NCBI GenBank assembly: GCA_944355355.1
Contig: CALVQE010000001.1
Coordinates: 69,351 to 133,350, forward strand
Direction: 5' to 3'
DNA from: an uncultured Bacilli bacterium
Lineage (GTDB): Bacteria; Bacillota_I; Bacilli_A; RF39; UBA660
Length of the DNA stretch: 64,000 nucleotides
Part shown: one piece after another, positions 1 through 64,000 of the stretch
Layout of the letters: each line of letters starts with the position of its first letter
How positions within the stretch are numbered: the stretch's first letter is position 1
The notes under the pieces: generated by a model
Databases searched by the model: none
What the model was told of the DNA's origin: nothing
What the model saw: only the letters and a program-made list of their open reading frames with translations
Program-made: the position numbers and the translations under genes

Positions 1-412
1 GATTAATATACATTCGAAAATTTGCTTTATCACATTGAATTAACCAACTACTTCCCTTTTTATTTAAAGTAACGGTCGCTTCCCCAAAACAATCCGCCTG
101 AACGTCTCCTTTATTCTTCCCAAAAGATACAGTATCCACTCCTTGAATAGAATACAAATTTAAAGATTCATCATACAAAGGAATAGTATAAAAAAACGAT
201 TCTCTTACTTTATAATAACGAAAAGGAAGAATTACAATTTGCTTATGGTCATCCTCGTAAACCCATTGATCATCATGGGCATAAACATTTAAGAAATTTC
301 GCTCGTTCCCATCTTCATCCTTATAAGTCACCCAATAATTACCATCAATAATCTTTGGAAGATTGTAAATTTGAAAAGTCTTAGTATCATCAAAAAATAT
401 AACAATTTTCAT
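1..412 (-). CDS. hypothetical protein, N-terminal part only; ORF runs off the window start (MKIVIFFDDTKTFQIYNLPKIIDGNYWVTYKDEDGNE...)
   Basis: Hand translation of the minus strand from the ATG at 412-410 stays open to position 1. Not in the ORF track because it is truncated by the window edge. Lies downstream of the WXG-like gene on the same strand. Confidence 0.4.
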   Translation of the reverse strand, partial: MKIVIFFDDTKTFQIYNLPKIIDGNYWVTYKDEDGNERNFLNVYAHDDQWVYEDDHKQIVILPFRYYKVRESFFYTIPLYDESLNLYSIQGVDTVSFGKNKGDVQADCFGEATVTLNKKGSSWLIQCDKANFRMYIN

Positions 413-501
413 TTACCCACTTCCTTATTCTAAAACAATTATATCACGACTTTAATTTTAGACAAAGAAAAAAGTAGCTAAAAAGCCACTTAATAATAAA
501 A

Positions 502-1155
502 TTAACCTTGATCTGCCATTTGAGCAGCTTCAGCAGCAGCAGAAATATTACTTATACAAGTATTTAAAGCCTCGAAAATTTGACTCATATTTGTATTTAA
601 AACGTTAGTCAAAGTTTCTTTTGCAATTTCTGCAGCATTACCATCCCAAATACCAGAACCACTATTTAATTTAGCTAATTCAGAATCTAAAGTGTTTTTT
701 ACTCCCTCTAAATTACCCTTTATTGAAGATAAAGCTGTACCAATCTCGCTAATTACACCATAATCATAAGTAACAACTTCCTTATTTATATTAGCTTCGC
801 TCATTTCTGTAATTTGTGAAAAATTTAATTGTCCAAAATTAGAAGTAACTGTTGTATCAGCTCCTAAATTAGCAATTTCCAAATCAGCAATACTCTTAGC
901 AACATCCGTCATTGCTTGCGAAAAGCTTTGTCCAAACTCATTAGAAAAACGAATTAAAGCATTATGAGTATCCATAAAGTTTTGAAAATTTTGAGCAGCA
1001 GCAGCTCCTGTCCAAACATTTGGTTGAACTAACTTTTCAATTTGTTCATTAAACTTTAATGAACACCCTTTTACACTTTCGGGTCCTCCATTTAAACATT
1101 CTACAACTTTATTAGCCCAATTTTTTGCAGCTACTGGTTCATAAACTAAAGCCAT
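502..1155 (-). CDS. 217-aa protein with two WXG100-like hairpin motifs (NVWTGAAAAQNF and GIWDGNAAEIAKE); possible type VII secretion-related substrate or adaptor
   Basis: ORF track. Two W-x-G motifs each followed by an AA..F/AAE helix start, about 110 aa apart. Helical and Ala/Asn/Ser-rich like Esx-family proteins. TTGAGT-N17-TATGAT promoter and GAGAGGAG RBS upstream on the minus strand. Confidence 0.4.
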   Translation of the reverse strand: MALVYEPVAAKNWANKVVECLNGGPESVKGCSLKFNEQIEKLVQPNVWTGAAAAQNFQNFMDTHNALIRFSNEFGQSFSQAMTDVAKSIADLEIANLGADTTVTSNFGQLNFSQITEMSEANINKEVVTYDYGVISEIGTALSSIKGNLEGVKNTLDSELAKLNSGSGIWDGNAAEIAKETLTNVLNTNMSQIFEALNTCISNISAAAEAAQMADQG

Positions 1156-1250
1156 AATTATATTCTCCTCTCTCTATTTACACTCTCATCATAGCACACA
1201 TACATAAGATACTCAAAAACATTCAAAATAATTTGACACAATTTGACAAT

Positions 1251-2003
1251 TCAACATTTTTTAAAAATTTCTTTTATATTTTTCTCCGTAATTTGTGCTA
1301 ACTCCTCTAAAGAAATATCACAATATTCAGCGATAAACTTAGCTATATCCAAAACATATTTTGGTTCATTTCTTGTTCCACGATATGGATGAGGAGTCAA
1401 GTAAGGACTATCTGTCTCTAAAATAATAGAATCTAACACTTTAGGCAAAAGTTCTTTTAAATGACTATTTTTAAAAGTAACAACACCATTGATACCTAAC
1501 TTATATCCCATTTGAATATAAATTTTAGCTACTTCTAAACTACCAGAAAAAGAATGGATCACCCCTTTAACATCAGGATATTTCCGTAAAATATCTATTG
1601 TATCTTGAGTCGCTTCTCTTGAATGAATAACTACAGGTAACCCATATTCCTCCGCAAGCATAAGTTGTCTTTCAAATAAAATATTCTGTTCTTCCTTATT
1701 TTCTTTAGTGTAATGGTAATCAAGACCAATCTCACCTATGGCTATGACTTTAGGATTGCAAACACATTCGTTCAAAAATTCAATGTCCTGTGGTACATAA
1801 CTCTCTACATTTTCAGGATGAATACCAACACAACCATATATAGAATCATACTGCTCACATAAATCCATAACTTCCTCATTGCTCTTTCGGTCACAACCCG
1901 CAACAAAAAAAGTTTTTATATGATTTTCCTGTGCTCTTCCAATAACCTCATCAATTGAATCATAATACTCCTGATATAAATGACAATGGGTATCAACAAA
2001 CAT
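1251..2003 (-). CDS. tatD: TatD-family metal-dependent DNase/hydrolase
   Basis: MFVDTHCHL N-terminus and conserved His/Asp/Glu metal ligands. Follows metG as in B. subtilis (metS-yabD). Confidence 0.9.
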   Translation of the reverse strand: MFVDTHCHLYQEYYDSIDEVIGRAQENHIKTFFVAGCDRKSNEEVMDLCEQYDSIYGCVGIHPENVESYVPQDIEFLNECVCNPKVIAIGEIGLDYHYTKENKEEQNILFERQLMLAEEYGLPVVIHSREATQDTIDILRKYPDVKGVIHSFSGSLEVAKIYIQMGYKLGINGVVTFKNSHLKELLPKVLDSIILETDSPYLTPHPYRGTRNEPKYVLDIAKFIAEYCDISLEELAQITEKNIKEIFKKC

Positions 2004-3556
2004 TACTTAACCTCATTCTTAGCCTGAATTTCCTCTAACTTTTTAGCAATGTCAATTCGTAAGAAAAGTGGCACAGGTTCACTAACTACATATGAACCAT
2101 TTTCATTAAATTCATTATTTTTAACCGTTGAATTCAACTGTTTAAAAATCTTTTCACTCGTCTCAGGCATAAATGGTGAAAGTTCAAAAGCACAAATCCG
2201 AATACTTTCAAGAAGATGATAAAGTACTGTTTCCAAACGATCCTTCATTGCTTCATCCTTTGCTAAAGTCCAAGGAGCTGTATCATCAATATATTTATTA
2301 GACTTCCTTAACACCTCAAAAACTTCATCAATCGCGCGACCTATTTCTAATTTATTCATACACTCATCAACATTTCTAGGCATTAAGGATATACTTTCTA
2401 AAAATTCTTCATCAAGTGAATCTAAAATCTTTTTATTCTCAATATGTCCATCAAAATACTTCCTAGCCATCGCAATAGTTCGATTAACTAAATTACCCAA
2501 AACATTGGCCAAATCACTATTGATTCTTTCCATAATAAGTTCATAACTAATCGTTCCATCATTCTGAAAAGGAATCTCATGAAGCAAATAATAACGGATC
2601 GCATCAACACCAAACAAATCCACTAAATCATCTGCATACATAATATTTCCTTTACTTTTACTCATCTTATCATTATTCATTAAAAGCCAAGGATGCCCAA
2701 AAATTTGTTTAGGAAGAGGCAAATCAAGAGCCATCAATAAAATCGGCCAATAAATAGTATGAAACCGCAAAATATCCTTACCAATCAAATGTAAATCACA
2801 AGGCCACCACTTTTTAAACGTTTCGTTTCCACCATCAACATCATAACCAATATTCGTTATATAATTTGATAAAGCATCAATCCAGACATAAACAACATGT
2901 TTATCATTAAAAGGAACACGTACTCCCCAATCAAAAGAAGTTCTAGAAACACATAAATCTTGTAACCCAGGCTTCAAAAAATTATTAATCATTTCATTCT
3001 TACGAGCCTCTGGTTTAATAAAATCAGGATGACTCTCAATATACTCAATCAACTGATCTTGATATTTAGACATCCGAAAAAAATAAGATTCCTCACTACG
3101 TTTAGAAACATCACGTCCACAATCAGGGCATTTGCCATCAACAAGTTGACTCTCTGTCCAAAATGATTCACAAGGAGTACAATACCATCCTTCATATTGA
3201 TCCAAATAAATATCTCCTTGATCATATAATTTTTGAAAAATATGTTGAACAATTTCTTTATGATGAACATCCGTAGTTCGAACAAACTTATCATAACTTG
3301 TATTCATCACATCCCATATTCTTTGAATCTCTTTAGAAATATGATCAACATATTCCTGAGGAGTTTGAAAAGCATCCAAAGCTTTCTGTTCAATCTTTTC
3401 CCCATGTTCATCAGTACCAGTTTGAAAATAAACTTCAAACCCACGATTTCTTTTAAAACGTGCAATCGCATCAGCTAAGACAATTTCGTAAGTATTGCCA
3501 ATATGAGGCTTTCCTGACGCATAAGCAATAGCAGTTGCAATATAAAATTTTTCCAT
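2003..3556 (-). CDS. metG: methionyl-tRNA synthetase (short form without the C-terminal tRNA-binding domain)
   Basis: HIGH-type motif KPHIGNTYE, KMSKS motif, and a CPDC-GRDV zinc knuckle. Confidence 0.95.
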   Translation of the reverse strand: MEKFYIATAIAYASGKPHIGNTYEIVLADAIARFKRNRGFEVYFQTGTDEHGEKIEQKALDAFQTPQEYVDHISKEIQRIWDVMNTSYDKFVRTTDVHHKEIVQHIFQKLYDQGDIYLDQYEGWYCTPCESFWTESQLVDGKCPDCGRDVSKRSEESYFFRMSKYQDQLIEYIESHPDFIKPEARKNEMINNFLKPGLQDLCVSRTSFDWGVRVPFNDKHVVYVWIDALSNYITNIGYDVDGGNETFKKWWPCDLHLIGKDILRFHTIYWPILLMALDLPLPKQIFGHPWLLMNNDKMSKSKGNIMYADDLVDLFGVDAIRYYLLHEIPFQNDGTISYELIMERINSDLANVLGNLVNRTIAMARKYFDGHIENKKILDSLDEEFLESISLMPRNVDECMNKLEIGRAIDEVFEVLRKSNKYIDDTAPWTLAKDEAMKDRLETVLYHLLESIRICAFELSPFMPETSEKIFKQLNSTVKNNEFNENGSYVVSEPVPLFLRIDIAKKLEEIQAKNEVK

Positions 3557-3574
3557 ATAACATCAATTCCTTTC

Positions 3575-3821
3575 CGAAATTATTTCCCGGGAAATAATTT
3601 AAATAAAAAAATCATGAATATAAGGACGAGTTAAAACCCGTGGTACCACCTTATTTCATGATTATCTCATGCACTCTTTCTCTAACGCAGAAATACGTTT
3701 CAACTCCAGAGCCATCTTCCATAGTAACCCTTTACTTATTTTCACCAATCATAAGCTCTCTAAAAAAGAATCATTATGTACTCTTTCCTTCACCATTGAA
3801 TACCCTAATTCTAACATAAAA
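3575..3821 (-). promoter_or_regulatory. T-box riboswitch leader (Met-specific by context) upstream of metG, with a terminator/antiterminator switch
   Basis: On the minus strand there is an F-box-like GCGTTA, then the T-box sequence AAGGTGGTACCACGGG (plus 3637-3652; consensus AGGGTGGTACCGCGG). It overlaps the 5' arm of a hairpin (CATGAAATAAGG ... CCTTATATTCATG, plus 3614-3660) followed by a U-tract (plus 3601-3612). The 266-nt 5' leader length is typical of T-boxes. Confidence 0.75.
3582..3595. promoter_or_regulatory. Noc-binding-site-type palindrome ATTTCCCGGGAAAT, within the 22-bp palindrome AATTATTTCCCGGGAAATAATT at 3578-3599
   Basis: Exact match to the B. subtilis NBS consensus. Located in the metG leader. 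Confidence 0.65.
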
Positions 3822-4343
3822 TTAAAGAATGTCAATTTTATTTACAATAATTTTAGTAAGAAAACGTGTAAAATCTATCATATAAGAAAGAAAAGGTTGC
3901 TCTTGATATAAAAGGATCAAACCCATAATATCCCCAGAAACATTAATAGGCTCAATATGAAAATAACCGCTCAAATTAAAATATTGTACAGGCTGATTAG
4001 TAGTATAACATTCGCGATTCATAATAAATTCCTCTAAAGAAGAAGGAATAGATAAACTTACTAAAGAAGAATCAAATGCCGTAATAACCTTCTCACGATC
4101 TGTAACAATTAGCTTTAACCCCATTACCTCAAAAGCTAAATTACAAAGAGGTTCTAAAGTATCTGTAATATTTAACAAATGAGAATACTTTTGAAGATAA
4201 ACCCCTTTATCTCTCACAAATATTTCTAAATCCTCCCCATCTTTAATACCTAAATTTTTTCGAATTTCTTTAGGCAAAACAATTCTTCCAAGTTCATCAA
4301 TTTTGCGAATAATTCCAGTCTCTTTCAAAGAAATACACTCCAT
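3822..4343 (-). CDS. spoVT: SpoVT/AbrB-family sporulation transcription regulator (AbrB-type N-terminal swapped hairpin plus GAF-like C-terminal domain)
   Basis: N-terminus GIIRKIDELGRIVLPKEIRKNLGIKDGEDLEIF matches SpoVT/AbrB. The 173-aa length and the position immediately downstream of mfd match the B. subtilis mfd-spoVT synteny. Confidence 0.75.
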   Translation of the reverse strand: MECISLKETGIIRKIDELGRIVLPKEIRKNLGIKDGEDLEIFVRDKGVYLQKYSHLLNITDTLEPLCNLAFEVMGLKLIVTDREKVITAFDSSLVSLSIPSSLEEFIMNRECYTTNQPVQYFNLSGYFHIEPINVSGDIMGLILLYQEQPFLSYMIDFTRFLTKIIVNKIDIL

Positions 4344-4374
4344 TCTACAACTATTGTGAACCGCCCTTTAAAAT

Positions 4375-7300
4375 TTATACTTCTAAATCATCACAAATTT
4401 TTTGAACCAAAGCCACCACATCATAAATAAAATGCTTTTCTTGATATAAAATTGGTAACAAAATACTAATCTGTTTATTTTCAAACTTAATTTGAAATTT
4501 TGGATTAATACTATACGCCTCCAAAAACAACTTATCTCCCTTAATTTTAGCAGAAATCTCCTCTGATAACCAAAATTGAATGATTCGGTTATTTTGAACA
4601 ACCTTAACAATATTTAAGCGGTTAGCTAACTTTTCAAACCATTCTTCATACATATAAATTCCCATATTTTCCGTGATAGTTCCAAAACGATCGATTAGCA
4701 TACTCTTGACATCTTCTAATTTTTGATAAGAATCAATTTCATTAATTAATTGATGAATTTCAATTTTAACTGACTCATCCGAAACATAATCATCGTCAAT
4801 ATGTGTTTCAACTCGAATAAGAGACTCCTTATCCTCATCTTCAGGAACATATTCACCCTTTAATCGTTTCATTTCATCTTCAATCATTTTCATATACAAA
4901 CTAATTCCAACTGTATCAACAAAACCAGCTTGCTCACTACCCAAAATATCTCCAGCTCCGCGTATAGACAAATCTCTCATTGCAATCTTATAACCACTAC
5001 CAAGCTCCGTAAAATCTCGAATAGCCTGCAACCGTTTTACGGCAATATCATTAAGCATCTTATTTTTATGATATAAAAGATATGCATATGCAATCTTATT
5101 ACTACGACCAACACGGCCCCTAAGTTGATAAAGCTGACTAAGTCCAAAACGATCCGCATCATAAATAATTAAAGTATTAGCATTAGGAATATCAATACCT
5201 GTCTCAATAATAGTCGTACTAACCAAAATATCAAAATCATAAGCAATAAAACTACTCATAATATCATCTAACTCAGTTTTAGTCATCCGACCATGAGCAA
5301 AACGAATTCTAGCCTCAGGAACCAACTTTTGTAAATGCGAAACCTTTTCCTCAATCGTTTCTACTCGATTATATAAAACAAAAACTTGCCCATTGCGCGC
5401 TAATTCTTTATAAATAGCATCTTTAACTAACATATCACTATCCGAAACAACATAAGTTTGAATTGGATATCGATTAATAGGTGGAGTATCAATAATAGAT
5501 AAATCCCGAAGTCCCGATAAACTCATTTTTAAAGTCCTAGGAATTGGTGTAGCCGATAAAGTTAAAACATTAACATCATTTTTTAATTCTTTAATCTTTT
5601 CTTTATGCGTTACTCCAAAACGTTGTTCCTCGTCAATAACTAATAACCCTAACCGTTTAGGTTGAACCTCCTTCGAAAGAAGACGATGCGTTCCAAAAAC
5701 AATATCAATCTTTCCAGACTTTAAGCCTTCTAGAATTTCTGCTGCTTCTTTCTTTGTCGTAAAACGATTAAATAATCGAATTTCTACAGCAAAATTACGA
5801 AATCTCTCCAAAGCAGATTCATACTGTTGTTTAGATAAAATCGTTGTTGGACACAAATAAAGAACTTGCTTATTATTACAAACAGCCTTAAACATACCAC
5901 GAAAAGCAACTTCCGTCTTTCCAAAACCAACATCACCACATAATAAACGATCCATAGGCACAACTGAATCTAAATCATGAAAAACATCCTTAATTGCCCG
6001 AATCTGATCTCTTGTCTCGTCATAAGCAAAATCATTGGCAAATAAGTCCTCCTCAGGAAAATCTTGATACGCTTCACCAACTACACTATTACGCTTAGCA
6101 TATAATTTAATTAGTTCCCCAGAAATATCTCGAATTTTTTTCTGAACAGCTTGTTTCTTTCTCTGCCATACAGGAGAATTCAATTTATTAATCTGAGGCT
6201 TCATTCCATCTTTATCACTATATTTATATATACTAGAAATCTTCTCAACTGGCACATAAACCTTATCATTACCTAAATAAGCAATCTGTAAATAATCCTT
6301 TTTTAATCCCTGAACATTTAAAGTAACAACTCCACAATAAATGCCTATCCCATGTGCCCGATGAACAACATAATCACCAGTCTGTAAAGCATTTAAATCA
6401 CGAATTTTTTTCCCAATATGCAAATTATTTTTATACTTAACTTCCTGCTTAATTTCTTCAATATCAAATTCAGAAATAACGACCAAATTATCCCAAATAA
6501 AACCTTTATTTATCTTAAAATGAACGATATTAATTGCATTTTCATGAAACTGACCATCTTTCACTAAAACAACATTTTGCTCAAACAAATCACGAATCTC
6601 ACTAATCTGATTAGATGTTGACAAAGCAAAAACAACCGTCTTTTTTTGATAAATAAAACCTTGTACAACCTCTTTCAACTTAGTAAAATTTCCCTTAAAA
6701 TTATCAATTTCATTAGTTTGAAAACGACAAACATTTTTACTCTTTAAATCATTAACAACATGATTAACATATAAAATATAACTAGGATGAATTTCATCAA
6801 AAGAAAGAAAAAACTTTTGACTATCTAATTCTTGCTCCTTTTGATAAGCTAAACTTTCCTCAACCAAATGAGCATAACTAGCCTCAATTTGTGGATAATC
6901 AAAATAAACTACTGTAGCATCACCCATATATTGAAGTAAAGAACTATACCCTTCAGTTTTTACTTCATCAACAGGCCGACAAGTAATAGACGAAACCTCA
7001 CTAACAGTACGTTGTGTCTCTTCATCAAAATAACGAATAGATTCAATAGTATCGCCAAAAAACTCAATACGTATTGGATGGTTTTCATCAATTAAAAACA
7101 CATCCAAAACAAAACCTCTTACAGCATATTCCCCAGTTGAAGTAACCATAGAATCACGTTGATAACCTAAGTTCTCCAAAGTTGAAACCAAATCTTCACG
7201 AGAAATTTCCAAATCCTTTTTTAAAGTGATTTTCAAAGAATCCTGAACACTTTTTTGAGGAAGCATTCTTAGATATCCCATCAAATTAGTAATAACAATA

Positions 7301-7590
7301 CATTTTTCTTGAACCTTTTCCAAAGTTTCCAAACGCTTTAACTTTAATTCAGGAGATACAGCCAATGCTACTGAAGTAAAAAAATCATCCATTGGAAACA
7401 AAAAAACTTGATCTGTATAAGTTTCCATTGCTTGATAAAGCTTATTAGCATCATACAAATTACTTGTCACTAAAAGCACAGAAGAATCATGACATTTAAA
7501 ATACTCCAACACGTAAAAAAGAGATAACTCACTCGTTAATCCTTCATTTATTGTTCCATTATCAAATCTAAACTCTTTAAACTTTTCCAT
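4375..7590 (-). CDS. mfd: transcription-repair coupling factor Mfd
   Basis: 1071 aa, DEEQRFGV (DEAH box) and TLSATPIPRTL helicase motifs, with pth upstream. Confidence 0.95.
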   Translation of the reverse strand: MEKFKEFRFDNGTINEGLTSELSLFYVLEYFKCHDSSVLLVTSNLYDANKLYQAMETYTDQVFLFPMDDFFTSVALAVSPELKLKRLETLEKVQEKCIVITNLMGYLRMLPQKSVQDSLKITLKKDLEISREDLVSTLENLGYQRDSMVTSTGEYAVRGFVLDVFLIDENHPIRIEFFGDTIESIRYFDEETQRTVSEVSSITCRPVDEVKTEGYSSLLQYMGDATVVYFDYPQIEASYAHLVEESLAYQKEQELDSQKFFLSFDEIHPSYILYVNHVVNDLKSKNVCRFQTNEIDNFKGNFTKLKEVVQGFIYQKKTVVFALSTSNQISEIRDLFEQNVVLVKDGQFHENAINIVHFKINKGFIWDNLVVISEFDIEEIKQEVKYKNNLHIGKKIRDLNALQTGDYVVHRAHGIGIYCGVVTLNVQGLKKDYLQIAYLGNDKVYVPVEKISSIYKYSDKDGMKPQINKLNSPVWQRKKQAVQKKIRDISGELIKLYAKRNSVVGEAYQDFPEEDLFANDFAYDETRDQIRAIKDVFHDLDSVVPMDRLLCGDVGFGKTEVAFRGMFKAVCNNKQVLYLCPTTILSKQQYESALERFRNFAVEIRLFNRFTTKKEAAEILEGLKSGKIDIVFGTHRLLSKEVQPKRLGLLVIDEEQRFGVTHKEKIKELKNDVNVLTLSATPIPRTLKMSLSGLRDLSIIDTPPINRYPIQTYVVSDSDMLVKDAIYKELARNGQVFVLYNRVETIEEKVSHLQKLVPEARIRFAHGRMTKTELDDIMSSFIAYDFDILVSTTIIETGIDIPNANTLIIYDADRFGLSQLYQLRGRVGRSNKIAYAYLLYHKNKMLNDIAVKRLQAIRDFTELGSGYKIAMRDLSIRGAGDILGSEQAGFVDTVGISLYMKMIEDEMKRLKGEYVPEDEDKESLIRVETHIDDDYVSDESVKIEIHQLINEIDSYQKLEDVKSMLIDRFGTITENMGIYMYEEWFEKLANRLNIVKVVQNNRIIQFWLSEEISAKIKGDKLFLEAYSINPKFQIKFENKQISILLPILYQEKHFIYDVVALVQKICDDLEV

Positions 7591-7599
7591 TAAAATCCC

Positions 7600-8151
7600 C
7601 TACTTACTATTATAACGATTCATAGTTTTTTCTATTCCATTCTCAATAAAAAAATAAATAATCTCTTGATAAAAAGAAAAATGTTGGATTAAGAATTCCA
7701 TTTCATCTTTAGAAAAGTTTCCTAAAACATAATGTATAGTATCCCCTTTTAAATCATGCGAAATTCCTATTTTCAATCGAGCAAAATGAGTTGTTCCCAG
7801 TGCATCTATAATAGATTTAATTCCATTATGTCCTCCTGAAGAACTATCTATCTTCAACTTATGACGTCCAAAAGCTAAATCCATATCATCCTGTATCACT
7901 AAAATATCATCAGGATCAATATCATAATAACGACTTATCTTTGCAACGGATAAACCACTTAAATTCATAAAAGTAGTAGGTTTAACAAAAATACATTTTT
8001 CTCCTTGAATAGATTCTATCCGAACATAAGCTTGAAATTTTTTTTCTAAAGTAAATTCCTTCACAAAAGAATCTAAAATCATAAAACCAACATTATGACG
8101 AGTCAAAACATATTCTTTTCCAATATTTCCTAAACCAACAATCATTTTCAT
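7600..8151 (-). CDS. pth: peptidyl-tRNA hydrolase
   Basis: MKMIVGLGNIGKEY...TRHNVGF signature. Confidence 0.95.
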   Translation of the reverse strand: MKMIVGLGNIGKEYVLTRHNVGFMILDSFVKEFTLEKKFQAYVRIESIQGEKCIFVKPTTFMNLSGLSVAKISRYYDIDPDDILVIQDDMDLAFGRHKLKIDSSSGGHNGIKSIIDALGTTHFARLKIGISHDLKGDTIHYVLGNFSKDEMEFLIQHFSFYQEIIYFFIENGIEKTMNRYNSK

Positions 8152-8161
8152 TACTAATCAC

Positions 8162-8884
8162 TTACTTTCTAAAAATACCTTGATAACTTTCTAAACTTCC
8201 AATGTTTACTGGCGGATAAACACGAGTTCCAAATCGTCCTCCCTTAACACAAGTAACTAAAACCATTACAGGCTTTTCATTCATCTTAGAGTAAACAAAT
8301 TGTAATTCCTTTATAGCTAAACCAAAACGGTTAGCATAAATAAATATTTCATCAATCCGATCAGGAACATGTACTAAGTAAAATCTTCCCTTATCTTTTA
8401 AGAAAAAACTTGTTACTTCAAAAATTTCTTTCAATGTTATACAAATTTCATGTCGTGCAATACTTTTGATAAGATTTTTATTGATATTACTTGATTCTGT
8501 ATACTTAAAATACGGTGGATTACATAAAATAACATCAAAATTATTTCCCGGGAAATAATTTTTTAGCTCTTTTACATTATCGTGAATAAGCGTAATCACC
8601 TCTTCCATTTGATTATAACGGACTGACTCTTTGGCCAACTGGTATATTTCTTCTTGATACTCTACTCCCACAACTGGCTTACTATATTTATTTTGAATCA
8701 AAATAGGTATAACTGCATTGCCAGTACAAAAATCAATAATTTGATTATCATCTTTTTTTATCTGCGCAAATTCAAACAATAAAATTGAATCTAAAGAAAA
8801 TTTAAAACCTTCCTCATACTGATACACTTTTAGATTAGGATAATCAAATAACCAATTAAGAGTCTTTTTCATCATTCCAAACAA
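8162..8884 (-). CDS. class I SAM-dependent methyltransferase, YabB/TrmN6-like (NPPY motif)
   Basis: DFCTGNAVIPILI SAM-binding motif and NPPYFKY. Positioned after ricT and holB as yabB is in B. subtilis. Contains one copy of the ATTTCCCGGGAAAT palindrome. Confidence 0.75.
   Translation of the reverse strand: MFGMMKKTLNWLFDYPNLKVYQYEEGFKFSLDSILLFEFAQIKKDDNQIIDFCTGNAVIPILIQNKYSKPVVGVEYQEEIYQLAKESVRYNQMEEVITLIHDNVKELKNYFPGNNFDVILCNPPYFKYTESSNINKNLIKSIARHEICITLKEIFEVTSFFLKDKGRFYLVHVPDRIDEIFIYANRFGLAIKELQFVYSKMNEKPVMVLVTCVKGGRFGTRVYPPVNIGSLESYQGIFRK
8543..8556. promoter_or_regulatory. Noc-binding-site-type palindrome ATTTCCCGGGAAAT, with an identical 22-bp context at 8539-8560
   Basis: Inside the methyltransferase CDS, where it encodes YFPGNNF. 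Confidence 0.65.
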
Positions 8885-9653
8885 CCTCTTCTAATTGATT
8901 ATCAACAAGAACTTTACCTTTACGATTCAAAATGTCTATCTGAACGACTTTTCCCTTACCACGAGAAGTTTCAATTTCATCCCCTACACTAGGCAATCCA
9001 TAAGAACACCGAATATACTCTGCATCTTCATAAGACAAACAGCATAACAAACGTCCACAAGCACCATTAATTTTAGAAGGATTTAATGCTAAATTCTGAT
9101 TTTTAGCCATGTTCATAGTAATGGATTCAGTAAATTTATAGCATCCCGTACAACAAAGAAGACGTCCACACATACCAACACCACCAATATCACTAGCTTT
9201 ATCACGAGCACCAATTTGTCTTAATTCAATTCTCGTTTTATAAACTTGAGCTAAGCGCTTAGCCATCTCACGAAAATCTACACGCTGATCAGCATGAAAA
9301 TTAAAAAATAGCTGCTTTCGGTCAAAAGTAAACTCTGCATCTAAAAAATTCATACCTAAACCTAAATTTTCATTTTCTTTCTTAGCAAGCTTTAATGCCT
9401 CCTCAGCATCACGTAAATTTTTCAAATACTGCTCATAATCTTTCTTAGTAGCAATGCGAATTACATTTTTTAAATTAGATACATCTATAGAGGTGGATAA
9501 ATCAATTTTCCGTACAACACGTCCAAACTGCAATCCCCTCTCAGTTTCAACAATAACCGTAACACGATTAGGAATTTTTAAACGACCACCATTAAAATAA
9601 TATCCTTTTCCCTTATCTCGAAAAACAACTTCATAAATATTCATCAAATTCAC
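8856..9653 (-). CDS. ricT: PSP1-domain regulator RicT (YaaT, stage 0 sporulation / RNase Y specificity factor)
   Basis: Strong match to YaaT throughout (TRIELRQIGARD, CGRLLCC Cys cluster). Confidence 0.9.
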   Translation of the reverse strand: MNLMNIYEVVFRDKGKGYYFNGGRLKIPNRVTVIVETERGLQFGRVVRKIDLSTSIDVSNLKNVIRIATKKDYEQYLKNLRDAEEALKLAKKENENLGLGMNFLDAEFTFDRKQLFFNFHADQRVDFREMAKRLAQVYKTRIELRQIGARDKASDIGGVGMCGRLLCCTGCYKFTESITMNMAKNQNLALNPSKINGACGRLLCCLSYEDAEYIRCSYGLPSVGDEIETSRGKGKVVQIDILNRKGKVLVDNQLEEVVWNDEKDS

Positions 9654-10486
9654 CTACTTTTCAAAACAAAACGATCTAATAAAAATTGAATATTTAAATT
9701 ATAATTTAACTCATCTAACAACTCAGATAAGTAATTCATTTGTTTAAAAAAATATTCTGTATCCTTTTTCAAAAGAAAACTTAAAGCTTCATACTCTTGA
9801 GATAACTCAGAACGCATCATTTTAACTTGATAAAATGATGCATAAATTTTAAACAAACTTTGAAACAAATAAAGCAATTCCTTACGATCATGAATAAGAG
9901 GTAATAGCACACTTCGATTATACAAAACAGCTTCATCACCAACAGATTCATATTCTTTAATATAATTTATAGCAATTGAATGCCATACCTTAGGTACAGA
10001 ATAAGATACAACTCCCTCATAATAATCTAAAATAATCTGACAACGACTACGAATAGTATCAATAATATTCTCTTTATTATTTGTTATAAAAAATCCTAAA
10101 ATATTATCCTCAGGTTCCTCTAAAAATTTTAAAATCGTGTTAGCACTTGATGCATTCAAAGATTCAGCATTCATAAACACGTACATATTGTATTTAGAAA
10201 ATGTAGGTTTTGTCTGAAAAGACTGCATCATATCTAAAACCTGTTCCTTTTTTATACTAAGGCCATCTGGACGAATCACAATTAAACTAGGAAGACTCAA
10301 AGAAGTAATAAGACGCTCTAATTTAGCATTCTCCTGCTCATCATCTGTCTCGTTAATTCTAGCTAAGAACAATAACAAATTTTCTAAACATTGTTCGATA
10401 TCATTCGTTTCAAGCAAAAAAGCATGAGATAGCTTGTTCTCATGAAATTCATTATAAAGTTCTTGAATTCCTTTACTTTTTTGCAT
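9650..10486 (-). CDS. holB: DNA polymerase III delta-prime subunit
   Basis: 278 aa, AAA-like with a degenerate P-loop (HAFLLETN). Conserved position between dnaX-recR and ricT. Confidence 0.7.
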   Translation of the reverse strand: MQKSKGIQELYNEFHENKLSHAFLLETNDIEQCLENLLLFLARINETDDEQENAKLERLITSLSLPSLIVIRPDGLSIKKEQVLDMMQSFQTKPTFSKYNMYVFMNAESLNASSANTILKFLEEPEDNILGFFITNNKENIIDTIRSRCQIILDYYEGVVSYSVPKVWHSIAINYIKEYESVGDEAVLYNRSVLLPLIHDRKELLYLFQSLFKIYASFYQVKMMRSELSQEYEALSFLLKKDTEYFFKQMNYLSELLDELNYNLNIQFLLDRFVLKSR

Positions 10487-10502
10487 TTTTTCTCACCCAT
10501 CA

Positions 10503-10697
10503 TTATTTTACTATAAAAAATAAAATAATTAAAGATGAAAGACCAGGTATTCCAAGTAAAGTAACAACTCCAACAGTTATAACATTAATAGGAATATAAA
10601 CATGCAAAGAGGAAATAAAATAATTTAATCCATACAACAATAAAAATGATACTACAATCTTTCTTAATACAGCAATGATTTTTTTAATCATAGGCAT
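10503..10697 (-). CDS. bofA: BofA-like small membrane protein (pro-sigma-K processing inhibitor family)
   Basis: C-terminal LHVYIPINVITVGVVTLLGIPGLSSLIILFFIV aligns with B. subtilis BofA LGIHVPINLVTTAISGILGIPGIAALVV. bofA lies after recR in B. subtilis as well. Confidence 0.7.
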   Translation of the reverse strand: MPMIKKIIAVLRKIVVSFLLLYGLNYFISSLHVYIPINVITVGVVTLLGIPGLSSLIILFFIVK

Positions 10698-10730
10698 TCC
10701 TCACAACAATATATGAAAAAAAATTCAGAA

Positions 10731-11339
10731 TTATTCTGAAATTACTTTTCTATCACTTAGGGCTTTATCCAAAGTAGTCATATCAAGATAATCAATTTCT
10801 GCTCCTATTGGCAAACCATAAGATAATCTTGAAATTTTTACATTTTTCTGTTCAAAAATCTTTTTAATATATAACGTCGTAGTTTCACCTTCAATAGAAC
10901 TTTTTAAAGCTAAAATCAACTCTGGAGTCTTTAAAGATTCAACTCGCTTAACTAATGACGATAAATTAATATCCTCTGCACCAATATCATCAATAGGTGA
11001 AATCAGTCCATTTAAAACATGATACACACCTCTAAAATTACCAGCTTTTTCAAAAGCAAATGCACTTTTATAATCCTCAATAACACAAATCAAATTGTGA
11101 TCGCGATTTTCATTAGCGCAAATAGTACAAATCTCACTATCAGTTAAATTCCCACAAATAGAACAAGGGTGCAAATCTTTTTTAGCCTTAACCAACTCAT
11201 TACTAAAAATCTCTATATCATCTACAGGCAAATTAAGTGTTGCCAAAGCCATTCTTTCAGCACTTTTTTCACCAACACCAGGTAATTTCTTATAAAATTC
11301 AATAATCTTATCCAAACTTTCAGGATAAACCGAATTCAT
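10731..11339 (-). CDS. recR: recombination protein RecR
   Basis: C4 zinc finger CSICGNLTDSEICTIC, Toprim domain. Confidence 0.95.
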   Translation of the reverse strand: MNSVYPESLDKIIEFYKKLPGVGEKSAERMALATLNLPVDDIEIFSNELVKAKKDLHPCSICGNLTDSEICTICANENRDHNLICVIEDYKSAFAFEKAGNFRGVYHVLNGLISPIDDIGAEDINLSSLVKRVESLKTPELILALKSSIEGETTTLYIKKIFEQKNVKISRLSYGLPIGAEIDYLDMTTLDKALSDRKVISE

Positions 11340-11340
11340 T

Positions 11341-11637
11341 TTACATTAATCCATCAAGCATACCAGCATATTGTCCCATTTTTGCTTGAAATTCCTTATC
11401 TATCTTAACTAAAGCATCTTTTTGAGCCAAAACAATAAAATCTTCTAACATCTCAATATCATCTTTATCTAAAGAATCTTTTTGAATAGAAATTTTAACC
11501 AATTCTTTTTTGCCATTCAAAGTTACTTCAACAAATTCATATTTCCCGGGAAATAATTGTGCATTAATTTCTTCTTTCTTTTTTTGCAAATCTCTTTGCA
11601 TTCTCTGTGCTTGAGCCATTATACTCTGCATATTCAT
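11341..11637 (-). CDS. ybaB: nucleoid-associated protein YbaB/EbfC
   Basis: 98 aa, conserved position between dnaX and recR. Contains one copy of the ATTTCCCGGGAAAT palindrome. Confidence 0.9.
   Translation of the reverse strand: MNMQSIMAQAQRMQRDLQKKKEEINAQLFPGKYEFVEVTLNGKKELVKISIQKDSLDKDDIEMLEDFIVLAQKDALVKIDKEFQAKMGQYAGMLDGLM
11541..11554. promoter_or_regulatory. Noc-binding-site-type palindrome ATTTCCCGGGAAAT, within a 19-mer shared with the other two copies at 11540-11558
   Basis: Inside the ybaB CDS, where it encodes LFPGKYEF in a different codon phase from the methyltransferase copy. Confidence 0.65.
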
Positions 11638-11657
11638 AAAAATCTCCTTCTTTCTAT

Positions 11658-13283
11658 CTAAACAATTTCTATTTTATCACGATTAAAAACATTTGTCGTG
11701 ATTTCTTCCAACTCAGAACCTTTTTTAGGCTTCATTTCATCTAAAACAGACTCATCCATTAACGAATACTCAAATTTTTGTTTTAATTTTGCTATGTACT
11801 CTTCCTTTTCTTTACGCCAATCTTGTTCACTTAAAGCAAAAAAATGAACAGTCTTATCAAAATAATGCTTTAATGCCCCCTCCATTTGATCTAATTTTGA
11901 ATTCAATATCTTAGCGGTACTCTCCAACTTAGAAGTAATCAAAATATAGTCAGAAGAAGCAGCAACTATTGAAAAATCTAAAACGTAAGAAGCAATATCA
12001 GGGTCGGTTACAGCATCATCTGAAATCTTCTTCCAATTTGCTTGATACTGAATCAAATATTCTTTTTTTGCACCACAAAAGCAGTTATTAACACGTATTT
12101 CGCGTAATTTTTGAAGATATTGATTTTCTTGATCTACAATTTTCATTTCTTCTTCTCTATTTCCTTGTTCTTGAATTGGGACTGATGATTCATTCGAGAC
12201 ATTCAAAATTGAGCTATTCACAACATTCAACTCAACCTTAAAAGGGTTATTTTGAATATCCCCCAAAAGAACTAAAAGAATCAATGAAAAAGGATTCATA
12301 TTAATATTAATCTTATTCAAAATATCATTAAATTTAAAAATCATATCTCGTACTTGCTTAAAAGAAAAATTACCACTATAATTACCAGTTTTAATTAAAA
12401 CAGCAATATGAGACAATTCCTGAACAACTTTTTTTATAAAAACCTTATAATCACTGGATGTACTTTCTAAGTCTTGAATAGCTTCAACAACTTTTGAAAC
12501 ATCATTGTTAGCTACAGACTCTAATAAATCCTTAATAAATTTTGAAGAAATAGATCCATAATTCTCCAATATTTTATCTAAAGTAATTTCTTCTTCATTA
12601 CTAGATAACTGATCTAACAAACTCAAAGCATCTCTCATACCACCTTCTGATAAAGATGCAATTTCAGAAACAGCTTCATCAGTAATTTTAATATTTTCTT
12701 CCTCACATACATATTTTATTTGCTTTTTTAAATTTTCTAAGGAAATCTTTTGAAAATTAAACCGTTGACAGCGTGACAAAATAGTAATTGGAACGCTCTC
12801 AACATTAGTAGTCGCCATAATAAAAACTGCATGCTTAGGAGGTTCCTCCAAAGTAAGTAACAAAGCATTAAAAGCACTTGTAGTCATCATATGAACCTCA
12901 TCAATAATATAAATTTTGTATTTACCTGTCGATGGAGCAATCTTTACATTATTAATAAGCTCTCTAATATCATCAACACCATTATTAGAAGCAGCATCAA
13001 TTTCAATAATATCAGGACTAGTTGCAAAAGATAAACAGTTAGTACATTCTCCACACGCCTCACCATCAATAGGATTTAAACAATTAATAGTCTTTGCAAA
13101 AACCTTTGCAGTAGAAGTTTTTCCTGTTCCCCTTGGACCAGTGAATAAATAAGCATGAGAAATCTTTTGATGAATAATAGCATTTTTCAACATTTGAATA
13201 GAATAATCTTGTCCAACAATATTAGAAAATCTATCAGGACGATATTTACGATATAACACCTTATAATTCATATAATTCACCAC
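11658..13283 (-). CDS. dnaX: DNA polymerase III tau/gamma subunit
   Basis: GPRGTGKTS Walker A, clamp-loader motifs, zinc module CGECTNC. Confidence 0.95.
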   Translation of the reverse strand: MVNYMNYKVLYRKYRPDRFSNIVGQDYSIQMLKNAIIHQKISHAYLFTGPRGTGKTSTAKVFAKTINCLNPIDGEACGECTNCLSFATSPDIIEIDAASNNGVDDIRELINNVKIAPSTGKYKIYIIDEVHMMTTSAFNALLLTLEEPPKHAVFIMATTNVESVPITILSRCQRFNFQKISLENLKKQIKYVCEEENIKITDEAVSEIASLSEGGMRDALSLLDQLSSNEEEITLDKILENYGSISSKFIKDLLESVANNDVSKVVEAIQDLESTSSDYKVFIKKVVQELSHIAVLIKTGNYSGNFSFKQVRDMIFKFNDILNKININMNPFSLILLVLLGDIQNNPFKVELNVVNSSILNVSNESSVPIQEQGNREEEMKIVDQENQYLQKLREIRVNNCFCGAKKEYLIQYQANWKKISDDAVTDPDIASYVLDFSIVAASSDYILITSKLESTAKILNSKLDQMEGALKHYFDKTVHFFALSEQDWRKEKEEYIAKLKQKFEYSLMDESVLDEMKPKKGSELEEITTNVFNRDKIEIV

Positions 13284-13615
13284 AATCTATCAACAATACA
13301 TATTGTACCAAGTCGCTAACGCGAAGTCCAGATTAAAGTGGATTATTACAATTTAGTAATCCAAAATTTTAATGTTTTTATTGATTAAATTTTCAAATCA
13401 GGTATAATAATCAACATAATCAGGAATATAAATAGTAGAAAAAAATACTTTTTCCTAAATAATGATCCTTAAGGATAATTGTTTTTTCGCTACCGACTGG
13501 GTACAATAACGTTAGAACATATTTGTTAATAAATTTTTTAGAGCATTACGAATTTGAAGTATTGTTTTTTTTTATTAACAAATATGCCATAACTTACTAT
13601 AAATTATAACATATA

Positions 13616-14026
13616 CTAACGAAATTTCTTAAAAAAATCAGAAAGAATTTTAGCATACATTAGTTCGACATCGTTATCAATTTTGGCGAAAATAGTTCGA
13701 TCAAATTCTTTTTTAAAAGACAATTTTGTTAACAAATAGTAAACATTTTTGATCCTGGCTTGCTTAATAACCTCTTTACACATATTACATGGCTCTAAAG
13801 TCACATATAACTCGCAATCAGCCAAATTCCAACGATTTAAGAACTTAGAGGCGCTCATTATAACGTTAATTTCAGCATGTCCTAAAACATTATGCTCTTT
13901 TTCTCGTGTATTATGAGCAAAAGCAATAATTTTTCCATCTTTAACCAAAATAGCCCCAATAGGAACATCACCAGTTTCTAAACTTTTCTTAGCTTCCTCG
14001 ATACATACATCAAAATATTCCTTCAT
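13616..14026 (-). CDS. tadA: tRNA-specific adenosine deaminase TadA
   Basis: HAE and PCNMC deaminase zinc motifs. Start placed at the internal ATG (MKEYFD) preceded by a GGGAG RBS. The 33-codon upstream extension in the ORF track lacks an RBS and runs toward the parS array. Confidence 0.85.
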   Translation of the reverse strand: MKEYFDVCIEEAKKSLETGDVPIGAILVKDGKIIAFAHNTREKEHNVLGHAEINVIMSASKFLNRWNLADCELYVTLEPCNMCKEVIKQARIKNVYYLLTKLSFKKEFDRTIFAKIDNDVELMYAKILSDFFKKFR

Positions 14027-14157
14027 AATATACTCCCATAAAAAAAGTGCACACAAACAGGGAATGATGTGGCTGCTATCTTCCGATCCTGACCAGATTA
14101 CACTATATTTGTTGCACGAATACATAATATCAAATATTCAAGTAAAAATCAATCCAA

Positions 14158-14173
14158 TGTTTCACGTGAAACA
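14158..14173. promoter_or_regulatory. parS: parS site TGTTTCACGTGAAACA
   Basis: Perfect 16-bp palindrome. Matches the Firmicute parS consensus TGTTNCACGTGAAACA 16/16. Confidence 0.9.
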
Positions 14174-14277
14174 TCTTATCAACATTTAAGATATTTGCCT
14201 ATGATTATATAAATTTTGATAAATTTAATTAATTTGTAAAACTAATTCCTATTTTAAATGATTAATACAAGAATATA

Positions 14278-14293
14278 TGTTTCACGTGAAACA
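14278..14293. promoter_or_regulatory. parS: parS site TGTTTCACGTGAAACA
   Basis: Perfect match to the parS consensus. Confidence 0.9.
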
Positions 14294-14597
14294 TTGTTAT
14301 TCACACAATAATAAAATAATTTAATCAAAATGTAACAAAAATTATTCATTAAAAGATATTCGTAATAAATTAAGAGATTACAAATAAGGATATTTGATCT
14401 TTATACGATCAAAAAAGTAAAGTTTAATAAAAAACTTTAATACATGCAAAAAAAATTACTATCATTTTGCTTAAATTATTGAATTTCTTATAAATAATTT
14501 GAAAATTGAAATTAATAAAAAAAATACAATTAACTATTTTTACATTCATATATTAAAATCAAGAATAAATTTAGTTATATAATTTTAATTATTATCA

Positions 14598-14613
14598 ATG
14601 TTTCACGTGAAAC
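14598..14613. promoter_or_regulatory. parS: parS site TGTTTCACGTGAAACA
   Basis: Perfect match to the parS consensus. Confidence 0.9.
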
Positions 14614-14719
14614 ATCTTATCAACATTTAGGATATTTAACTATAAATATACAAATTTTAATAATAATTAATAAATTATCCATAAATATTCTATATTTTAA
14701 ATGATTAATACAAAATATA

Positions 14720-14735
14720 TGTTCCACGTGAAACA
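14720..14735. promoter_or_regulatory. parS: parS site TGTTCCACGTGAAACA
   Basis: Identical to the B. subtilis parS consensus. Confidence 0.9.
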
Positions 14736-14881
14736 TTGTTATAAACATAGGCAATTAACTAATTATTAAACTGATTTTTTAATCACACTAAAAATATTAC
14801 TTAAAATAAATAATTATTGTATTAAATTATAAAAAATTGATATAAGTAAAAAGTATACTATTTATTTGCATTATTAATAAA

Positions 14882-14897
14882 TGTTTCACGTGAAACA
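14882..14897. promoter_or_regulatory. parS: parS site TGTTTCACGTGAAACA
   Basis: Perfect match to the parS consensus. Confidence 0.9.
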
Positions 14898-15002
14898 TCT
14901 TATCAACATTTAAGATATATGCCCATAATTATATAAATTTTGATAAAATTTAATAAATTTGTAAAATTAATTTCTATTTTGAACGATAAATACAAGGATG
15001 TA

Positions 15003-15018
15003 TGTTTCACGTGAAACA
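15003..15018. promoter_or_regulatory. parS: parS site TGTTTCACGTGAAACA
   Basis: Perfect match to the parS consensus. Confidence 0.9.
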
Positions 15019-15305
15019 TTGTTATTCACACAATAATAAAATAATTTAATCAAAATGTAACAAAAATTATTCATTAAAAGATATTTGTAATAAATTAAGA
15101 GATTACAAATATAGATATTTGAGCTTTATATAAAAAAACTTTAATACATGCAAAAAAGATTACTATTATTTATTTTGCTTAAATTATTGAATTTCTTATA
15201 AATAATTTGAAAATTGAAATTAATAAAAAGATACAATTAACTATATTTATTTTCATAAATTAAAATCAAGAATAAATTTAGTTATATAATTTTAAATATT
15301 ATCAA

Positions 15306-15321
15306 TGTTTCACGTGAAACA
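15306..15321. promoter_or_regulatory. parS: parS site TGTTTCACGTGAAACA
   Basis: Perfect match to the parS consensus. Confidence 0.9.
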
Positions 15322-15426
15322 TCTTATCAACATTTAGGATATTTAACTATAAATATACAAATTTTAATAATAATTAATAAATTATCCATAAATATTCTAT
15401 ATTTTAAATGATTAATACAAAATATA

Positions 15427-15442
15427 TGTTCCACGTGAAACA
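15427..15442. promoter_or_regulatory. parS: parS site TGTTCCACGTGAAACA
   Basis: Identical to the B. subtilis parS consensus. Confidence 0.9.
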
Positions 15443-15588
15443 TTGTTATAAACATAGGCAATTAACTAATTATTAAACTGATTTTTTAATCACACTAAAA
15501 ATATTACTTAAAATAAATAATTATTGTATTAAATTATAAAAAATTGATATAAGTAAAAAGTATACTATTTATTTGCATTATTAATTAA

Positions 15589-15604
15589 TGTTTCACGTGA
15601 AACA
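15589..15604. promoter_or_regulatory. parS: parS site TGTTTCACGTGAAACA
   Basis: Perfect match to the parS consensus. Confidence 0.9.
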
Positions 15605-15710
15605 TCTTATCAACATTTAAGATATTTACCTTAAATATACAAATTTTAATAATAATTAATAAATTATCCATAAATTATTTTATATTTTAAATAATTAATA
15701 CAAAAATATA

Positions 15711-15726
15711 TGTTCCACGTGAAACA
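15711..15726. promoter_or_regulatory. parS: parS site TGTTCCACGTGAAACA
   Basis: Identical to the B. subtilis parS consensus. Confidence 0.9.
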
Positions 15727-15819
15727 TTGTTATGCACATATAGGCATTTAACTAATTATTAAGTTATAATTTTATTTAAGATATTCATTTAAAAACAGTA
15801 CCAAAGTTAAATTTACGAA

Positions 15820-15835
15820 TGTTTCACGTGAAACA
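15820..15835. promoter_or_regulatory. parS: parS site TGTTTCACGTGAAACA embedded in a 26-bp perfect palindrome ACGAATGTTTCACGTGAAACATTCGT, 20 bp downstream of the gyrA stop
   Basis: Perfect match to the parS consensus. The extended palindrome spans 15815-15840. Confidence 0.9.
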
Positions 15836-15854
15836 TTCGTATAAAAAAAGAAGA

Positions 15855-18308
15855 TTACTCATCTTCCTTTTTTATACTAGCTTCATCTTCAGAAATATTA
15901 CTTTCCTCATGACCTACGATACTTATAGTAGATACAGTTTGATCATCTTTTAAATGAATAAGTCTAACACCTTGAGTGGCTCTTCCAAGAGTAGAAATTT
16001 GTTGTAAAGGCAAACGAATTAACATTCCTGTATCTGTAATAACTACAACATCTGAATTATCTTCAACAAGTTTAAATGCAGCAATAGTACCGTTTTTATC
16101 AGTAATATTCAACGCTTTAACACCCTTACTACCTCTACTAGTTTGTCTATAGTCACGAACATTTGTTTGCTTTCCATAACCTTTCTTAGTTACAATTAAG
16201 ATTTTATCATCATCTGTGGCAATTTCAGCCCCAATACATTCTTGATTATCCAAATTAATTCCACGAACTCCACTAGCAGTTCTTCCCATAACTCGAACAG
16301 CATCTTCATTAAATTTTACCATTCTTCCAGCATTAGAACCTAATAAAATCATATCATTTCCTGTTGTTTTTCGTACGCCAATAAGCTCATCTGAATCACG
16401 AAGTGAAATACATATCTTACCATTCGTTCTAATATTGTCAAATTCTTCTATTGCAGTTTTCTTTACTATTCCTTTGCGCGTAGCAAACAATAAATATTTT
16501 GCCGGATCATCTTTTGTAATCTTAATCATCGAATTAATCGATTCATCTTTATCGATTTGTAATAAGTTGATAACAGGTATTCCCTTAGATTGACGATTAA
16601 ATTCAGGCACTTCATAACCTTTCAAACGATAAACTTTACCCTTATTTGTAAAGAATAAAACATAATCATGCGTAGATAAAGTAAGTAAATGTTCCACAAA
16701 ATCTTCTTCATTGGTTCCCATACCTTTAACACCTACTCCACCACGATTTTGAGATTTAAATGTATCAACAGTTGTCCGTTTAATATATCCCTTGTTCGTA
16801 AGTGCAATCATAATGTTTTCTTCTGGAATTAATGACTCATCTTCGATATACTCAATAGCTGTCATATCAATATTAGTACGACGTTCATCAGCATATTTTT
16901 CCTTAATTTCCAATAATTCCTGTTTAATAATATCCAATACCAATTTCTCACTAGCTAAAATAGCTTTATATTCTTCAATTTTCTTCAATAATTCCGCCAA
17001 TTCAGCCTCAATTTTATCTTTCTCTAAGCCCGTTAAACGACGTAATCTCATTTCAAGAATTGCATCACTTTGAATTTCAGAAAGTCCAAATCGACTCATC
17101 AAAGCTTCTTTTGCTTCAACATCAGTTCTACTACCACGAATAATTTTTATTACCTCGTCAATATGATCTAAAGCAATCTTTAATCCCTCTAAAATATGAA
17201 CACGATCTTCAGCTTTCTTTAAATCATATTGTGTTCTTCGAACAATAACTTCTTTTTGGAAATCAATATATTTACTAATAATATCTTTTAAACCAAGTGT
17301 TTTAGGAACTCCTTGATCAATCATTAGCAAAATGATACCATATGAAATTTGAAAAGAAGTATGCTTATACAAATTATTCAATACAACTTGAGGATTAGCA
17401 TCCCTTTTTAAAGTAATTGTAATTTTAATACCATCTTTTAAATCAGAATGATAATCAGAAATACCATCAATCACTTTATTGTGAACAAGTTCAGCCACTT
17501 TATTTTTTAATTCCAAAGTATTAACACCATATGGAACCTCATCAAATATAATTTGATAACGACCATTCTTTTCTTCAATGCTTGCTTTACTTCGAATCGT
17601 AATTGTTCCACGACCTGTTTCATAAGCTTTCTTAATACCACTATTCCCTAAAATAGTTGCTCCCGTCGGAAAATCAGGACCTTTGATATACTGCATTAAT
17701 CCAAGTGTATCAATATCTGGATTATCAATATATGCAACACAGCCATCAATAACTTCACCCAAATTATGAGGAGGAATATTTGTTGCCATACCAACAGCAA
17801 TACCCATAGTTCCATTAACTAAAATATTAGGAAAACGACTAGGCAAAACCTCAGGTTCTTTCTCAGATTCATCAAAATTTGGAATCATATTAACAGTATC
17901 TTTGCCAATATCTCTTAATAGTTCACCGGAAATCTTAGCTAGTCTAGCCTCAGTATAACGCATTGCTGCCGCGCCATCACCATCCATATTACCAAAATTT
18001 CCATGACCATCAATCAAAGGACAACGATAACTAAAATCTTGAGCCATACGAACTAACGCTTCGTAAATAGAAGAGTCACCATGTGGGTGAAATTTTCCCA
18101 TAACATCACCAACAATACGAGCGCATTTTTTATGTTGCTTATCAGAAGTATAACCAGATTGATACATAGAAAATAAAATACGACGATGAACAGGTTTTAA
18201 ACCGTCTCGTAAATCTGGTAAAGCACGAGAAGTAATAACACTTACAGAATAATCAACAAAAGATTTACTAACCTCATTAACAATATTGTTTTGTTCAAGC
18301 TTATCCAT
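15855..18308 (-). CDS. gyrA: DNA gyrase subunit A
   Basis: 817 aa, active-site Tyr region [15 protein letters not shown]-like segment, C-terminal beta-pinwheel repeats. Confidence 0.97.
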
Positions 18309-18318
18309 ACACTACCTC

Positions 18319-20241
18319 CTATATATCCAAATCAGCATAACGAGCATTATCCTCAATAAACTTACGTCTTGGCTCAACTTCCTCACCCATAAGTGTTGAA
18401 AATATCTCATCTGCTGCAATTGTATCGTCAACCGTAATCTGTCTTAATGTTCTTTTCTCAATATCCATAGTTGTCTCGTAAAGTTCATCAGCATCCATCT
18501 CACCTAAACCCTTCATTCGACCAATTTCATACTTTGTACTAGGAGATAAAGATGCGATATATTCATCTTTTTCTTCATCTGTTAAAACATATTTAATTGT
18601 TTTACCATGTTTAATACTATATAAAGGTGGTTGAGCTGCATAAACATGCCCTGCTTCCACAATTGGTTTAAAGAAACGATAAAACAATGTCAATAAAAGT
18701 ACTCGAATATGAGCTCCGTCAACATCAGCATCGGTCATAATAATAATTTTATTATATCGAAGTTTAGATAAATCGAATTCTTCACCAATACCAGTTCCAA
18801 ATGCTGTAATAATAGTTCTAATTTCTTCATTAGATAAAGCTCGATCAAGTCTTGCCTTCTCTACATTCAATATTTTTCCGCGCAACGGAAGAATAGCCTG
18901 TGTCATACTATTACGACCCTTTTTAGCAGAACCACCAGCACTATCACCCTCGACTAGGAAAATTTCACACTCAGAAGGATCTTTACTCTTACAATCTGAT
19001 AACTTACCATAGAAATTAGTAATATCCAAATCGCCTTTCCTTCTCGTCAATTCACGAGCTTTCTTAGCCGCTAAACGAGCCCTAGAAGCAGTCATACATT
19101 TCTCAATAATTGCCCTAGCAGCATCAGGATTTTCTAATAAAAATCTTTCTAATCCATTACCAAAAACATCACTGGCAATTTTTTTTACTTCACTATTTCC
19201 CAATTTAGTCTTCGTCTGTCCTTCAAACTGAGGATTAGGATGTTTACAAGAAACAATCATAACTAATCCCTCTCGAACATCTTCACCTGTCAAACTGTCA
19301 TCATTATCTTTTAATAACTTATTCTGTTTAGCATAATTGTTAATAACTCTTGTTAAAGCTTGCTTAACACCATCTTCATGAGTACCGCCTTCAGTAGTAT
19401 GAATATTATTTGTAAAAGAATATATTTGAGAATTATAAGAATCGTTATATTGCATAGCCACTTCAATCATAACATCATTTTCTCGGCCCTCAACATAAAC
19501 AATATCATTAAATAAAGGCTGTTTAGCTTTATTAAGCATTTGAACATATTCAATAATTCCACCATTATAGTGAAAAATCTCTTTTTGCTCGTCCTCACGA
19601 TGATCAATTAAAGTAATTCGAATTCCCTTGTTTAAAAAAGCCATCTCTTGCAATCTTTTAAAAAGAATATCCCAATTATAAATGGTTGTTTCAAAACAAG
19701 TAGGATCAGCATGGAATGTAACCGTTGTTCCTGTTCGATCTTCACTACACTTATCAATAATTTTCAAAGGTTCTACAGGATGACCACCGTTTTCAAATCT
19801 TTGATAATAAACATTACCATCACGATAAACCCTAACCTCCAACCAATCAGAAAGAGCATTAACAACACTAGCACCAACACCATGTAGTCCTCCGGAAACT
19901 TTATAGCCACCGCCACCGAACTTTCCACCTGCGTGCAAAACTGTAAAAATTGTTTCAATAGTTGAAAGACCTGTTTTTGCATTCATTCCAGTTGGCATTC
20001 CACGACCATCATCTTTAACAGTTATTACATTACCTTTGCCAATTTCAACCTCAATATCATCACAATAACCAGCTAATGCTTCATCAACAGCATTATCTAC
20101 AATTTCCCATACCAAATGATGAAGACCTGCTTCATTAGTATTACCAATATACATACCAGGTCTTTTTCGAACTGCTTCTAACCCTTCAAGAACCTGGATA
20201 TCATTATCACTATAATGATTGTTATCTTGTTTCATGTTCAC
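18319..20241 (-). CDS. gyrB: DNA gyrase subunit B
   Basis: 640 aa, GHKL ATPase, Toprim [19 protein letters not shown]. Confidence 0.97.
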
Positions 20242-21328
20242 TCTCCTCCACTATATTTCCTAACTCAATACAAAATTTCTTATAGTTAAACTGATCTAAA
20301 AAACATAAATGATCTAATTCTGTTGTTGTAATAAAAGTCTGAACCTCAGGCTTTAACAATTCCAAAATATTTTTTATTTTTCCTTGATCTAACTCACTAA
20401 ATAAGTCATCTAATATCAAAATAGGATAATTCCCTGTACTTACTTTAAATATTTCTAATTCACTAAATTTATAGGCAATAACAGCATTCTTTTGTTGACC
20501 TTCACTACCATAATCCTTTAAATCCTTACCGTCAAGCAAAAATCGCAAATCATCCATATGAATACCAATATGAGTTTTACCAAATTTTAAATCTTTTTCC
20601 AATCCTTTTTGATATAACTTCGTTAAAACCTGTTTATTAACATTATGATAAGAAGAAATATACTCAAGTTGTAATCCAGCAGAACCAGTAATTTTCTCAT
20701 AATAAGTAGTCAAGTATGGATTTAATAAACGAATAAATTCATCACGTTTTTGATAAATATAATAACCATATTCAATTAATTTTTCCGTTAAAATATTCAA
20801 ATATTCCCCGGATTGATTGGCATTTACAATCATTTGCTTTAAATAGGCATTTCTTTGCTTTAAAACATTTTGATAATTATTTAAATACTGCAAATATTGA
20901 AAATAAATTAAAGAAATAGAAATATTTAAAGTTTTTCGCCTGGTACTTGGAGCATCTTTAATAAAACGTAAATCATCTGGATGAAAAAGAACAATAGCCA
21001 TATTCGAAATATAATCGCTAATCTTGGTAATATTTTGCTGATTAATTCTAACTTTTTTTCCTTCCTTAGAAAGATAAACACGATAATTAATCAACGATTT
21101 TCGGTAAACATTGCCCTCAATACGTGAAGCATCTTTACCATCTGATATTAATGTTTTTTCTTGAGCCATTCGAAAACTTCTAGTTAAAAACAAAACATAG
21201 ATAGCTTCAACCAAATTTGTTTTACCTGAACCATTTTTTCCATAAATCAAATTAAGCTTAGGATGGAATTTTATATCTAAATGTTCATAATTTCTAAAAT
21301 TTAACAACTTCAAAGACTCAATTCTCAT
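20222..21328 (-). CDS. recF: DNA replication and repair protein RecF
   Basis: Walker [10 protein letters not shown], position between gyrB and dnaN. Start moved to MRIESLKL because the 26-codon upstream extension in the ORF track is AT-rich junk. Confidence 0.9.
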
Positions 21329-21407
21329 AAAATACCTCTTAATTTTAATTTTAAGAAAAATAATAGGTATAATAATACTCCTATACCTACAAACATTATA
21401 ACACATT

Positions 21408-21875
21408 TTAACGCCTGTTAAAATGTTTTTTTTGTACTTTTCGTCCTCTTAAAGCACTTTCTAACCGTGTAGCTCTTAACAGTTGATTATCAAAAATACC
21501 AAAAGTGACATTTAACAATATTTTTCGCCCATTTAAGAATTCCAAAACTACATTTTTACCTTCTTTATAGTACTTATTCACATACTTCAAGCTAATCCAA
21601 GGAGTATCATGATATCGTGCAGAAGAAAGAGGAAAAAAAATCAATCCAAAAGTTTCTTCTACAATAATAGGCGCTTTATAATTAACCCCTATCATCACCT
21701 CAGTACCTTTACGCCTTCCCTCTAAACTACTTCCAAAATATTGACAACTATTTTCCATAATTTGAGTAGCATTCATATCCAAAATAAACTCTTCTTCATA
21801 CTCTAATACCTTAACTTTTTCTTTAGACAAAGGAATCAAAGCCATTGTTTCATTATTAATTTCATAATTTTTCAT
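21408..21875 (-). CDS. comK: ComK-family competence transcription factor
   Basis: YEINNETMALIP, SCQYFGSSLEGRRKGT, KAPIIVEETFGLIFFPLSS, WISLKYV and FDNQLLRATRL align with B. subtilis and S. aureus ComK blocks. Start at MKNYEI, preceded by a GGAGGGGG RBS. Occupies the slot where yaaA sits in B. subtilis. Confidence 0.75.
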   Translation of the reverse strand: MKNYEINNETMALIPLSKEKVKVLEYEEEFILDMNATQIMENSCQYFGSSLEGRRKGTEVMIGVNYKAPIIVEETFGLIFFPLSSARYHDTPWISLKYVNKYYKEGKNVVLEFLNGRKILLNVTFGIFDNQLLRATRLESALRGRKVQKKHFNRR

Positions 21876-22021
21876 AATTTTTCCCCCTCCAAAAATGAAA
21901 ATTATCTCTAGAATAACACACAAAAAGAGAAAAAAATGTCGAAAAAAGAATTGTTCTAAAAATTAAGTTTAATTAAAAAATTTATAGCATTTATTAAAAT
22001 AAAAAACTGTCACTTGACAGC

Positions 22022-23140
22022 TTAGTATGTTTTAATTGGTAAGATAAGTTGAATCAAAGACTCATCCGTTAAAGATTTAATAACTAATGGCTTAACATCA
22101 TTATTTAATAAAATTAAAATATCCTCGTCTTTAATTGTTTTCAAAGCCTCTAACATATATTTAGAACTAAAAGAAATATCGATATTAGCTGACTCACTAG
22201 TATCAATCATAATTTTTTCTTCGGTTTTACCTATCTCTGAAGCAAAAGAATGAATAATCATCTCTCTGTTTTCTATTTTCATTTTAATAATATTTTTATC
22301 TTTACCTTGAGTTAACAATGCCGCACGATCCACAGCGCCCATAAAATCATTTTTCTTAGTTTGAACAATGATTTCAAATTCAGTAGGAATTAAATTAGAT
22401 GTATTAGGATAGCTTCCACTTAAGATATTAGTTTGAAATTTAATGTTTTTGTATTGAAATAACACCCTATTATTGAAAACATGAATATAAACATCTTCAT
22501 CATCAACCAAAATATGCTCTAATTCAATAACATTTTTACCAGGAATTACAATATTAACATCACTAGAAGCAGGATTATCAAGTCGAATATTCTTTTTAGC
22601 CAAACGATAAGAATCCGTAGCAATACATTCTAACAAATCACCATTAATTTTTAAATTTAAACCAGTTAAAATTGGTCTTAACTCTTGAGTTGAAATAGCA
22701 AAACTAGTTTGGTTAATAAGTTCTTTTAAAATACTAGCCTTCATAACAATTGGATCCTTCTGAGTTAATAACTTAATACTAGGATATTCACTTGGATCTA
22801 AACAATTTAAGTTATATTGATTAAAATCAGAATAAATTTTAATTTTTAAACTGTCCATCATTTCAAAATTAATAACATCACTAGGCATCTTTCGAATAAT
22901 TTCCAAAATATACTTACTACTAATAATAATAGTACCTGTACTTTCGATATTCTTAATAAGGTTACTTTCAATAAAAGTCTCTACAGTTAATTCACTATCA
23001 CTAGCCATTAAAGTCAAACCATCACTTTTTAATTCAAATTTAATTCCGTTTAAAACTGGAATAACATTTTTAGTTGATATTCCTCTTACTACATTATTTA
23101 AATTTTCTAACAAAATACTTTTTTCGATTGCAAATTTCAT
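22022..23140 (-). CDS. dnaN: DNA polymerase III beta sliding clamp
   Basis: Start set at MKFAIEKS with an AGAGGGAAGGA RBS. The 37-codon upstream extension in the ORF track overlaps DnaA boxes. Three-domain clamp, about 372 aa. Confidence 0.93.
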   Translation of the reverse strand: MKFAIEKSILLENLNNVVRGISTKNVIPVLNGIKFELKSDGLTLMASDSELTVETFIESNLIKNIESTGTIIISSKYILEIIRKMPSDVINFEMMDSLKIKIYSDFNQYNLNCLDPSEYPSIKLLTQKDPIVMKASILKELINQTSFAISTQELRPILTGLNLKINGDLLECIATDSYRLAKKNIRLDNPASSDVNIVIPGKNVIELEHILVDDEDVYIHVFNNRVLFQYKNIKFQTNILSGSYPNTSNLIPTEFEIIVQTKKNDFMGAVDRAALLTQGKDKNIIKMKIENREMIIHSFASEIGKTEEKIMIDTSESANIDISFSSKYMLEALKTIKDEDILILLNNDVKPLVIKSLTDESLIQLILPIKTY

Positions 23141-23295
23141 AAAGCATCCTTCCCTCTTTCTTATTTTATTTAATATATATTCATAATAATAATGATGTGG
23201 ATAATGTGAATAACTTTTGGAATAACTATAAATACTAGCTTCATAGCCCATTTTTTATGTGCATAGTTATTCACATTGATATTTTTTTATCCACA
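23141..23295. promoter_or_regulatory. oriC part 2 (dnaA-dnaN intergenic, incC-like): DnaA boxes plus an AT-rich unwinding element
   Basis: TGTGGATAA and TTATCCACA are perfect DnaA boxes; TGTGAATAA and TTATTCACA are 1-mismatch boxes. The AT-run ttattttatttaatatatattcataataataat at 23161-23195 is a candidate DUE. Confidence 0.8.
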
Positions 23296-24681
23296 TTACA
23301 TCTTATTTTGAATTTCTTTAATTTGATTTTCTAAGGTTTTATTCACCTTCAGCTCCTCTACAATTTTATCACAAGCGTGAATAACTGTCGAGTGATCCCT
23401 ACCTCCAAATTCTAAACCAATTCGGTTTAAATTTTCTTCAGTTAAAATACGTGACAAATACATAGCTATTTGTCGTGGATAAGCTATATCAGCACTACGT
23501 CTTTTTCCCTTTAAATCCTCTACTCGAATATGAAAATAATCTGCTACAGCTTTTTGAATAGATTCAATACTGTCTGTTTTATAAATGTTTCTATTTACAA
23601 AATCAGCTAAAGCTTCAATAGCAAAATTTAAATCAATTTTAGGCGGAACAACCATTGCAGTATAAGCCATCAAACGATTTAACGCTCCTTCCAAAAAGCG
23701 AACGTCATTTTGACAACTATTAGCGATGTATTCAATAACGTTTTCATCTATTTTAGTCGAAATAGACATGTTCTTAAGTTTTGCACGAATAATCTCACAT
23801 CTAAGTTCGAAATCAGGTGGATAAATGTCTACAGGAAGCCCCCACATAAACCGACTTCGAAGTCTTTCTTCTAACAATTTTAGATCATCTGGACTTCGAT
23901 CAGAACTAATAATGATTTGTTTATTAGCTTGATGAAGTGTATTAAAAGTATGGAAAAATTCTTGTTGAGTCTTCTCTGCTCCAACTAAATATTGAATATC
24001 ATCGATAATCAGCACATCCACTTCACGATATTTACGTTTAAAATTTGCCATGACTTGCACATTATTTCCTTTATTCTCAGAATTAGAAATATTGATATAG
24101 TCATCTTTAAACATTTCACTTGTCGTATAGAGTACTTTTTTCTTAGAATGACTAACAATATAATTACCTATTGCGTGCATTAAATGGGTTTTACCTAACC
24201 CACTCTTTCCATAGATAAACAAAGGGTTATGCACTTTACCAGGTTGTTCAGCTACAATCATTCCAGCAATTTTAGCCAGTCGATTCGAATCCCCAACAAT
24301 ATAATTATCAAAATTCAATTCAGGACGAAGATTTGTTTCCCATTTTTCATCAACTTGAGAAACTTCAATCTTCTCTTCAACAAAGTTATCCACATTATCC
24401 ACAATTGGGTCAAACTTTAGAAGTTCATCCCCTATTTCTTCTTTTAGTAAAAATTCAAATTCATAATTGTGATTCGTTACTTTATAAAAAGCGTCATCGA
24501 TCAAATTATAATAATTTGTAGTTAAAATACGCTTATGAATTTCCATCGGTACTTGAATATATACCTTATTATCTTGAATTTTAATTAGTTTTAAATCATG
24601 AAACCAGGCATGAAATGAAGCTGAATTTACTTCAGGATATATTTCATCCAACACAGATTGCCAAAGATCTTTTTGCTCCAT
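23296..24681 (-). CDS. dnaA: chromosomal replication initiator DnaA
   Basis: 461 aa, AAA+ GKSGLGKTHL, C-terminal DNA-binding domain with the DnaA signature IGLEFGGRDHSTVIHA. Confidence 0.97.
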   Translation of the reverse strand: MEQKDLWQSVLDEIYPEVNSASFHAWFHDLKLIKIQDNKVYIQVPMEIHKRILTTNYYNLIDDAFYKVTNHNYEFEFLLKEEIGDELLKFDPIVDNVDNFVEEKIEVSQVDEKWETNLRPELNFDNYIVGDSNRLAKIAGMIVAEQPGKVHNPLFIYGKSGLGKTHLMHAIGNYIVSHSKKKVLYTTSEMFKDDYINISNSENKGNNVQVMANFKRKYREVDVLIIDDIQYLVGAEKTQQEFFHTFNTLHQANKQIIISSDRSPDDLKLLEERLRSRFMWGLPVDIYPPDFELRCEIIRAKLKNMSISTKIDENVIEYIANSCQNDVRFLEGALNRLMAYTAMVVPPKIDLNFAIEALADFVNRNIYKTDSIESIQKAVADYFHIRVEDLKGKRRSADIAYPRQIAMYLSRILTEENLNRIGLEFGGRDHSTVIHACDKIVEELKVNKTLENQIKEIQNKM

Positions 24682-25131
24682 TTCACCACCCCGCTCGCTT
24701 TATAACCAATATTCTACACTTTTTTTGCTCCATTTAAAAGAACAAAATTTATCCTAACATACTATTCACAAGTTATCAACAAAATTAATGCCGTATTTAA
24801 AAGAAAAAAAGCAGTTATCCACATTATCAACATTTTCAATTTTTAATAAATGTGATTAAGTTGAAAGGGTGTAAAAACTTATCCACAATAATGTGAATAT
24901 GTGCAAAAAATAAAAAAACACCCGTTAAATTCAATATAAAATTAACTAATACATTGTGAATAGTTATCAACAATTAAAAAAAAATGCACAGAAATATATA
25001 TAATAGCCCTAAAAGTTATGCACATATAAATGCAGTTTTAATGTTAGGTTAGTGGAAAAATCAATAAAGGATTGACTTTTCAAGCTATTTAATATTATAA
25101 TAAGGGAGCTTTTAACGAAGGAGGGAAATAT
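24682..25131. promoter_or_regulatory. oriC part 1 (upstream of dnaA): DnaA-box cluster and the divergent dnaA and rpmH promoters
   Basis: At least 7 DnaA-box 9-mers. Perfect TTATCCACA at about 24815 and 24879; 1-mismatch TTATCAACA (three copies) and TTATGCACA. The replication strand switch occurs here. Confidence 0.8.
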
Positions 25132-25257
25132 ATGGAAATAGGAACTTATCAACCAAATAAAAGAAAAAGAGCAAAAAAGCATGGATTCTTTGCCCGTAAA
25201 AAAACAAATATTTTAAAAAGAAGAAGAAAAAAAGGTCGTAAAGAATTATGTAAATAG
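25132..25257 (+). CDS. rpmH: 50S ribosomal protein L34
   Basis: Hand translation gives [50 protein letters not shown]. Too short for the ORF track. Confidence 0.9.
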
Positions 25258-25258
25258 T

Positions 25259-25286
25259 CCACATTTTTCATGTGGAATTTTTTTTT
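25259..25286 (+). terminator. intrinsic terminator or attenuator between rpmH and rnpA
   Basis: Hairpin CCACATttttcATGTGG followed by T9. Confidence 0.6.
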
Positions 25287-25301
25287 GAAAGGTGTGGAGT
25301 T

Positions 25302-25649
25302 ATGAAAAAAATAGAAATGATTAAATCTCATCGTGAATTTAGTGAAATGATTCAAAAGGAAAAATATATAAAAAATAAAGAATTCACTATATATATAAGG
25401 AAAAGCATATATGATTTTTCTCATTATGGCATAGCAGTTTCAAAAAAATTAGGTAATGCAGTAACCCGTAATAAATTAAAAAGAAGAATGCGTTCGATTC
25501 TTGACGAATGCAAAAAGTCATTGCCGAACAATCAAGATTATATTATAATAATGAAAGAAAACACCAAGAATATTTCTTATCAAGAATTAAAAAATAGTTT
25601 TCAAAATCTAATGAAAATAAAAGGAGAAACAAATGAAACAAAAAAATAA
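25302..25649 (+). CDS. rnpA: RNase P protein component
   Basis: RNR-motif region AVTRNKLKRRMRSIL. Start at MKKIEMI with an AGGTGTGGAG RBS. The ORF-track start at 25272 overlaps the terminator. Confidence 0.9.
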   Translation: MKKIEMIKSHREFSEMIQKEKYIKNKEFTIYIRKSIYDFSHYGIAVSKKLGNAVTRNKLKRRMRSILDECKKSLPNNQDYIIIMKENTKNISYQELKNSFQNLMKIKGETNETKK

Positions 25650-26652
25650 ATTACTAGCAATCATTTTAATTGCAATAATTAGCTTAGCTGGTGGATGCGG
25701 AAGCGATAATTATCTAAAAGACGAAAACGGAAACATCATTGTTAATGAAGCAACCGGTCAAAGTGTTCAAAAAGATATATTATGTCAACCACAAAAAGAT
25801 TCAGAACTCTATAGAATTTATGAGGAAAATGAAAGTCAGTTAGAAGTAAAAGTATCTGATTTACCTACTTGTGAAGAATTTACAGTAACATCGAATGAAT
25901 ATGATGGCTTATGGCAAGCCTTACTTGTTCGTCCGTTAGCTTTTATAATTTTAAAAGTTGGATATTTATTTAATAACTTTGGTGTAGCTGTAATGCTTTT
26001 AGGAATTGTAATTCGCTTGATTTTATTACCATTATCACTAAAAAGTATGAGACAAGCCAATGTAATGCAAAAACTTCAACCAGAAATTGCTCGTATAGAA
26101 AAAAAGTATGCTGGGAAAACCGATAGTGAATCAATGATGGCTAAGAGTCAAGAAACAATGTTAATCTATCAAAAATATAAAATTAATCCTGTTTCTGGTT
26201 GTTTAGTTGCATTAATCCAAATTCCATTATTCTTTGCCTTCCTAGACGCTATTAATCAAGTTCCAGCTATTTTTGAAGGAAGTTTATTTGGAATGAGTTT
26301 AGGAATGACCCCATGGAAAGGATTATCTGAAGGTCAATACACATATATTATTTTAATTTTCTTAATCGTCGCGACAACTTATATTTCTTTCAAAAATTCT
26401 ATGAAGAGTTCTCAAAATAATGAAATGATGAAACAAATGAATATTATGTTTATGTTTATGATAGTCAGCATTTCAATCGCATCATTCTCACTACCAACTG
26501 CAATTGCTTTCTACTGGATAGTAGTAAATGGTTTTGCTGTTATTCAAAATAAATTAATTAAACGAATTTTAGATCATGAAAATAATCCAAAAGATAAAAA
26601 AGTAATTGATGTTAAACATAAAGAAAAGAAGCAAAAAAAAGGAAAGAAGTGA
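25633..26652 (+). CDS. yidC: membrane protein insertase YidC/SpoIIIJ (lipoprotein type)
   Basis: Lipobox LAGGC, five TM helices, conserved YidC core, Lys-rich C-terminal tail. Confidence 0.92.
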   Translation: MKQKNKLLAIILIAIISLAGGCGSDNYLKDENGNIIVNEATGQSVQKDILCQPQKDSELYRIYEENESQLEVKVSDLPTCEEFTVTSNEYDGLWQALLVRPLAFIILKVGYLFNNFGVAVMLLGIVIRLILLPLSLKSMRQANVMQKLQPEIARIEKKYAGKTDSESMMAKSQETMLIYQKYKINPVSGCLVALIQIPLFFAFLDAINQVPAIFEGSLFGMSLGMTPWKGLSEGQYTYIILIFLIVATTYISFKNSMKSSQNNEMMKQMNIMFMFMIVSISIASFSLPTAIAFYWIVVNGFAVIQNKLIKRILDHENNPKDKKVIDVKHKEKKQKKGKK

Positions 26653-26656
26653 GAAT

Positions 26657-27253
26657 ATGCCAGTTATAACCGAAGCAAAAACGCTTTTAGAAGCAGTGGA
26701 AACAGCTAAAAATGATTTACATACAGAAAAAATCATTTATAAACAAGAAATAATTAAAGGAAAACTTTTTAAAGGGCAAACCTATAAAGTGACTGCAGTT
26801 TCTTATCAAGATATAATGGAAGAAATAAAAAAGTTTTTAGAAGAAGCAATCGCCGGATTAGGTTTGCAAGTCCAATTTGAAACAAGTATAAAAGAAGAGT
26901 CTTTTGAAATAACAATGTATTCAGACAACAACTCAATCTTAATTGGTAAAAATGGACAAACTATGAAGTCATTAGAAACACTTGCCAGAGCAGCTATTAA
27001 TAAAGAATGGGGATTTCTTCCCAAAATCATTTTAAATGTTGAAAATTACAATGAAAAAAGAGTAGCTGCTTTAGAAAAATTAGCAATTAGAACTGCCAAA
27101 GAAGTCCGCAATACAAAAATTGATGTTGAATTAGAAAATATGAACTCTTATGAGCGAAGAATAATTCATAATAAACTTGCTAACTTTAAAGGCGTATCAA
27201 CCACAAGTATAGGGGAAGAACCTCATCGGCACGTTGTTATTAAAGCAGAGTAA
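26657..27253 (+). CDS. khpB: KhpB/Jag RNA-binding protein (Jag_N, KH and R3H domains)
   Basis: Conserved partner of yidC. Start placed at MPVITEAK. Confidence 0.8.
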   Translation: MPVITEAKTLLEAVETAKNDLHTEKIIYKQEIIKGKLFKGQTYKVTAVSYQDIMEEIKKFLEEAIAGLGLQVQFETSIKEESFEITMYSDNNSILIGKNGQTMKSLETLARAAINKEWGFLPKIILNVENYNEKRVAALEKLAIRTAKEVRNTKIDVELENMNSYERRIIHNKLANFKGVSTTSIGEEPHRHVVIKAE

Positions 27254-27288
27254 ATCTGCTTTTTTTAAAAGGAAAGAAGAGGAACAAT

Positions 27289-28914
27289 ATGAAATTAATA
27301 GATTATATGATTTCTTTACCAAAGGGCATAATATATGAAAAATATGTTCGATTATTTGAAAAGTCTACAAATTATCAAAAAATTACTAGAAAGAAAATGC
27401 TTGAAGAAATCGTATCTTTTTATAACGAAGGGAACAAGTTACAAGAATTGTGCTTATCTAAAGAGATAGTAGTTTTGAAAAAAATTAAAACAAAAAAAAT
27501 AGATAAAAAGCGTTTATCCGAAAAATATTTTGAAGAAGTTTTGTCTTTAAAAGAAAAATTACTTTTGATAACAGACTCAAATGGAAAACTATGTATACCA
27601 GAAGATATAATAGAAAATGTTTTGAATAACTTAAAACATATTAACGTTCAAAAGCTAGAAGAAAATGAAACACTAAATATCTTAATTAAAAATATCCTTT
27701 TTTATTATAAAATCTTACCTGAAAATGATTTATTAAAAATAATAAAAAAATATGTTAACTTAAATGAAGAATCTTTAAAGAACTTTTTATTGAATAATAA
27801 ATTCATTCATTTTTACATTGAAAAAGCAAAATATAAAAAGAAAGTTTTTTGGATTTATCGTGATGAAGAAATACCTCTAAGTGACTTTATTTGGATGTAC
27901 TTTCACTCAGAAGTCAAAGAATATAAAAATATTACTATAGAAGAACTATATAAGTATGCTCAAAATCCATTATCTAAATTGAATGAAGAAAAATTTGTTC
28001 AATTAATAAATGACCTGAATCAATATAATCTACCAGTAAACTATATTATTAGCGTCATCTTAACGAACGCAATATATGCTAGTGATGACGGAAAAATAGA
28101 TAAATTACTTAATATTTACAGTAAAACAATCTCAACAGAAAAACTGTCAGATATAAAAAATCACATAATAGATATGATCTTGCAATTACCTTCCGTTATG
28201 TTAAAAGGATACTCAATAAACGAGTATCAAGAAATAAAAACAAAAAAAACATTTGATGAAAGATTTCAAAAAACAATGGACAATCTTGAAAATCCAGATG
28301 TAGTGGAAGACTATTTAGAACTAAGAGAAGAATTAGATCGAATAAATTGTGATTGTGTAGAGTTTTTCGTTATGAATGAACCAAAAAAGTTTGAACGTTA
28401 TCAAAAAATGTGTCAAAAATATGGGTTAATTCATTCTAAAATTCCTGGAAATGTCATGGATAATTTTGTTTTATATCATGCATTAGAGGAGGATGAAGAA
28501 TCGCCTTTTGCAAATTATGTAAATCATCATCTAAATATCTTAGGCAAAGACTATTCAATTGCATGGCAAGTCTTAGAAAATACAGAAGTATCAATATTTC
28601 GGATCAAAAAATTAATTCCATCTCAAGCGATAGTAGAGTTAGAAGATATAAAAACAAAGAAACCGTATGTAATATACGATATTTCTCTTTCAGCAAGTGA
28701 TCCAGAAATTGTCAATTCCTACCTATACACCAAACTTATAAAAATAAATAATATCACTTTTGCAAGTGGCTGCGCCTTCTTATTTTATAAAAATCTACAT
28801 CCTGATTTGTTAACAGAAATAGAAAAGAAAAAAGAGGAAATAAAAGATATTTCGAACGACCAAACTAAGTTTTTTCTTGCATGTTTTTTAATAAATACAA
28901 AGGATTTTGACTGA
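27289..28914 (+). CDS. hypothetical 541-aa Lys-rich soluble protein with no recognisable domain, inserted between jag and mnmE
   Basis: Long ORF with consistent codon usage, an own RBS (aaggaaagaagaggaa), and a terminator downstream. Family not recognised by eye. Confidence 0.6.
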   Translation: MKLIDYMISLPKGIIYEKYVRLFEKSTNYQKITRKKMLEEIVSFYNEGNKLQELCLSKEIVVLKKIKTKKIDKKRLSEKYFEEVLSLKEKLLLITDSNGKLCIPEDIIENVLNNLKHINVQKLEENETLNILIKNILFYYKILPENDLLKIIKKYVNLNEESLKNFLLNNKFIHFYIEKAKYKKKVFWIYRDEEIPLSDFIWMYFHSEVKEYKNITIEELYKYAQNPLSKLNEEKFVQLINDLNQYNLPVNYIISVILTNAIYASDDGKIDKLLNIYSKTISTEKLSDIKNHIIDMILQLPSVMLKGYSINEYQEIKTKKTFDERFQKTMDNLENPDVVEDYLELREELDRINCDCVEFFVMNEPKKFERYQKMCQKYGLIHSKIPGNVMDNFVLYHALEEDEESPFANYVNHHLNILGKDYSIAWQVLENTEVSIFRIKKLIPSQAIVELEDIKTKKPYVIYDISLSASDPEIVNSYLYTKLIKINNITFASGCAFLFYKNLHPDLLTEIEKKKEEIKDISNDQTKFFLACFLINTKDFD

Positions 28915-28940
28915 CCAAAAATAAGGCCGGTCATTTTTTT
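28908..28940 (+). terminator. intrinsic terminator after the 541-aa gene
   Basis: TGACCaaaaataaGGCCGGTCA followed by T7, then an extended -10 promoter TGTGATATAAT (about 28975-28992) for mnmE. Confidence 0.55.
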
Positions 28941-29013
28941 AAAAACGTCTTTTCTCTTATAAATTTCTTTTTGATGTAAATTGTGATATAATACGACCGA
29001 AAAGAGGGAGAAT

Positions 29014-30369
29014 ATGGATACAACAATCGCCGCAATATCTACAAACAATATAGGCTCATCAGCAATTAATATAGTTCGTGTAAGTGGTAAAGATGCTATA
29101 AAAATTGTTAGTTCAGTTTTTACAAATAAAAAATTAGAAACAGCTCCTAGCCATACTATTCACTATGGTTATATTACAGAAGGAAAAGAAAAAATCGATG
29201 AAGTATTAGTTATGCTTATGCGCGCGCCTAAGACTTATACAACAGAAGATACAGTAGAAATAAACTGTCATGGAGGTTATTTGACAACCAACAAGGTGTT
29301 AGAAACATTATTAACTCATGGAGCTGTACTAGCTGAACCTGGAGAATTCACTAAAAGAGCTTATTTAAATGGCCGTATTAATTTGCTAGAAGCAGAAAGT
29401 GTAAGCGACATGTTAGAGGCTAGAACCGAAAGTCAATCTAAAATGGCTATGCAAGGATTAACTGGAAAAACAACTGCCCTAATCTCTAACTTAAGAGAAA
29501 AAATGGTAGAGCTTTTAGCTAATATTGAAGTAAATATAGATTACCCAGAGTATACAGATGAATTAATTATTACGAAAGAAAACATTACTCCAGTTTTAAC
29601 GGAAATAAAAAAAGAATTAGAAAAAATTATAAATGAATCCAAAAATGGCCAATTAATAAAAAATGGTATTAACATAGCAATTGTTGGCCGACCAAATGTT
29701 GGTAAATCTTCGTTATTAAATGCAATATTAGAAGAGGACAAGGCAATTGTAACAGATATATCAGGAACAACAAGAGATATCATAGAAGGTGTCATAACAT
29801 ATCAAGGAATTTTATTCAATTTTATTGATACTGCCGGTATAAGAAAAACTGATGATATTGTGGAAAAAATAGGTGTGGAAAAAAGTAAAAAAATGTTAGA
29901 ACAAGCTGATTTTACTATCTTAGTTTTAAATAATAATGAACCATTCACAAGTGAAGATCAAGAATTATTAAAAAGTATTGATCCAGAAAAGGGAATTATT
30001 TTTATAAATAAAATAGATCTAGAAACAAAATTAAATTTAAACCAAAATAAACTAGCGGTATTAAGAGGAAGCACTATTAGTAAAGAAGGCATAGAAGAAT
30101 TAAAAGATAAGATCTTATCTTCCTTTGCTTTAAAAGATATTGCTACAAAAGACTTAACTTATCTATCAAACACAAGACAGATCAGTTTAGCCAAAAATGC
30201 TCTAGAGAACATAAAACATGTTATTTCTGAAAATGAAAAAGATGTACCAGTTGATATGTTAGCTATCGAAATTAAAGAAGCTTGGGAAAATTTAGGCAAA
30301 ATAATGGGCGAATATTATGAAGACGAATTAGTCGACAACATTTTTGTTAGATTTTGTTTAGGAAAGTAG
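29014..30369 (+). CDS. mnmE: tRNA modification GTPase MnmE
   Basis: G1 motif GRPNVGKSS, C-terminal CLGK. Confidence 0.95.
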   Translation: MDTTIAAISTNNIGSSAINIVRVSGKDAIKIVSSVFTNKKLETAPSHTIHYGYITEGKEKIDEVLVMLMRAPKTYTTEDTVEINCHGGYLTTNKVLETLLTHGAVLAEPGEFTKRAYLNGRINLLEAESVSDMLEARTESQSKMAMQGLTGKTTALISNLREKMVELLANIEVNIDYPEYTDELIITKENITPVLTEIKKELEKIINESKNGQLIKNGINIAIVGRPNVGKSSLLNAILEEDKAIVTDISGTTRDIIEGVITYQGILFNFIDTAGIRKTDDIVEKIGVEKSKKMLEQADFTILVLNNNEPFTSEDQELLKSIDPEKGIIFINKIDLETKLNLNQNKLAVLRGSTISKEGIEELKDKILSSFALKDIATKDLTYLSNTRQISLAKNALENIKHVISENEKDVPVDMLAIEIKEAWENLGKIMGEYYEDELVDNIFVRFCLGK

Positions 30370-30377
30370 GTGATAAA

Positions 30378-32249
30378 ATGGAATATGAAATTATCGTAGT
30401 AGGAGGGGGACACGCTGGCATTGAAGCCGCTCACATTGCAGCTTTCAAAGGTCATAAGACCCTTTTAATAACAATGAATAAACAAAATATTGGAGATATG
30501 CCTTGTAATCCGTCTATTGGAGGAACAGCAAAAGGTATCATTGTTAGGGAAATAGAAGCCTTAGGTGGCTTAATGGGAAAAATTGCTGATCGTTCTCATT
30601 TTCAAATTAAGATGTTGAACAATTCCAAGGGTCCAGCAGTGCGTTCCTTAAGAGCTCAAGCAGACAAAGTTATTTATCCTAAAAATATGTTAAAAGCTTT
30701 AGAAGAAACAGAAAATTTAGATATTTTAGAAGGAATGGTTGAAGACCTTATTATAGAAGATAATGTAGTAAAAGGTGTGATATTAGAAAATACTCAAACA
30801 ATAAAAGCTCAGATTGTTATTTTAACCACAGGAACTTACTTAAAAGCAAACATTTTAATTGGTTCTGAAAATACCGAAAGTGGTCCACATGGTGAAAGAC
30901 GAAGCAATTATCTTAGTGACAACTTAAAAAAATATGGTTTAGAGATTCAAAGATTAAAAACTGGTACACCTCAAAGAATAAAAGCAAGCAGTATTGACTT
31001 TTCTAAAATGCATGAAGAAAATGGTGACGATTGTCTCTGGACATTCTCTTTTGATGAACCAGCAACCTATAAACCAAATGAACAACAAAAATGCTATCTA
31101 ATATATACAAATGAGAACACACATAAAATCATTTTAAATAACTTAGAAAAATCAGCTATGTATGGTGGCTACGTTACAGGAGTTGGGCCAAGATACTGTC
31201 CAAGCATTGAAGATAAATTAGTTCGGTTTAAAGATAAAGAAAGACACCAATTATTTTTAGAACCAGAAAGTTTATATTATGATGAATGGTATCTTCAAGG
31301 CTTTTCGACTTCAATGCCTCGTGATGTTCAAGAAAAAATGGTTCACTCTTTAGAAGGACTTGAAAATGCTATTATTTCCAAATATGCCTATGCGATTGAA
31401 TATGATGCCATAAATCCATTACAGATCACTCCAACATTAGAATCAAAAATAATTACTAATCTCTTTACTGCTGGTCAAATTAATGGCACAAGTGGTTATG
31501 AAGAAGCCGCAGGACAAGGCTTAATTGCTGGCATTAATGCAAGTTTAAAAATAGAACAAAAAGAACCTCTCATTTTAAAAAGAAATGAAGCATATATTGG
31601 AGTATTAATAGATGACCTTGTAACCAAAGGCACTCAAGAACCGTATCGAATGCTTACTTCGCGTGCCGAATTTCGTTTAATTTTACGACATGACAATGCT
31701 GACTTGCGCTTGCGAGAGTTGGCTCATCAAAAAGGAACAATTACTGACCAACAATATCAAAATTATCTTAACCGAAAAAAAGCCTTAGAAGAAGGAGAAA
31801 AATACTTAAGACAAACTAAATTAAAAATCACTTCTGAAATTAAAGAAATATTTATTCAAGAAAATAAAACCGTTCCTGTCGTAACTGAAAGTCTATTTGA
31901 TCTTTTAAAAAGACCAGAAATAACAATGAACTTTTTAAAAAATTTTATAGAAATTCCCTTTACAAGTGATATTGAAGAAGAATTAGAAATTCAAATTAAA
32001 TATGAGGGATATATAAAAAAGACATATAAAGAAGTAGAAAAGATGACAAAATTAGAAGAAAAGCAAATTCCTAAAGATATCGATTATCAAAAAGTCAAAA
32101 ATTTAGCTTCAGAAGCTCGTCAAAAACTAGAGAAAGTTCGTCCTATCTCTCTAGGGCAGGCTGCTCGTATAAGTGGCGTTAATCCAAGTGACTTAAGTAT
32201 ACTAAGTATTTATTTAAAGAAAGAGTATGGAAAATATGAACAAAAATGA
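30378..32249 (+). CDS. mnmG: tRNA uridine 5-carboxymethylaminomethyl modification enzyme MnmG
   Basis: FAD motif VVGGGHAGIEAA. Start at MEYEIIVVGGG. Confidence 0.95.
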   Translation: MEYEIIVVGGGHAGIEAAHIAAFKGHKTLLITMNKQNIGDMPCNPSIGGTAKGIIVREIEALGGLMGKIADRSHFQIKMLNNSKGPAVRSLRAQADKVIYPKNMLKALEETENLDILEGMVEDLIIEDNVVKGVILENTQTIKAQIVILTTGTYLKANILIGSENTESGPHGERRSNYLSDNLKKYGLEIQRLKTGTPQRIKASSIDFSKMHEENGDDCLWTFSFDEPATYKPNEQQKCYLIYTNENTHKIILNNLEKSAMYGGYVTGVGPRYCPSIEDKLVRFKDKERHQLFLEPESLYYDEWYLQGFSTSMPRDVQEKMVHSLEGLENAIISKYAYAIEYDAINPLQITPTLESKIITNLFTAGQINGTSGYEEAAGQGLIAGINASLKIEQKEPLILKRNEAYIGVLIDDLVTKGTQEPYRMLTSRAEFRLILRHDNADLRLRELAHQKGTITDQQYQNYLNRKKALEEGEKYLRQTKLKITSEIKEIFIQENKTVPVVTESLFDLLKRPEITMNFLKNFIEIPFTSDIEEELEIQIKYEGYIKKTYKEVEKMTKLEEKQIPKDIDYQKVKNLASEARQKLEKVRPISLGQAARISGVNPSDLSILSIYLKKEYGKYEQK

Positions 32250-32940
32250 ATGGATAGAAGAAATTAAAAAATTAAATATAAACTTAACAGAAGAACAAAT
32301 AGACAAATTAGATGAATATGCCAATTTTCTTTTAGAATATAATCAATACACGAACTTAACAGCAATAAAAACTAAAGAAGAAGTTTATTTAAAACACTTT
32401 TACGATTCTTTAACATTAATAAAAATAGCAAATTTAACTGAAGGTAAACTTTTAGATGTAGGTACAGGAGCTGGTTTTCCAGGGCTTGTCTTAGCCATTG
32501 CATTTCCTAAATTAGAAGTGACACTATTAGATAGTAATAATAAAAAGATCGCTTTCTTAGACGAGTGTATTCAAAAGTTAAAAATATCAAATGCTACAAC
32601 AGTATATGATAGAGCTGAAAATTACACCAGAACACATCGTGAACAGTTTGACTTTGTAACCTCTAGGGCAGTTGCAGAACTAAGAATACTTTTAGAACTA
32701 AATATTCCAGCTTTAAAAATAAACGGCGAATTTCTTGTAATGAAAGCTAACGTTGAAGAAGAGTTAAATCAAGCCTTAAAAACTATAGAAATTTTAGATT
32801 GTAAAATAATCAGTCAAGAAATATTTGAACTTCCTAAAAATGGAGGAAAACGAACTTTATTAAAGATAAAAAAAGAAAAACAAACCCTTTTAAAGTATCC
32901 CAGAACTTATGACAAAATAAAGAAGAAAGCAATTGGTTAA
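32227..32940 (+). CDS. rsmG: 16S rRNA (guanine527-N7)-methyltransferase RsmG
   Basis: GidB family, SAM motif LDVGTGAGFPG. Confidence 0.93.
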   Translation: MENMNKNEWIEEIKKLNINLTEEQIDKLDEYANFLLEYNQYTNLTAIKTKEEVYLKHFYDSLTLIKIANLTEGKLLDVGTGAGFPGLVLAIAFPKLEVTLLDSNNKKIAFLDECIQKLKISNATTVYDRAENYTRTHREQFDFVTSRAVAELRILLELNIPALKINGEFLVMKANVEEELNQALKTIEILDCKIISQEIFELPKNGGKRTLLKIKKEKQTLLKYPRTYDKIKKKAIG

Positions 32941-33091
32941 AGATTAATACAAACATTAAAGCTTAAAAATGAATAGAATAGTGAAAAACTATTTTATTTT
33001 TTTCTTAATTATTCTAAACAACTCTTGCCTAATTGTAAAATAGCTGTTAAAATTAAATATAGATAAAATAAGCGGTAAGGGGCTGATTTTA

Positions 33092-34306
33092 GTGAATACA
33101 GAACAAAAGGTAATACAAGTACCGATTGAAGATATTATTCCCAATCGTTTTCAACCACGTCTGGCTTTTGATGAAGAAGGATTAAAAGAATTATCTGAAT
33201 CAATTAAACAACATGGCATTATTCAACCATTAGTTTTAAGAAGACTAGGGGATAAATACGAAATTATTGCCGGCGAAAGAAGATACAAAGCTGCAACAAT
33301 GGCAGGGTTAAGAACAGTTCCAGCTATTGTTTCTGATATCGATGATAATAAAAGTGCCGAAATTGCTTTAGTAGAAAACATTCAAAGAAGAAATCTTACA
33401 CCAATTGAAGAAGCAAAATCTTATAAAAATCTTTTAGACCGAGGCTATATGACACAAGAGCAACTAGCTGAGAAAATGGGTGTGAGTCAAAGTTCTATTG
33501 CTAATAAATTAAGATTATTAAATTTAGCACCTGAAGTCCAAGATGCTCTTTTACAAGAAAAAATCAGTGAAAGACATGCAAGAAGTTTACTATCTTTACC
33601 AAAAGAAGAACAAGCTGAATGGTTACAAAAGATAATAACAAAACGTTTAACCGTTCGTCAATTAGACTTAGAAATAAAAAAAGCGAAAGGAGAACAGGGG
33701 GAAGAAATTCCATTAGTTTCTTCTCAACCAGATTTAAATACTATGATAAATAACGCAACAGACATTAATCCAACAGAAGTTCAAGAAAAAACACCAATAA
33801 AAGAACCTGTAGTAGAAGAAAAAAATATGCCAAATAAGTTTTTTAACTTTTTGGAAGATGAAGCAGCAAATATGAACATGACAATAAATTCAAATCTTAA
33901 TACACCAATTGAAGATACCCAACCAGAAGATACAAATATTGAAGTGTTAGATGATTTTAGTCTCGAAGAACCAGCAAAAGAGGAAACTAAAACTCAAGAA
34001 GAGGATACAATCATGCCGTTCTTCTTTGGAGCTAATACATCCGAAAATAAAGAACAAAATACAATAGAAGAAATTAAAAATACACCTCAAGAAATAATTG
34101 TTGATCCTATGGATTCAGTGATGAAATTAGATCCAAACTACAATAAAAAAGTAGAAGAAGCTCAAGGATTAGATTTAAAAACCGCTATAAATGAAGTTCG
34201 CGATTTAGTCGAACAACTAAAGGCTCGGGGCTTCCAAATTAACTTAGATGAACTTGATCTTTCGGGCAATTACCAAATGACAATAAGCATTAAAAATGAT
34301 GACTAG
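33092..34306 (+). CDS. noc: ParB/Noc-family protein with Noc-type DNA-recognition residues and a long acidic C-terminal extension; likely nucleoid occlusion protein Noc rather than Spo0J
   Basis: GTG start with an AAGGGG RBS. The ParB N-terminal box is IPNRFQPR, which is Noc-like (Spo0J has PNPYQPR). The HTH reads GVSQSSIANKLRLLNLAPEVQDALLQEKISERHAR, giving Gln, Lys and Arg at the positions that discriminate NBS from parS, versus R...G in Spo0J. It sits directly after rsmG, where B. subtilis has noc. It is 404 aa, against about 283 for a typical Noc. Confidence 0.6.
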   Translation: MNTEQKVIQVPIEDIIPNRFQPRLAFDEEGLKELSESIKQHGIIQPLVLRRLGDKYEIIAGERRYKAATMAGLRTVPAIVSDIDDNKSAEIALVENIQRRNLTPIEEAKSYKNLLDRGYMTQEQLAEKMGVSQSSIANKLRLLNLAPEVQDALLQEKISERHARSLLSLPKEEQAEWLQKIITKRLTVRQLDLEIKKAKGEQGEEIPLVSSQPDLNTMINNATDINPTEVQEKTPIKEPVVEEKNMPNKFFNFLEDEAANMNMTINSNLNTPIEDTQPEDTNIEVLDDFSLEEPAKEETKTQEEDTIMPFFFGANTSENKEQNTIEEIKNTPQEIIVDPMDSVMKLDPNYNKKVEEAQGLDLKTAINEVRDLVEQLKARGFQINLDELDLSGNYQMTISIKNDD

Positions 34307-34343
34307 TGATTAGTCATTTTTTTCTATAAAGAAAGGAAATTTT

Positions 34344-35480
34344 ATGAAAAGACTGATAAAATGCATAGTATTAAGCAGTTTAATTATCTTAGGAATATGT
34401 TTAATATGGATAAAAAAAGAAAATACTTCCAATAACCCAAATGAAAAGACATCAGATGTAATACCAGATCTATTTGAACAAGAAAAAATATTAGCCAATC
34501 AAAAACTTCAAACCATAAGTATAGATGAAAAAATAGGACAACTATTTTTAGTAAGAATTCCTGAACAGGGTATTGAAGAAGATATTCAAAATTATCAATT
34601 TGGCGGTCTTCTTTATTTTGCCAAAGATTTTAAAAACTTAACTAAAAATGAAGTTCAAAATAAAATAAGTAATTATCAATCCCTTGCAAAAATTCCAATG
34701 CTTATGGCTGTCGATGAAGAAGGTGGAACTGTCTCCAGAATCAGTAGTAATAAAAATCTAGTCGCTGATCCATTCTTATCACCAAGCAAACTATATCAAA
34801 AAGGAGGACTAGAGGCAATAAAAGAAGACACCATTAAAAAAACAAATATCTTATCTGAATTAGGCTTAAACTTAAATTTAGCCCCAGTAGTAGATATAAC
34901 TTTAAACAAAGAAGATTATATGTATGAAAGAAGTCTTCAAGAAGACGCCCAAACAACTTCTGAATATGCCCAAACAGTTATTCGAACTAGTGATCCCTCA
35001 AAGCTTTCCTTTACATTAAAACATTTTCCAGGTTATGGTAACAATGCAGATACCCATCAAGGCATAAGTATAGACACAAGAGACTTAAATACCATTAAAC
35101 AACAGGATTTAAAACCATTTATAGCTGGAATAAATGCTCAAGCAGAAGCCGTTTTGATTAGCCATAACATCGTAACAGCCATTGATTCTCTAAATCCTGC
35201 ATCTCTTTCTAAGCCAGTCCATGATTTATTAAAAAATGAATTACACTTTACTGGAATAATCATTACAGATAACCTAGACATGGCAGGAGTAGATATTGAT
35301 GAAGAAACAAAAATCTATAAAGCTCTGACCAGCGGTAATGACTTACTAATCACTACAGATTATAAAAATGATATTTCCATCGTAAAAAAATTACTTTCAG
35401 AGAAAGTAATTGATGAAGAATTAATAAATGAAAAAGTTGTAAAAATTTTGGCTTGGAAATACTATAAAAAGCTAATCTAA
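34344..35480 (+). CDS. glycoside hydrolase family 3 beta-N-acetylhexosaminidase (NagZ/YbbD-like), membrane-anchored
   Basis: N-terminal TM segment, GH3 motif KHFPGYG, catalytic region ITDNLDMAG. Confidence 0.8.
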   Translation: MKRLIKCIVLSSLIILGICLIWIKKENTSNNPNEKTSDVIPDLFEQEKILANQKLQTISIDEKIGQLFLVRIPEQGIEEDIQNYQFGGLLYFAKDFKNLTKNEVQNKISNYQSLAKIPMLMAVDEEGGTVSRISSNKNLVADPFLSPSKLYQKGGLEAIKEDTIKKTNILSELGLNLNLAPVVDITLNKEDYMYERSLQEDAQTTSEYAQTVIRTSDPSKLSFTLKHFPGYGNNADTHQGISIDTRDLNTIKQQDLKPFIAGINAQAEAVLISHNIVTAIDSLNPASLSKPVHDLLKNELHFTGIIITDNLDMAGVDIDEETKIYKALTSGNDLLITTDYKNDISIVKKLLSEKVIDEELINEKVVKILAWKYYKKLI

Positions 35481-37420
35481 GAAGAATTTTCCTCTTTAGC
35501 CACACTTTGAGTTTCCGTACCCTTAACATAGTAAAATATTGTATTATTTTCTGTACTGTTAATTTCTCCAGTGACAGCATTTTGAACAAGACCTATTACA
35601 TTTTGAGGTTTTTCATACCAAGAATCTTCTGTATCTTGTAAAATTTTTTCCATCGTATCTAACCAAATATTTTTAGAATAATAGCTTGCTGTACTATCAA
35701 CCTCTTTAGCCTCGTCATTACCAACCCATACCAACATAAGTAAATCAGGATTATAGCCAACGCTCCAAGAATCCGTATTTGTTGTTCCAGTTTTCAAAGC
35801 ATATTTTCTCGTCATTCGATTGGCCAAAGATAAAGCCGTTGGAGTCGTATAATCAGAAAATATAGCATTTGTTGTTCCCGTCATCATTTCATTAAGAATA
35901 TAAACATAATTACTATTTAAAACGTAATTGTGTTTATTTTTATGTTCATAAAGAACATTACCTTCCATGTCTTCAACCCGTTCAATAAAATAAATATCTT
36001 TTTCATCACCGCCACTTGCTAAAGTTGCATATCCATGAGCAAAATCAAGCATATTTAATTCACTTGTTCCAAGTGCCAAAGAAGGATTTCCAACCAATTC
36101 TTCTTCAATCCCAGCTAACTTAGCCGTATTAACAAGCGTATCTGTACCTAAAAACAAATGTGTCTTTACCGCGTAAACATTATCCGAATAAGCTATGGCA
36201 GCCGCCATCGTAATATCCTTATTACCATAAATCTGATTATAATTATTAGGAGAATAAACTTGATTATTAGCAAAATGAAAAGTTGTCGGTTCACTTGTAA
36301 ATGTCGAAGAAGAAACTAAACCGTTTTCCAAAGCAGCATAATACAAAAAAGGTTTCATAGTACTTCCAACTTGTCTTTTTGCCTGAGTCGCTCGATTATA
36401 TTGACTTTTTGCATAATTAAGCCCACCTGTTAAAGCTCGCACTGCCCCAGTCGTTGGATCAACAATTACACTAGCCACTTGTAATTCATCTTGTTCTCCC
36501 ATATAACTTAAAATAGACTCTTCCATCTTTGCTTGAGCATCCATATCAAAAGTAGTATAAATTTTTAAGCCACCTGATTCCAACAAAGAAGTAGGAACAG
36601 ACTTAATACTTTCAAGCTCTTTTAATACGGCATCCTGATAATATAAAATCATCTGCGAGTTATTTTCTGTCCTCTTTCCATATATAGGTATTTCACTTTG
36701 AAAAAGTCCATCATATTCTTCTTGAGTAATGTAGCCATTTTTAAGCATAGAATCAGCCACAATCCAAGCTCTTTCAATACAAGCTTCATAATCACTTACT
36801 GGATTATAATTACCTGGATTCTTAGGAATACCAGCTAACATAATTGCTTCCTCAAGAGTTAAATCTTTACTACTCTTATTAAAATAATACTTACTAGCGT
36901 CTTCAATACCATAATTTCCTTCACCATAATTAATTGTATTTAAATATCCTTCTAAAATACTATCCTTACTATAATGCACTTCCAATTCAACAGTTAAAAA
37001 AGCTTCTTCAATTTTTCTTGACCAAGTTTGATCAAAAGTTAAAAACATATTTTTTATATATTGTTGTGATATCGTTGATGCCCCTTGACGTGTATTATTT
37101 TTAATATTAGAAACTAAAGCTTTGCCAATTCTTAAAAAATCAAACCCAAAATGTTGATAGAAATTTTTATCCTCTACACTTACTACTGCATTCTTTAAAT
37201 TTTCAGAAATATCATTAATACTAATCCAATCATTAGACCCAGATCCCTGATAAATCAAATTTTCTTCATGATCATAAATAAAAACCTTTCCCATATTCTT
37301 TAATTCTAATTTGGGTGAGAAAAACGCATAAACATAAATTCCTATTAACACGACCAATCCAGACAAAAATAAAAATAAACCAATTTTAACACACCATTTT
37401 AATATCTTCATGGAATCCAC
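35477..37420 (-). CDS. class A penicillin-binding protein (transglycosylase plus transpeptidase)
   Basis: GT51 motifs SVEDKNFYQHFGFD and STISQQ. Transpeptidase motifs STMKPF, SxN and KTGT. Confidence 0.9.
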   Translation of the reverse strand: MDSMKILKWCVKIGLFLFLSGLVVLIGIYVYAFFSPKLELKNMGKVFIYDHEENLIYQGSGSNDWISINDISENLKNAVVSVEDKNFYQHFGFDFLRIGKALVSNIKNNTRQGASTISQQYIKNMFLTFDQTWSRKIEEAFLTVELEVHYSKDSILEGYLNTINYGEGNYGIEDASKYYFNKSSKDLTLEEAIMLAGIPKNPGNYNPVSDYEACIERAWIVADSMLKNGYITQEEYDGLFQSEIPIYGKRTENNSQMILYYQDAVLKELESIKSVPTSLLESGGLKIYTTFDMDAQAKMEESILSYMGEQDELQVASVIVDPTTGAVRALTGGLNYAKSQYNRATQAKRQVGSTMKPFLYYAALENGLVSSSTFTSEPTTFHFANNQVYSPNNYNQIYGNKDITMAAAIAYSDNVYAVKTHLFLGTDTLVNTAKLAGIEEELVGNPSLALGTSELNMLDFAHGYATLASGGDEKDIYFIERVEDMEGNVLYEHKNKHNYVLNSNYVYILNEMMTGTTNAIFSDYTTPTALSLANRMTRKYALKTGTTNTDSWSVGYNPDLLMLVWVGNDEAKEVDSTASYYSKNIWLDTMEKILQDTEDSWYEKPQNVIGLVQNAVTGEINSTENNTIFYYVKGTETQSVAKEENSS

Positions 37421-37561
37421 CTAGACTTAGTATGAAACAAAATAAAAAAAATATAAGAAAAATTTATAAGAAACAATCCAGCTTTTCTTAATAGTAAAAT
37501 AAATCTTTTATTTCTCTCCATTCCATGTTATAATGTACCGGAAAAAAAGAGGTGTTTTTCA

Positions 37562-37921
37562 TTGAAACTACAATGTCAATTGCTAAAAAAAGGCCAAGTA
37601 GAATTAGAATATAAAGATATTCCATATCAATCAGATAATAATATATTAAAATTTGAATTAGAAAATGTTCTTCATGAAATAGATTTACAAAAGAAGACAT
37701 TTATAAGAGAAAATGATGAGTATTCCTTCTTTTTAGACATTGAAGGTCAAACAAGTGAGATAAGTTTAAAAAAGGAAAAATATTACTTGCAAGTTCTAGT
37801 AGAGTATGCTAATCTATTGACGATGAAAAATATGATTAAATTAACATACTTTTTAGAGACAGATGATAATGAAATGGAATTTATTATAGAATTAGAAGGT
37901 GAGAATTTTGATAACGAATAA
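37562..37921 (+). CDS. DUF1934/YwiB-like small protein
   Basis: 119 aa with a TTG start, immediately upstream of argS as in the B. subtilis ywiB-argS pair. Confidence 0.5.
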   Translation: MKLQCQLLKKGQVELEYKDIPYQSDNNILKFELENVLHEIDLQKKTFIRENDEYSFFLDIEGQTSEISLKKEKYYLQVLVEYANLLTMKNMIKLTYFLETDDNEMEFIIELEGENFDNE

Positions 37922-39590
37922 AATAGAAAAAGAAATAGAAATAGTCTTGAATGAATTAGAAATGCCTTTAGAAGGCGTTGCTGTAACAATTTCTAATCGT
38001 AAAGACCTATGCGACTATCAATTTGATGGCGTATTTAAACTAGCTAAACTATACCATAAAAATCCTATGGAAATAGGTTCTCAAATTGTCGAAAAACTAA
38101 AGAACAATCAGGATTACCAAAAAGTTGAAATACTACCACCAGGATTTATAAACTTTACTTTGAGCGATTCCTGCATTAATAATGAATTAAATAATATGCT
38201 TCAAAATGAAAAATATAATATAAAAATGCCTGCCAAAGAAACAATAGTTATTGATTACGGAGGACCAAATATTGCTAAACCTCTTCATGTAGGTCACTTA
38301 AGAAGCGCAATTGTCGGTGAAGCAATTAAAAGAATGTTAAAATACATGGGCCACAATGTAATCTCTGATGTTCACCTTGGTGATTATGGACTACAAATTG
38401 GTCAAGTTATTTATGGTTTGCAACAAGAAAATATTTCTTTACAAGATATCACTCTAGAAGATTTAGAAAGAATTTATCCTCAAATGAGCAAACTCTGCAA
38501 AGAAGATGAGAATGTTAAAACAATCTGTGCAACCATTACTAAAGACTTGCAAGATGGAAATGAAGAATACCAAACCTACTTTAAAGTAATTAAAGAGTTA
38601 TCTCAATCTGATATTAAAAGAATTTATGATTATTTAGATGTATCCTTTGACTTATGGAATGGAGAATCTGATGCCTACCCATATATTACAAAAGTTACAG
38701 AAGAACTAGAAGCAAAACACCTATTAAAAGACAGTGAAGGCGCTAAAATTGTTGAAGTGAGCAAAGACAGTGATTCTAAAGAAATACCACCATTAATTTA
38801 TCAAAAAAGTAATGGAGCATATCTTTATGGAACAACTGACTTAGGAACAATCAAACAAAGAAGTATAGATTATCAACCAGATCGCATTTTATATGTAACC
38901 GATCGTCGTCAAGCCTTACACTTTGAATCAGTTTTTCGTGTATGTAATCTATTAGGTTATAAAGAAAAATTTGAACATCTTGGCTTTGGAACCGTAAATG
39001 GTCCTGATGGTAAACCTTTTAAAACAAGAGCTGGAAATACACCAAAATTAGAAGAATTATTTGAAGAAACAAAACAGACATTCTTAAATTCAAGTGAAAA
39101 AAATCAAGGTATGAATGAATCTGATTTAGACATCCTAGTAAATGCAATCATTAAATTTGCTGATCTTCAAAATAACCGTGAAAAAGATTATATTTTTGAC
39201 ATTAAAAAATTTTCTCAAACAACAGGAAAGACAGGACCATATATTTTATATACATATCTTCGGGTAAATAAAATATTAACTCAAGAAAATAAGCAGTCAG
39301 AAACGCTAAATAAAATCATTTATAACAAAGAAGATCGAGATCTAAGATTAAAGATAATAGAACTAGAAAGCGCACTGAAATATGCCGTAGATACAAGGCT
39401 TCCTTCACTTCTTGCTAATTATCTTTATGAATTATGTGTAAATATAAATGCATTTTACGAAAAGAATCATATTAATAATCTAGATGATGTAAACAAAAAA
39501 GAAAATTGGTTGATTTTGCTCGCATTATCTAATAATATAATTAAGGATATGTTAGACTTATTAAGTATAAAAATACCAGAAAGGATGTAA
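37899..39590 (+). CDS. argS: arginyl-tRNA synthetase
   Basis: HIGH motif PLHVGHLRS, anticodon-binding C-terminal domain. Confidence 0.95.
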   Translation: MRILITNKIEKEIEIVLNELEMPLEGVAVTISNRKDLCDYQFDGVFKLAKLYHKNPMEIGSQIVEKLKNNQDYQKVEILPPGFINFTLSDSCINNELNNMLQNEKYNIKMPAKETIVIDYGGPNIAKPLHVGHLRSAIVGEAIKRMLKYMGHNVISDVHLGDYGLQIGQVIYGLQQENISLQDITLEDLERIYPQMSKLCKEDENVKTICATITKDLQDGNEEYQTYFKVIKELSQSDIKRIYDYLDVSFDLWNGESDAYPYITKVTEELEAKHLLKDSEGAKIVEVSKDSDSKEIPPLIYQKSNGAYLYGTTDLGTIKQRSIDYQPDRILYVTDRRQALHFESVFRVCNLLGYKEKFEHLGFGTVNGPDGKPFKTRAGNTPKLEELFEETKQTFLNSSEKNQGMNESDLDILVNAIIKFADLQNNREKDYIFDIKKFSQTTGKTGPYILYTYLRVNKILTQENKQSETLNKIIYNKEDRDLRLKIIELESALKYAVDTRLPSLLANYLYELCVNINAFYEKNHINNLDDVNKKENWLILLALSNNIIKDMLDLLSIKIPERM

Positions 39591-39593
39591 AAA

Positions 39594-40031
39594 ATGAAAA
39601 AAATTAAAGAATTAAGTAAAGAAGAAATTGAATTATTAAGTTATGCAGATTTAGCTTATATGATATTAGAAGAAACAAAGAAAAAAATGAAAATCAATGA
39701 TCTCTTCCAACAAATTTGTGATATAAAAGAATTAAGTGAAGATGATTTTGTTAATCAAATTGGTGATTTCTTCGAAATTTTAACAACAGATAAAAAATTT
39801 ACCATGTTAGAAAATGGTTTTTGGGATTTAAAATCTCGTCATAGTGAAAAATTAATTGTTGAAGAAGACGACGAGTTTGAAGAAGATGTCGAAGAAACAA
39901 AAGAAGAAGATGAAACAGAAGAACCTAGCATTGATGATACCTATTATGATGAAGACGATGTTGATGATGATACCGAAAGTGATTTAAAAGATTTAGTAAT
40001 CATCGATGAAGAGGAAGAAGATTCGATGTAG
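39594..40031 (+). CDS. rpoE: RNA polymerase delta subunit
   Basis: N-terminal HARE-HTH-like domain followed by a poly-acidic C-terminal tail typical of Firmicute RpoE. Confidence 0.75.
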   Translation: MKKIKELSKEEIELLSYADLAYMILEETKKKMKINDLFQQICDIKELSEDDFVNQIGDFFEILTTDKKFTMLENGFWDLKSRHSEKLIVEEDDEFEEDVEETKEEDETEEPSIDDTYYDEDDVDDDTESDLKDLVIIDEEEEDSM

Positions 40032-40045
40032 AAGGAGCATCTACA

Positions 40046-41101
40046 ATGAAAGAAAAATTAGAAAGCATTAAAACACGTTACGAAGAACTAACAAAAGAAC
40101 TGATGGATCCAGCAGTAATGAGTGACTTTAACAAAGTCAAAAAACTATCAAAAGAACAAAGTGATCTAAAAGAGATAGTAACCAAATATGAAGAACTATG
40201 TACTTGTGAAAAAAATATTGAAGAAGCCAAAGCCTTAGTAAGTGATCCTGAATTTAAAGAAATGGCTGAATTAGAAATAGCTGAAAACACTGAAAAATTG
40301 GATACTTTAAATCATGAATTAGAAATACTTCTTATTCCTAAAGATGAAAATGATGGTAAAAACGTTATCATGGAAATTCGCGGCGCAGCTGGTGGCGATG
40401 AGGCAAATATTTTTGCCGGTGATTTATTAAGAATGTATACTTACTACGCTGAAAAGCAAGGTTGGAAAATTGAGATTGATCATCAAGTAGAAGGAGCATC
40501 TGGAGGTTTTGCTGGAGTAGAATGTACAATTAAAGGAGAAAATGTTTACAGTAAGCTAAAATATGAAAGCGGTGCCCATCGTGTTCAAAGAGTTCCTGTC
40601 ACTGAAACACAAGGACGTGTACATACCTCAACCGCGACAGTTTTAGTCATGCCAGAAGTCGAAGATGTTGATATTGATATCAAAGAAAGTGATTTAAAAA
40701 TAGACGTTTATCATTCTAGTGGAGCCGGTGGTCAATCCGTTAATACATCAAACTCAGCAGTTCGTATTACACATTTACCAACTAATACCGTGGTTACATG
40801 TCAAAATGAACGTAGTCAGCTAAAAAATAAAGATAAAGCGATGAAATTATTAAAAATAAAATTATATGATCGCTTAGAGCAAGAAAAAGAACAAGCTGTT
40901 GGTTCAGAAAGAAAAAGTAAAATTGGAACAGGTGATCGTTCAGAAAAGATTAGGACCTATAATTATCCTCAAAACCGTGTAACAGATCACCGCATTGGTT
41001 TTTCAATCATGGCATTAGACCGAGTAATGGATGGCGATTTAGAGCCTATTATTGATGCCTTAATTACTGAAGATTTAAAAAGAAAATTAGCAGGGGAATA
41101 A
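40046..41101 (+). CDS. prfA: peptide chain release factor 1
   Basis: GGQSVNT motif and the RF1-type PVT tripeptide. Confidence 0.95.
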   Translation: MKEKLESIKTRYEELTKELMDPAVMSDFNKVKKLSKEQSDLKEIVTKYEELCTCEKNIEEAKALVSDPEFKEMAELEIAENTEKLDTLNHELEILLIPKDENDGKNVIMEIRGAAGGDEANIFAGDLLRMYTYYAEKQGWKIEIDHQVEGASGGFAGVECTIKGENVYSKLKYESGAHRVQRVPVTETQGRVHTSTATVLVMPEVEDVDIDIKESDLKIDVYHSSGAGGQSVNTSNSAVRITHLPTNTVVTCQNERSQLKNKDKAMKLLKIKLYDRLEQEKEQAVGSERKSKIGTGDRSEKIRTYNYPQNRVTDHRIGFSIMALDRVMDGDLEPIIDALITEDLKRKLAGE

Positions 41102-41163
41102 CCTGTTTTTTCTAATTAAACTCAATTAAAAAATAAAATACTGTAACAATAGAAAGAGAGCAT

Positions 41164-41892
41164 ATGAAACCAGAAAATATAACCGATATAGATTGGAATC
41201 TTCTAAAACAAAAATATCCCAATCAAGAACAAGAACTTGTAGAAAAATTAGCTACCCATTATCCTGTTCAATACTTAATTGGTAATGTTGAATTTTTAAA
41301 TACAACAATTAATGTCGATGAAAGAGCTCTAATTCCACGTTTTGAAACAGAATTATTTGTAGAAAAAGTCATCGAAAAAATAAAGATAATGAACCTAGAT
41401 AACCCAAGTATTTTGGATTTAGGAACTGGAAGTGGCTGTATATCTATAGCCTTAAAAAAGAATATTGCTTGCGAAGTAACAGGAGTAGACATTTCTTTAA
41501 ACGCTATAACTTTAGCTAAAGAAAATGCCGAGCAAAATAATGTGTCCCTAATTTTTAAACAAAAAAATATGCTAACTATAAGTTATGAAGGATTTGATAT
41601 TATTGTAAGTAATCCTCCTTATGTTAGTGAAATAGAACCAGTTGGACCAGAAACAAAATATGAGCCCCAAAATGCTTTATTTGCCCCAAATCAAGGCTTA
41701 TATTTTTATGAAAAAATAATAGAAAAAATCGGTAAATTAACTAAAAAACCAAAACTAGTAGCCTTTGAAATAGGAATGACGCAAAAAGAAGCCATTAAAA
41801 ATTTAGCTCAAAAGTATTTATCTAATTGTAATATATACGGTGAAAAAGATTTGACGAATCGAGATAGATATATTTTTATAACTTTTGAATAA
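41164..41892 (+). CDS. prmC: release factor glutamine N5-methyltransferase PrmC (HemK)
   Basis: NPPY motif and SAM motif LDLGTGSGC. Follows prfA. Confidence 0.9.
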   Translation: MKPENITDIDWNLLKQKYPNQEQELVEKLATHYPVQYLIGNVEFLNTTINVDERALIPRFETELFVEKVIEKIKIMNLDNPSILDLGTGSGCISIALKKNIACEVTGVDISLNAITLAKENAEQNNVSLIFKQKNMLTISYEGFDIIVSNPPYVSEIEPVGPETKYEPQNALFAPNQGLYFYEKIIEKIGKLTKKPKLVAFEIGMTQKEAIKNLAQKYLSNCNIYGEKDLTNRDRYIFITFE

Positions 41893-41931
41893 AAAATAAA
41901 AAAATCCTCCATAAGAGATATAGGTGATAAA

Positions 41932-42438
41932 ATGAAAAAAATAATACCTATTCTCTTTGTCCTGTTTCTTATCTATGGTTTTGTAAATAAAGAAGAAATT
42001 TTAATACCGGACTATGCTATTCGCTTTCGCGTAATTGCTAATTCGAATACTTTAGAAGATCAAACTGAAAAAATGGAAATAAAAGAAGCAGTTGAAAAAG
42101 AATTAAATTCCTTAGTAAGCCAAGCAAAATCAAGCAAAGAAGCCGAAAATATTATTGAAAATAATTTAGAAAATATAAAAGAAATAATTAATCAATATAC
42201 AACAGATTATCAAATAAATTTTGGCTTAAATTACTTTCCCGAGAAAGAATATAAAGGTGTAAGGTATCCTAGTGGTGATTACGAATCCTTAGTAATTACT
42301 TTGGGAAGCGGAAACGGAGAAAATTGGTGGTGTGTCATGTTTCCTCCCTTGTGCCTACTAGAAGCAAAAGAACGGAACACAGAAGACATTCATTATACCT
42401 TCTATGTGAAAGAAGTTTTAGAAAAATACACAGGTTAG
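41932..42438 (+). CDS. spoIIR: stage II sporulation protein R (SpoIIGA-activating signal protein)
   Basis: Signal peptide. IPDYAIRFRVIANSNTLEDQ and NWWCVMFPPLC match the SpoIIR hallmarks (B. subtilis IPDQAIRLRILANSDSDQDQ and NWWCVLFPPLC). Confidence 0.85.
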   Translation: MKKIIPILFVLFLIYGFVNKEEILIPDYAIRFRVIANSNTLEDQTEKMEIKEAVEKELNSLVSQAKSSKEAENIIENNLENIKEIINQYTTDYQINFGLNYFPEKEYKGVRYPSGDYESLVITLGSGNGENWWCVMFPPLCLLEAKERNTEDIHYTFYVKEVLEKYTG

Positions 42439-42440
42439 CT

Positions 42441-42478
42441 CAGGCTAATCTTTTTTAGTGCTAAAAAGATTTTTATTT
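42441..42478 (+). terminator. intrinsic terminator after spoIIR
   Basis: AATCTTTTTagtgctAAAAAGATT followed by TTTATTTT. Confidence 0.6.
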
Positions 42479-42503
42479 TCATATATTTTGCTAGGAGAAC
42501 AAT

Positions 42504-43043
42504 ATGAAAGAACTTTTGAATATCCTACTAATTGCCATAGCTTTAAGCATGGACACATTTTCTTTATCTCTAGGCGTAGGAACCTATAATTTAACACGAA
42601 AAAAAATATTGACGATTAGTTTAGCTGTAGGTATTATGCATTTTATCATGCCTTTCTTAGGTGATTTAATAGGTGATCAAATTGTAACATTTTTTAAATT
42701 GAATAGTAACTTGTTTTTAGGTTGTATTCTTCTATTTATAGCTGTAAATCTTTTTGTTGAAATATTAAAAAAGGAAGAACCAACTGCAATAGATCTTTCC
42801 TTTTTTGGAGTTTTTCTCTTTGCTTTTGGTGTATCCATCGACGCTTTTTCAACCGGATTAGGCTTAACAGCTATAACTCAAAATAAAATCATGGCCATGT
42901 TTGTTTTCTCGGTCATAAGTTTTTTCTTCACCATGCTAGGTTTGTTAATTGGAAAATTTGCTTCACAAAAATTAGGAAAAAAAGCAACATACTTCGGTTT
43001 ATTTCTTTTAGTTACCTTAGCTATTTTCCATATCTGTAAATAA
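42504..43043 (+). CDS. mntP: MntP-family manganese efflux pump (DUF204/YwlD)
   Basis: Six TM helices and the duplicated MntP signature ALSMDTFSLS and GVSIDAFSTG. Confidence 0.75.
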   Translation: MKELLNILLIAIALSMDTFSLSLGVGTYNLTRKKILTISLAVGIMHFIMPFLGDLIGDQIVTFFKLNSNLFLGCILLFIAVNLFVEILKKEEPTAIDLSFFGVFLFAFGVSIDAFSTGLGLTAITQNKIMAMFVFSVISFFFTMLGLLIGKFASQKLGKKATYFGLFLLVTLAIFHICK

Positions 43044-43117
43044 AAGAGAAAAAAACTTTAAAAATAAAGAAAACTTTGATATAGTATAAAAGACTTAATT
43101 TAAAGGATGTGATCCAA

Positions 43118-44371
43118 ATGAAAAAAATTGTAATAAACGGTGGAAAAGAACTTTCAGGAAGTATTCCCATTTCTGGTGCCAAAAACAGTGTGGTAGCTTT
43201 AATACCAGCCTCTATTTTATGCGATGAAGAAACGACGATTTATAATGTTCCAGAAATATCTGATCGAGATGCTTTAGTTGATATTATAAAACTTTTAAAT
43301 GGTGAAGTAAAAACTACGCAAGATACAATGCATATAAATGCTCAAAACTTAAAAAATACCGTAATTAAAGAAGAACTATCAAGCAAACTTAGAGCTAGCT
43401 ATTATTTTATGGGAGCCTTACTTGGAAAATTAAAACATGTAGAAATGTATTTCCCTGGAGGATGTAAAATAGGAAATCGTAAAATTGATTTTCATTTAAA
43501 AGGCTTTGAAGCATTAGGCGCTACAGTAACAGAACAAGAAGATAGATATATTATTCATGCTGAAGAACTAAAAGGAGCACGTATTTATTTGGATTTTGCA
43601 AGCGTGGGAGCAACGATTAACATCATGCTTGCAGCCGTCAAAGCAAAAGGAACAACTATTATAAATAATGCTGCTAAAGAACCAGAAATAGTTAATATTG
43701 CCACATATCTAAATAATATGGGAGCTAAAATAAAAGGAGCTGGAACAAGCAAAATAACCATTGAAGGTGTTGACTACTTGCATAAAGCAATTATTGAAGT
43801 AATACCAGACCGTATTGAAGCGGGAACATACATTATTATAGGTTCTTTATTAGGAAAAGAATTAATAATCGAAAATGTAATTAAAGAACATTTAACTTCA
43901 CTGCTTTCTAAATTACAAGAAGTAGGAGTTAATATTGAGTTTAAAAAAAATAAGATTATCATTTCTCATCCAGATCATTTTCAACCATTTAACATTACGA
44001 CCTTAATTTTTCCTGGATTTCCAACCGATTTAGCTCAACCTATCAGTGTTTTAATGACTCAATGTGAAGGGCAAAGTATTTTAGAAGAAACAATTTACAC
44101 TAACCGAATGGGCCAAGTTGAGTACCTAAATCAAATGGGAGCAAATATAGAGGTGAATAATCAAACGGCATTTATCAAAGGAAAAACTCCGTTATATGGT
44201 ACAGATGTAGCTGCTAGCGATTTAAGAGCTGGGGCATCTTTGGTTATTGCTGGATTACTTGCTGAAGGAACAACAAAAATATCAAACATTGAATACATTT
44301 TAAGAGGTTATGAACATATTATTGAAAAATTAACAGCTGTTGGAGCTGACATTAAAATTATTGAAGAATAA
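43118..44371 (+). CDS. murA: UDP-N-acetylglucosamine 1-carboxyvinyltransferase
   Basis: MurA/EPSP fold, active-site Cys region FPGGCKIGNRKIDFH. Confidence 0.95.
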   Translation: MKKIVINGGKELSGSIPISGAKNSVVALIPASILCDEETTIYNVPEISDRDALVDIIKLLNGEVKTTQDTMHINAQNLKNTVIKEELSSKLRASYYFMGALLGKLKHVEMYFPGGCKIGNRKIDFHLKGFEALGATVTEQEDRYIIHAEELKGARIYLDFASVGATINIMLAAVKAKGTTIINNAAKEPEIVNIATYLNNMGAKIKGAGTSKITIEGVDYLHKAIIEVIPDRIEAGTYIIIGSLLGKELIIENVIKEHLTSLLSKLQEVGVNIEFKKNKIIISHPDHFQPFNITTLIFPGFPTDLAQPISVLMTQCEGQSILEETIYTNRMGQVEYLNQMGANIEVNNQTAFIKGKTPLYGTDVAASDLRAGASLVIAGLLAEGTTKISNIEYILRGYEHIIEKLTAVGADIKIIEE

Positions 44372-44416
44372 ATGAATCTTCATACCTTTCCATAGAATTT
44401 ATTAGAAGAAGAGCAT

Positions 44417-44441
44417 TTAACATTAAGACAAGAATGTCTTT
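44417..44441 (+). terminator. intrinsic terminator after murA
   Basis: AGACAagaaTGTCT followed by T10. Confidence 0.6.
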
Positions 44442-44476
44442 TTTTTTTTGTCATAAAATGAATTAGGTGATTACGC

Positions 44477-45142
44477 TTGAAAAAGAAAATACTTTTAACT
44501 GTCATAGTTGCAGCTTTCTTAACCTTTTTTATATATAAGCATGTATACCACGAAAGAATGAATATCGTTACTCTAGGAGACGGAATATCAACAGGCGAGA
44601 CAGCTTACGATGTAACAGGATATAGTTTTAATGATTACCTGCGAGATTATTATGAAGAAACAGGAACGGTAGAAGAATACATTAAAGAATTCTCTATAAA
44701 AGGAGAAACAACAGAAACCTTGAAAACCAAAATAAGTAATAACTATACCTTAGAAAGTACCAACACCAAAATTCAACAAGCAATTGCTGAAGCTAAAATC
44801 TTAACCATAGCTATTGGCATGGATGAACTTAATCAAAAAAATTTAAAATCAAAACAAATTGATCAATATATAGAAAATATGGATAAAATTTTAACTGTAA
44901 TTCGCATTTATAATAATAAAGACATCTTTCTAATAAGTCTCTATCCAACTGCCGTATTAAATAAAGAAAAAGTTCAAGAAATCAATCGGAAATTAAAAGA
45001 ATTAAGTACAAAACATCGCGTAACATATATAGATATAGAAAATATTACAGAAAATAAAGAATACTTTTTTGACTCCAATAGCTATTACTTAAATTATAAA
45101 GGGCATCGCTATATAAGTGAACAAATACAATCCTTTTTATAA
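44477..45142 (+). CDS. SGNH/GDSL-like hydrolase, membrane-anchored
   Basis: TTG start, N-terminal TM segment, GDS-like block VTLGDGIS. Confidence 0.5.
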   Translation: MKKKILLTVIVAAFLTFFIYKHVYHERMNIVTLGDGISTGETAYDVTGYSFNDYLRDYYEETGTVEEYIKEFSIKGETTETLKTKISNNYTLESTNTKIQQAIAEAKILTIAIGMDELNQKNLKSKQIDQYIENMDKILTVIRIYNNKDIFLISLYPTAVLNKEKVQEINRKLKELSTKHRVTYIDIENITENKEYFFDSNSYYLNYKGHRYISEQIQSFL

Positions 45143-45198
45143 AAAAACTTTACAAATTAATTTTTTGTGATAGAGTATAGACTCAAAAGAGGTGTACT

Positions 45199-46200
45199 AT
45201 GCCAAAAGTAAGTGTGATAATTGTTGCAAAAAACGAAGAGAAATATATAAAACAATGTTTAAATTCAGTTCTATCTAGTCAATTAAAAGATATTGAAATT
45301 ATTTTTATAGATGATCACAGTACAGATAAAACTGTTTCAATCGTTAGAAGTATTAGCCAAAAATCCATAGATATTCCTATAAGAATATTCTCCTTAGAAG
45401 ACAATTATGGATTGTCGGCTGGTCGAAATTTTGGAATGGCTAAAGCTCAAGGCGAGTATATAAGTTTTGTTGACGCAGATGATATGATCACGCCAAATAT
45501 GTTGTTAGATTATTATTGTTTAGCCAAAGCCTATCAAGTGCCAATAGTATCAGGAAACTTGTCTATAGTGGATAAAAATTATCAAGAGCTAAAACCTTCT
45601 CCAGTTACAAAAAAAACATACTTTTCTTATACAAAAAATCCAAATCATCTGCTCATTCAAAATCCAAGTTGCTGTACACGATTATGGCAACATGACTTTA
45701 TTGAAACTGAATCCTTTATAGAAGGAAAAAAATACGAAGACATTGCTTTTAGCTATCCCCTTTTAATAAAAGCACCCCATGTTCTAGAAGTGGATTCAGC
45801 TTGTTATAAATATAGAGAAACAAATGGTATTATGCGAACAACTTATATACCGAATCCAAAGATTTTAGATATTTTAGATATTATTACAAACTTAAAAGAG
45901 CATTGCTCTCGTCTAAATTTAAACGATCCTTTAAAACAAAGTGTTGAAGAATTAGCTAAAATGCATCTATTAATTATGGGAGGTATTTTAGCTGAATGGC
46001 AAGTAGATGAAGAGACCAAAAAACAACTTATGCACATTTATCACAGTTTATGTAACATAACAGTTCAAGATTATTGCAATATAAACTCACCAGTCACTCT
46101 TGCACGGACTAAAGATGCCTTAAAGCTATATCGCACTTTAAAAGCTGAAAATAAAGACGAATTAAGTCTAAAAAGAGAATTTCAAGCCCTTATTCGTTAA
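45199..46200 (+). CDS. family 2 glycosyltransferase
   Basis: VSVIIVAKNEE...IDDHSTD...DADD GT-A fold motifs. Confidence 0.85.
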   Translation: MPKVSVIIVAKNEEKYIKQCLNSVLSSQLKDIEIIFIDDHSTDKTVSIVRSISQKSIDIPIRIFSLEDNYGLSAGRNFGMAKAQGEYISFVDADDMITPNMLLDYYCLAKAYQVPIVSGNLSIVDKNYQELKPSPVTKKTYFSYTKNPNHLLIQNPSCCTRLWQHDFIETESFIEGKKYEDIAFSYPLLIKAPHVLEVDSACYKYRETNGIMRTTYIPNPKILDILDIITNLKEHCSRLNLNDPLKQSVEELAKMHLLIMGGILAEWQVDEETKKQLMHIYHSLCNITVQDYCNINSPVTLARTKDALKLYRTLKAENKDELSLKREFQALIR

Positions 46201-46301
46201 AGCAAACACTTTTTACTTGCAACCTTCAAATTTTATGATATAATACAAAAGACAGAAATTACTATATCTACAAGAGAGATATGGCGGAAGGAGTGTATAT
46301 T

Positions 46302-46511
46302 ATGAGAAATATTCATCCAGAAATGAAAGAAGTTACTGTAAAATGTGCTTGTGGAGCAACTTTCAAAACGAAATCAACAAAAGACAACATTGAAGTTGAA
46401 GTTTGCTCAGAGTGTCATCCATTCTATACAGGTAAACAAGGAAATACAGTGAAAACTGGAAAAATTGAAAAGTTTAATCGTAAATATAATATGAACAAAG
46501 AAGAAAAATAA
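46302..46511 (+). CDS. rpmE: 50S ribosomal protein L31 (zinc-binding type)
   Basis: MRNIHPE start with a GGAAGGAG RBS, zinc motifs CxC...[10 protein letters not shown]. Extended -10 promoter TTGCAA-N16-TGaTATAAT at about 46216-46250. Confidence 0.9.
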
Positions 46512-46580
46512 ATCTTCTTTTTTCTTTGCCTTTTTTTCCATATTTTATTCACAAAATCAGAGTAATCTGATTTCTGGGAA

Positions 46581-47606
46581 GTGAATCAATTGAAAATAAA
46601 ATATACATTAATAAGAATAGCAAACATGGATTATAAAAAATTTTGGAAAACATTAAAGAAAATACATTTTGCTACAGGAAAAAAACGCTTTTCTTTAACA
46701 GCTGACATCATTCTTTGTGGTCTAAAATATCAAGCTGGATGTACTGATTATGCTTTATTTGAAATGTATGATATGACTAAAGAAGAACGAAAAACAGTTC
46801 TAACAAGAGGAAAGAATAATGATCTTATCAAGAAGCTAAATAATCCGCAATATAATCATATTTTTCACAATAAAAATGAATTTAATAAAAAATTTACTAA
46901 ATATCTGAATCGTGAATGGTTTTTTATAAATAACAACGAAGAACAATTTTATCATTTCTTAGAAAGACACCCAATCTTTATAGCTAAACCTATTGATTTG
47001 GAATGTGGTAAAGGAATAGAAAAAATAAATAGTACAAATCACAACAAACATGAATTATATCAAAATCTACAAGAAAACAATCAGCTTTTAATTGAAGAGG
47101 TTGCTATTCAATGTAAATCGATAAATGATCTTCATCCTTACAGCATTAATACAATTCGAATTGTCACCTTAAATCAAAAAGTCGCTGCAGCTTTTATACG
47201 AATAGGAGATCATCAGAATATTGTAGACAATTTTAACCATGATGGCCTATTAGCTCCTATAAATATTGAAACTGGAGTTATTGACTTTCCAGCTGTTAAA
47301 AAAGACGGAAGTACTTATACACATCATCCCTTAACAGCCAAAAAAATCTTAGGCTTTCAAATTCCCTGCTGGGAAGAAGCTAAAAAAATGTGTATAGAAG
47401 CAAGCAAAGTAGCGAAAGAAATAGATTATATTGGTTTTGATGTTTGTATAGGTCCAGAAAAATGCTTTTTAATTGAAGCAAATGAATTTCCAGGACACGA
47501 CTTATATGCCTTACCAGGTCATCGCAATAAAAAAGAGGGAATTCTCCCTCATTTTGAAAAAATATTAAATTCAAATCATACCAACTTTATTTCAAAAAAC
47601 CCTTAA
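46581..47606 (+). CDS. sugar-transfer-associated ATP-grasp-like protein
   Basis: 341 aa. C-terminal half resembles an ATP-grasp fold (FDVCIGPEKCFLIEANEFPG). The neighbours are cell-envelope enzymes. Confidence 0.45.
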   Translation: MNQLKIKYTLIRIANMDYKKFWKTLKKIHFATGKKRFSLTADIILCGLKYQAGCTDYALFEMYDMTKEERKTVLTRGKNNDLIKKLNNPQYNHIFHNKNEFNKKFTKYLNREWFFINNNEEQFYHFLERHPIFIAKPIDLECGKGIEKINSTNHNKHELYQNLQENNQLLIEEVAIQCKSINDLHPYSINTIRIVTLNQKVAAAFIRIGDHQNIVDNFNHDGLLAPINIETGVIDFPAVKKDGSTYTHHPLTAKKILGFQIPCWEEAKKMCIEASKVAKEIDYIGFDVCIGPEKCFLIEANEFPGHDLYALPGHRNKKEGILPHFEKILNSNHTNFISKNP

Positions 47607-48504
47607 TGATGACATCTTCAGCATCTTTTTCACTTAATCCTAAACTCATAAGTTTCGTTAATTGTTCCCCTGCAATCTTTCCAATTGTCGCCTCATGAAT
47701 AAGATTAGCTTCGGGATTTTTTGCATAAATCTCAGGAATCGCTTTTACTTGACCATTCCCTTTTATAATGGCATCACACTCCACATGAGCATAACTAGGA
47801 GCATTACCAGTAATGTCAGATATAAACTCTTGATAAGAATTTTCTGTAGCAACACTTCGACTGGTTACATGAGTACTGGCATTCTCTCCATTTAAATCAA
47901 CCTGAAAAATAGTTTTAGCATTCTGATGTCCTTCCGTTAAAATCTTTTCATTAATAACTAATATTGTATTACTCTCCAAAATACCTATCGTTTTTCTTTC
48001 TGTTGTATCAACACCCTTGATTTGTATTGTATCCATAGTCATATTAGACCCATTTTTCATATAGATTTCAGTAACAGGATTTAAAATCTTTTTGCCTTTA
48101 CCCAGACCTTCACCATAATGTTTTTCAATATATTTAACTTTAGCATTTTCCTCTAAATAAAAGCGATGAATACCGTCATGTTCTGTATCTTTATGCTCAT
48201 CATTATGCACTCCACATCCTGCCAAAATAATAACATTAGCATTTTTACCAATATGAAAATCGTTATAAACAACATCAGTCAAACCACTTTCCGTAAGGAT
48301 TACTGGAATATGAACAACACTTAATAAAGTATTTTCTTTAACATAAATGTCTATACCTTGATTACCCTCCTTAGGTATGATTTGCACAAAAGGATTAGTT
48401 TTACGATCAATACTTTTTCCATTTTTTCTAATATTATAGGCATCAGCTTTTTGAGTTTCAGAATCACTTAACTCATTAAGTAGTCTTTTATCCGCATCAT
48501 TCAT
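47587..48504 (-). CDS. sufD: SufB/SufD-family Fe-S cluster assembly protein
   Basis: SufBD beta-helix region. Translationally coupled to the upstream ABC ATPase. Confidence 0.7.
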   Translation of the reverse strand: MNDADKRLLNELSDSETQKADAYNIRKNGKSIDRKTNPFVQIIPKEGNQGIDIYVKENTLLSVVHIPVILTESGLTDVVYNDFHIGKNANVIILAGCGVHNDEHKDTEHDGIHRFYLEENAKVKYIEKHYGEGLGKGKKILNPVTEIYMKNGSNMTMDTIQIKGVDTTERKTIGILESNTILVINEKILTEGHQNAKTIFQVDLNGENASTHVTSRSVATENSYQEFISDITGNAPSYAHVECDAIIKGNGQVKAIPEIYAKNPEANLIHEATIGKIAGEQLTKLMSLGLSEKDAEDVIIKGFLK

Positions 48505-49213
48505 GTTCTAACTCCTTTCTTTGACAGCATCTTGGTTCTTGTAAAATAAGTTTTAGCATTTCCTCTTTAGAACCAACTTTTTTTAATTTTCCTTGTTCTA
48601 ATAAAACAATTTGATCGGCAATTTGTAAAATTCGTTCTTGATGAGAGATCACTAAAGTAATTCCTTGACTTTCCATTTCCAAATCTTTAAAAACTTCAGT
48701 TAAATTTTGAAAACTCCACAAATCTATTCCAGCCTCCGGTTCATCAAAAATAGCCATTTTAGGATTTCTCGCAATTACAGTAGCAATTTCAATTCTTTTT
48801 AATTCACCACCAGACAAAGAATCATTGATTTCTCGATCAACATATTCAAGTGCACATAATCCAACCTTTGATAAAATAGTACAAGCTTCTTTTTTATTTA
48901 ACTTTTTACCGGTTGCGATATTTAATAAATCAAAAACTGTGATTCCTTTAAATCGCACTGGTTGTTGAAAAGCAAACGAAATTCCTTTCTTAGCTCTCTC
49001 ATCAATACCAAGTGAAGTAATATCCTCACCATTCCAAATGATTTGTCCAGAATCAGGCTTTACAATACCCATAATAATCTTAGCTAATGTACTCTTTCCT
49101 GAACCATTTGGCCCGGTTATAACATAAAATTTTTCTTCTTCAAGAGTCAAACTAATATGGTCAAGTATTTTCTTATGATCTCTCTCAAAGCAAATATCTT
49201 TTATTTCTAACAT
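48497..49213 (-). CDS. sufC: Fe-S cluster assembly ATPase SufC
   Basis: GPNGSGKST Walker A, LSGGE signature. Confidence 0.85.
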   Translation of the reverse strand: MLEIKDICFERDHKKILDHISLTLEEEKFYVITGPNGSGKSTLAKIIMGIVKPDSGQIIWNGEDITSLGIDERAKKGISFAFQQPVRFKGITVFDLLNIATGKKLNKKEACTILSKVGLCALEYVDREINDSLSGGELKRIEIATVIARNPKMAIFDEPEAGIDLWSFQNLTEVFKDLEMESQGITLVISHQERILQIADQIVLLEQGKLKKVGSKEEMLKLILQEPRCCQRKELEHE

Positions 49214-49347
49214 ATTAAAATCCTTTCATAAAACCAATTTAAAATTGATTTCAGGTTAATTATACAAAAGCCTGACGATAACCGTCAATAATTTTGGTTT
49301 TCAAGTAACCAAAAAAAGTTTATAATAAAAAAAGAAAGAAGGAGAAT

Positions 49348-49800
49348 ATGAAAATATATATTGGAGCAGATCACCGTGGAGCAAATCTTGCCCACCAAAT
49401 CTATGATCAACTTAAACAAGAAAATAAGGAAGTTGAATACACGAGTATTCCAACGACCCAAACAGATGATTATCCTGATTTTGCATTTGATGTCTGCAAA
49501 AACGTTCAAAAGAATCCAGAAAATTTAGGAATTCTTTTATGTGGCAATGGTATAGGAATATCAATCGCTGCCAACAAGGTAAAAGGAATTCGCTGTGCTA
49601 GAGTAGTAAACGAAGAAGATGCCCATCATGCTAAAAATCACAACGGAGCAAATGTGATTGCCTTTGGAAGCCTTCCTATAGATAAAGCTATGGATGTTGT
49701 CCACACTTTTATAGATACCCCAAATCCAACAGAAGAAAGACATTTAAATCGTATAAATAAAATCATAAAATATGAACAAGGAGAATATAATGAACTATAA
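49348..49800 (+). CDS. rpiB: ribose-5-phosphate isomerase B
   Basis: MKIYIGADHRG...LLCGNGIGISIAANK RpiB/LacAB signature. Confidence 0.92.
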   Translation: MKIYIGADHRGANLAHQIYDQLKQENKEVEYTSIPTTQTDDYPDFAFDVCKNVQKNPENLGILLCGNGIGISIAANKVKGIRCARVVNEEDAHHAKNHNGANVIAFGSLPIDKAMDVVHTFIDTPNPTEERHLNRINKIIKYEQGEYNEL

Positions 49801-49969
49801 ACTATATGTCTATATTTTCTTTTCTATGCTTTCAGCCTTTGCTCTATCCGCTGTGAATTTTAATAAAATTTTAAAAGAAAATAGATATTTTGAATCGCGT
49901 ATTTTAGTTGTTTTATTAAGTCTAGTCATGGGATATATTGTAACGAATTTTATCTATGAATTTCTCTAA
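49790..49969 (+). CDS. small two-TM membrane protein (hypothetical)
   Basis: The ORF-track entry 49772-49969 is 65 aa and hydrophobic. This call is placed at 49790 (MNYKLYVY), 18 bp into that ORF. It overlaps the rpiB stop. Confidence 0.25.
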   Translation: MNYKLYVYIFFSMLSAFALSAVNFNKILKENRYFESRILVVLLSLVMGYIVTNFIYEFL

Positions 49970-49981
49970 GGAGACTATTAA

Positions 49982-50914
49982 ATGAAAAATAAAATTTTAT
50001 TGGCTGTTGTAATTGTTTTAACAATTATCTTAGGGGCAGTTCTCATCTATGCCGAAAAAAATGATTATATGATTCCAATTGAACCACCAGAAAATACAGA
50101 ACCTATAATCGTACGTTTATTAAATGAAAGCGATGGATCCATTACGGAAATAAATCTAGAAGATTACATAGTCGGTGTCGTTTCTGCAGAAATGCCAGCA
50201 TTCTTCGAAGTAGAGGCCTTAAAAGCTCAAGCTGTTGCGGCCAGAACATACGCAATGTACAAAAAGGAAACACGTAATTTAGATTATGATTTAATCATAG
50301 GTACAAAAGATCAAGCCTATAGAAGTAATCGTGAACTATTATCTTCATGGGGATTAAACTTTTTCCCAAACTATTTGAAAGTCAGAGATGCAGTAAAATC
50401 AACTCAAGGAGAAATTATCACCTATAATAATGAAACCATCAACGCTTTCTATTTTTCAATGAGTAACGGTTACACGGAAAATTCTGAACTAGTATTTGTT
50501 GAAGACTTACCATACTTAAATAGCGTAGATTCATCATGGGACAACGAATCACTTGCTAACTTTGAATATACAGTCACCTTTACAAAAGAAGAGTTTTGCA
50601 ATGGTTTAGAAATAACTTGTGATCAAATTACAATTTCTAATATTGAAAGAAGTAATACCAATCGTGTTAATTCTATTACAATTAATGATAAAACTTTTAA
50701 AGGAACTGAAGTAAGAACAAAACTAGGTTTAAGATCAACAGATTTTACAATTACCATAAACGAAGCTGACATTACAATCACAACCAAAGGTTATGGTCAC
50801 GGTGTAGGTATGAGTCAATACGGAGCAAATGGTATGGCTAAAGAAGGATATACTTACAATGAAATATTAAATCATTACTATCAAAATACAGAAATTAAAA
50901 ATATTTATGTATAA
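49982..50914 (+). CDS. spoIID: SpoIID/LytB-domain protein (stage II sporulation protein D-like)
   Basis: N-terminal TM segment and the SpoIID signature VGVVSAEMPAFFEVEALKAQAVAARTYA. Confidence 0.8.
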   Translation: MKNKILLAVVIVLTIILGAVLIYAEKNDYMIPIEPPENTEPIIVRLLNESDGSITEINLEDYIVGVVSAEMPAFFEVEALKAQAVAARTYAMYKKETRNLDYDLIIGTKDQAYRSNRELLSSWGLNFFPNYLKVRDAVKSTQGEIITYNNETINAFYFSMSNGYTENSELVFVEDLPYLNSVDSSWDNESLANFEYTVTFTKEEFCNGLEITCDQITISNIERSNTNRVNSITINDKTFKGTEVRTKLGLRSTDFTITINEADITITTKGYGHGVGMSQYGANGMAKEGYTYNEILNHYYQNTEIKNIYV

Positions 50915-50954
50915 AAAATAAACAATCCTCCACAATAAGTTTAGGAGGAAAAGA

Positions 50955-51605
50955 ATGAAAAAGAGAAAATTAAAAGGATATGTTTTACCCACATTATATT
51001 TGTTTATAATTGGATTAATGGCAGTAGGAGTAACTTTTTTATCGAAAAATTTACTAGATAAAAATGTAGAAACAGATGAAAACTATAATTATTCCATGAG
51101 TGTTTTTGATGAAAATGAACAAACACCTACGACTACAAATGAAGAACCGGTAAGTGAAAAAGTAAGCATGCCTTATACAAGTGCAAATGTTACTGTAGCT
51201 AAAAGTTTTTACAACAAAGACGAATCAAACGAAAATCAAGAAAGCGCTTTAATTTACTATGAAAATACCTATATGCCAAATACAGGCGTATTATATGAAT
51301 CAGATGAAATCTTTGATGTTGTATCTCCTATGGATGGAACTGTCAAAGACATTAAAACAGATGAAATTTTAGGTACCGTGCTAACCATTGAACATAACTC
51401 CAAAGTCACAAGCGTTTATTATGCTTTAGGAGAAACAAAAGTCAATGTGGGTGATACAGTAACCAAAAATCAATTAATTGCAACTTCAGGAACATCAAAA
51501 TTGGAAACTGACAAAGAACAAACTCTTCTTTTCGAAGTATATATTGATGGTGTATTAACAAATCCTACAGAATTCTACAAAAAAACATTAGATGAATTAA
51601 AATAA
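50955..51605 (+). CDS. membrane-anchored degenerate LytM (M23) domain protein, SpoIIQ-like
   Basis: N-terminal TM segment plus a C-terminal M23 fold that lacks the second catalytic His (SVYYAL instead of TxYxHL), as in SpoIIQ. Directly follows spoIID as in Clostridia. Confidence 0.5.
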   Translation: MKKRKLKGYVLPTLYLFIIGLMAVGVTFLSKNLLDKNVETDENYNYSMSVFDENEQTPTTTNEEPVSEKVSMPYTSANVTVAKSFYNKDESNENQESALIYYENTYMPNTGVLYESDEIFDVVSPMDGTVKDIKTDEILGTVLTIEHNSKVTSVYYALGETKVNVGDTVTKNQLIATSGTSKLETDKEQTLLFEVYIDGVLTNPTEFYKKTLDELK

Positions 51606-51698
51606 TCCCAAAAGGGATTTTTTTAAAATATGGTAGCAATATATTTATTTGAAAACATCATTCAATATAAAGAAAAAGAAGAGATAAAAGAGTTCATA

Positions 51699-52205
51699 AT
51701 GCCTAAAAAAGCTATGGAATACGGTAAAATAAAAAATATTCCAATGTTTGAAGAATATTTAAGCAAATTAATAAAGCAAGAAAAATGGGTAAATTTATTT
51801 CAGTCAAAACCCATCGCCATTTTACTACCGTTATTCTATGAAGAAACAGATAAAGAAATACTAACAGTAATTTTAAACAATTTAGGAATAAAAAATATTA
51901 AATATAAAAAAGAATTAAGTTTATATGATAAAAAGAATAATCAATTAATATTAAATGTTCATACAAACTATATAACAGTATACTATCAGCAAAAAGGTGC
52001 AGGAATAAAAAGGTTTTATCCATTAAACATCTATCATAATATAGATGAAGCAATAAAACATATTCAAAAAAATTATAAAAATACAACAATGTATCTTTTA
52101 GGAAGTAATCCAAAACTAGCAAATTTAATAAAAAAAATAGATTCTCATCGTTGTTTTTACTATCAAAATCGTAGAACAATTCTTTTAGAAAAGTATATAC
52201 CTTAA
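51699..52205 (+). CDS. hypothetical protein
   Basis: The ORF track gives 51630-52205. Start moved to MPKKAMEY. No recognisable motif. Confidence 0.45.
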   Translation: MPKKAMEYGKIKNIPMFEEYLSKLIKQEKWVNLFQSKPIAILLPLFYEETDKEILTVILNNLGIKNIKYKKELSLYDKKNNQLILNVHTNYITVYYQQKGAGIKRFYPLNIYHNIDEAIKHIQKNYKNTTMYLLGSNPKLANLIKKIDSHRCFYYQNRRTILLEKYIP

Positions 52206-52275
52206 AAAAGGTATTTATTTTTTATGTGGTTTTATGGTATAATTGCTAATAGTAAACCTGTTAGGAGAGATAAGT

Positions 52276-52989
52276 ATGCAAGTAATAGTTGTAGAAGATG
52301 AGTTAAAAGATCAAAAGAGTATAAAAGAAATTATTAGAGAATTCTCTTTTGAAAATAATTGTGATATTGAAATAAAATATTTCAAAAAATACGATGAGAG
52401 TTTACAAAATGAAATTAACAATTGCTCTTATCGTAAAGTCTATATTATGGATATTGAATTAGAACATAGTATAAGTGGAATAGAAATAGCTAAGAAAATT
52501 AGAGAAAAAGACTGGGATAGTGAAATCATTTTTGTGACAACACATGATAAAATGTTTGAAAGTGTACATCGAAGTATTCTGGAAGTTTTTGATTTTATAG
52601 AAAAGTTTCAAAACTTTGACGAAAGGTTGAAGAAAGATTTGAAAATTATTTATGAAAAGAAATTTGATAAGAAACTTCTAAAATTAACAGGTAGAAACGT
52701 TAATGTAGAAATATATATGAAGAACATACTTTATATCACCAGAGATAAAGAAGATAGAAAAGTAGTCATTCACACTGAAAATGAAGTAGAGTTTAAAATA
52801 GGTATGACTTTAACAGAAATATTAAACATGTTAGATAATCGTTTTGTTCAAACACATAAAAGTTGTATTGTGAATAAAGAGAAAGTAGTAAAATTGAATT
52901 ACAGTCAAGGTTATTTTGTATTAGAAACAGGTGAGAAGGTAGATATGTTATCAAAGAAATATAGAAAAGGAATTGAAGATCAAAAATGA
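52276..52989 (+). CDS. agrA: LytTR-family response regulator (AgrA/ComE-like)
   Basis: Receiver domain with the phospho-acceptor Asp in IMDIEL. C-terminal LytTR domain (FVQTHKSCIVN). Confidence 0.85.
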   Translation: MQVIVVEDELKDQKSIKEIIREFSFENNCDIEIKYFKKYDESLQNEINNCSYRKVYIMDIELEHSISGIEIAKKIREKDWDSEIIFVTTHDKMFESVHRSILEVFDFIEKFQNFDERLKKDLKIIYEKKFDKKLLKLTGRNVNVEIYMKNILYITRDKEDRKVVIHTENEVEFKIGMTLTEILNMLDNRFVQTHKSCIVNKEKVVKLNYSQGYFVLETGEKVDMLSKKYRKGIEDQK

Positions 52990-54254
52990 TTGAATTTTTA
53001 TTAATTTTCATAGCTTCCCTTATTTCACAAATAGTAACTATCTTTGCATATGGTAAAATCAATAAGAAAAAGCTTTGTTTAAAAGAATTGGATTTTGTAC
53101 TTATAATAAGTATGAGTTTGTTTCAAGCCTTACAAAATATATATGAATTTTTTATAGGTAAACTAATTAGTCCCCTGATTTCTATTATTTATTTTATTTA
53201 TGTTTTTCAAAGAATGTATAAAAGTGATAGAAAAACAGCAGTAAGTTACAGCATAATTATTTGGACGATCAGCGTAATAATTGATTTAATAAGTATGTTA
53301 ATAATAAGTAATACTGTCACATTAAATGAGCAAAATCGTAATATATTAAAATTTTTTAGTTCGTTATTTATGAGCTTAATTCAATTAATAATTTTTATAC
53401 TTCCTATAAGTCAAAAATACATTAAAAAAATTAATCAAAAAATAGTTCAGGGTAACATTGATTTTAAACATATTAGTGTAGTAATAGTAATTTATCTAAT
53501 TATCGGTGTTTTTTCGGTAAGTAATATAGACAATGCTTATTTAATATCTGTAGTAGTTGTAATTGGCCTCATTTCATTAATTATTATTTATAATTTTGTT
53601 TCAATGAACTATCAAATTGTAATGTTAAAGAAAACTAATGACATTTTAGAAAAAAATAACGAGGGAAATTTGGAACTTTTAAAGGAATACAGAGTTTTGA
53701 AACATAATTTAGAACATAACTTGATGGGAATTAAAAGTGTAGCAAATAAAAAGTCTCAACAACTAATTGACGCTTTAATAAAAGAATATAATAGCAAATT
53801 TTATATTAAACAAGATATGACAAGTATGCCGGGAGGAATAAATGGTTTTATATTAGAAAAGTTCTATAAGTATGCCGAAGAAGATTTGAAGATCACAGTA
53901 GAAAATAAAATCAAGAAAAAGATCTTAGGCTTACTTGGACCAAGAAACTATAATTTGTTTTGTGAAGCTTTAGGAGTGACATTAGACAATGCTTTGGAAT
54001 CAGCAGTAAAAAGCAAAGAGAAACTTTTATATTTAGAGTTTAAAGAAACCAAAGAAAGTTTAATGGTAACGGTAACAAATACCTTCACAGGTAATATTGA
54101 AATAGATAAATTAGGCACAAAAGAATATACTTCAAAAGAAACAGGCCATGGATTAGGCTTATATTCTTTATTTAATCGTAAAAACCTTTATATTACTACA
54201 GCTATCAAAAATAATCTTTTTATAAATAAAATAGAAGTAAAAAAGAAGCATTAA
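52986..54254 (+). CDS. agrC: AgrC/ComD-type (HPK10) membrane histidine kinase
   Basis: Six to seven N-terminal TM helices. C-terminal HATPase with GHGLGLYS. ATGA overlap with the response regulator gene. Confidence 0.8.
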   Translation: MIEFLLIFIASLISQIVTIFAYGKINKKKLCLKELDFVLIISMSLFQALQNIYEFFIGKLISPLISIIYFIYVFQRMYKSDRKTAVSYSIIIWTISVIIDLISMLIISNTVTLNEQNRNILKFFSSLFMSLIQLIIFILPISQKYIKKINQKIVQGNIDFKHISVVIVIYLIIGVFSVSNIDNAYLISVVVVIGLISLIIIYNFVSMNYQIVMLKKTNDILEKNNEGNLELLKEYRVLKHNLEHNLMGIKSVANKKSQQLIDALIKEYNSKFYIKQDMTSMPGGINGFILEKFYKYAEEDLKITVENKIKKKILGLLGPRNYNLFCEALGVTLDNALESAVKSKEKLLYLEFKETKESLMVTVTNTFTGNIEIDKLGTKEYTSKETGHGLGLYSLFNRKNLYITTAIKNNLFINKIEVKKKH

Positions 54255-54280
54255 AAAATTGAGTTAAATAGCTCAATTTT

Positions 54281-54394
54281 TTACATGATTTCCAAATCAG
54301 CTTCAGGTTCATCCCAAAAATACCAAACACAAGCAGACGAAACAGATTTTGCAAAAATATTTGCAATTCCAGCTAAAATATCGGCTAGAAACAT
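54281..54394 (-). CDS. agrD: AgrD autoinducing-peptide precursor (37 aa, MFLADILAGIANIFAKSVSSACVWYFWDEPEADLEIM)
   Basis: Hand translation. Amphipathic N-terminal leader, a conserved Cys followed by 4-5 hydrophobic residues, then the acidic DEPE recognition tail typical of AgrD. Lies 44 nt downstream of agrB on the same strand. Confidence 0.75.
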   Translation of the reverse strand: MFLADILAGIANIFAKSVSSACVWYFWDEPEADLEIM

Positions 54395-54437
54395 TTTCTT
54401 TCACATCCTTTCTTCTTGTTTAAATCTATATAAATAT

Positions 54438-55070
54438 TTAAACCGAAAATTCTGGATACTTTTTATAATTATTAAAGGAAGTATGAAAGAGCTTATACGT
54501 AAGTGGATTAATAGATATACTTTCAATAATAACCGCATAAACGATGGTGTTCGATAATATGGTATTATTAGTAAATGAAAATAAAACAAAGTAGCAAACA
54601 AATATAACCATGGCAAGTACTTTTGCTCGGATTCTTTTATTTCTTCTTATTAAAGGCCTAGCTGGCGTATCAGCAGGTGCAAAGAATAAAAATGAAAGAA
54701 ATCCAAATATCCATATCAAATAATTAAATGAATCTGAGAATACAAAATATTTAATAAGTAAACACCCTCCTATATAAATAGGAACTGTAGTAAACCAACA
54801 TTGTAAACTTGTTTTCATATGTATTCCAAACCCATACATTCGAAGCGTTGAGTAAATAGCTGTTAATAAAAGCAATTCAGGTATTAGGTCTAAAATAATT
54901 GCTAAAATAAGTAAAACTACAGTCTTAGTTGCCAAATTATAAAATCCTTCTAAACCATACCGTAATTTTTTTTCCTCAAGTTCACTGATTGTTTTCTTTC
55001 TCTTAATAAGCTGAATAGAAGATTCAATAAACTTTTTTTTCACCACATCACTACTCCCAACGAAAACCAT
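54438..55070 (-). CDS. agrB: AgrB-family membrane peptidase that processes and exports AgrD
   Basis: RMYGFGIHMKTSLQCWF, FAPADTPARPLI and IIESISINP correspond to the S. aureus AgrB blocks R..HGAHA..SFWC, YAPAATKKKPI and IIEAITLLP. Confidence 0.8.
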   Translation of the reverse strand: MVFVGSSDVVKKKFIESSIQLIKRKKTISELEEKKLRYGLEGFYNLATKTVVLLILAIILDLIPELLLLTAIYSTLRMYGFGIHMKTSLQCWFTTVPIYIGGCLLIKYFVFSDSFNYLIWIFGFLSFLFFAPADTPARPLIRRNKRIRAKVLAMVIFVCYFVLFSFTNNTILSNTIVYAVIIESISINPLTYKLFHTSFNNYKKYPEFSV

Positions 55071-55350
55071 TCTACCAAAGAAAAAAGAGGATGAATCGTT
55101 CTTAGTCGAAAAAGTAAAATTAAAGGTTTTAAAAAGGAAAAAACTAAAGGAATATGTTATAAAAAAAGAATTTGAAGCAAAAAAAGCCTATTTTGAGACA
55201 AAAACTATTCTTTAATCAAAAAAACAAAGTATAATGGGCAACATCGTGGGTTATGTGATATTTATAGGTATGAAAGTTTATAAATGAAATGAACACATAA
55301 ACATGATAGTAGAAGTAGGTAGTGAAAAGTAATAGGAAGGGAGTGTAAAA

Positions 55351-55569
55351 GTGTTAAAAGGAACTGTAAAATGGTTCAACAATGCCAAAGGGTATGGCTT
55401 CATCCAATATGGAGATTTAGAAGACATCTTTGTTCATTATTCAGCCATTAACATGGAAGGCTACAAAACCTTAAAAGAAGGTAACATTGTTGAATTCAAA
55501 TTAATTGAAACTGCAAAAGGCCTACAAGCTATCAATGTTGAAGAAGTTTCCAATGTTGTTGAAGCATAA
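55351..55569 (+). CDS. cspA: cold-shock protein (CspA family), copy 1
   Basis: GTG start, RNP1 motif KGYGFI, 72 aa, long 5' UTR. Confidence 0.9.
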   Translation: MLKGTVKWFNNAKGYGFIQYGDLEDIFVHYSAINMEGYKTLKEGNIVEFKLIETAKGLQAINVEEVSNVVEA

Positions 55570-55917
55570 AAATTAAAACATTCAGCTTAGAAAAAACAGT
55601 TTAGAAAAGCAGAAATGTCTTGAAAAAATGTTTCTGTCTTTTTTTGCCACTGCGATTGCTATAAACAATTCTACTATAAATGTCCAAACCAACACTTTAA
55701 TAAATATCTTATTCTCTTAGATACTTTTGATACCAAAAAAACATACTTTGAGACAAAAACAATCTTATAAATGAAAAAACAAAGTATAATGAGCACTATC
55801 GTGGCTTATGTGTTATTTATTTTTTGCAAAATTTGTCGATCGAAATAAATTGAAGTCTATACATAAACATGATAAGGTAGAAACAGGTAGTAAAAGTAAT
55901 AGGAAGGGAGTGTAAGA

Positions 55918-56133
55918 GTGCTAAGAGGAACCGTAAAATGGTTCAACAATGCCAAAGGGTATGGCTTCATTAAATATGGAGATCTAGAAGATATCTTCGT
56001 TCATTACTCAGCAATCAACATGGATGGTTATAAGACACTAAAAGAAGGTAACATTGTTGAATTCAAATTGATTGAAACAGCGAAGGGTTTGCAAGCCATT
56101 AATGTTGCTGAAGTAACACACATTGTAAACTAA
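55918..56133 (+). CDS. cold-shock protein (CspA family), copy 2
   Basis: GTG start, about 90% identical to copy 1, with a duplicated 5' UTR and its own terminator. Confidence 0.9.
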   Translation: MLRGTVKWFNNAKGYGFIKYGDLEDIFVHYSAINMDGYKTLKEGNIVEFKLIETAKGLQAINVAEVTHIVN

Positions 56134-56205
56134 CCTAAAAAACTGCTTAGAAAAGTAGTTTTTTTTACCCATATCTGCTATAATAAAAATGAGGAAGGTG
56201 ATGAT

Positions 56206-56733
56206 ATGAGAATAGAAATAAGGGGAGACAAAGTTAAAATAACGGAGTCAATCAAATCATACATCGAAGAGAAAATCGGAAAGTTAGACCAATATTTTGA
56301 AAACCCAGAGGAACTCAAGGCTTATGTAGTAGTTCGTGTAATGAATAAAGAAGAAATTATTGAAGTAACTATTCCGACCAAAAAATTCACATTAAGAGCT
56401 GAAACAAGAAATAATGATTTATATGCAGCAATTGATTTAACCCTAGATAAACTAGAACGTCAAATTCGTAAAAATAAAACGAAAATGCGTAAAAAATTTA
56501 AAGATATCATGCAATATGAGCTTTTAATGCAAAATGAAGAACCCGAAAATGCTTCCGATATTGTAAAAAGAAAAACAGTAGAGTTAATACCTATGGATGA
56601 AGAAGAAGCAATCCTTCAAATGGAATTAACAGATCATGACTTTTATCTTTTCAAAAATGTAGAGAGAGACACAATATCTGTCTTATATAAAAGAAAAGAT
56701 GGTTCATACGGTATAATAGATGCAGAAAACTAA
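56206..56733 (+). CDS. hpf: ribosome hibernation promoting factor, long form (YvyD)
   Basis: RaiA domain plus a C-terminal dimerisation domain. Upstream of secA as in B. subtilis. Confidence 0.88.
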   Translation: MRIEIRGDKVKITESIKSYIEEKIGKLDQYFENPEELKAYVVVRVMNKEEIIEVTIPTKKFTLRAETRNNDLYAAIDLTLDKLERQIRKNKTKMRKKFKDIMQYELLMQNEEPENASDIVKRKTVELIPMDEEEAILQMELTDHDFYLFKNVERDTISVLYKRKDGSYGIIDAEN

Positions 56734-56846
56734 GGCTATAAAGCCTTTTTTTCTTCGAAAATTAAGAAAAAGCCTTATTTTAAGCGAAAAAATGACTTAT
56801 TTTTAAAATTATATGATAAAATGATAAAAGATGGAGGTTTATTTAC

Positions 56847-59336
56847 ATGGGAATATTTAGAAAACTTATAGATTCAGAATATAAAGAATTAAAAAGATTT
56901 GAAGGGATTGCTAATCAAATAGTTGCTAAAGAAGAAGAAATGGCAGCTTTAAGTGATGATGAACTAAGAAATAAAACACAAGAATTTAAGCAAAGATTAG
57001 AAAACGGCGAATCATTAAATGATTTAGTAGTAGATGCCTTTGCTGTAGTTCGCGAAGTAGACTACCGTGTTTTAAAAGAAAAGCCTTATTTTGTTCAGAT
57101 TTTAGGAGGTTTGGCTATCCATTATGGTAACATTGCCGAGATGAAAACTGGTGAAGGAAAAACCTTAACAGAAACCATGCCAGCTTACCTAAATGCTTTA
57201 GATGGCAAAGGAGTTCATATTATTACTGTAAATGAATTCTTAGCAAAACGTGACTCTGAATGGATGGGAAATATCTTCCGTTTCTTAGGCTTAACAGTAG
57301 GGCTTAATATGCGTGAAATGACACCAAAAGAAAAACAAGAAGCATATAATTGTGATATTTTATATTCTACAAATAACGAAATTGGCTTCGACTATTTAAG
57401 GGATAATATGGTTGTTAGAAAAGAAGATCGCGTTCAAAGACCATTAAATTTTTGTATTGTGGATGAAGTTGACTCAATCTTAATTGATGAAGCTAGAACA
57501 CCGTTAATTATATCTGGCGGTAAACAAAATGCAAAAAACTTATATATAGATGCCGACAAAGCAGTTAAATCATTAACTGAAGAAGATTATATCATTGATA
57601 ATAAAACAAAAAATGTGTCTATTACTGAATCAGGAGCAGCTAAATTAGAAAAATTTTTCCGTTTAAAAAATTTATATGATTTTGGAAATTCTGCTTTAGT
57701 TCATCACATTAATAATGCCTTAAAAGCAAATTATGGATTTAAAAAAGATGTTGATTATGTTGTAGATGCTGGAGCAGTAATTATTGTCGACCAATTTACT
57801 GGACGTCTTATGAAAGGAAGACAATTTAGTGAAGGTTTACACCAAGCAATTGAAGCTAAAGAAGGCGTAACTATTAACGAAGAAACGCAAACAATGGCAA
57901 CAATTACATTCCAAAACCTATTTAGAATGTACAGCAAACTATCAGGTATGACCGGAACAGCCAAAACCGAAGAAGAAGAATTTAGAAATATATATAATAT
58001 GTATGTTATTCAAATTCCAACAAATAAACCAGTAATTCGTGAAGATTTGGCAGACTTAGTATATTCTACAGAAGCTGGAAAATACCAAGCGATCGTAAAA
58101 ACAATAAAACAAATTCATTCTACAGGGCAACCAATATTAGTAGGTACAATTTCTGTTGAAAACAATGAAAAACTATCAGCAATGTTAAAAAAAGAAGGCT
58201 TAAAACACGAAGTGTTGAACGCTAAAAATCATGCTCGTGAAGCAGAGATTATCGCACATGCTGGTGAAAAAGGTGCAATTACAATTGCAACAAATATGGC
58301 AGGACGTGGTACCGACATTAAACTTGGAGAAGGTGTAAGAGAATTAGGAGGACTATGCGTAATTGGTACAGAACGTCATGAATCACGTCGTATTGATAAT
58401 CAGTTAAGAGGACGTGCTGGACGTCAAGGCGATCCAGGTATGAGTCAATTCTTTGTATCTTTTGAAGACGACTTAATGCGCCGTTTTGGGACAGATAAAG
58501 TAAAATCAATGGTTATGGCCTTAGGTATGGTCGGAGATCAAGCTATTCGTTCAAAATCATTAACTCGTTCTATTGAATCAGCTCAGAAAAAAGTCGAAGG
58601 CAATAACTTTGATATGCGTAAAAACTTATTAGACTACGATAATGTTGTCAACGAACAAAGAAGAATGATTTATGAACAAAGAAATATGATCATTGATAAT
58701 GAAAGTATTCACGATACGATTAAAGAAACATTTAGAAATACTGTTGAAGACTTAGTAAATGGTCATATTGTTGATGAAAAAATTGCTGACAAAGATTTAA
58801 AAGAAATTGTTGAATATATGAATAACAACTTCTTGAAAACCCAAAAAGTTACAGAAGATGAATTAAAGGATAAAGATGCTAGTGAATTAATCGAATACTT
58901 AACAAATATGATCAACGAAGATTATGAATTAAAAATAAAAGATGCTCCGCATTTTGAAGAATTCGAGCGTTCTATTTCTCTTCGCATTATAGATTCACTA
59001 TGGGTTGAACACTTAAATGCAATGGAAGGCTTAAAAGAGGGTATTTTCTTAAGACAATATGCTCAAACAAATCCACTTCAAGCTTATACAATGGAAGGAT
59101 ATGATATGTTTGAACAATTGCTAAACCGCATTGATGATACAATAGCTCAATTCTTACTAAAAGCAAATATTGAACAAAATACCGAACGTAAGCAAGTAAT
59201 CAAAGGAAAAGCTAACGATTCAAAAGAAGCAGAGAAAAAAGGCCCAATTAAAAAAGAAAAGAAAATTGGCCGTAATGACCCATGTCCATGTGGTTCGGGC
59301 AAAAAGTATAAAAATTGCTGTGGAAAGAACGTATAA
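56847..59336 (+). CDS. secA: preprotein translocase ATPase SecA
   Basis: 829 aa, DEAD motor motifs, C-terminal zinc finger CPCGSGKKYKNCCG. Confidence 0.97.
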   Translation: MGIFRKLIDSEYKELKRFEGIANQIVAKEEEMAALSDDELRNKTQEFKQRLENGESLNDLVVDAFAVVREVDYRVLKEKPYFVQILGGLAIHYGNIAEMKTGEGKTLTETMPAYLNALDGKGVHIITVNEFLAKRDSEWMGNIFRFLGLTVGLNMREMTPKEKQEAYNCDILYSTNNEIGFDYLRDNMVVRKEDRVQRPLNFCIVDEVDSILIDEARTPLIISGGKQNAKNLYIDADKAVKSLTEEDYIIDNKTKNVSITESGAAKLEKFFRLKNLYDFGNSALVHHINNALKANYGFKKDVDYVVDAGAVIIVDQFTGRLMKGRQFSEGLHQAIEAKEGVTINEETQTMATITFQNLFRMYSKLSGMTGTAKTEEEEFRNIYNMYVIQIPTNKPVIREDLADLVYSTEAGKYQAIVKTIKQIHSTGQPILVGTISVENNEKLSAMLKKEGLKHEVLNAKNHAREAEIIAHAGEKGAITIATNMAGRGTDIKLGEGVRELGGLCVIGTERHESRRIDNQLRGRAGRQGDPGMSQFFVSFEDDLMRRFGTDKVKSMVMALGMVGDQAIRSKSLTRSIESAQKKVEGNNFDMRKNLLDYDNVVNEQRRMIYEQRNMIIDNESIHDTIKETFRNTVEDLVNGHIVDEKIADKDLKEIVEYMNNNFLKTQKVTEDELKDKDASELIEYLTNMINEDYELKIKDAPHFEEFERSISLRIIDSLWVEHLNAMEGLKEGIFLRQYAQTNPLQAYTMEGYDMFEQLLNRIDDTIAQFLLKANIEQNTERKQVIKGKANDSKEAEKKGPIKKEKKIGRNDPCPCGSGKKYKNCCGKNV

Positions 59337-59419
59337 ATAAAGAAAAAATAAATATTAATGAAATTAAAAATTGGTTTGGATTTTTGTGAAATATCCACCA
59401 AACATTAAAAATATGCAGT

Positions 59420-59465
59420 AAAATGAAGGTGTGAACAAAAATTTAATTTGTTGACACCTTTTAAT
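59420..59465 (+). repeat. direct repeat 1 of a 45-bp hairpin element (AAAATGAAGGTGTGAACAAaaatttaatTTGTTGACACCTTTTAA); likely secA terminator
   Basis: 13-bp stem with one mismatch, followed by a T-rich tract. Recurs at 60473-60518. Confidence 0.7.
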
Positions 59466-59482
59466 TTAGAAAGGAGGCTTGA

Positions 59483-60487
59483 ATGGAAGAAAAAAATAAT
59501 ATAGTTATATATCAATTAGAAGATGGTAAGACAAAGATAGATGTAAAACTTGATGGGGAAACTGTATGGTTATCACAGCACCAAATGGCTGAGTTATATG
59601 ATACAACTAAACAAAATATTAGTTTACACATAAAAAACATTTTTGATGAAGAAGAATTAGATGAAGATTCAACTGTCAAGGAATTCTTGACAGTTCAACA
59701 AGAAGGAAATAGAAGTGTTGAAAGAAAAGTTAAATATTACAATCTAGATATGATTATTTCTTTAGGGTATAGAATAAAATCTAAAATTGCTACTAATTTT
59801 AGAAAATGGGCAACCGAAAGATTAAAAGAGTATATGATTAAAGGTTTTACTATGGATGATGAAAGACTTAAAGGAAATGGTGGCGGTAATTATTGGAAAG
59901 AATTACTTGCTAGAATTAAAGATATAAGGTCATCTGAAAAAGTATTATATAGACAAGTCCTTGATTTATACGCAACTGCGGTAGACTATGATCCGAAAGA
60001 TAGCAAGTCAATTGAATTTTTTAAAATTGTTCAAAATAAACTTCATTATGCAGCACACGGACATACTGCTTCAGAAGTAATCTATGAAAGAGCAGATGCT
60101 GAAAAGCCTTTTATGGGATTGACAACATTTAAAGGAGAAATTCCAGTGTTACAAGATGTTGTAATTGCAAGAAATTATTTAACAGAAGAAGAACTAAAAA
60201 TTTTAAATAATTTAGTATCAGGTTATTTTGATTTTGCAGAGATACAAGCTATTAGGCATAAGCCAATGTATATGGAAGATTATATTAGACAATTAGATAC
60301 AATCCTTTCTAGTGCTGGTGAAAAAATACTTGCTGGATCAGGTACCGTTAGTCATAAAAGAGCGATTGAAAAAGCAAAAAATGAATATAGAAAATATCAA
60401 GTGAAAACAATAAGCCCTGTGGAAAAAGCATATTTAGAAACTTTAAAAGAAATAAGTAATAAGATAGATGATAAAATAAAGGTGTGA
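59483..60487 (+). CDS. rhuM: RhuM-family virulence/Fic-related protein
   Basis: N-terminus IVIYQLEDGKTKIDVKLDGETVWLSQHQMAELYDTTKQNISLHIKNIF and the YYNLDMIISLGYRIKS block are typical of the RhuM family. Confidence 0.7.
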   Translation: MEEKNNIVIYQLEDGKTKIDVKLDGETVWLSQHQMAELYDTTKQNISLHIKNIFDEEELDEDSTVKEFLTVQQEGNRSVERKVKYYNLDMIISLGYRIKSKIATNFRKWATERLKEYMIKGFTMDDERLKGNGGGNYWKELLARIKDIRSSEKVLYRQVLDLYATAVDYDPKDSKSIEFFKIVQNKLHYAAHGHTASEVIYERADAEKPFMGLTTFKGEIPVLQDVVIARNYLTEEELKILNNLVSGYFDFAEIQAIRHKPMYMEDYIRQLDTILSSAGEKILAGSGTVSHKRAIEKAKNEYRKYQVKTISPVEKAYLETLKEISNKIDDKIKV

Positions 60488-60518
60488 ACAAGGTTTTAAT
60501 TTGTTGACACCTTTTAAA
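60473..60518 (+). repeat. direct repeat 2 of the 45-bp hairpin element; overlaps the rhuM stop codon
   Basis: AAAATAAAGGTGTGAACAAggttttaatTTGTTGACACCTTTTAA, about 90% identical to repeat 1. Confidence 0.7.
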
Positions 60519-60585
60519 TTTAATAGAATGGAGGTCGAATTCGACCAAATTTAGAGCTAAATTTTTATAAGAAAAGGAAGGCAAA

Positions 60586-61443
60586 ATGATAAAAGAAATT
60601 AACATAGAAGATATTAAAGAATTATTTAGAGAAAGAAATAAAGAAGCTAATAAAGGTGATTTTGGCAAAGTCGGTATTTTAGGAGGTTCCATCAATTATA
60701 GTGGAGCTATAAAATTAGCAAGTATGAGTCTAACATCTTTACGAAGTGGTTGTGGCTTAGTCCGTATAATTGTTCCATCAAAAACAGTAAATATGCTTGG
60801 TCCTTATATATTAGAACAAACCATATTTGCTTATGACTCTCTAGAAGACATTCAAAGAGCTATAACTGATTTAGATGTTTTAGCCGTGGGAATGGGCTGG
60901 GCAGCCAAAGCAGAACATTTAGGTATTTTAGAATATATCTTATTAAACTTTAAAGGAAAACTCATAATAGATGCCGATGGCCTAAATACTTTAGTAGGAC
61001 ATCTAGATTTATTAAAAGAAAGCCAAGCAAATATTTTATTAACTCCGCATTTAAAAGAGTTTTCAAGACTGACAAATATTCCTATTAAAGAAATAAAAGA
61101 ACAAGAAACATCAGTAGTACATACTTTTGCCAAAGAAAACAATGTAACAGTTCTATTAAAAGGAAGTACAACAATGATTACAGATGGTAAAGACATTTAT
61201 TTAACAAAATATGGAACACCTGGCATGGCTACGAGTGGCAGCGGTGATATCTTATCTGGTATACTAGCAGGTCTATTAGGTTACTTAGAATTTAATCTTT
61301 TAACCGTTAGTGCTGCTACAATTTTAAATGGTCTAGCCGGAAAATTAGCTGAAGAAAAATATACAGATATTAGCATGATTGCTCGTGATACAATCAGATG
61401 CATACCACAGGCAATAAAAAAAATAAGAAAAGGAGAAAAATAA
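60586..61443 (+). CDS. nnrD: ADP-dependent NAD(P)H-hydrate dehydratase (YjeF C-terminal domain, Nnr2)
   Basis: GDFGKVGILGGS and GSGDILSG motifs. Confidence 0.8.
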   Translation: MIKEINIEDIKELFRERNKEANKGDFGKVGILGGSINYSGAIKLASMSLTSLRSGCGLVRIIVPSKTVNMLGPYILEQTIFAYDSLEDIQRAITDLDVLAVGMGWAAKAEHLGILEYILLNFKGKLIIDADGLNTLVGHLDLLKESQANILLTPHLKEFSRLTNIPIKEIKEQETSVVHTFAKENNVTVLLKGSTTMITDGKDIYLTKYGTPGMATSGSGDILSGILAGLLGYLEFNLLTVSAATILNGLAGKLAEEKYTDISMIARDTIRCIPQAIKKIRKGEK

Positions 61444-61444
61444 A

Positions 61445-61909
61445 ATGTCATTAGAAAAAGCTAAAAATTATTTAAAAAAGTATAACCTAGATCAAAATAT
61501 TATGGAATTTTCTGAGTCAACTGCCACAGTTAAAGAGGCAGCCGAGGCTTTAAAAGTAACAGAGGCTGAGATAGCCAAATCATTGTCATTTCTCGTAAAT
61601 GATGAACCAATCTTAATCGTCACTTCGGGTGATCAAAAAATTGATAATAGTAAATTTAAAAGTGAATTTCATACTAAAGCCAGAATGATTCCAATCGAAG
61701 AAGTAGAAAATAAAATCGGTCATGATATTGGAGGGGTATGTCCATTTGGTATTAAAGAAAATGTTAAAATCTATTTAGATGAAACCTTAAAGCAATCTAC
61801 CTACATTTATCCTGCATGTGGATCTTCTAACAGTGCAATCAAACTTACTCCTACGCAACTAGAAAATATACTACCTGATACCCATTGGATAAACATCTGT
61901 AGAAAATAA
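61445..61909 (+). CDS. YbaK/ProX-type aminoacyl-tRNA deacylase
   Basis: 154 aa, YbaK fold block GGVCPFG. Confidence 0.7.
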   Translation: MSLEKAKNYLKKYNLDQNIMEFSESTATVKEAAEALKVTEAEIAKSLSFLVNDEPILIVTSGDQKIDNSKFKSEFHTKARMIPIEEVENKIGHDIGGVCPFGIKENVKIYLDETLKQSTYIYPACGSSNSAIKLTPTQLENILPDTHWINICRK

Positions 61910-61970
61910 AAAATTCAGTTGTTATTTCAAGAAATGCGTGTATAATAAATGTAAGAAATGAGGAAAAACA

Positions 61971-62549
61971 ATGGATAAAACAGACGAACTATATTTTATT
62001 GGAATATATCAAAGAATACTTTAATGGGGAGAGATCTCTTACTCTAATATTCTTGATGCTGGACTACACCGAAACATTTATAAAATTTGGTGTGACATAA
62101 TGCCAAGAGAAGAAAGATTGTGTATTGCAAAAATAGCCTTTCAAATTGTTAATCAAGTCTACTTAATAAAAACAAACACAAAAATATTGTTACAACAAAA
62201 GGATCCGTTTGATAATGTTCAAGAATTAATAAACCTTGACTGCGATCCAACGTATCAAAAAAGTTATTTAACAGCGCTTCAATTAATATGTAACAGTATA
62301 AATCAATTTGCTGAAAAAGGATATACAGTTTTCGCCATCGATCCGACCGAGGACAAACGAGAAAATGAAAGTCCTCATTTAAATATTTTATTAGATGAAG
62401 AAAATCGCTTCATACAGTTTCAAGCAATAAACATGGATAAATTAGAGCAAACAAAAGCAATGCTTCAAATTACTAAAATGAATTTGAATAACATACAAGG
62501 CCCTTATCAAAATGCCACTTGTATAGTTCGTAAAAAAGTTCAAAATTAG
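61971..62549 (+). pseudogene. paralog of the downstream 190-aa gene, interrupted by an in-frame TAA at codon 18 (62022-62024); the ORF track records only the 62100-62549 part
   Basis: ATG 61971 and ATG 62100 are in the same frame. MDKTDELYFIGIYQRIL*WGEISYSNILDAGLHRNIYKIWCDIMPREERL aligns with the paralog MNKTDKQIQDNYFYIIYRSLLIDWSKEILKEMCLDDTTIGFGRFWYDIIPIEDKV across the stop. Upstream it has an own RBS and an extended -10. Confidence 0.55.
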
Positions 62550-62622
62550 TTTGGCTACAAATAGTTTTGAGATTGAGATATTTTTAATAAAAGTAAAATA
62601 TGACAAGAAAAGAGGAGAAACG

Positions 62623-63195
62623 ATGAATAAAACAGACAAACAAATCCAAGACAACTATTTTTATATTATTTATAGAAGCCTACTTATTGACTGGTCAAAA
62701 GAAATTTTAAAAGAAATGTGCCTTGATGATACTACAATAGGATTCGGAAGATTTTGGTATGACATAATCCCAATCGAAGACAAAGTCAATTTAGCCCAAG
62801 CAGCACTTCAAACTATTAATCAAGTTTATTTAGCTAAACGCAAACAAGATGTGAACTTTAACCAAAAAGATCCGTTTGATATAGCCCTAGAATTAATAGC
62901 TATGAAAGATGATGCCTCATACAAACCGAGCTTCCTACTATCCATACAATTAATCTGTGCCGAAATATTAGGTATTATTGAAGGATCTTGCCCAATACTA
63001 TTTACGTCTAAACAAGAAGAACAAACACCTCACACCCTAGTAAAAGTTTATGAAAATGCAAACTATGACTTTGAATTCGTTAACATGAGCGAGTTAGAAC
63101 AAGCAAGAACTATTCTTCAAATTACTAAAATGGAAGTTGCCAAACAACAAGGACCTATCCCAAATGTATCCTATTTAATTCTAAAAAACATGTAG
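62623..63195 (+). CDS. hypothetical protein, intact paralog of 61971-62549 (KDPFD motif family, unknown function)
   Basis: Start at MNKTDKQ with an AGAGGAG RBS. About 35-40% identical to the upstream copy over its full length. Confidence 0.6.
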   Translation: MNKTDKQIQDNYFYIIYRSLLIDWSKEILKEMCLDDTTIGFGRFWYDIIPIEDKVNLAQAALQTINQVYLAKRKQDVNFNQKDPFDIALELIAMKDDASYKPSFLLSIQLICAEILGIIEGSCPILFTSKQEEQTPHTLVKVYENANYDFEFVNMSELEQARTILQITKMEVAKQQGPIPNVSYLILKNM

Positions 63196-63350
63196 ATGTA
63201 ACATAAACTAGCTTAAAACAGAAGCTAGTTTTAAAAAGAATAAGTTTACTTTTCAAGAAAATATGTTATAATAACACCAACTTGACTTAGAAGAACTGGT
63301 AAAAAAGAAAAAGCAAATTGATATAGGATAAATATATAAGGAGTGATTGT

Positions 63351-64000
63351 ATGTTATCTTATGGAAAAAACGTTTTGCTTATGACCGATCCAAGAGAAAT
63401 AAAAAAAGTATATATAAGTAAAACAAGAAAAGATGAAGAAGTTTTTAAATATTTAAAAGCAAACAAAATTCATTATCTTGTCGTAGAAAATCAAATTTTA
63501 AATAGCATGACAAAGGAAAACCATCAAGGAATTATTATTGAAAGAGAACTTTATCGTTATCAAAATTTAGAGGAATTATATGATAAAGAGTTTATAGTCA
63601 TGTTAGACCATTTAGAAGACCCTCATAATTTTGGAGCTATTATAAGAACATGTGAAGCAGCTGGTGTGGATGGTATTATTATTCCTAAAGACCGAAGTGT
63701 ATCTGTAAATGATACAGTCTTTAAAACTAGCGTGGGTACTGCAGAAAAAATGAAAATCGTCAAAGTGGCAAATTTAGTAGACACGATAAAAAAATTACAA
63801 CAAGAAGGTTATTTTGTATATGCCAGTGCAATGGATGGAAAAGATTATCGTGACATTTCTTTTGCTGAAAAGAAAGTATTAATTATTGGGAATGAAGGTA
63901 AAGGAATTAGTAAATTAGTTAGAGAGAAAAGTGATGAAATCATAAAAATACCAATGAAAGGTAATGTAAACAGTTTAAATGCTTCTGTCGCGGCAGCTAT
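63351..64000 (+). CDS. rlmB: SpoU/TrmH-family 23S rRNA 2'-O-ribose methyltransferase (RlmB-like), truncated by the window end
   Basis: AAGGAG RBS. SpoU motifs HNFGAIIRTCEAAGVDGII and IGNEGKGIS. Not in the ORF track because no stop falls in the window. Confidence 0.8.
   Translation, partial: MLSYGKNVLLMTDPREIKKVYISKTRKDEEVFKYLKANKIHYLVVENQILNSMTKENHQGIIIERELYRYQNLEELYDKEFIVMLDHLEDPHNFGAIIRTCEAAGVDGIIIPKDRSVSVNDTVFKTSVGTAEKMKIVKVANLVDTIKKLQQEGYFVYASAMDGKDYRDISFAEKKVLIIGNEGKGISKLVREKSDEIIKIPMKGNVNSLNASVAAA

Follow-up and report, generated by a model that had tools for sequence, protein, structure and literature searches.

Three palindromes identical to the Bacillus Noc-binding site lie near the replication origin of an uncultured Bacilli bacterium

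Why does the same GC-rich palindrome occur three times within 8 kb of an otherwise GC-poor chromosome, once in an mRNA leader and twice inside unrelated genes, and which protein would read it? The DNA analysed here is a 64-kb stretch from an uncultured Bacilli bacterium (hereafter the window), with a GC content of 29.5% and not 28% as originally given. The palindromes had been proposed to be Noc-binding sites (NBS), which belong to the nucleoid occlusion system of Bacillus subtilis that was reportedly described by Wu et al. in 2009, Adams in 2015 and Jalal in 2020 and 2021. I consider it probable that the three palindromes are NBS and act as specific loading sites for dimers of a Noc-type protein encoded in the same window (Table 1). 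Systems of this kind are known; what is unusual here is the protein partner.

Table 1. Positions of the candidate Noc-binding sites and of neighbouring features in the window
Feature	Position	Strand	Description
NBS1	3577-3600 (16-bp core 3581-3596)		24-bp perfect palindrome AAATTATTTCCCGGGAAATAATTT; metG leader
NBS2	8537-8562 (core 8542-8557)		26-bp perfect palindrome; within YabB/TrmN6-like methyltransferase CDS (8162-8884, minus)
NBS3	11540-11555		16-bp palindrome TATTTCCCGGGAAATA; within ybaB/ebfC (11341-11637, minus)
parS array	14158-15835		11 perfect canonical sites: 8 TGTTTCACGTGAAACA and 3 TGTTCCACGTGAAACA
oriC region	23196-25024		dnaA (23296-24681, minus) flanked by perfect DnaA-box clusters; GC-skew sign change
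Noc-type ParB-family CTPase gene	33092-34306	+	404 aa; directly downstream of rsmG

Three copies of a known binding sequence

The 16-mer TATTTCCCGGGAAATA is present in exactly three copies in the window, where 2e-5 copies are expected from base composition. A motif scan returned the 14-mer ATTTCCCGGGAAAT at the predicted positions 3582-3595, 8543-8556 and 11541-11554, and beyond these exact copies it found no match in the window at two mismatches or fewer. Exact matches occurred in none of 100 dinucleotide shuffles, and the recurrence is, as had been argued, not due to chance. The postulated equality with the published B. subtilis site holds at both lengths: the Noc-binding consensus is 5'-ATTTCCCGGGAAAT-3' (PMC3020112), and the 16-bp NBS core employed for in vitro work is TATTTCCCGGGAAATA (PMC8429893). 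The NBS of the window read TATTTCCC and its parS sites, which coexist with them, read TGTTTCAC; in each half-site, the two specificity positions of all three NBS are A and not G, and C and not A. Scanning for parS TGTTNCACGTGAAACA with up to three mismatches recovered the 11 sites of the array plus one chance match, and none of the three NBS.

Some details of the original prediction had to be amended. Sites 1 and 2 share not 22 but 24 bp (AAATTATTTCCCGGGAAATAATTT), while the 19 bp that site 3 was said to share with both (11540-11558) are correct, with palindromic symmetry over 16 bp. The supposed one-mismatch variant in spoIIR (CTTTCCCGAGAAAG, 42234-42247) has three mismatches to the 14-mer, both outer specificity bases included, and was rejected as an NBS variant because such sequences occur at chance level (seven window matches at three mismatches or fewer, including the three exact copies, where 3.5 are expected). 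Outside the palindromes, i.e. beyond 24 bp, the sequences of the three sites are unrelated, and they are therefore not copies of a longer repeat or MITE.

NBS1 has the T-box leader of metG (3619-3802, minus strand; 117 bits in Rfam) on one side and the start of metG (3556) on the other. It adjoins the U-run of the T-box terminator, with the ATG 40 bp downstream; a tRNA scan of the window found none. The locations given for all three copies were accurate; NBS2 encodes N-Y-F-P-G-N-N-F in phase 0 and NBS3 encodes QLFPGKYEF in phase 1, so that the reading phases differ. Palindromes are typical of operators, and site 1, in a 5' leader, shortly precedes the ribosome-binding site of metG, as might be expected if a different sequence-specific factor, for instance a regulator of local transcription, were bound there and the match to NBS were a coincidence. 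This explanation is very improbable. Two of the three sites are found deep inside coding sequences of unrelated genes, on the coding strand, and none of the three has a candidate regulator associated with it. Moreover, all 16 bp agree with a characterised site, for which the window and 42 related metagenomic loci encode a protein carrying the appropriate specificity residues.

Selection on the DNA in relatives

The relatives comprised 80 RicT loci from genomes of related uncultured gut Bacilli; the organism of the window is known from metagenomes only. Orthologous places carry the motif, and the 16-mer was found in ybaB, in the methyltransferase gene and in the metG leader down to a RicT identity of ~55%. 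In all 12 related loci that retain NBS1 the site follows the terminator, even in the two where an extra gene has been inserted ahead of metG. The motif codons of NBS2 are present at the orthologous place in ~48 of 75 distinct sequences (74 related loci and the window) with their synonymous positions fixed, and NBS3 occupies the orthologous place of ybaB in closer relatives, with fixed CCC and GGG codons.

Codon usage inside the motif departs strongly from that of the surrounding sequence. For the same amino acids, the ratios within the motif and in its vicinity were 52:5 vs 2:125 for TTC (Fisher p = 2e-37), 48:5 vs 19:131 for CCG (p = 3e-25) and 30:1 vs 5:145 for CCC (p = 6e-28), and relatives without the motif have other amino acids at the positions that it encodes. 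Since rare codons are fixed within the motif and other residues are found in species lacking it, selection acts on the DNA; codon bias and residue change thus strongly uphold the earlier view that conservation is at the nucleotide and not the protein level. Purifying selection across species keeps the DNA motif.

Site variants in the relatives are one-sided (CCTGGG, CCCAGG) and never compensatory, which points to protein-DNA recognition and argues against an RNA stem. That the palindromes should be RNA-level hairpins, a by-product of restriction-modification on CCCGGG or copies of a mobile repeat is extremely unlikely, even though the 24-bp palindrome of the metG leader would fold as a hairpin beside the ribosome-binding site, and every CCCGGG hexamer of the window falls within the three sites. 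Where relatives depart from the palindrome, only one of its sides is changed, and the AT-rich outer arms, which a restriction site does not need, are invariant, with T at position -1 in 98% of 175 distinct sites. Furthermore, a 64-kb sequence with the GC content of the window should contain ~0.7 CCCGGG (own calculation), so there is no avoidance signal, and the window has no restriction-modification genes. Mobile copies are at odds with the unrelated flanks and with sites held at orthologous codons across species.

A Noc-type protein with an unusual architecture

The only ParB-family gene of the window encodes a protein of the cognate type. Its start codon GTG 33092 is preceded by an AAGGGG ribosome-binding site, and the product has the Pfam domains ParB_N (PF02195, 119 bits) and HTH_ParB (PF17762, 116 bits) as well as an alpha/beta C-terminal domain. 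The best matches among solved structures are Noc (7NG0/7NFU, 198 bits). The NCBIfam Noc model TIGR04285 scored 285.2 bits, below its cut-off of 315, with profile positions 1-198 of 255 matched, and the NCBI name of an orthologue is only 'ParB/RepB/Spo0J family partition protein'. A relative that holds both paralogues (locus L092) served to place the protein: its N-terminal 205 residues are 59% identical (241 bits) to the Q-K-S-R paralogue and 47% identical (167 bits) to the canonical ParB, by which it is judged to be an orthologue of Noc and not of ParB.

Alignment to Noc structures gave the specificity residues Q133-K139-N144-R161 (Q-K-N-R), the equivalent of position 184 being Asn and not Lys. 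Q173 and R201 with a single Lys at 179 or 184 confer NBS specificity, while R173 is kept in parS binders and dual binders mostly have T or S at 201 (Jalal 2020). Given Q-K-N-R at the four specificity positions, the cognate binder of the three sites is plausibly encoded here, and the signature Q-K-[N/S/T]-R is conserved across 42 metagenomic loci encoding the Noc-type protein. Dual binding of NBS and parS by this protein was also considered and is unlikely on account of these residue patterns and because a canonical ParB exists separately in relatives.

Judging by homology to the solved structure of Noc on NBS, the helix-turn-helix would use Gln133 and Arg161 to read the A and C that separate NBS from parS in each half-site, and Lys139 would make a permissive backbone contact. 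The CTP motifs GERR(xR) and ENxQR are present (as IIAGERRYKA and VENIQRRNL, aligned with their Noc counterparts), and with them the protein should, after binding NBS and then CTP, close into a sliding clamp and spread over several kb. With the sites 3.0 and 5.0 kb apart, the stretches covered by spreading from each would fuse into a single domain of ~15-20 kb next to oriC on that arm, bordering on the ParB domain that the 11-copy parS array nucleates. It may be the position of this domain that selection preserves, which would account for the 16-mer being held in two housekeeping genes and an mRNA leader despite its rare-codon cost. The cellular output may be a marking of the origin-proximal nucleoid in order to coordinate division or segregation.

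The route to such an output may differ from that in Bacillus, where an N-terminal amphipathic helix of ~10 residues, followed by helix alpha2, precedes ParB_N in Noc and is needed for nucleoid occlusion (PMC8429893). In the window protein, the N-terminal amphipathic membrane-targeting helix is absent and ParB_N begins at residue 6. An upstream start cannot supply the helix, as there is no ATG, GTG or TTG between the in-frame stop at 33041 and GTG 33092, and the orthologues all begin MNTE... Membrane tethering as in Bacillus is therefore doubtful as a mode of action. The linker between the helix-turn-helix and the C-terminal domain (202-324) is long, about 140 residues, acidic and mostly disordered, and holds one conserved helix at 249-261 (NKFFNFLEDE) along with the conserved short motifs IEVLDDF and MPFFF. 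The missing helix, the TIGR04285 score below cut-off, the generic NCBI name and the Asn at position 184 all count against the favoured explanation.

The ancestral ORI cluster comprises gidA-gidB (mnmG-rsmG), noc and soj-spo0J (PMC8136486). The noc-like gene comes right after rsmG with no parA or parB following it, either in the window or in the 42 related loci, while L092 has retained noc-parA-parB in full.

Origin, parS array and known systems

The three NBS are 13-21 kb from oriC, all on one arm, and hence origin-proximal, as expected for NBS, which typically occur in large numbers across the origin-proximal half to two-thirds of a chromosome and are absent around the terminus. Between them and oriC, the parS array sits in an ORF-free gap of ~24% GC and forms a higher-order repeat of about 707-725 bp, which a general repeat search resolved; Tandem Repeats Finder gave no result on the gap because the period is too long and diverged. 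The array is a neighbouring ParB centromere and itself not a member of the NBS set, and relatives conserve it with 2-16 copies. Neither parA nor a second parB was found in 84 kb (the window and 10 kb past each edge), so the ParB serving the array was not located in the window species. A tblastn search with Soj against the 80 RicT loci matched L043 only, and canonical parA-parB is present in the relatives L091 and L092, neither of which is tied to the window species.

The proximity of the two kinds of site raises the possibility that the same binding serves another job, with the Noc-type protein and NBS forming part of a centromere or origin-organising apparatus beside ParB/parS (for origin positioning, domain insulation or segregation) and not a membrane-tethered nucleoid occlusion system. 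I regard this as rather unlikely. The missing membrane-targeting helix speaks in its favour, as does the location of the NBS, all three within 11 kb of the array (2.6 kb for NBS3) and none in the other ~75 kb of the 84 kb examined, although clustering in the window alone is weak (p ~0.03 for three uniform points falling within 8 of 84 kb; own calculation). In 56 related loci, the density of exact NBS was 0.40 per kb inside parS arrays vs 0.114 outside; 12 related loci have NBS inside their arrays at 22-68 bp from a parS, and in L085 NBS-parS pairs 45-47 bp apart recur within the repeated unit. In contrast, the array of the window species has no NBS within it. Near oriC, relatives have one NBS per 7.9 kb on the RicT/parS side vs one per 27 kb around the noc-like gene, in different species sets, but NBS are also retained by other lineages across oriC, in the jag-mnmE-mnmG region, and origin enrichment is also seen for known Noc sites. 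Moreover, the conserved, amphipathic-looking linker helix could still bind membrane. A more specific version, which I likewise regard as rather unlikely, is that the Noc paralogue was rebuilt in this clade by losing the N-terminal helix and gaining a disordered linker with short motifs, and that Noc-type and ParB CTP clamps co-load on a composite centromere by oriC. Through its linker motifs, the Noc-type clamp would in that case serve to insulate, anchor or read out the origin domain, and classical nucleoid occlusion would not be its mode of action.

Under the favoured reading as Noc-binding sites, an NBS code studied experimentally in Bacillus and Staphylococcus has been kept unchanged to the letter in a large gut lineage that is uncultured and has small genomes. 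The same codons are held across dozens of species at a measurable cost in codon usage, which provides direct evidence from evolution that it matters where a single NBS lies, and not only how the sites are distributed overall. A partner without the membrane helix on which the present model of Noc action rests offers a natural test of how universal membrane tethering is, and NBS beside and inside giant parS arrays suggest crosstalk of two paralogous clamp systems.

Among known systems, SlmA-SBS of Escherichia coli (a site-specific binder whose sites mark the origin-proximal chromosome and which controls division) and RacA-ram of B. subtilis (a site-specific binder anchoring the origin region) are functional analogues, with folds and site sequences unrelated to the Noc-type protein and NBS. 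ParB-parS is closer, as parS is likewise a palindromic 16-mer that loads a CTP-dependent clamp and clusters near oriC, and is set apart from NBS by two positions per half-site, where the three window sites have A and C in place of G and A. The window protein has Q in place of the invariant R173 of parS binders and should therefore not bind parS. Staphylococcus aureus Noc has 41 sites, 40 of them in the origin-proximal half, and spreads over 8-10 kb from each (Pang et al. 2017, PMC5540599); it also restrains replication initiation, and membrane association has been reported (PMC5540599). Its sites have the same core consensus, and their overall density of ~1 per 30 kb resembles the three in 84 kb seen here, the latter covering the surroundings of oriC only.

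The B. subtilis Noc-NBS system differs in that the window protein is without the 10-residue N-terminal amphipathic membrane helix, has Asn at 184 where Noc has Lys, contains the conserved ~140-residue linker with its helix, and scores below the TIGR04285 cut-off, and in that soj-spo0J does not follow the gene. The likeness lies in the identical 16-bp site, in a ParB paralogue as the binder, which has Gln/Arg as specificity residues, a permissive Lys and the GERR and ENxQR motifs, in a gene placed directly after rsmG (gidB) in the ORI cluster, and in sites that are origin-proximal.

Noc-type palindromes and selection on their DNA

An exact scan of the window for the 14-mer ATTTCCCGGGAAAT returned three copies, starting at the positions of the original prediction, and no further match was found in the window at up to two mismatches. 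None of 100 dinucleotide-preserving shuffles of the window contained the 14-mer, the 16-mer TATTTCCCGGGAAATA is expected 2e-5 times per window from base composition (29.5% GC), and each of the window's three CCCGGG hexamers lies inside a palindrome. Sites 1 and 2 have 24 bp in common, and the sequence also bears out the 19 bp claimed to be shared between site 3 and the other two. Beyond the palindromes and these shared stretches the flanking sequences show no relationship, and a longer dispersed repeat was therefore ruled out as the source of the sites. The motif had been equated with the Noc-binding site (NBS) of B. subtilis, and rightly so: the published consensus is ATTTCCCGGGAAAT (PMC3020112), and the 16-bp cores used in biochemical work are TATTTCCCGGGAAATA for NBS versus TGTTTCACGTGAAACA for parS (PMC8429893). 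A supposed one-mismatch variant in spoIIR did not hold up, as CTTTCCCGAGAAAG carries three mismatches, including both outer bases. Seven matches with up to three mismatches (three being the exact sites) were found in the window versus 3.5 expected, and this candidate was rejected because its mismatch class occurs at chance frequency.

Features of the window and of related loci from uncultured gut Bacilli (window coordinates unless a locus is named)
Feature	Coordinates	Strand	Remarks
Type VII secretion cluster	502-1155		begins at left edge; L087 10744-20654
Site 1	3577-3600		metG leader; 24-bp perfect palindrome; 14-mer from 3582
Site 2	8537-8562		methyltransferase CDS; 26-bp perfect palindrome; 14-mer from 8543
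Site 3			ybaB; 16-bp palindrome; 14-mer from 11541
tadA, longest ORF	13616-14125	minus	
SRP RNA gene	14041-14121	minus	
ORF-free gap	14126-15854		~1.7 kb, 24% GC; SRP RNA/tadA to gyrA
parS array	14158-15835		11 perfect canonical parS
DnaA-box-like 9-mers	14176-15738		11 copies, one mismatch each
ComK-family ORF	21408-21923	minus	Pfam PF06338, 129 bits
dnaA	23296-24681	minus	
541-aa protein	27289-28914	plus	contig annotation DUF7986
noc-like gene	33092-34306		404 aa
Linker of Noc-type protein	33695-34063		residues 202-324
Rejected spoIIR candidate	42234-42247		
Agr-like module	52243-55070		
LytTR response regulator	52243-52989		Agr-like module
GHKL kinase	52986-54254		Agr-like module
AgrB-family gene	54438-55070		Agr-like module; strand opposite to LytTR/GHKL genes; 37-aa ORF adjoining
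rsmG, noc-like (519 aa), parA, parB	L092 8302-11666		ancestral order
parA-parB after rplQ	L091 7079-8803		
parA start	L043 20370-20789		~10 kb past ricT, downstream of rplM and rpsI
NBS upstream of noc-like gene			~4.1 and 2.7 kb; L117, L129, L131, L133, L112, L128
Exact NBS interleaved with parS	L085 4142-5786		also L018, L020-L023, L026, L027, L029, L056, L071, L075, L080

Relatives were collected by a RicT protein scan with one genome per species, which returned 80 loci (RicT identity 89-55%) from uncultured gut Bacilli ('Tenericutes', Ca. Ventrenecus, Coprobacillus sp. CAG:605). The exact 16-mer recurs in them at the same places: in ybaB, in the methyltransferase gene, and after the metG T-box terminator. 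In 75 distinct methyltransferase sequences, motif codons were compared with codons for the same amino acids nearby: the phenylalanine is TTC 52 : TTT 5 in the motif versus TTC 2 : TTT 125 at two nearby positions (p = 2e-37), the proline is CCG in 48/53 cases versus 19/150 at the invariant NPPY prolines (p = 3e-25), and the glycine is GGA throughout (49/49). In ybaB, Pro30 is CCC in 30 of 31 cases, and Gly31 is GGG in 36/76 versus 4/76 at Gly42. Species without the motif carry T/E/V/I at these positions of ybaB and L/I-L/E-P-E-S at those of the methyltransferase, so the protein sequence tracks the DNA motif and not the reverse. The codon bias and this change of residues confirm that conservation acts at the nucleotide and not at the protein level.

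Palindromes might also be maintained as RNA stems, but the departures from the motif seen in relatives are one-sided (CCTGGG, CCCAGG) with no compensatory change, which fits protein-DNA recognition instead, and the RNA stem was rejected. Site 1 is retained directly after the terminator U-run even in two genomes with an additional gene inserted between leader and metG. Of 175 distinct sites, 98% have T immediately outside the 14-mer, confirming a 16-bp unit. The three palindromes, which are under strong selection at the DNA level, are predicted to be loading sites of the NBS type.

A Noc-type protein encoded in the window

The sole ParB-family gene of the window lies directly after rsmG, and no parA or second parB was found in the window plus 10 kb past each edge. 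Against the NCBIfam nucleoid-occlusion model its product reaches 285 bits, short of the cut-off of 315, and among solved structures Noc matches it best (7NG0/7NFU, 198 bits). Four residues govern whether parS or NBS is recognised, R173/T179/A184/G201 in ParB and Q173/K179/K184/R201 in Noc; one lysine, at 179 or 184, is enough, and parS-specific variants retain R173 (Jalal et al., 2020). Aligned to the solved structures, the window protein reads Q-K-N-R at these positions, and its GERR and ENxQR CTP motifs are intact. The signature Q-K-[N/S/T]-R is present in 42/42 metagenomic loci encoding the noc-like protein. The related locus L092 has a canonical parA-parB besides a Q-K-S-R paralogue, and the window protein matches the paralogue with 59% identity (241 bits) versus 47% (167 bits) for the canonical ParB. 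Noc-type residues, Noc-closest homology and a conserved signature together indicate that the window encodes a binder of the cognate type, the closest palindrome being site 3 at 21.5 kb. With the identity to the published site and the codon bias in relatives, this protein upholds the reading of the palindromes as Noc-binding sites.

Origin-proximal setting and the parS array

The replication origin lies within the window. GC skew switches sign within the 24-28 kb bin, dnaA, dnaN, recF, gyrB and gyrA are on the minus strand and rnpA, yidC, jag, mnmE, mnmG and rsmG on the plus strand, and clusters of perfect DnaA boxes flank dnaA on both sides. A ComK-family ORF sits between recF and dnaN in an otherwise standard dnaA-dnaN-recF-gyrB cluster, and a 541-aa protein without a Pfam match is encoded between jag and mnmE, where some related lineages lack the gene. 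The window further holds an Agr-like quorum-sensing module and the beginning of a type VII secretion cluster, comprising a WXG100-like protein, a 1515-aa FtsK/SpoIIIE-family ATPase, more WXG100 genes and a >2800-aa protein without a Pfam match.

All three palindromes are on the arm dnaX-ybaB-recR-holB-ricT-methyltransferase-pth-mfd-spoVT-metG, at distances of 13-21 kb from dnaA. Site 1 falls in the interval that separates the T-box leader of metG (Rfam, 117 bits) from the start codon of that gene, and site 2 is within a YabB/TrmN6-like methyltransferase gene. The three sites span 8 kb, no NBS was found elsewhere in the 84 kb of this species, and I calculated a chance of ~0.03 that three uniform points cluster as tightly. 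In S. aureus, 41 Noc sites occupy the origin-proximal half and each gives 8-10 kb of spreading (PMC5540599), at an overall site density similar to that of the window species; given this density and the known origin bias, an origin-proximal location is expected of NBS. Relatives carry one exact NBS per 7.9 kb on the RicT side and one per 27 kb in 878 kb around the noc-like gene (metagenomes). In more distant lineages, NBS recur between jag and mnmE and between mnmE and mnmG, across oriC from the three palindromes; none was found in these intergenic gaps of the window species.

The parS array starts 2.6 kb from site 3 and forms a higher-order repeat, with units ~707-725 bp apart and parS pairs ~121 bp apart. 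Relatives have arrays of 2-16 copies at the same place, and 12 of 56 carry NBS within the array at 22-68 bp from a parS; arrays contain 0.40 NBS per kb, compared with 0.114 per kb outside them. In one such array (L085), NBS and parS are paired five times at a spacing of 45-47 bp; the pairs belong to a repeat that also holds the permuted palindrome GGGAAATATTTCCC. With Q at position 173, the window protein should not bind parS, and a canonical ParB would be expected elsewhere in the genome; no gene for one was found in the 84 kb examined, and in relatives it follows rplQ (L091) or the noc-like gene (L092).

The DnaA-box-like 9-mers within the array (TTATCAACA, TTATTCACA, TTATCCATA, TTATGCACA) share a single orientation; eight directly follow a parS, and three TTATCCATA copies lie ~60-75 bp downstream of one. 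Since they belong to the repeat unit, the copies are not independent. DnaA and ParB may be coupled at the array. Next to the array, the longest ORF for tadA and the SRP RNA gene overlap. Because similarity to TadA begins at residue 38, translation probably starts downstream of the SRP RNA.

Departures from classical Noc

In the window protein, the ParB_N domain is preceded by six residues. An in-frame stop at 33041 is followed by no start codon until the GTG at 33092, which rules out a longer N-terminus, and this GTG is preceded by a good ribosome-binding site. Membrane binding and occlusion by Bacillus Noc depend on an amphipathic helix at the N-terminus (PMC8429893), whereas this helix is missing from the window protein and all orthologues. 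An acidic linker joins the HTH domain to a Noc-like C-terminal alpha/beta domain and is predicted to be disordered save for one helix at residues 249-261 (AlphaFold2, mean pLDDT 67). Across 33 homologues the helix motif NKFFN.LEDE is invariant and the linker islands PD...INNA.DI, NKFFNFLEDEAANMNM (predicted helix), IEVLDDF, IMPFFF and NTIEEIK are conserved; DPMDSVIKLDPNY (residues 338-350) lies downstream of them, in the C-terminal region past the linker. The hydrophobic moment of the linker helix is 0.45, close to the approximate 0.43 of the Bacillus N-terminal helix, and one may speculate that the linker helix substitutes for the membrane helix. The noc-like gene stands alone, with no parA-parB beside it, in 42 loci, and the ancestral order is retained in L092.

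Taken together, the system is of a known kind, found in a lineage that is new and uncultured, and it has variant features: the missing membrane helix, a long linker in which motifs are conserved, loss of soj-spo0J from beside the noc-like gene, and a close tie to giant parS arrays. These features are compatible with either classical nucleoid occlusion or an origin/centromere-organising role as the cellular output.

Follow-up and report, generated by a model that had tools for sequence, protein, structure and literature searches.

sopC of the F plasmid consists of twelve 43-bp direct repeats with a 16-bp inverted repeat in each, and datA of E. coli is a DnaA-box cluster outside oriC. The former is mentioned in PMC3597684. 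On chromosomes, origin-proximal parS clusters have been described in M. xanthus (22 parS near ori; PMC3899335), P. aeruginosa (parS1-4; PMC4368675) and C. glutamicum (PMC7083940), and gut Firmicutes carry several parS per 5 kb (PMC10197239). Clustering is the norm and scatter of the B. subtilis kind the exception (PMC8357415), contrary to a sequence-only reading of the present locus that had taken scattered parS as the usual state. The more parS are clustered, the stronger the force of ParB-dependent condensation (PMC8299390), and clustered parS avoid SMC collisions (PMC8357415); the reason for several clustered parS and the cross-talk between segregation and initiation are open questions in the field (PMC7333895, PMC6399470). 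DnaA-box clusters of B. subtilis hold back initiation jointly with Spo0J/Soj (PMC3245932), boxes in the Caulobacter parS region are bound by DnaA (Mera 2014, in the account given by the review PMC6399470), rctA/parS2 of V. cholerae binds RctB, the initiator, as well as ParB2 (PMC6399470), and direct ParB-DnaA interactions are on record (PMC13438810).

Here, we analysed a 64-kb stretch of DNA from an uncultured gut bacterium of the Bacilli (the window) that contains a parS array beside gyrA. Our verdict is that it represents a composite centromere and DnaA-box array, a variant of known parS clusters. With chromosomal clusters it shares the 16-bp consensus, the multiplicity of sites, the vicinity of oriC and a presumed role in ParB loading and SMC recruitment, but it differs from them in forming one 1.7-kb non-coding tandem array with about 1 site per 150 bp, in its higher-order repeat and rapid copy-number turnover, in the DnaA-type boxes that adjoin its paired parS, and in having no parAB operon nearby. 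Its uniqueness had been overstated, given that many phyla have stretches of 1-2 kb with 4-9 perfect sites. The likeness to plasmid centromeres that had been proposed holds for the non-coding tandem direct repeats with palindromic ParB-family sites, as in F sopC; by contrast, the array is chromosomal, has long irregular units (283 and 424-441 bp) and the chromosomal parS consensus, does not lie beside a par operon and resembles no plasmid or phage record. A plasmid or phage origin was rejected after blastn gave no match in collections of either kind, and the context is core chromosomal, with dnaA-dnaN-recF-gyrB-gyrA on one side and scr-tadA-dnaX on the other. B. subtilis DnaA-box clusters (PMC3245932) and datA resemble the array in having intergenic boxes near oriC, a proposed DnaA sequestration and a Spo0J/Soj link, whereas the putative boxes here are 100-300 bp apart, abut parS and mostly carry A at position 6. 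As at the Caulobacter parS region and V. cholerae rctA/parS2, a centromere locus is tied to a replication initiator, with binding here predicted; those loci have one or few sites, whereas the pairing here recurs ten times with a constant gap of 2-3 bp and is conserved across a clade of Bacilli.

Organization and borders of the parS array

An exact search returned 11 matches to the parS 16-mer TGTTNCACGTGAAACA at 14158-15835 and none in 100 dinucleotide-preserving shuffles, confirming the 11 perfect sites read earlier in these 1.7 kb. Eight are T-type (TGTTTCACGTGAAACA) and three C-type (TGTTCCACGTGAAACA), correcting an earlier split of seven and four.

14158-14173, unstranded: parS S1, TGTTTCACGTGAAACA; pair A, site 1; 5 nt upstream of the SRP-RNA promoter -35 box
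14278-14293, unstranded: parS S2, T-type; pair A, site 2
14599-14614, unstranded: parS S3, T-type; pair B, site 1
14720-14735, plus strand: parS S4, TGTTCCACGTGAAACA; pair B, site 2
14882-14897, unstranded: parS S5, T-type; pair A', site 1
15003-15018, unstranded: parS S6, T-type; pair A', site 2
15306-15321, unstranded: parS S7, T-type; pair B', site 1
15427-15442, plus strand: parS S8, C-type; pair B', site 2
15589-15604, unstranded: parS S9, T-type; pair B'', site 1
15711-15726, plus strand: parS S10, C-type; pair B'', site 2
15820-15835, unstranded: parS S11, unpaired, without adjoining DnaA box; within a 28-bp perfect palindrome (15814-15841), just beyond the gyrA terminator

The array is thus made of five pair units and a lone parS, as tandem direct repeats carrying partition-protein sites. 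The centre-to-centre distance is 120-122 bp inside all five pairs, exactly as first described. The suggestion that this places paired sites on opposite helical faces was not borne out, since the spacings in relatives (40, 44, 63, 64, 125 and 158/174 bp) show no conserved phase, and a predicted intrinsic curvature likewise found no support, AA/TT helical periodicity not exceeding that of shuffles. A higher-order repeat of 707-725 bp with 94-96% identity underlies the order A-B-A'-B'-B'', to which a lone site is added; this order had been recognized correctly, while in place of units of about 350 bp we found B units of 283 bp and A units of 424-441 bp. The repeats and the borders are as follows.

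14041-14121, minus strand: SRP RNA gene (Bacteria_small_SRP, 52.4 bits), between array and tadA
14124-14152, minus strand: promoter-like site for SRP RNA (TTGATT-17-TATTAT, TG extended -10); left border of the array
14130-14853, plus strand: higher-order repeat copy 1 (unit A, 441 bp; unit B, 283 bp)
14854-15560, plus strand: higher-order repeat copy 2 (unit A', 424 bp; unit B', 283 bp), 94-96% identical to copy 1
15561-15800, plus strand: extra B-type unit B''
15841-15877, minus strand: gyrA intrinsic terminator hairpin (-19.2 kcal/mol, z = -6, then U-run); right border of the array

Tandem Repeats Finder reported no repeat in the array, where all periods are above 500 bp and the units have diverged, A- and B-type units being only about 70% identical with parS intact in both. 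The GC content is 16.3% (13.6% once parS sites are removed), and no ORF longer than 44 aa was found within the array, in agreement with the block of about 85% AT (here 83.7%) without a credible ORF described before. A permissive Rfam search of the array gave no family inside it, the sole match being the SRP RNA beside it; the array lies next to gyrA and near tadA as had been stated, except that the SRP-RNA gene (14041-14121) intervenes before tadA. The spacer delimited by the gyrA terminator and the SRP-RNA promoter is ORF-free and, as predicted from its borders, transcription-free.

Among the five pair units, 1 of 32 parS columns is variable compared with 58 of 134 other columns (Fisher p = 3e-6), and this sole variation falls on the consensus N position; judging from these columns, each parS copy in the array is under purifying selection. 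We also searched 10 kb past both window edges, reached through a 144.7-kb metagenome scaffold that encodes identical proteins. No further parS was found at up to 2 mismatches in the window or at up to 3 mismatches in either flank. The array sites are therefore the only parS across about 84 kb around oriC, a part of the whole-genome scan that the sequence-only reading had proposed. Taken together, the results support the sites as a genuine, non-random parS consensus in a dedicated, non-coding, origin-proximal array.

23196-25024, unstranded: oriC, with DnaA-box clusters (23196-23295 and 24773-25024) flanking dnaA, a GC skew sign change, and TTATCAACA at 24773, 24824 and 24964

From the array end, the dnaA-dnaN DnaA-box cluster is about 7.4 kb and the cluster upstream of dnaA about 9 kb away, consistent with the distance of about 8 kb from dnaA given previously. 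The sign of the GC skew changes at about 25 kb, so that tight boxes and the skew switch sit at 23.2-25.0 kb instead of in the array.

DnaA-box-type 9-mers adjoining parS

All 10 paired parS are followed, 2-3 nt downstream and on the oriC-proximal side, by a DnaA-box-type 9-mer, a feature absent from the sequence-only reading.

14176-14184, plus strand: DnaA-box-type TTATCAACA, 2 nt after S1
14297-14305, plus strand: consensus DnaA box TTATTCACA, 3 nt after S2
14617-14625, plus strand: DnaA-box-type TTATCAACA, after S3
14739-14747, plus strand: degenerate DnaA-box-type TTATAAACA, after S4
14900-14908, plus strand: DnaA-box-type TTATCAACA, after S5
15022-15030, plus strand: consensus DnaA box TTATTCACA, after S6
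15324-15332, plus strand: DnaA-box-type TTATCAACA, after S7
15446-15454, plus strand: degenerate DnaA-box-type TTATAAACA, after S8
15607-15615, plus strand: DnaA-box-type TTATCAACA, after S9
15730-15738, plus strand: consensus DnaA box TTATGCACA, after S10

A box with at most 1 mismatch lies inside 20 nt of 10 of the 11 parS, compared with a mean of 0.68 and a maximum of 8 for 400 composition-matched permuted motifs, and the array holds 15 matches to TTATNCACA at this threshold (5.3 +/- 2.4 expected). Three of the adjoining boxes are perfect and seven have one mismatch, forming an intergenic DnaA-box cluster outside oriC; the seven (TTATCAACA and TTATAAACA) depart from TTATNCACA at position 6, where most boxes carry A. 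TTATCAACA itself occurs nine times in the 64 kb, with five copies in the array, three in oriC and one elsewhere. Only 2 of 18 box columns vary among the pair units versus the 58 of 134 other columns (p = 0.009), which shows, as far as such column counts indicate, purifying selection on the box columns within the array. The boxes are isolated from each other by 100-300 bp, and a DnaA oligomer across array boxes at least 100 bp apart is therefore impossible.

Related arrays and ParB-family proteins

The 11-site array recurs in an independent assembly with 99.95% identity, and other conspecific assemblies have 10, 7 and 6 parS sites (range 6-11), although such differences among short-read assemblies may partly represent repeat collapse. 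Short-read contigs often end inside the parS array at the origin. Comparison of the tadA-gyrA interval, also proposed earlier, revealed from 1 to at least 13 perfect parS in the same gyrA-tadA-dnaX region of at least 25 related uncultured Bacilli species, with multiple sites retained in nearly all of them. These parS are embedded in unrelated, species-specific repeats of 40-441 bp (one relative has at least 13 parS in a 40-bp repeat), and conservation across the at least 25 species is limited to the 16-mer.

In a genus-level group of six species, 31 of 36 parS have a box at an offset of 2-6 nt, with TTAT invariant and the consensus N position occupied by all four bases. For the metagenome scan, only loci with several parS-box pairs were counted because single matches are expected by chance. 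It found distant clade members in which 0-3 nt separate parS from a perfect TTATCCACA; every such locus with recognizable neighbouring genes maps to the same gyrA-tadA(-dnaX) region. Outside the clade, no box enrichment was detected at 358 parS in 104 loci. That the box is always oriC-proximal holds within the genus but was dropped as a rule, since orientation relative to gyrA is unconserved in distant members. Many arrays of the clade (for example at loci L012, L051, L080 and L147) have no boxes, indicating that boxes are dispensable for array function.

The following ParB-family gene is the only one in the window.

33092-34306, plus strand: Noc-type ParB-family gene, 404 aa, specificity residues Q-K-N-R

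Deep mutational scanning has found R173 to be invariable in parS binders and proteins with Q173/R201 to be NBS-specific (PMC7383237). The Q-K-N-R protein is accordingly predicted to bind NBS rather than parS; this variant has no entry in the supplementary data of PMC7383237. The gene lies directly behind rsmG as in B. subtilis, and has the same surroundings, without parAB, in a 69%-identical relative. ParB-family genes beside rsmG may thus be Noc-type, which calls for caution in annotation. Three perfect NBS (ATTTCCCGGGAAAT) occur in the window, at 3582, 8543 and 11541, all outside the array. As in Noc-NBS nucleoid occlusion (PMC7383237, PMC8429893), a Noc-type paralogue after rsmG thus coexists with perfect NBS, and NBS occur in arrays of relatives (L012, L080, L143 and L190), interleaved 1:1 with parS in the repeats of L012 and L080. 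By contrast with that system, the window's array has no NBS and the protein lacks an N-terminal amphipathic, membrane-targeting helix while possessing a long acidic insertion, a 200-aa acidic C-terminal extension. Array sites fall into pure parS and pure NBS, plus one parS copy with one end-base change, and no hybrid half-sites were seen among the sites examined, a pattern expected of two specific proteins.

Neither tblastn nor gene calls detected a canonical ParB (R173/G201 type) in the window or 10 kb beyond either edge. A tblastn search of the window with an approximate B. subtilis Soj sequence gave no ParA/Soj match, and no ParA is among the genes called in the flanks. ParB systems without ParA are known (PMC7333895). 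That ParB binds the array had been assumed; because the only paralogue in about 84 kb is Noc-type, such binding rests on an unseen gene. All 40+ ParB genes adjoining parS clusters in the fetched loci are of the R..G type.

Competing explanations and a composite model

We reasoned that the spacer between gyrA terminator and SRP-RNA promoter is probably a centromere-like ParB loading region of tandem composite parS and DnaA-box modules. It is unlikely to be purely a centromere for ParB and SMC, in which the TTATNCACA-like 9-mers would escape DnaA and reflect a flank preference of ParB or hitch-hiking in the repeats. The wholly box-free arrays of the clade and the off-consensus position 6 in seven of ten window boxes would suit it, and the common ancestry of the array copies inflates within-array counts. 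However, the pairing is kept across species with diverged flanks, where TTAT is invariant and the N position free; perfect TTATCCACA stands beside parS in distant members; TTATCAACA is otherwise concentrated in oriC; and the parS outside the clade show no such enrichment. A 16-mer that is perfect in all copies against 43% divergence of flanking columns argues, together with intact sites in A and B units of only about 70% identity and multiple sites in nearly all species, against a neutral minisatellite in which one or two parS suffice and slippage or unequal recombination has generated the remaining copies as well as the higher-order repeat. We regard such a minisatellite as improbable, even though copy number ranges from 6 to 11 in conspecific assemblies and from 1 to at least 13 among species and one parS is enough in P. 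aeruginosa (PMC4368675).

A lineage without canonical ParB, whose palindromes are read by a dual-specificity Noc-type paralogue or an unrelated factor, would explain why about 84 kb contain a Noc-type gene as their sole ParB-family member, in a context conserved in relatives, and would fit the 1:1 interleaving in L012 and L080. It appears very improbable given the invariable R173 of parS binders and the NBS specificity of Q173/R201 (PMC7383237), the uniform R..G type of ParB genes by parS clusters and the pure site classes, and the visible sequence is a small fraction of the genome. That the array belongs to the replication origin, as an auxiliary DnaA-box cluster aiding unwinding, is scarcely credible: the region, about 8 kb away from dnaA and 84% AT, does hold ten DnaA-type boxes, but they are not tightly spaced, the skew flip and the dense consensus boxes flanking dnaA resemble a typical Firmicute oriC, and many relatives' arrays are box-free.

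According to the composite model, a canonical ParB encoded outside the window would bind each palindrome, close as a CTP clamp and slide away, and 11 loaders inside 1.7 kb would multiply the loading flux. The resulting dense, single partition complex would act as a single-point SMC loading site, which fits the in vitro scaling of condensation with parS number and the collision-avoidance arguments. DnaA on the abutting boxes would let the array also serve as an oriC-proximal DnaA-box cluster. With parS and box 2-3 bp apart, ParB and DnaA would therefore either touch or exclude each other, and segregation of the origin could thereby be tied in cis to the control of initiation, in a lineage without Soj/ParA near the origin. 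Unequal recombination among the repeats may tune the copy number. An extended version is possible though doubtful: each repeat would be a modular landing pad with DnaA box, parS and, in some species, NBS, so that the loading of ParB clamps, the availability of DnaA and a Noc-type clamp devoid of the helix would be linked in cis in place of Soj-mediated control, and in its extreme form the Noc-type paralogue or another factor, rather than a canonical ParB, would read parS.

The array represents a natural, sequence-defined experiment on both parS clustering and the link between segregation and initiation, as one homologous locus spans 1 to at least 13 parS copies across related species. parS stands at a fixed 2-3 bp from a DnaA box and, in relatives, beside a Noc site, from which it is predicted that ParB and DnaA either contact each other directly or compete; these predictions are accessible to in vitro work on synthetic DNA using recombinant proteins despite the uncultured hosts.

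Architecture of the parS array

An exact search of the window returned 11 parS sites (S1 to S11), all exact matches to TGTTNCACGTGAAACA, at 14158-15835, and 100 dinucleotide-preserving shuffles returned no TGTTNCACGTGAAACA match. No further parS was found at up to 2 mismatches in the whole 64-kb window or at up to 3 mismatches in the 10 kb past each window edge. The total agrees with the sequence-only reading, but its division into seven and four copies does not, as TGTTTCACGTGAAACA is present eight times and TGTTCCACGTGAAACA three times. The pairing and repeat order that it described were confirmed: five pairs with a within-pair spacing of 120-122 bp take up 10 of the 11 sites and lie inside A-type (424-441 bp) and B-type (283 bp) units in the order A-B-A'-B'-B'', with A-B present twice as a higher-order repeat of 707-725 bp (94-96% identity). 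Its placement of paired sites on opposite helical faces is unsupported, the spacings in relatives being species-specific, and the intrinsic curvature that it predicted from high AT content found no support in our analysis of the array. GC content of the array is 16.3%, its longest ORF spans 44 aa and it holds no Rfam family.

Features of the array and its surroundings
14041-14121, minus strand: SRP RNA gene, between the array and tadA
14152-14124: promoter-like site of the SRP RNA (TTGATT-17-TATTAT), left array boundary
S11: lone parS adjoining gyrA, outside the five pairs
15841-15877: gyrA terminator hairpin (-19.2 kcal/mol), right array boundary
15855-18308, minus strand: gyrA
23296-24681, minus strand: dnaA
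33092-34306, plus strand: the only ParB-family gene in the window, directly after rsmG

Genes on the array side all lie on the minus strand, in the order dnaA, dnaN, a ComK-like gene, recF, gyrB, gyrA, array, SRP RNA, tadA, dnaX, ybaB and recR. A GC-skew sign change at ~25 kb and DnaA-box clusters at 23196-23295 and 24773-25024 mark oriC, 7.4-9 kb from the array. Given that the gyrA terminator stands on one side and the promoter-like site on the other, the array is a transcription-free spacer. The promoter-like site begins 5 nt from S1, so that the -35 box of this putative promoter lies 5 nt past the end of S1 (both within 14124-14173), and ParB bound at S1 might thereby affect how the SRP RNA is expressed. 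A 28-bp perfect palindrome, TACGAATGTTTCACGTGAAACATTCGTA (15814-15841), is centred on S11; it stands straight after the gyrA terminator and has a terminator-like score on the minus strand.

Elsewhere in the region, the ComK-family gene (21408-21923, minus strand) keeps its place between dnaN and recF in all relatives fetched, and two tandem perfect DnaA boxes (TTATCCACA TTATCCACA) lie within the dnaA coding sequence at 24386-24403. A 541-aa protein (27289-28914, plus strand), DUF7986 by Pfam and without an NCBIfam match, is encoded within the part of the origin operon that runs conserved from jag to mnmE; L138, a relative at 69% identity, does not have it there. The lineage carries the sporulation genes SpoIIR and BofA and an agr-like quorum-sensing locus with AgrB, a histidine kinase and a LytTR regulator (window 41932-42438, 52243-55070); EssC-like and WXG100 genes of a type VII secretion cluster lie just past the left window edge (L135 10744-20654).

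The array was recovered in contigs of independent metagenome assemblies encoding identical GyrA, one scaffold being 99.95% identical to the window with the same 11 sites. Other such contigs have 10, 7 or 6 parS in complete gyrA-tadA spacers, and many short-read contigs stop within the array; repeat collapse may account for part of this variation in site number. When the five pair units are compared, the consensus N position is the sole variable one of 32 parS columns, as against 58 variable columns out of 134 others (Fisher p = 3e-6). These comparisons indicate that the array is genuine and under selection.

parS clusters in other genomes

With each species represented by a single genome, a scan for perfect parS pairs at a spacing of 111-141 bp gave at least 120 loci, spread over many phyla. 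A 4-9-fold cluster of perfect parS within 1-2 kb is present at many of them, and dense parS clusters are therefore widespread. At least 16 loci among the matches listed share synteny with the window, their GyrA being 61-91% identical (MAG labels uncultured Bacilli, Bacillales, Tenericutes or Mycoplasma). The sequence-only reading had proposed to compare the tadA-gyrA interval of relatives; each of those 16 loci has 2-9 perfect parS in the gyrA-(scr)-tadA-dnaX region, in unrelated flanks. Repeat periods (44, 63, 64, 125, 158/174 bp) are likewise species-specific, and the only common part is the 16-mer, which varies at the N position only. Closer relatives, reached via GyrA homologues (95-79% identity), have 7, 3-4, 8, 2, 1 and at least 13 parS, the last in a 40-bp tandem repeat broken by a scaffold gap (L147 7485-8117, GyrA 79%) that is denser than the window array; 11 is therefore a high number, not the maximum. 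Among named organisms, Candidatus Ventrenecus stercoripullorum comes closest (GyrA 88%). Perfect parS pairs also lie directly downstream of gyrA in several Treponema or other spirochaete MAGs (L032, L040, L045, L057, L060, L087, L097).

Close parS spacing has been described as usual and the dispersed layout in B. subtilis as the exception (PMC8357415; also a preprint), and together with the clusters in many phyla and the relative with at least 13 sites this makes the claim of an array unusual among chromosomes overstated. Genomes carry 1 to ~23 parS, the reason for multiplicity and clustering being an open question (PMC7333895). In gut Firmicutes, parS clusters lie where the Hi-C secondary diagonal crosses (PMC10197239). 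In vitro, ParB-CTP condensation force grows with the number of clustered parS, with condensation seen on substrates of 7, 13 and 26 sites and none with 1-4 (PMC8299390). Our literature search yielded no report of a comparable natural tandem array of parS on a chromosome.

ParB-family proteins and Noc-binding sites

The product of 33092-34306 is Noc-type, with Q-K-N-R at the four ParB/Noc specificity residues, as do 119 of 119 orthologues with readable positions (120 retrieved). ParB is characterized by R173/G201 and Noc by Q173/K179/K184/R201; R173 is invariable in parS binders, and a single Lys at 179 or 184 is enough for binding the Noc-binding site (NBS) (PMC7383237). ParB genes adjoining parS clusters at other fetched loci are all of the R..G (or R..S/T) type, thus validating this specificity rule on natural data. 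The best NCBIfam model for the product is Noc (285 bits over the N-terminal 198/255 positions, under the 315-bit cut-off); the protein is without Noc's N-terminal membrane-targeting helix and carries a ~200-aa acidic low-complexity insertion. FF motifs in this insertion (KFFNFLEDE, MPFFFGAN) resemble the Noc N-terminal RFFGLG.

No Soj/ParA homologue was found in the window (tblastn with a B. subtilis Soj query), and no parAB in the 10-kb extensions on both sides or at the Noc-type gene locus of one relative. With no canonical ParB at these places, we therefore infer the parS-binding protein instead of seeing it, and it is probably encoded in another part of the ~1.5-Mb genome. At L111 (556-2796), from an unrelated Eubacteriales MAG, a Noc-type (Q-K-R-R) gene precedes a non-coding stretch of ~1.9 kb that contains five perfect parS, and no ParB gene was seen in that 8-kb locus.

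Three perfect NBS (ATTTCCCGGGAAAT) occur in the window (3582-3595, 8543-8556, 11541-11554), all on the left arm and none within the array, with 0.28 matches expected by chance at up to 2 mismatches. Of these three, the NBS within ybaB is kept at the same position in six related species (L139-L147). The gyrA-tadA repeats of L012 (closed 1.52-Mb chromosome, 2264-2903) and L080 (3560-4048) hold one parS and one NBS per 125-bp and 64-bp repeat, respectively; two different clamps of the ParB family are predicted to load at these interleaved sites. Sites in the clade are pure parS or pure NBS, except for one parS copy with one end-base change, and no hybrid parS/NBS half-sites were found there.

DnaA boxes beside parS

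The first parS of each pair is followed by tc-TTATCAACA and the second by ttg-TTATTCACA (two pairs), ttg-TTATGCACA (one) or ttg-TTATAAACA (two), all DnaA-box-type 9-mers. Five of the nine TTATCAACA copies in the window belong to the array and another three to the part of oriC that lies upstream of dnaA, where one of them stands right against a TTATCCACA; the ninth is elsewhere. By this distribution TTATCAACA behaves as an oriC-type variant of the DnaA box in this organism. A box (up to 1 mismatch) lies within 20 nt of 10 of the 11 parS, as compared with a mean of 0.68 and a maximum of 8 over 400 permutations that kept the motif composition, and only 2 of 18 box columns vary within the array (p = 0.009).

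Across six species from the genus-level group, 31 of 36 parS have a box 2-6 nt off, with TTAT invariant and any of the four bases at the consensus N position; the first-site box of the sister species is a perfect TTATACACA. Chance pairing is compatible with most of the metagenome scan, which gave mainly single matches, and no box enrichment was found at 358 parS of 104 loci outside the clade. Loci with at least three parS-box pairs and visible flanks are mostly low-GC contigs with gyrA/tadA homologues of the clade, several having a perfect TTATCCACA 0-3 nt from parS. The pairing is missing in many clade members (L012, L051, L080, L147), and in distant ones the box is sometimes on the opposite side of parS. 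Box, parS and NBS combine in L143, L190, L229 and L233; all three fall within ~40 bp at L143 7476-8958, L190 2564-2990 and L233 2566-3430.

Initiator binding at centromeres and DnaA-box clusters working with Spo0J/Soj provide precedents (PMC3245932, PMC6399470), and ParB-DnaA contacts have been reported (PMC13438810). The reading with the best support is that modules of parS plus DnaA box make up a centromere-like array for ParB loading. Such an array would probably provide one concentrated ParB/SMC loading point and probably also an oriC-proximal DnaA-binding cluster, in which the 2-3-bp gap between parS and box would bring ParB and DnaA into either interaction or competition. Unequal recombination would tune copy number. 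Most interesting about the finding is the repeated, conserved side-by-side placement of sites for different origin-region proteins.

Follow-up and report, generated by a model that had tools for sequence, protein, structure and literature searches.

A fast-evolving two-module DUF7986 protein at an operon boundary beside the replication origin of an uncultured Bacilli bacterium

Open reading frame X, which lies between jag (khpB) and mnmE near the replication origin of an uncultured bacterium from the low-GC Bacilli, is a real, intact and fast-evolving coding gene that has been inherited vertically and sits where two housekeeping operons meet. The gene is no orphan (ORFan), because its C-terminal half corresponds to the Pfam family DUF7986 and about 95 related clusters exist. 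The product is built from two separable modules; the gene is lineage-restricted and only mildly unusual.

In the window (the whole 64,000-nt stretch of DNA that was analysed), X occupies positions 27289 to 28914 of the plus strand, with an ATG start and a TGA stop (28912–28914), and encodes 541 aa. The ORF list confirmed the first-pass annotation, which had placed a frame of this length between jag and mnmE in the origin cluster. The neighbours are jag/khpB upstream (26606/26657–27253), whose product carries KH and R3H domains, and mnmE downstream (29014–30369), and the gene order across the window is dnaN, dnaA (minus strand), rpmH, rnpA, yidC, jag, X, mnmE, mnmG, rsmG and a parB-like gene. 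The dnaA/oriC region is 2.6 kb from X, with a switch in GC skew near 24800. The order jag-X-mnmE is kept in four lineages, in which X is 98, 78, 36 and 30% identical. One related lineage carries more extra genes at the jag-mnmE junction, and the clade of X also has comK between dnaN and recF as well as genes between rsmG and parB. The following features were used to interpret the locus:

25132–25257: rpmH
27242–27266, plus strand: terminator-like hairpin (AAAGCAGA / gtaaa / TCTGCTTT) with a T-run, from RNA folding and conservation
27276–27284, plus strand: Shine-Dalgarno-like AGAAGAGGA, read from the sequence
28908–28940, plus strand: terminator-like hairpin after X with U7, from RNA folding and conservation
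28984–28992, plus strand: extended −10 of the mnmE promoter, TGaTATAAT, read from the sequence

Because X falls between a terminator-like hairpin at the end of jag and the promoter of mnmE, we place it at an operon boundary, and not, as had been proposed, inside an invariant unit. The first hairpin straddles the jag stop codon (27251–27253) directly 5' of X, folds at −10.3 kcal/mol (z = −2.0) and is kept in five lineages, two of which (L006 and L010) show a compensatory A-U to G-C change. The hairpin after X (28908–28933, followed by U7 at 28934–28940) overlaps the stop codon of X. The claim of a downstream terminator stands in so far as this hairpin and its T-run are conserved, with a single A-U pair replaced by G-C, a compensatory change, in the 78% relative (L001), but the fold is weak by itself (−9.7 kcal/mol, z = −1.3); in L006 its place is taken by another hairpin, which is stronger. 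Neither hairpin was called by a simple terminator scan. Two other signals were found as first described: the ribosome-binding site of X itself, 5 nt before the ATG and retained in relatives as a purine-rich GGAG/AGAG block, and the fresh extended −10 upstream of mnmE, which has no good −35 and is conserved across the three close relatives checked (the window, L001 and L002). Since only 35 nt precede X and no promoter-like site was found between 26817 and its ATG, transcription of X probably relies on polymerase reading through from the rpmH/rnpA-yidC-jag unit and would hence run at an attenuated level.

Coding capacity is maintained by selection. Compared with the 78% orthologue, X has a dN/dS of 0.17, indicating purifying selection, with segment values from 0.07 to 0.32; a coarse test for positive selection found no segment above 0.33. 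The overall dN/dS is 3–5 times that of the neighbouring genes, and the identity of X falls to 36% at a divergence at which DnaA still shows 90%. Recent horizontal transfer was rejected because dS (0.74) and GC3 (20.5%) are in line with those of the neighbours. The exact sequence occurs in public assemblies, samples that contain the gene include SRR31054951 and ERZ24773360, and its 90% cluster has 20 members; the 15 members listed comprise 12 proteins of 541 aa, two of 556 aa and a 305-aa fragment from a 1.2-kb contig. In close relatives, the gene was found intact and syntenic, neither absent nor fragmented. These selection data come close to refuting the idea of a functionless or decaying ORF tolerated at the operon boundary, to which we give almost no credence: decay would fit the fast evolution, the AT-rich sequence of low complexity and the gene split seen in one lineage, but every segment is constrained, the frame stays intact down to 30% identity and among those proteins of the 90% cluster that are full-length, and AF2 models the full-length protein with very high confidence from a 42-sequence alignment (pLDDT 91.6, pTM 0.79).

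An exhaustive phmmer search with X retrieved 95 clusters (50% identity) at E ≤ 1e-3, including 21 at E ≤ 1e-10 and 10 at E ≤ 1e-30, and 61 metagenome loci were recovered. Family PF25948 (DUF7986) is on record for two close homologues, P0001 (98%) and P0002 (78%), both at E ≤ 1e-5, and for all but the first of the phmmer matches P0058, P0061, P0064, P0068 and P0093. Membership of X in DUF7986 is thus assigned through its homologues and not by a PF25948 score of its own, which makes the sequence-based case indirect but strong; the local Pfam copy gave no DUF7986 match back for X, P0001 or P0002. Orphan status, as claimed by the first-pass annotation, is contradicted by these homologues. A match to a known domain family, which that annotation had named as grounds for refutation, is present, although DUF7986 is a family without known function, and membership in it says nothing about mechanism. 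The broader description is supported: the gene is restricted to a lineage, has no known function and interrupts a cluster near the origin that is otherwise conserved. Direct scans of X against Pfam, NCBIfam, PADLOC and PDB sequences gave no significant match and no enzymatic domain, and the best PHROGs match had an E-value of 0.07. A profile search of a 5.8-billion-protein index with the 42-sequence alignment, swamped by low-complexity sequence, returned two close homologues only, and one scan of genome contigs found relatives in two species only.

Gene neighbourhoods across the family are heterogeneous, with no conserved partner gene. One paralogue lies directly upstream of rplI-dnaB, other members form tandem paralogues or carry alternative C-termini, and some contexts hold KilA-N or Zeta-toxin/TraX genes. 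Read as traces of an arms race, the paralogues, the C-terminal swapping and the rapid divergence relative to DnaA and to the neighbours' dN/dS might point to a conflict-related sensor directed against phages or mobile elements. We regard this as distinctly unlikely. PADLOC gave no match, X has no effector domain (nuclease, ATPase or similar), and no relatives were found in IMG/VR, INPHARED or PLSDB, where searches of the phage, plasmid and IMG/VR collections with X, P0018 and P0156 yielded SEC-C motif matches only; in addition, the neighbours of X are housekeeping genes, its position is stable, its inheritance is vertical and none of its segments exceeds the dN/dS bound given above.

The separability of the two modules is seen most directly in one lineage (L084-086), where the gene is split at the module boundary into overlapping ORFs of 318 and 213 aa, a few residues past the LPSVMLKGYSINEY motif. 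The domain features of X are as follows:

27289–28248, plus strand: N-module, aa 1–320, helical with a winged-helix unit (AF2 secondary structure)
27712–27858, plus strand: winged-helix unit, aa 142–190, consisting of a beta-strand, three helices and a beta-hairpin (DSSP on the model)
28189–28227, plus strand: family signature LPSVMLKGYSINEY, aa 301–313 (P301 in 36/42, S302 in 34/42 and G307 in 41/42 sequences)
28306–28911, plus strand: C-module, aa ~340–541, PF25948/DUF7986, a helical shell round an OB-fold (Pfam records of homologues; AF2)
28579–28788, plus strand: OB-fold core, aa 431–500, b1-b2-b3-alpha-b4-b5 (DSSP on both AF2 models)

The N-module ends in the motif [ML]PSxxLxGx[TS]xxEY and is common to type-B proteins of 500–527 aa, to 307-aa proteins consisting of this module only and to one SEC-C-tailed protein. 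The module has no Pfam family on record, the entry for N-module-only relatives being '-', and a profile search found no PDB sequence relative of the module. The 307-aa proteins are common in human-gut metagenomes. In the AF2 model, residues 142–190 adopt a winged helix-turn-helix fold, and Foldseek returned local matches to the repressors PagR, HlyU and MecI/BlaI (prob 0.66–0.96, E 0.3–1.2), which we assign to approximately aa 120–190, the output carrying no query coordinates. No HTH family HMM matched X at E ≤ 10; the sole HTH-type profile match (MarR, E 0.007) came from the mixed A1 profile, in a region placed in the type-B C-terminus. Averaged over 42 members, the net charge of the winged-helix segment is −3.6, which speaks against a basic recognition helix and wing.

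These observations bear on whether X might be a regulator that binds double-stranded DNA or an origin or nucleoid factor, with the winged helix on DNA, the OB-fold acting as a sensor or binding single-stranded DNA, and the position near the origin being functional. The local fold resemblance to ArsR/PagR/HlyU and MecI/BlaI repressors, the short distance to dnaA/oriC, the paralogue next to rplI-dnaB and the presence of RPA, RecO and Stn1 among the OB matches would all suit such a role. Nevertheless, it appears unlikely given the lack of HTH family HMM matches and the acidic average of the segment, and other members of the family are not near replication genes.

The C-module was modelled from a joint alignment with higher scores still (pLDDT 95.5, pTM 0.90). 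Relatives share the signature SLFxI...D...DIxLSxS...T[RK]LI...SG..F.F, which in X reads SIFRI, DISLSAS, TKLI and SGCAFLF; the DUF7986 invariants are F, D, D, S, R, G and F, with the Arg not kept in the X subfamily (T/S/K/R at position 482). DUF7986 is also found as a stand-alone protein, or preceded by a SEC-C motif at the N terminus. Foldseek matched the predicted barrel, and the barrel only, to the cold-shock domains of YB-1/YBX2, the P. abyssi RPA core, Stn1-Ten1 and RecO (prob 0.84–0.99, TM-target 0.23–0.61, E 0.03–0.3), with further matches of OB topology to eIF1A/eIF5A, the RsgA OB domain and viral S1/CSD proteins. By sequence, neither a CSD nor an S1 HMM matched X at E ≤ 10, a profile search of the C-module alignment against PDB sequences returned SEC-C only, and no RNP1/RNP2-type motif is present, b2 and b3 reading IVELED and PYVIY.

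A winged helix joined to an OB-type barrel is also the layout of ModE, so X could be imagined as a small-ligand sensor in which the barrel binds a metabolite or ion, as in TOBE/Mop domains, and the winged helix transduces the signal. The two Asp, the Ser and the Arg/Lys among the DUF7986 invariants, together with CusF/SilF-type metal-binding barrels among the weak Foldseek matches, are compatible with this. It is nonetheless very unlikely: TOBE/Mop domains gave neither an HMM match nor a strong structural one, the X subfamily does not retain the invariant Arg, and the gene is not linked to transporters or pathway genes. A metal-binding role was separately considered for the Cys-rich patch noted earlier, which does exist in the sequence (C354, C356 and C375) but was rejected as a metal site because it is not conserved (C354 in 2/9, C375 in 3/9 and C356 in 8/9 members of the closest subfamily); the seven Cys of X are scattered.

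Overall composition modifies two other parts of the first description. X is weakly Lys-rich (12.8% K versus 8–11% in its neighbours), but its net charge is −5 and its pI is 6.1; the OB core has a net charge of +1, and most family members have a pI of 5.2–6.7. The prediction of a soluble and mostly helical protein is borne out by the AF2 model, apart from the C-terminal five-stranded beta-barrel. When the whole chain was searched with Foldseek, neither PDB nor BFVD held a match at E ≤ 0.001, and the top full-length match, chain 2 of 7o4i, was insignificant (prob 0.13, TM 0.10). In that yeast pre-initiation complex, we take chain 2 to be TFIIH Tfb2, a multi-winged-helix subunit.

SEC-C (PF02810), the zinc-binding motif CxCx8-9C[HC] of the SecA MBD, YecA and YchJ, recurs in the family, and both modules of X are seen fused to it. 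X itself has no PF02810 match and, of the 42 aligned relatives, P0059 is the only one that does; the motif is further present in SEC-C+DUF7986 proteins and in a protein of L020. In NCBIfam, the SEC-C region of P0153 aligns to the start of PRK12318 (methionyl aminopeptidase), well below the cut-off, and the genes downstream of SEC-C+DUF7986 genes include no N-module relatives. According to one report, the SEC-C motif of SecA binds SecB and ribosomes (10.1101/613315). The motif is promiscuous, however, with YchJ being reported as a transcription factor (PMC13377102).

Our tentative reading, which we hold as a possibility only, is that X is a non-catalytic binding protein associated with RNA or the ribosome. 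The OB-fold would recognize RNA in single-stranded form, or else a ribosomal surface made of RNA and protein; the N-module would provide contacts with partners or with itself, and X would serve as an accessory factor in the RNA- and ribosome-centred work of the products encoded next to it (RNase P, YidC, KhpB/Jag, MnmEG and RsmG). Consistent with this are the genes around it (rpmH, rnpA, yidC, jag with KH and R3H, mnmE, mnmG and rsmG), the paralogue just upstream of rplI-dnaB, an OB topology best matched by cold-shock domains that bind RNA or single-stranded DNA (YB-1), and the fusion of both modules to SEC-C. Against it, the family is not basic and the charge analysis lends no support to a basic surface, the DUF7986 invariants do not form an RNP-like aromatic/basic motif, the Foldseek E-values are weak, and equally good matches are protein-protein OB folds (RPA14, Ten1); moreover, SEC-C is absent from X and promiscuous elsewhere, and family contexts are heterogeneous.

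The same matches leave some room, with considerable doubt, for a protein-protein adaptor or scaffold in which winged-helix units and an OB-fold with flanking helices mediate oligomerization or partner binding without nucleic acid, as in RPA14/RPA32/Ten1-Stn1 cores or tandem-winged-helix subunits, possibly in the setting of YidC/Sec or the ribosome-exit machinery. Here the acidic to neutral composition, winged-helix segment included, is in keeping, as are the longest high-probability alignments of the C-module (90–111 columns spanning barrel and helix, to the RPA trimerization core and Stn1-Ten1), the insignificant full-length resemblance to the presumed Tfb2, the described SecB and ribosome binding of SEC-C and the location in the yidC-jag operon. 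Set against this are the weakness of the structural matches (E > 0.03, TM-query ≤ 0.29) and the family neighbourhoods, in which no partner is conserved and no co-evolving neighbour was identified. Returning to the RNA- or ribosome-associated reading, a fuller version appears improbable: that X represents an undescribed two-module family (winged-helix N-module plus DUF7986 OB-fold) of uncultured gut and environmental Bacilli, constituting a new type of accessory factor, tied to ribosomes or RNA, that works with YidC/KhpB(Jag)/RNase P/MnmEG and whose fast divergence reflects co-evolution with a lineage-specific partner.

Whichever function applies, an apparent orphan becomes a protein with a predicted structural annotation, and DUF7986 gains a fold, assigned from the model as an OB-fold enclosed by helices. 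A second, apparently uncatalogued module of ~320 aa is defined and tied to DUF7986 by fusion, by the split gene and by shared association with SEC-C. These ties offer a connection with the biology of ribosomes, RNA or secretion that can be tested. Overall the value is modest, and no long-standing question is made testable by X alone. At the level of the locus, the 'invariant' Firmicutes origin cluster carries, in the clade of X, lineage-specific genes where operons meet (X, comK and the extra genes of relatives), which is of use in annotating metagenome-assembled genomes of uncultured Bacilli.

Compared with known proteins, X shares its N-terminal ~320 aa with the type-B paralogues (for example, P0018, 513 aa, and a 514-aa protein of L064) and the 307-aa proteins, including invariant Y19 and E59, near-invariant K12, Y29 and G307 and the PSxxLxG motif. 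The C-terminal half of type-B proteins, however, has no detectable relation to DUF7986 (two hhalign set-ups, prob <1%), and both type-B and N-only proteins have gene contexts unlike that of X and no Pfam family on record. Conversely, the C-terminal ~200 aa of X are homologous to DUF7986 proteins that contain SEC-C (P0153, P0169 and P0171) or stand alone at ~200–220 aa (P0058, P0061 and P0143), both types being reached by phmmer from X over aa ~340–540. These lack the ~320-aa N-module, and many have an N-terminal SEC-C zinc motif absent from X. The SEC-C+DUF7986 proteins, recorded as 'SEC-C domain-containing protein', come from Metaclostridioides mangenotii, Clostridioides sp. and Bacilli MAGs.

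Beyond homologues, the winged-helix repressors PagR (2zkz), HlyU (3jth) and MecI/BlaI (1sax/1xsd) have a local fold likeness to X only; unlike theirs, the segment in X is acidic, set inside a 320-aa helical module and without an HTH HMM match. Cold-shock/S1 domains (YB-1 CSD; 6a6l, 5yts and 6kug) share the five-stranded barrel (prob 0.97–0.99), with the YB-1 CSD aligning over ~67 columns at TM-target 0.56–0.61, rmsd 3.0–4.1 Å and about 10% identity, but the barrel of X is wrapped in helices and roughly neutral in charge. The RPA trimerization core and Stn1-Ten1 (8aas_C, 1l1o_B, 3kf8_D and 4joi_B) resemble X in having an OB barrel with a flanking helix, at weak scores (TM-query 0.26–0.29) and with no sequence similarity. 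RPA32 and Stn1 also combine an OB-fold and a winged helix in one chain, as X does, but in X the domain order is reversed, with the winged helix N-terminal, and the protein is bacterial and single-chain.

ORF X, a 541-aa gene, lies between jag and mnmE, with the SD-like site, 3' hairpin and mnmE -10 element that the first-pass annotation had described all present in the sequence. GC-skew changes sign near position 24800 of the window, and the features of this region are the following:

before the skew switch, minus strand: recF, comK, dnaN and dnaA, the gene order at the origin
21408-21923, minus strand: comK homologue (Pfam ComK, E = 2e-37), between dnaN and recF
25132-25257, plus strand: rpmH, followed by rnpA, yidC, jag, X, mnmE, mnmG, rsmG and a parB-like gene, all on the plus strand
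27242-27266, plus strand: terminator-like hairpin and T-run spanning the jag stop codon, upstream of X
ending at 27253, plus strand: jag/khpB (KH and R3H), the 5' neighbour of X
last base 5 nt ahead of the X ATG, plus strand: SD-like sequence AGAAGAGGA
27289-28914, plus strand: ORF X, ATG start, 541 codons
28908-28933, plus strand: hairpin, followed by U7, at the X 3' end and overlapping its stop codon
28984-28992, plus strand: extended -10 element TGaTATAAT, upstream of mnmE
starting at 29014, plus strand: mnmE, the 3' neighbour of X
33092-34306, plus strand: ParB/Noc-like protein, with ParB_N and HTH_ParB in aa 1-199

The upstream jag-stop hairpin, X's own 3' hairpin and the separate extended -10 of mnmE place X at the seam of two transcription units. 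Each hairpin is weak alone (z = -1.3 at the X 3' end and -2.0 at the jag stop) and neither was called by a simple terminator scan; both are conserved with compensatory replacement of A-U by G-C, the jag-stop hairpin in five of five lineages compared and the other in relatives. Only 35 nt separate the jag stop from the X start, and a promoter scan found no promoter-like site on the plus strand from 26817 to that start. Because the jag hairpin lies upstream, X would probably be expressed by read-through (or attenuation) past it.

The annotation had taken X for an orphan without a recognisable motif, and neither description was borne out. A word-indexed search returned only two close homologues, each carrying Pfam PF25948 (DUF7986), which corresponds to the C-terminal ~200 aa of X, and an exhaustive phmmer search of 1.84 billion cluster representatives returned 95 proteins at E ≤ 1e-3, of which 21 reached E ≤ 1e-10 and 10 reached E ≤ 1e-30; lengths of 500-546 aa are common among them. 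X therefore belongs to a domain family that is catalogued yet uncharacterised, and carries in addition a module for which no Pfam family is on record. The jag-X-mnmE order is retained in four lineages, with X homologues of 98%, 78%, 36% (P0003) and 30% (P0004) identity. Housekeeping proteins are much more similar in the same genome pairs, and therefore X diverges far faster than its surroundings.

Protein identity to the window in three lineages with the jag-X-mnmE order (L001, the 78% lineage; L006, with P0003; L010, with P0004)
DnaA: L001 95%, L006 90%, L010 84%
MnmG: L001 94%, L006 83%, L010 81%
Jag: L001 93%, L006 74%, L010 68%
X: L001 77%, L006 36%, L010 30%

Other members of the X subfamily are located after a DedA/VTT gene (P0005), immediately 5' of rplI-dnaB (P0007) or amid unknown genes (P0011), where Zeta-toxin and TraX genes lie upstream within a few kb. 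The MAG of L006 / L009 (CAYQKO010000002.1) is titled 'uncultured Muribaculaceae bacterium'; its taxonomic label or binning is probably wrong, since its origin cluster is of Firmicutes type and includes ComK, and its DnaA shares 90% identity with that of the window.

X is a real, intact, vertically inherited and fast-evolving gene. Compared with the 78%-identical orthologue on a 27-kb metagenome contig, its dN/dS was 0.17 (dS 0.74) and lay between 0.07 and 0.32 in all segments, with 0.02-0.08 (dS 0.49-1.57) for its neighbours; that X is junk is barely credible. GC3 is 20.5% (neighbours, 17-21%), and the lower total GC (25%) is due to amino-acid composition, the deficit falling at codon position 2. 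The exact protein occurs in public assemblies (NCBI, ENA and Logan; largest contig 156 kb). Of the 20 members of its 90% cluster, 15 are listed: 12 have 541 aa, two have 556 aa and one, a piece on a 1.2-kb contig, has 305 aa.

Alignment of 42 full-length relatives revealed a common N-terminal module of ~320 aa with invariant Y19 and E59, near-invariant K12, Y29, Y45, L63, L87, K90 and G307, and the terminal motif [ML]PSxxLxGx[TS]PxEY, after which follow two mutually unrelated C-termini (hhalign probability <1%). The module also stands alone in 307-aa proteins common in human-gut contigs. Precomputed tables list no Pfam family for relatives that share the N-module only. At L064 (6410-8888), a 514-aa type-B member, which has the C-terminus unlike DUF7986, is followed 10 nt on by a 307-aa N-module-only protein (hhalign probability 100%, E = 2e-54); about 45 similar human-gut loci (L022-L074) carry such a tandem pair. 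DUF7986 likewise occurs alone: phmmer from X reached ~200-220-aa proteins across aa ~340-540, and their profile recovered 36 proteins, all 36 with PF25948, from named sources including Bacilli, Clostridioides and Metaclostridioides mangenotii. Many of this set are 260-290-aa 'SEC-C domain-containing proteins' with the motif N-terminal. SEC-C is also inserted in an N-module protein (P0059) and forms the C-terminal tail of a 511-aa protein (L020, 5640-7175) that shares the winged-helix, helical and PSxxLNG region of the N-module (hhalign probability 88.5%); its gene lies ~0.8 kb (one small gene) 5' of a 521-aa family member. In one lineage, represented by L084 (6052-7642), L085 and L086, a break a few residues past PSxxLxG divides the family gene, so that a 318-aa ORF for the N-module (27% identity to X aa 1-317, E = 3e-21) overlaps a second one of 213 aa carrying DUF7986. 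Three samples share the same junction sequence, and the break reflects either a two-gene arrangement that occurs naturally or a frameshift of recent origin.

The jag-mnmE seam is permissive, because the P0004 lineage holds three further genes there (L010, 9699-11344, between X and mnmE: unknown ORFs of 79 and 185 aa and a minus-strand MazG gene). That lineage also has a Q_salvage gene and three small ORFs between dnaA and rpmH (3071-5766), and the clade has extra genes in the rsmG-parB or dnaA-rpmH intervals. The comK gene, inside the conserved dnaA-dnaN-recF-gyrB block and found there in L001 and L006 too, is another lineage-specific insertion. The ParB/Noc-like protein has an acidic, low-complexity C-terminal tail of ~200 aa and a 90% cluster with lengths of 404, 423 and 428 aa; parA/soj is not adjacent, and a GH3 gene is next. 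Rfam finds a T-box leader (3619-3802, minus) and a small SRP RNA (14041-14121, minus), downstream of which dnaX (11658-13283, minus) also encodes exactly 541 aa, a coincidence between unrelated proteins.

No mobile-element or defence link was found: PADLOC gave no match, IMG/VR, INPHARED (phage) and PLSDB (plasmid) contained no relatives, and a SEC-C+DUF7986 query brought up matches to the SEC-C motif only. A conflict-related sensor is accordingly a rather improbable reading.

The AF2 model of X (42-sequence alignment) is confident (pLDDT 91.6, pTM 0.79): helical up to aa ~430 with a winged-helix unit at aa 142-190, then b1(432-443)-b2-b3-alpha-b4-b5(489-499), an OB-fold topology, and two helices. 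The C-module alone (50-sequence alignment) reached pLDDT 95.5 and pTM 0.90. X is thus a two-module protein of winged-helix and OB folds with no catalytic domain, its C-module being DUF7986, and we infer a binding or adaptor role; a ligand sensor seems very improbable. Several features count against a nucleic-acid binder: the pI of X is 6.1 and its net charge -5 (OB core +1) with 12.8% K (neighbours 8-11%), family pI is mostly 5.2-6.7, the winged-helix segment averages a net charge of -3.6 (42 members), the residues invariant in DUF7986 (F, D, D, S, R, G, F) do not resemble an RNP motif, and the Cys patch named in the annotation is not conserved. A DNA-binding or origin-associated factor is unlikely, and the acidic composition favours a protein-protein adaptor, itself doubtful. 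Our tentative suggestion is an RNA- or ribosome-associated binder, because the OB fold is most like CSD, S1 and translation-factor OBs, both modules recur with SEC-C, and the neighbours of X are RNA/ribosome-centred. The SEC-C motif of SecA is reported to bind SecB and ribosomes (10.1101/613315); in P0153, NCBIfam aligns the motif with the beginning of a methionyl aminopeptidase model, at a score far under cut-off.

Foldseek found no whole-chain analogue of X in PDB (best E = 0.15) or BFVD (best E = 0.04), and profile searches of PDB sequences matched only the SEC-C motif, supplied by relatives. Local Foldseek matches linked the N-terminal part to the wHTH repressors PagR, HlyU and MecI/BlaI. 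Further local matches were to viral S1/CSD/LEF-3 proteins and to the P. abyssi RPA core, Stn1-Ten1, RecO and eIF1A/eIF5A, the RPA14/Ten1-like ones covering barrel plus helix, which likewise favours the adaptor reading, and to the cold-shock domains of YB-1/YBX2 (probability 0.97-0.99, TM-target ~0.6).

Follow-up and report, generated by a model that had tools for sequence, protein, structure and literature searches.

The only ParB-family gene of the window (the whole 64-kb stretch of DNA analysed here) is best explained as the orthologue of Noc in Candidatus Ventrenecus and its relatives, an uncultured gut lineage of spore-forming Bacilli. As judged from sequence, its product represents a very large subfamily of Noc that has no N-terminal membrane anchor and carries a long, acidic, disordered linker between the DNA-binding domain (DBD) and the C-terminal domain (CTD). 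The current Noc model rests on an N-terminal amphipathic helix, and here a very large branch of uncultured Bacilli without that helix keeps an NBS-type Noc together with NBS sites. In our best explanation a short aromatic motif of the linker replaces the lost anchor and a separate ParB acts on parS; taken as a whole, this account is tentative and falls a little short of an even chance.

A Noc-type gene in the noc slot

The gene occupies the ancestral noc slot, directly after rsmG/gidB, a position described for the ancestral ORI cluster (PMC8136486). The local order is rsmG (32227-32940; GidB match of its product, 166 bits), the Noc-like gene, a GH3 gene (34344-35480) and PBP1 on the minus strand, and the rsmG to noc-like order is identical in all related loci. 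A ribosome-binding site, AAGGGG, lies 9 nt 5' of the GTG start. Homologues begin at the same MNTE(Q/E)K, and the few calls with a longer N-terminus were rejected as spurious upstream starts. A promoter-like site upstream of the gene does not exceed the shuffled expectation. Between jag and mnmE, a 541-aa ORF was weighed as a possible partner of the protein; it is soluble-looking and gave no Pfam match in a local scan.

Table 1. Coordinates of the gene, its domains and motifs, and the NBS and parS sites in the window.
Feature	Residues	Position	Strand	Basis or remark
Long-linker Noc-like gene	404 aa	33092..34306	+	GTG start, TAG stop
ParB N-terminal (CTP-binding) domain	6-98	33107..33385	+	Pfam PF02195, 118.7 bits
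HTH DNA-binding domain	101-199	33392..33688	+	Pfam PF17762, 116 bits
Specificity residue Q133	133	33488-33490	+	position 173
Specificity residue K139	139	33506-33508	+	position 179
Specificity residue N144	144	33521-33523	+	position 184
Specificity residue R161	161	33572-33574	+	position 201
Acidic disordered linker	201-335	33692..34096	+	AF2 pLDDT mostly <50; composition
Post-DBD helix motif PDLNTMINNATDIN	213-226	33728..33769	+	conservation island, distant representatives
Family-wide short linear motif PNKFFNFLEDEAANMNM	247-263	33830..33880	+	resembles Noc membrane anchor
IMPFFFGAN motif	307-315	34010..34036	+	close relatives only
Noc-type C-terminal dimerisation domain	336-404	34097..34303	+	AF2 confident; CTD HMM
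NBS 1, exact ATTTCCCGGGAAAT, 18-bp palindrome TTATTTCCCGGGAAATAA		3582..3595		intergenic
NBS 2, exact ATTTCCCGGGAAAT		8543..8556		inside methyltransferase ORF 8162-8884
NBS 3, exact ATTTCCCGGGAAAT		11541..11554		intergenic, recR/dnaX
parS array, 11 sites TGTTYCACGTGAAACA		14158..15835		downstream of gyrA

The N-terminal domain is modelled with high confidence (AF2 pLDDT >90) and contains the boxes IPNRFQPR (16-23), GERRYKA (61-67) and ENIQRR (95-100), in which G61, E62, R63, R64, E95, N96 and R99 are invariant across 135 family members. The CTP-motif residues (GERR, ENxQR) are conserved at the sequence level, and CTP clamping itself is predicted. The HTH domain includes the segments GVSQSSIANKLRLLNL (130-145) and ISERHAR (158-164). 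At the other end of the protein, the CTD is predicted to consist of three helices and a β-hairpin (AF2: helices 339-344, 350-357 and 362-378; strands 383-390 and 393-400), and an HMM of the family CTD scored 34 bits (E 3e-11) against the B. subtilis Noc CTD, 10-16 bits against clostridial noc-slot proteins and less than 3 bits against Spo0J CTDs.

Among protein families, TIGR04285 (Noc) fits best, with 285.2 bits against 186 for generic parB; this score falls short of the curated NCBIfam cutoff of 315, and the match is split by the long linker into two stretches, the first covering model positions 1-198 of 255. The PDB search is led by Noc structures (7ng0 and 7nfu, 198 bits), with Spo0J (1vz0, 183) behind them. 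In a simple neighbour-joining tree (194 columns, identity distances, 50 replicates), the protein falls inside the Noc-type clade with 80% bootstrap.

Specificity positions were assigned by alignment to solved Noc and Spo0J structures. They read Q-K-N-R, compared with QKKR in Noc and RxxG in ParB, so that three of the four Noc positions agree; the Gln, Lys and Arg reported in the preliminary description are therefore correct, and the fourth position is Asn, without the Lys. This Asn at 184 is a clade-wide departure from a near-invariant Noc Lys. For NBS specificity it is enough to have Q173 and R201 together with one Lys, at either 179 or 184, and R173 and G201 are the absolutely conserved parS-reading residues of ParB (Jalal 2020, PMC7383237); the latter two are absent here, where Q133 and R161 are found. 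Since the best HMM and PDB matches, the specificity residues, the CTD, the tree and the conserved NBS palindromes all point to Noc, the earlier assignment to the Noc type, with the ParB type excluded, holds, and it is very probable on these sequence grounds that the protein belongs to the Noc clade and is NBS-specific.

With the Noc of B. subtilis and Geobacillus thermoleovorans (TIGR04285; 7ol9, 7nfu, 7ng0, 6y93) the protein shares the slot after rsmG/gidB, a CTP-binding NTD with GERRxRA and ENxQR, the HTH residues Q173, K179 and R201, a Noc-type CTD and a cognate 16-bp NBS, TATTTCCCGGGAAATA, in the genome. It differs from them in having N rather than K at 184, in starting at about residue 26, without N-terminal anchor or α2, in a 135-aa acidic linker with KFFNFLEDE where they have a basic one of ~15 aa, in scoring below the TIGR04285 cutoff, and in that no soj-spo0J follows the gene. 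ParB/Spo0J proteins (B. subtilis 6sdk, T. thermophilus 1vz0, Caulobacter 6t1f) have the same NTD-HTH fold and CTPase motifs and are 42-47% identical over ~200 aa, but they carry R173 and G201 in place of Q and R; moreover, the protein described here lacks the N-terminal LG(K/R)GL ParA-interaction peptide and an adjacent parA, and its CTD is unlike the Spo0J type. Clostridial noc-slot paralogues (Sarcina, Clostridium, Ruminococcus; loci L053-L062) are likewise Noc-type (QKKR or QMRR), belong to the same Noc clade and also have no Bacillales N-terminal anchor, but their linker is still short and basic (the whole proteins have 263-292 aa), they have no KFFNF motif, and soj-spo0J comes next to them, with parS sites alongside.

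NBS and parS sites, and the search for ParB

The preliminary description had counted three exact NBS palindromes in the window, and these were recovered at 3582, 8543 and 11541, a number reached in 0/100 shuffles. Related loci contain eight further exact sites, exact palindromes of 16-18 bp being present in the window and in eight related genomes, and the extended palindrome TTATTTCCCGGGAAATAA is common to 9 of the 11 NBS of the window and the related loci. By our own estimate, about 0.002 sites would be expected by chance in 0.9 Mb at 29% GC. The position of the parS array is also kept in relatives, after gyrA in locus L086 and after dnaX in L131, and in the latter the array adjoins two NBS within one intergenic region. 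The parS array gave no hit in Tandem Repeats Finder.

A tblastn search of the window with Soj, Spo0J and Noc (E<=1) returned the Noc-like gene as the single ParB-family gene and no Soj, in agreement with what had been noted before. Neither ParA nor ParB was found in the 10 kb beyond each window end (~84 kb in total around the origin), and no ParB or Soj was present in the 10-kb flanks of noc in 46 related species or near noc in two distant near-complete contigs, about 48 related genomes altogether. The relocation of soj-spo0J put forward in the preliminary description is conjectural, no ParB gene having been found within ~84 kb of sequence or within 10 kb of noc in these relatives. Pairs of parS sites in metagenome contigs are widespread across phyla, and a scan of such pairs for the ParB of this clade gave, through L086 and L131, the conserved array position only. 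These results show that the ancestral noc-soj-spo0J cluster is broken across the whole lineage with the parS arrays retained, and one may ask where a ParB gene lies, if there is one.

Because the parS arrays are conserved in relatives, we infer that they have a reader of their own, most likely a separate, canonical ParB encoded more than ~40 kb from oriC. It could be argued that the Noc-like protein is the sole ParB-family protein, with dual NBS and parS specificity and no Spo0J: ParB and Soj are missing from ~84 kb around oriC and from beside noc in ~48 related genomes, N184 is a clade-specific departure from Noc, and NBS and parS are interleaved in the single intergenic region of L131. However, Q173 and R201 are the NBS-switching residues, dual-specificity variants mostly have T or S at 201 (Jalal 2020, PMC7383237), two distinct and perfectly conserved palindromes imply two readers, and the ~84 kb searched for ParB are a small share of the genome, so that we regard dual specificity as extremely improbable. 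It is also very unlikely that these genomes have no canonical ParB and that the long-linker Noc, or an unknown non-ParB factor, serves both the NBS and the parS arrays, the linker motif supplying a link to the membrane or to SMC.

Loss of the N-terminal helix and the acidic linker

The start of the protein is equivalent to residue ~26 of Noc, which means that the membrane helix is absent; an N-terminal amphipathic helix of ~10 aa (MKHSFSRFFGLG type) is missing, and α2 of Noc is also absent in the long-linker family. An in-frame stop 12 codons upstream of the ORF start makes an N-terminal extension impossible, and together with the alignment it corroborates the preliminary description, in which no Noc-type N-terminal helix had been seen. 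The PNRxQPR box lies inside the first 32 residues in 148/150 family representatives. In B. subtilis, the N-terminal amphipathic helix is needed for Noc function; conservation of this helix was reported to be extreme in every Noc homologue examined, and the anchor is weak, avidity-dependent and replaceable by a heterologous helix (Adams 2015). Its exposure is gated by CTP-dependent engagement of the N-domain (Jalal 2021). The clostridial noc-slot QKKR paralogues likewise lack the N-terminal helix. They have no acidic linker either, so that some members of the Noc clade may do without membrane tethering.

At least 150 protein clusters (50% identity) have the long-linker architecture, every one of them from uncultured Bacilli, and about 46 species carry it (GTDB); a search from a distant member returned Bacilli MAG proteins and no homologue from a cultured host. 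Most members have 330-700 aa and a few are shorter. The best 150 clusters all start at residue 1, and those whose HTH fits the search pattern nearly all read Q-K-N...R. Linkers are hypervariable in sequence and in length (about 100-450 aa), and all are net negative (143/143 representatives). In one further protein, P0237, a transmembrane-rich C-terminus follows a Noc-like NTD-DBD; it was given no weight because it is known from just one contig of 1.3 kb and could be chimeric. If real, the fusion would favour membrane anchoring.

In the protein of the window, the linker has 32 D/E against 8 K/R and a pI of 4.05. An insertion of roughly 150 aa with two FF motifs had been proposed from the first reading; its acidity and both motifs are retained here, and its length is corrected to ~135 aa when bounded by the AF2-confident domains. 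The first motif, NKFFNFLED (248-256), has the family logo [NG][KR]FFNFLEDExaNM. Its core, [KR]FF[NSTDG], occurs in 80/144 representative linkers against 1.1 expected (maximum of 5 in 200 shuffles), an enrichment of ~70-fold over shuffled linkers; a strict match to the motif is missing in ~45% of distant representatives. Some members carry two to four FFNF copies, which suggests multivalency. We consider it probable that KFFNFLEDE is a functional interaction element.

Possible targets of the linker motif

Several properties liken the motif to the Noc anchor. Its hydrophobic moment (muH 0.56) equals that of the B. subtilis Noc anchor, and it is the most amphipathic segment of most linkers, ranking among the top 5% of linker windows in 53 of 80 proteins. 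Similarity extends to the sequences of the verified anchors MKHSFSRFFGLGEKE and MKHPFSRLFSFGEKE (pattern FSR[FL]F[GS][LF]GEKE), with which the motif has in common a basic residue, FF or [FL]F, a small polar residue and an acidic stretch. Furthermore, a motif HMM run against ~2,000 decoys of matched composition placed the real Noc anchors first and third and located them at the right residues; its scores against Noc N-termini are 2-3 bits, which is insignificant alone, and it is the rank and location that are suggestive. The amphipathic membrane-targeting sequences of two further Firmicute division proteins, at the SepF N-terminus and the MinD C-terminus, are presumably comparable elements. Unlike such terminal anchors, it is internal, net acidic and located inside a long disordered region. 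The net charge of KFFNFLEDE is -2, compared with +1 for the Noc anchor, and AF2 places it neither in a helix nor docked (pLDDT 54-57). An acidic motif in a strongly acidic linker would be unfavourable for anionic membranes, which counts against a tether.

On these features a membrane-tether role for the motif is plausible, and the membrane is a possible target, to which we give about one chance in three. The relocated membrane-targeting motifs suggested in the preliminary description fare differently: the first is plausible in that role, being conserved, amphipathic and anchor-like, and the second, MPFFF, is absent from 150 distant representatives. Indeed, xPF[FLY]F is found in 109/120 close homologues and in 0/150 of the distant ones.

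In the mechanism that we favour, dimers would behave like those of Noc: nucleation at NBS would be followed by closure into CTP-dependent clamps and by spreading. The CTP-gated release known for the N-terminal anchor could not operate, because the family has neither the N-terminal amphipathic helix nor α2. The short basic DBD-CTD linker of Noc would have become an acidic disordered tether of 135 aa (up to ~450 aa in relatives), and our best guess is that [NG][KR]FFNFLEDExaNM functionally replaces the lost anchor. Being weak and amphipathic, the motif would rely on avidity to hold NBS-loaded complexes at the membrane or, possibly, at a partner associated with it. The protein is further predicted to bind NBS, to recruit DNA to the membrane and to inhibit division. 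If the motif does act as a membrane tether, this would be a natural case of a CTP switch physically uncoupled from the anchor, and the family would test helix-release gating against simple avidity.

The motif may also be a short linear motif that binds a protein and not lipid, the acidic tether presenting it to a partner; we judge this unlikely, though a serious competitor. FtsZ, FtsA, SepF, MinD, DivIVA, SMC and DnaN are the options for such a partner, and nucleoid occlusion would in that case rest on recruiting or inhibiting a target directly, in a manner more like SlmA than Noc. Conservation of the motif is strong at specific polar positions (N at +3, E at +6 and +8, N-M at +11 and +12), motif and linker are both net negative, and disorder with modest pLDDT is typical of motifs that fold on binding. 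In relatives, mini-motifs of the types FFNF, NPW and x[IL]F[DN] recur and look like docking sites for multivalent binding. However, the motif matches no known bacterial motif and the partners are candidates only, its sequence and hydrophobic moment resemble the verified Noc anchor, and B. subtilis Noc has no known divisome protein target (Adams 2015). A protein target would be the first direct partner of Noc. The conserved N, E, E and N would suit a specific protein interface better than a generic lipid-binding helix, which counts against lipid binding.

A linker without any specific tether role appears improbable. It would be an acidic entropic spacer, or a 'sticker' that tunes self-association or condensation or masks non-specific DNA binding, and in either case the protein would organise DNA at NBS without membrane contact. 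Such a role would fit a linker that varies from about 100 to 450 aa and is always acidic, aromatic mini-motifs scattered through N/D/E-rich low-complexity sequence, the exchange of the canonical basic linker for an acidic one, and clostridial Noc-type paralogues that also have no obvious anchor. Yet one 13-residue motif is conserved among proteins whose linkers are otherwise dissimilar, which speaks for a specific interaction and against an effect of bulk physico-chemistry.

The linker contains a further conserved element shortly after the DBD, PDLNTMINNATDIN, for which AF2 predicts a helix at 215-221 (pLDDT ~76) and which in a distant subclade reads NPGFMDIdKIE..A.DI.

Noc-type identity and genomic setting

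The ParB-family gene of the window very probably encodes a Noc-clade CTP clamp, with predicted specificity for the Noc binding site (NBS). Its 404-residue product scores best against the NCBIfam model TIGR04285 (nucleoid occlusion protein), at 285 bits versus 186 for the generic parB model; this falls short of the curated cutoff of 315, since the long linker interrupts the match and divides it into two parts. The closest solved structures are those of Geobacillus thermoleovorans Noc (7ng0 and 7nfu, 198 bits), followed by Thermus thermophilus Spo0J (183 bits). The C-terminal domain (CTD) profile of the family, comprising long-linker Noc-like proteins of uncultured Bacilli, matches the CTDs of Bacillus subtilis Noc (34 bits) and of clostridial noc-slot proteins (10-16 bits), with no match to Spo0J CTDs (<3 bits). 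In a neighbour-joining tree, a simple method applied to 194 columns of the N-terminal (NTD) and DNA-binding (DBD) domains, the family falls together with the Noc of Bacillales and the noc-slot paralogues of Clostridia, apart from Spo0J/ParB (bootstrap 80%). The Noc-type, not ParB-type, assignment of the preliminary description is borne out. The CTP-motif residues GERR and ENxQR are invariant among 135 family members.

Jalal et al. (2020) have shown that four positions set NBS versus parS specificity: R173, T179, A184 and G201 in ParB, where R173 and G201 are invariant, and Q, K, K and R in Noc, where Q173 reads A1 of the NBS, R201 reads C6, and a single lysine, at 179 or 184, suffices. Alignment to structures and to genome-derived ParB/Noc pairs places Q133, K139, N144 and R161 at these positions, so that the Gln, Lys and Arg initially proposed are present and the remaining residue, at 184, is Asn.

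The gene lies 3' of rsmG (GidB, 166 bits), and is followed by a GH3 hydrolase gene and, on the opposite strand, a class A PBP gene, within a normal Bacillus-like origin region (see table). The one departure from the canonical cluster is an open reading frame of 541 residues that separates jag from mnmE; it is kept in close relatives, bears the precomputed label DUF7986, has no local Pfam match and no obvious transmembrane segments, and is replaced by an HD-domain gene in distant relatives.

Coordinates of features in the window and in comparison loci
Feature	Location	Strand	Remarks
Noc-like gene	33092-34306	+	GTG start; AAGGGG ribosome-binding site 9 nt upstream
Origin left arm			dnaA, dnaN, recF, gyrB, gyrA, tadA, dnaX, recR, holB, pth, mfd, spoVT
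Origin right arm			rpmH, rnpA, yidC, jag, mnmE, mnmG, rsmG
GC skew switch	~24-26 kb		
Exact NBS	3582; 8543; 11541		ATTTCCCGGGAAAT
Methyltransferase ORF	8162-8884		contains NBS 8543-8556 (encodes ...NYFPGNN...)
parS array	14158-15835		11 near-perfect sites (TGTTYCACGTGAAACA), downstream of gyrA
541-aa ORF	27289-28914	+	between jag and mnmE
Type VII (ESX-like) secretion cluster	502-1155; L068 10001-20654		L068: locus left of window
agr-like quorum-sensing module	52243-55070		read from the annotation of locus L071
spoVT, spoIIR, bofA	3822-4343; 41932-42438; L068 465-653		
NPW/NTW repeats	L052 10001-11725		linker of a family member

Binding sites and the search for a second ParB

The three exact NBS palindromes announced for the window are indeed present, a number that none of 100 shuffles reached. 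Exact NBS were also found in eight related loci and in locus L131, and most are embedded in a longer palindrome, TTATTTCCCGGGAAATAA, which includes the 16-bp NBS of B. subtilis. One window site is intragenic; the other two are intergenic. The parS array occupies a non-coding stretch of 18.6% GC between gyrA and tadA, with recurrent spacings of ~121, 162 and 303-321 bp, in which TRF detected no tandem repeat. Relatives carry arrays of six sites at the same places, after gyrA in L086 and after dnaX in L131, the latter adjoined by two NBS.

In agreement with the initial reading, tblastn with Soj, Spo0J and Noc queries (E<=1) returned the Noc-like gene as the only ParB-family gene in the 64-kb window, without soj or spo0J. 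No ParB was found in the 10 kb past either window end (on a 144.7-kb metagenome scaffold), in the 10-kb noc flanks of 46 related GTDB species, or on the contigs (130 and 833 kb) that carry two distant members of the family. In Clostridia from the same flank scan, noc, soj and spo0J stand together in the classical order, with parS on their flanks; soj-spo0J is therefore gone from the ancestral ORI cluster (PMC8136486) across the whole lineage of the family. The maintenance of two distinct palindromes implies two readers, and that the window protein alone serves both NBS and parS appears highly improbable. A separate ParB encoded elsewhere in the genome is likelier, since the parS arrays are near-perfect and conserved.

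The missing helix and the acidic linker

Verified Noc proteins begin with MKHSFSRFFGLGEKEQE... (B. subtilis) and MKHPFSRLFSFGEKEQE... (G. thermoleovorans), and the window protein aligns only from Noc residue ~26 onward. A longer N-terminus is ruled out by an in-frame stop 12 codons 5' of the GTG, and the lack of a Noc-type amphipathic helix noticed earlier is thus upheld. Homologues start with the same MNTE(Q/E)K, several from GTG; database entries with a longer N-terminus are few, and reflect starts mis-called too far upstream. The protein is in effect a natural NΔ26 Noc, devoid of the membrane-targeting helix and of alpha2. The Noc N-terminus is extremely conserved in all homologues examined by Adams (2015), and required, and its release is gated by CTP (Jalal 2021). 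The long-linker proteins contradict the assumed universality of this helix, and offer a natural test of the coupling between CTP gating and membrane tethering. Clostridial noc-slot paralogues (L053-L062, from Sarcina, Clostridium, Ruminococcus and other Clostridia) carry the Noc-type residues QKKR or QMRR and also lack the Bacillales helix, in conflict with the published view; because the QKKR paralogues lack it, the helix may be a Bacillales feature rather than universal to Noc.

An AF2 model from a 135-sequence alignment is confident for NTD and DBD (residues 1-200) and CTD (336-404), predicts a short helix at 215-221, and leaves 230-335 disordered (pLDDT mostly <50). With 32 D/E versus 8 K/R (pI 4.05), the linker is the acidic disordered insertion first described; linkers of canonical and clostridial Noc are, in contrast, ~15-30 residues long and basic. 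The best 150 clusters at 50% identity in a representative search all share this architecture, align from residue 1 and carry IPNRFQPR, with the Q-K-N...R read-out in most of those whose HTH matched the search pattern. Their lengths are mostly 330-700 residues, a few being shorter; a second search with a distant member gave forms up to 748 residues, only from uncultured 'Bacilli bacterium' MAGs. Linkers were net negative in 143 of 143 examined. One protein, P0237 (locus L191), has a Noc-like NTD and DBD (68% identity to the window protein over ~205 residues) and hydrophobic, transmembrane-like segments replacing linker and CTD; known from a single 1.3-kb contig, it may be a chimera.

The sole motif kept in this hypervariable linker is [NG][KR]FFNFLEDExaNM (residues 247-263). 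Its core, [KR]FF[NSTDG], is present in the linkers of 80 of the 144 representatives, versus 1.1 expected by shuffling (maximum 5 in 200 shuffles), and the motif is almost certainly functional; that the linker is purely a physico-chemical spacer or sticker is quite unlikely. Of the two aromatic motifs first pointed out, NKFFNFLED is family-wide, and IMPFFFGAN is limited to close homologues (109/120, versus 0/150 distant representatives). The conserved motif has a helical hydrophobic moment of 0.56, as does the Noc anchor of B. subtilis, and falls within the top 5% of amphipathic linker windows in 53 of the 80 proteins. Searched with its HMM, true Noc anchors rank first and third among ~2,000 composition-matched decoys, at the correct residues and with only 2-3 bits.

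We tentatively favour a role as a weak, avidity-dependent membrane tether that would replace the lost N-terminal anchor, since the motif resembles that anchor in sequence and amphipathicity, is multivalent in some members (2-4 FFNF copies), and since Noc's own anchor is weak and replaceable (Adams 2015). Against such a tether, the motif is net negative, no helix is predicted and specific polar residues are conserved; these features fit about equally well a protein-binding motif, a possible if rather doubtful reading. The initial observations are confirmed overall, and their interpretation is supported in part. Short aromatic motifs recur in the linkers of some family members, such as NPW/NTW in L052, and FFNF (3-4 copies) or FNFNYE in the proteins P0184, P0227 and P0126; they recall the sticker or docking motifs of multivalent proteins.

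Other features of the window

The type VII cluster comprises WXG100 proteins, a 1515-residue FtsK/SpoIIIE EssC-like ATPase and an ORF of >2,800 residues without Pfam match. The agr-like module contains a LytTR response regulator, a HATPase_c_5 histidine kinase, a 37-residue peptide gene and AgrB. Given spoVT, spoIIR and bofA, the host lineage (gut, small-genome, 30% GC, 'Tenericutes-like') is probably an endospore former.
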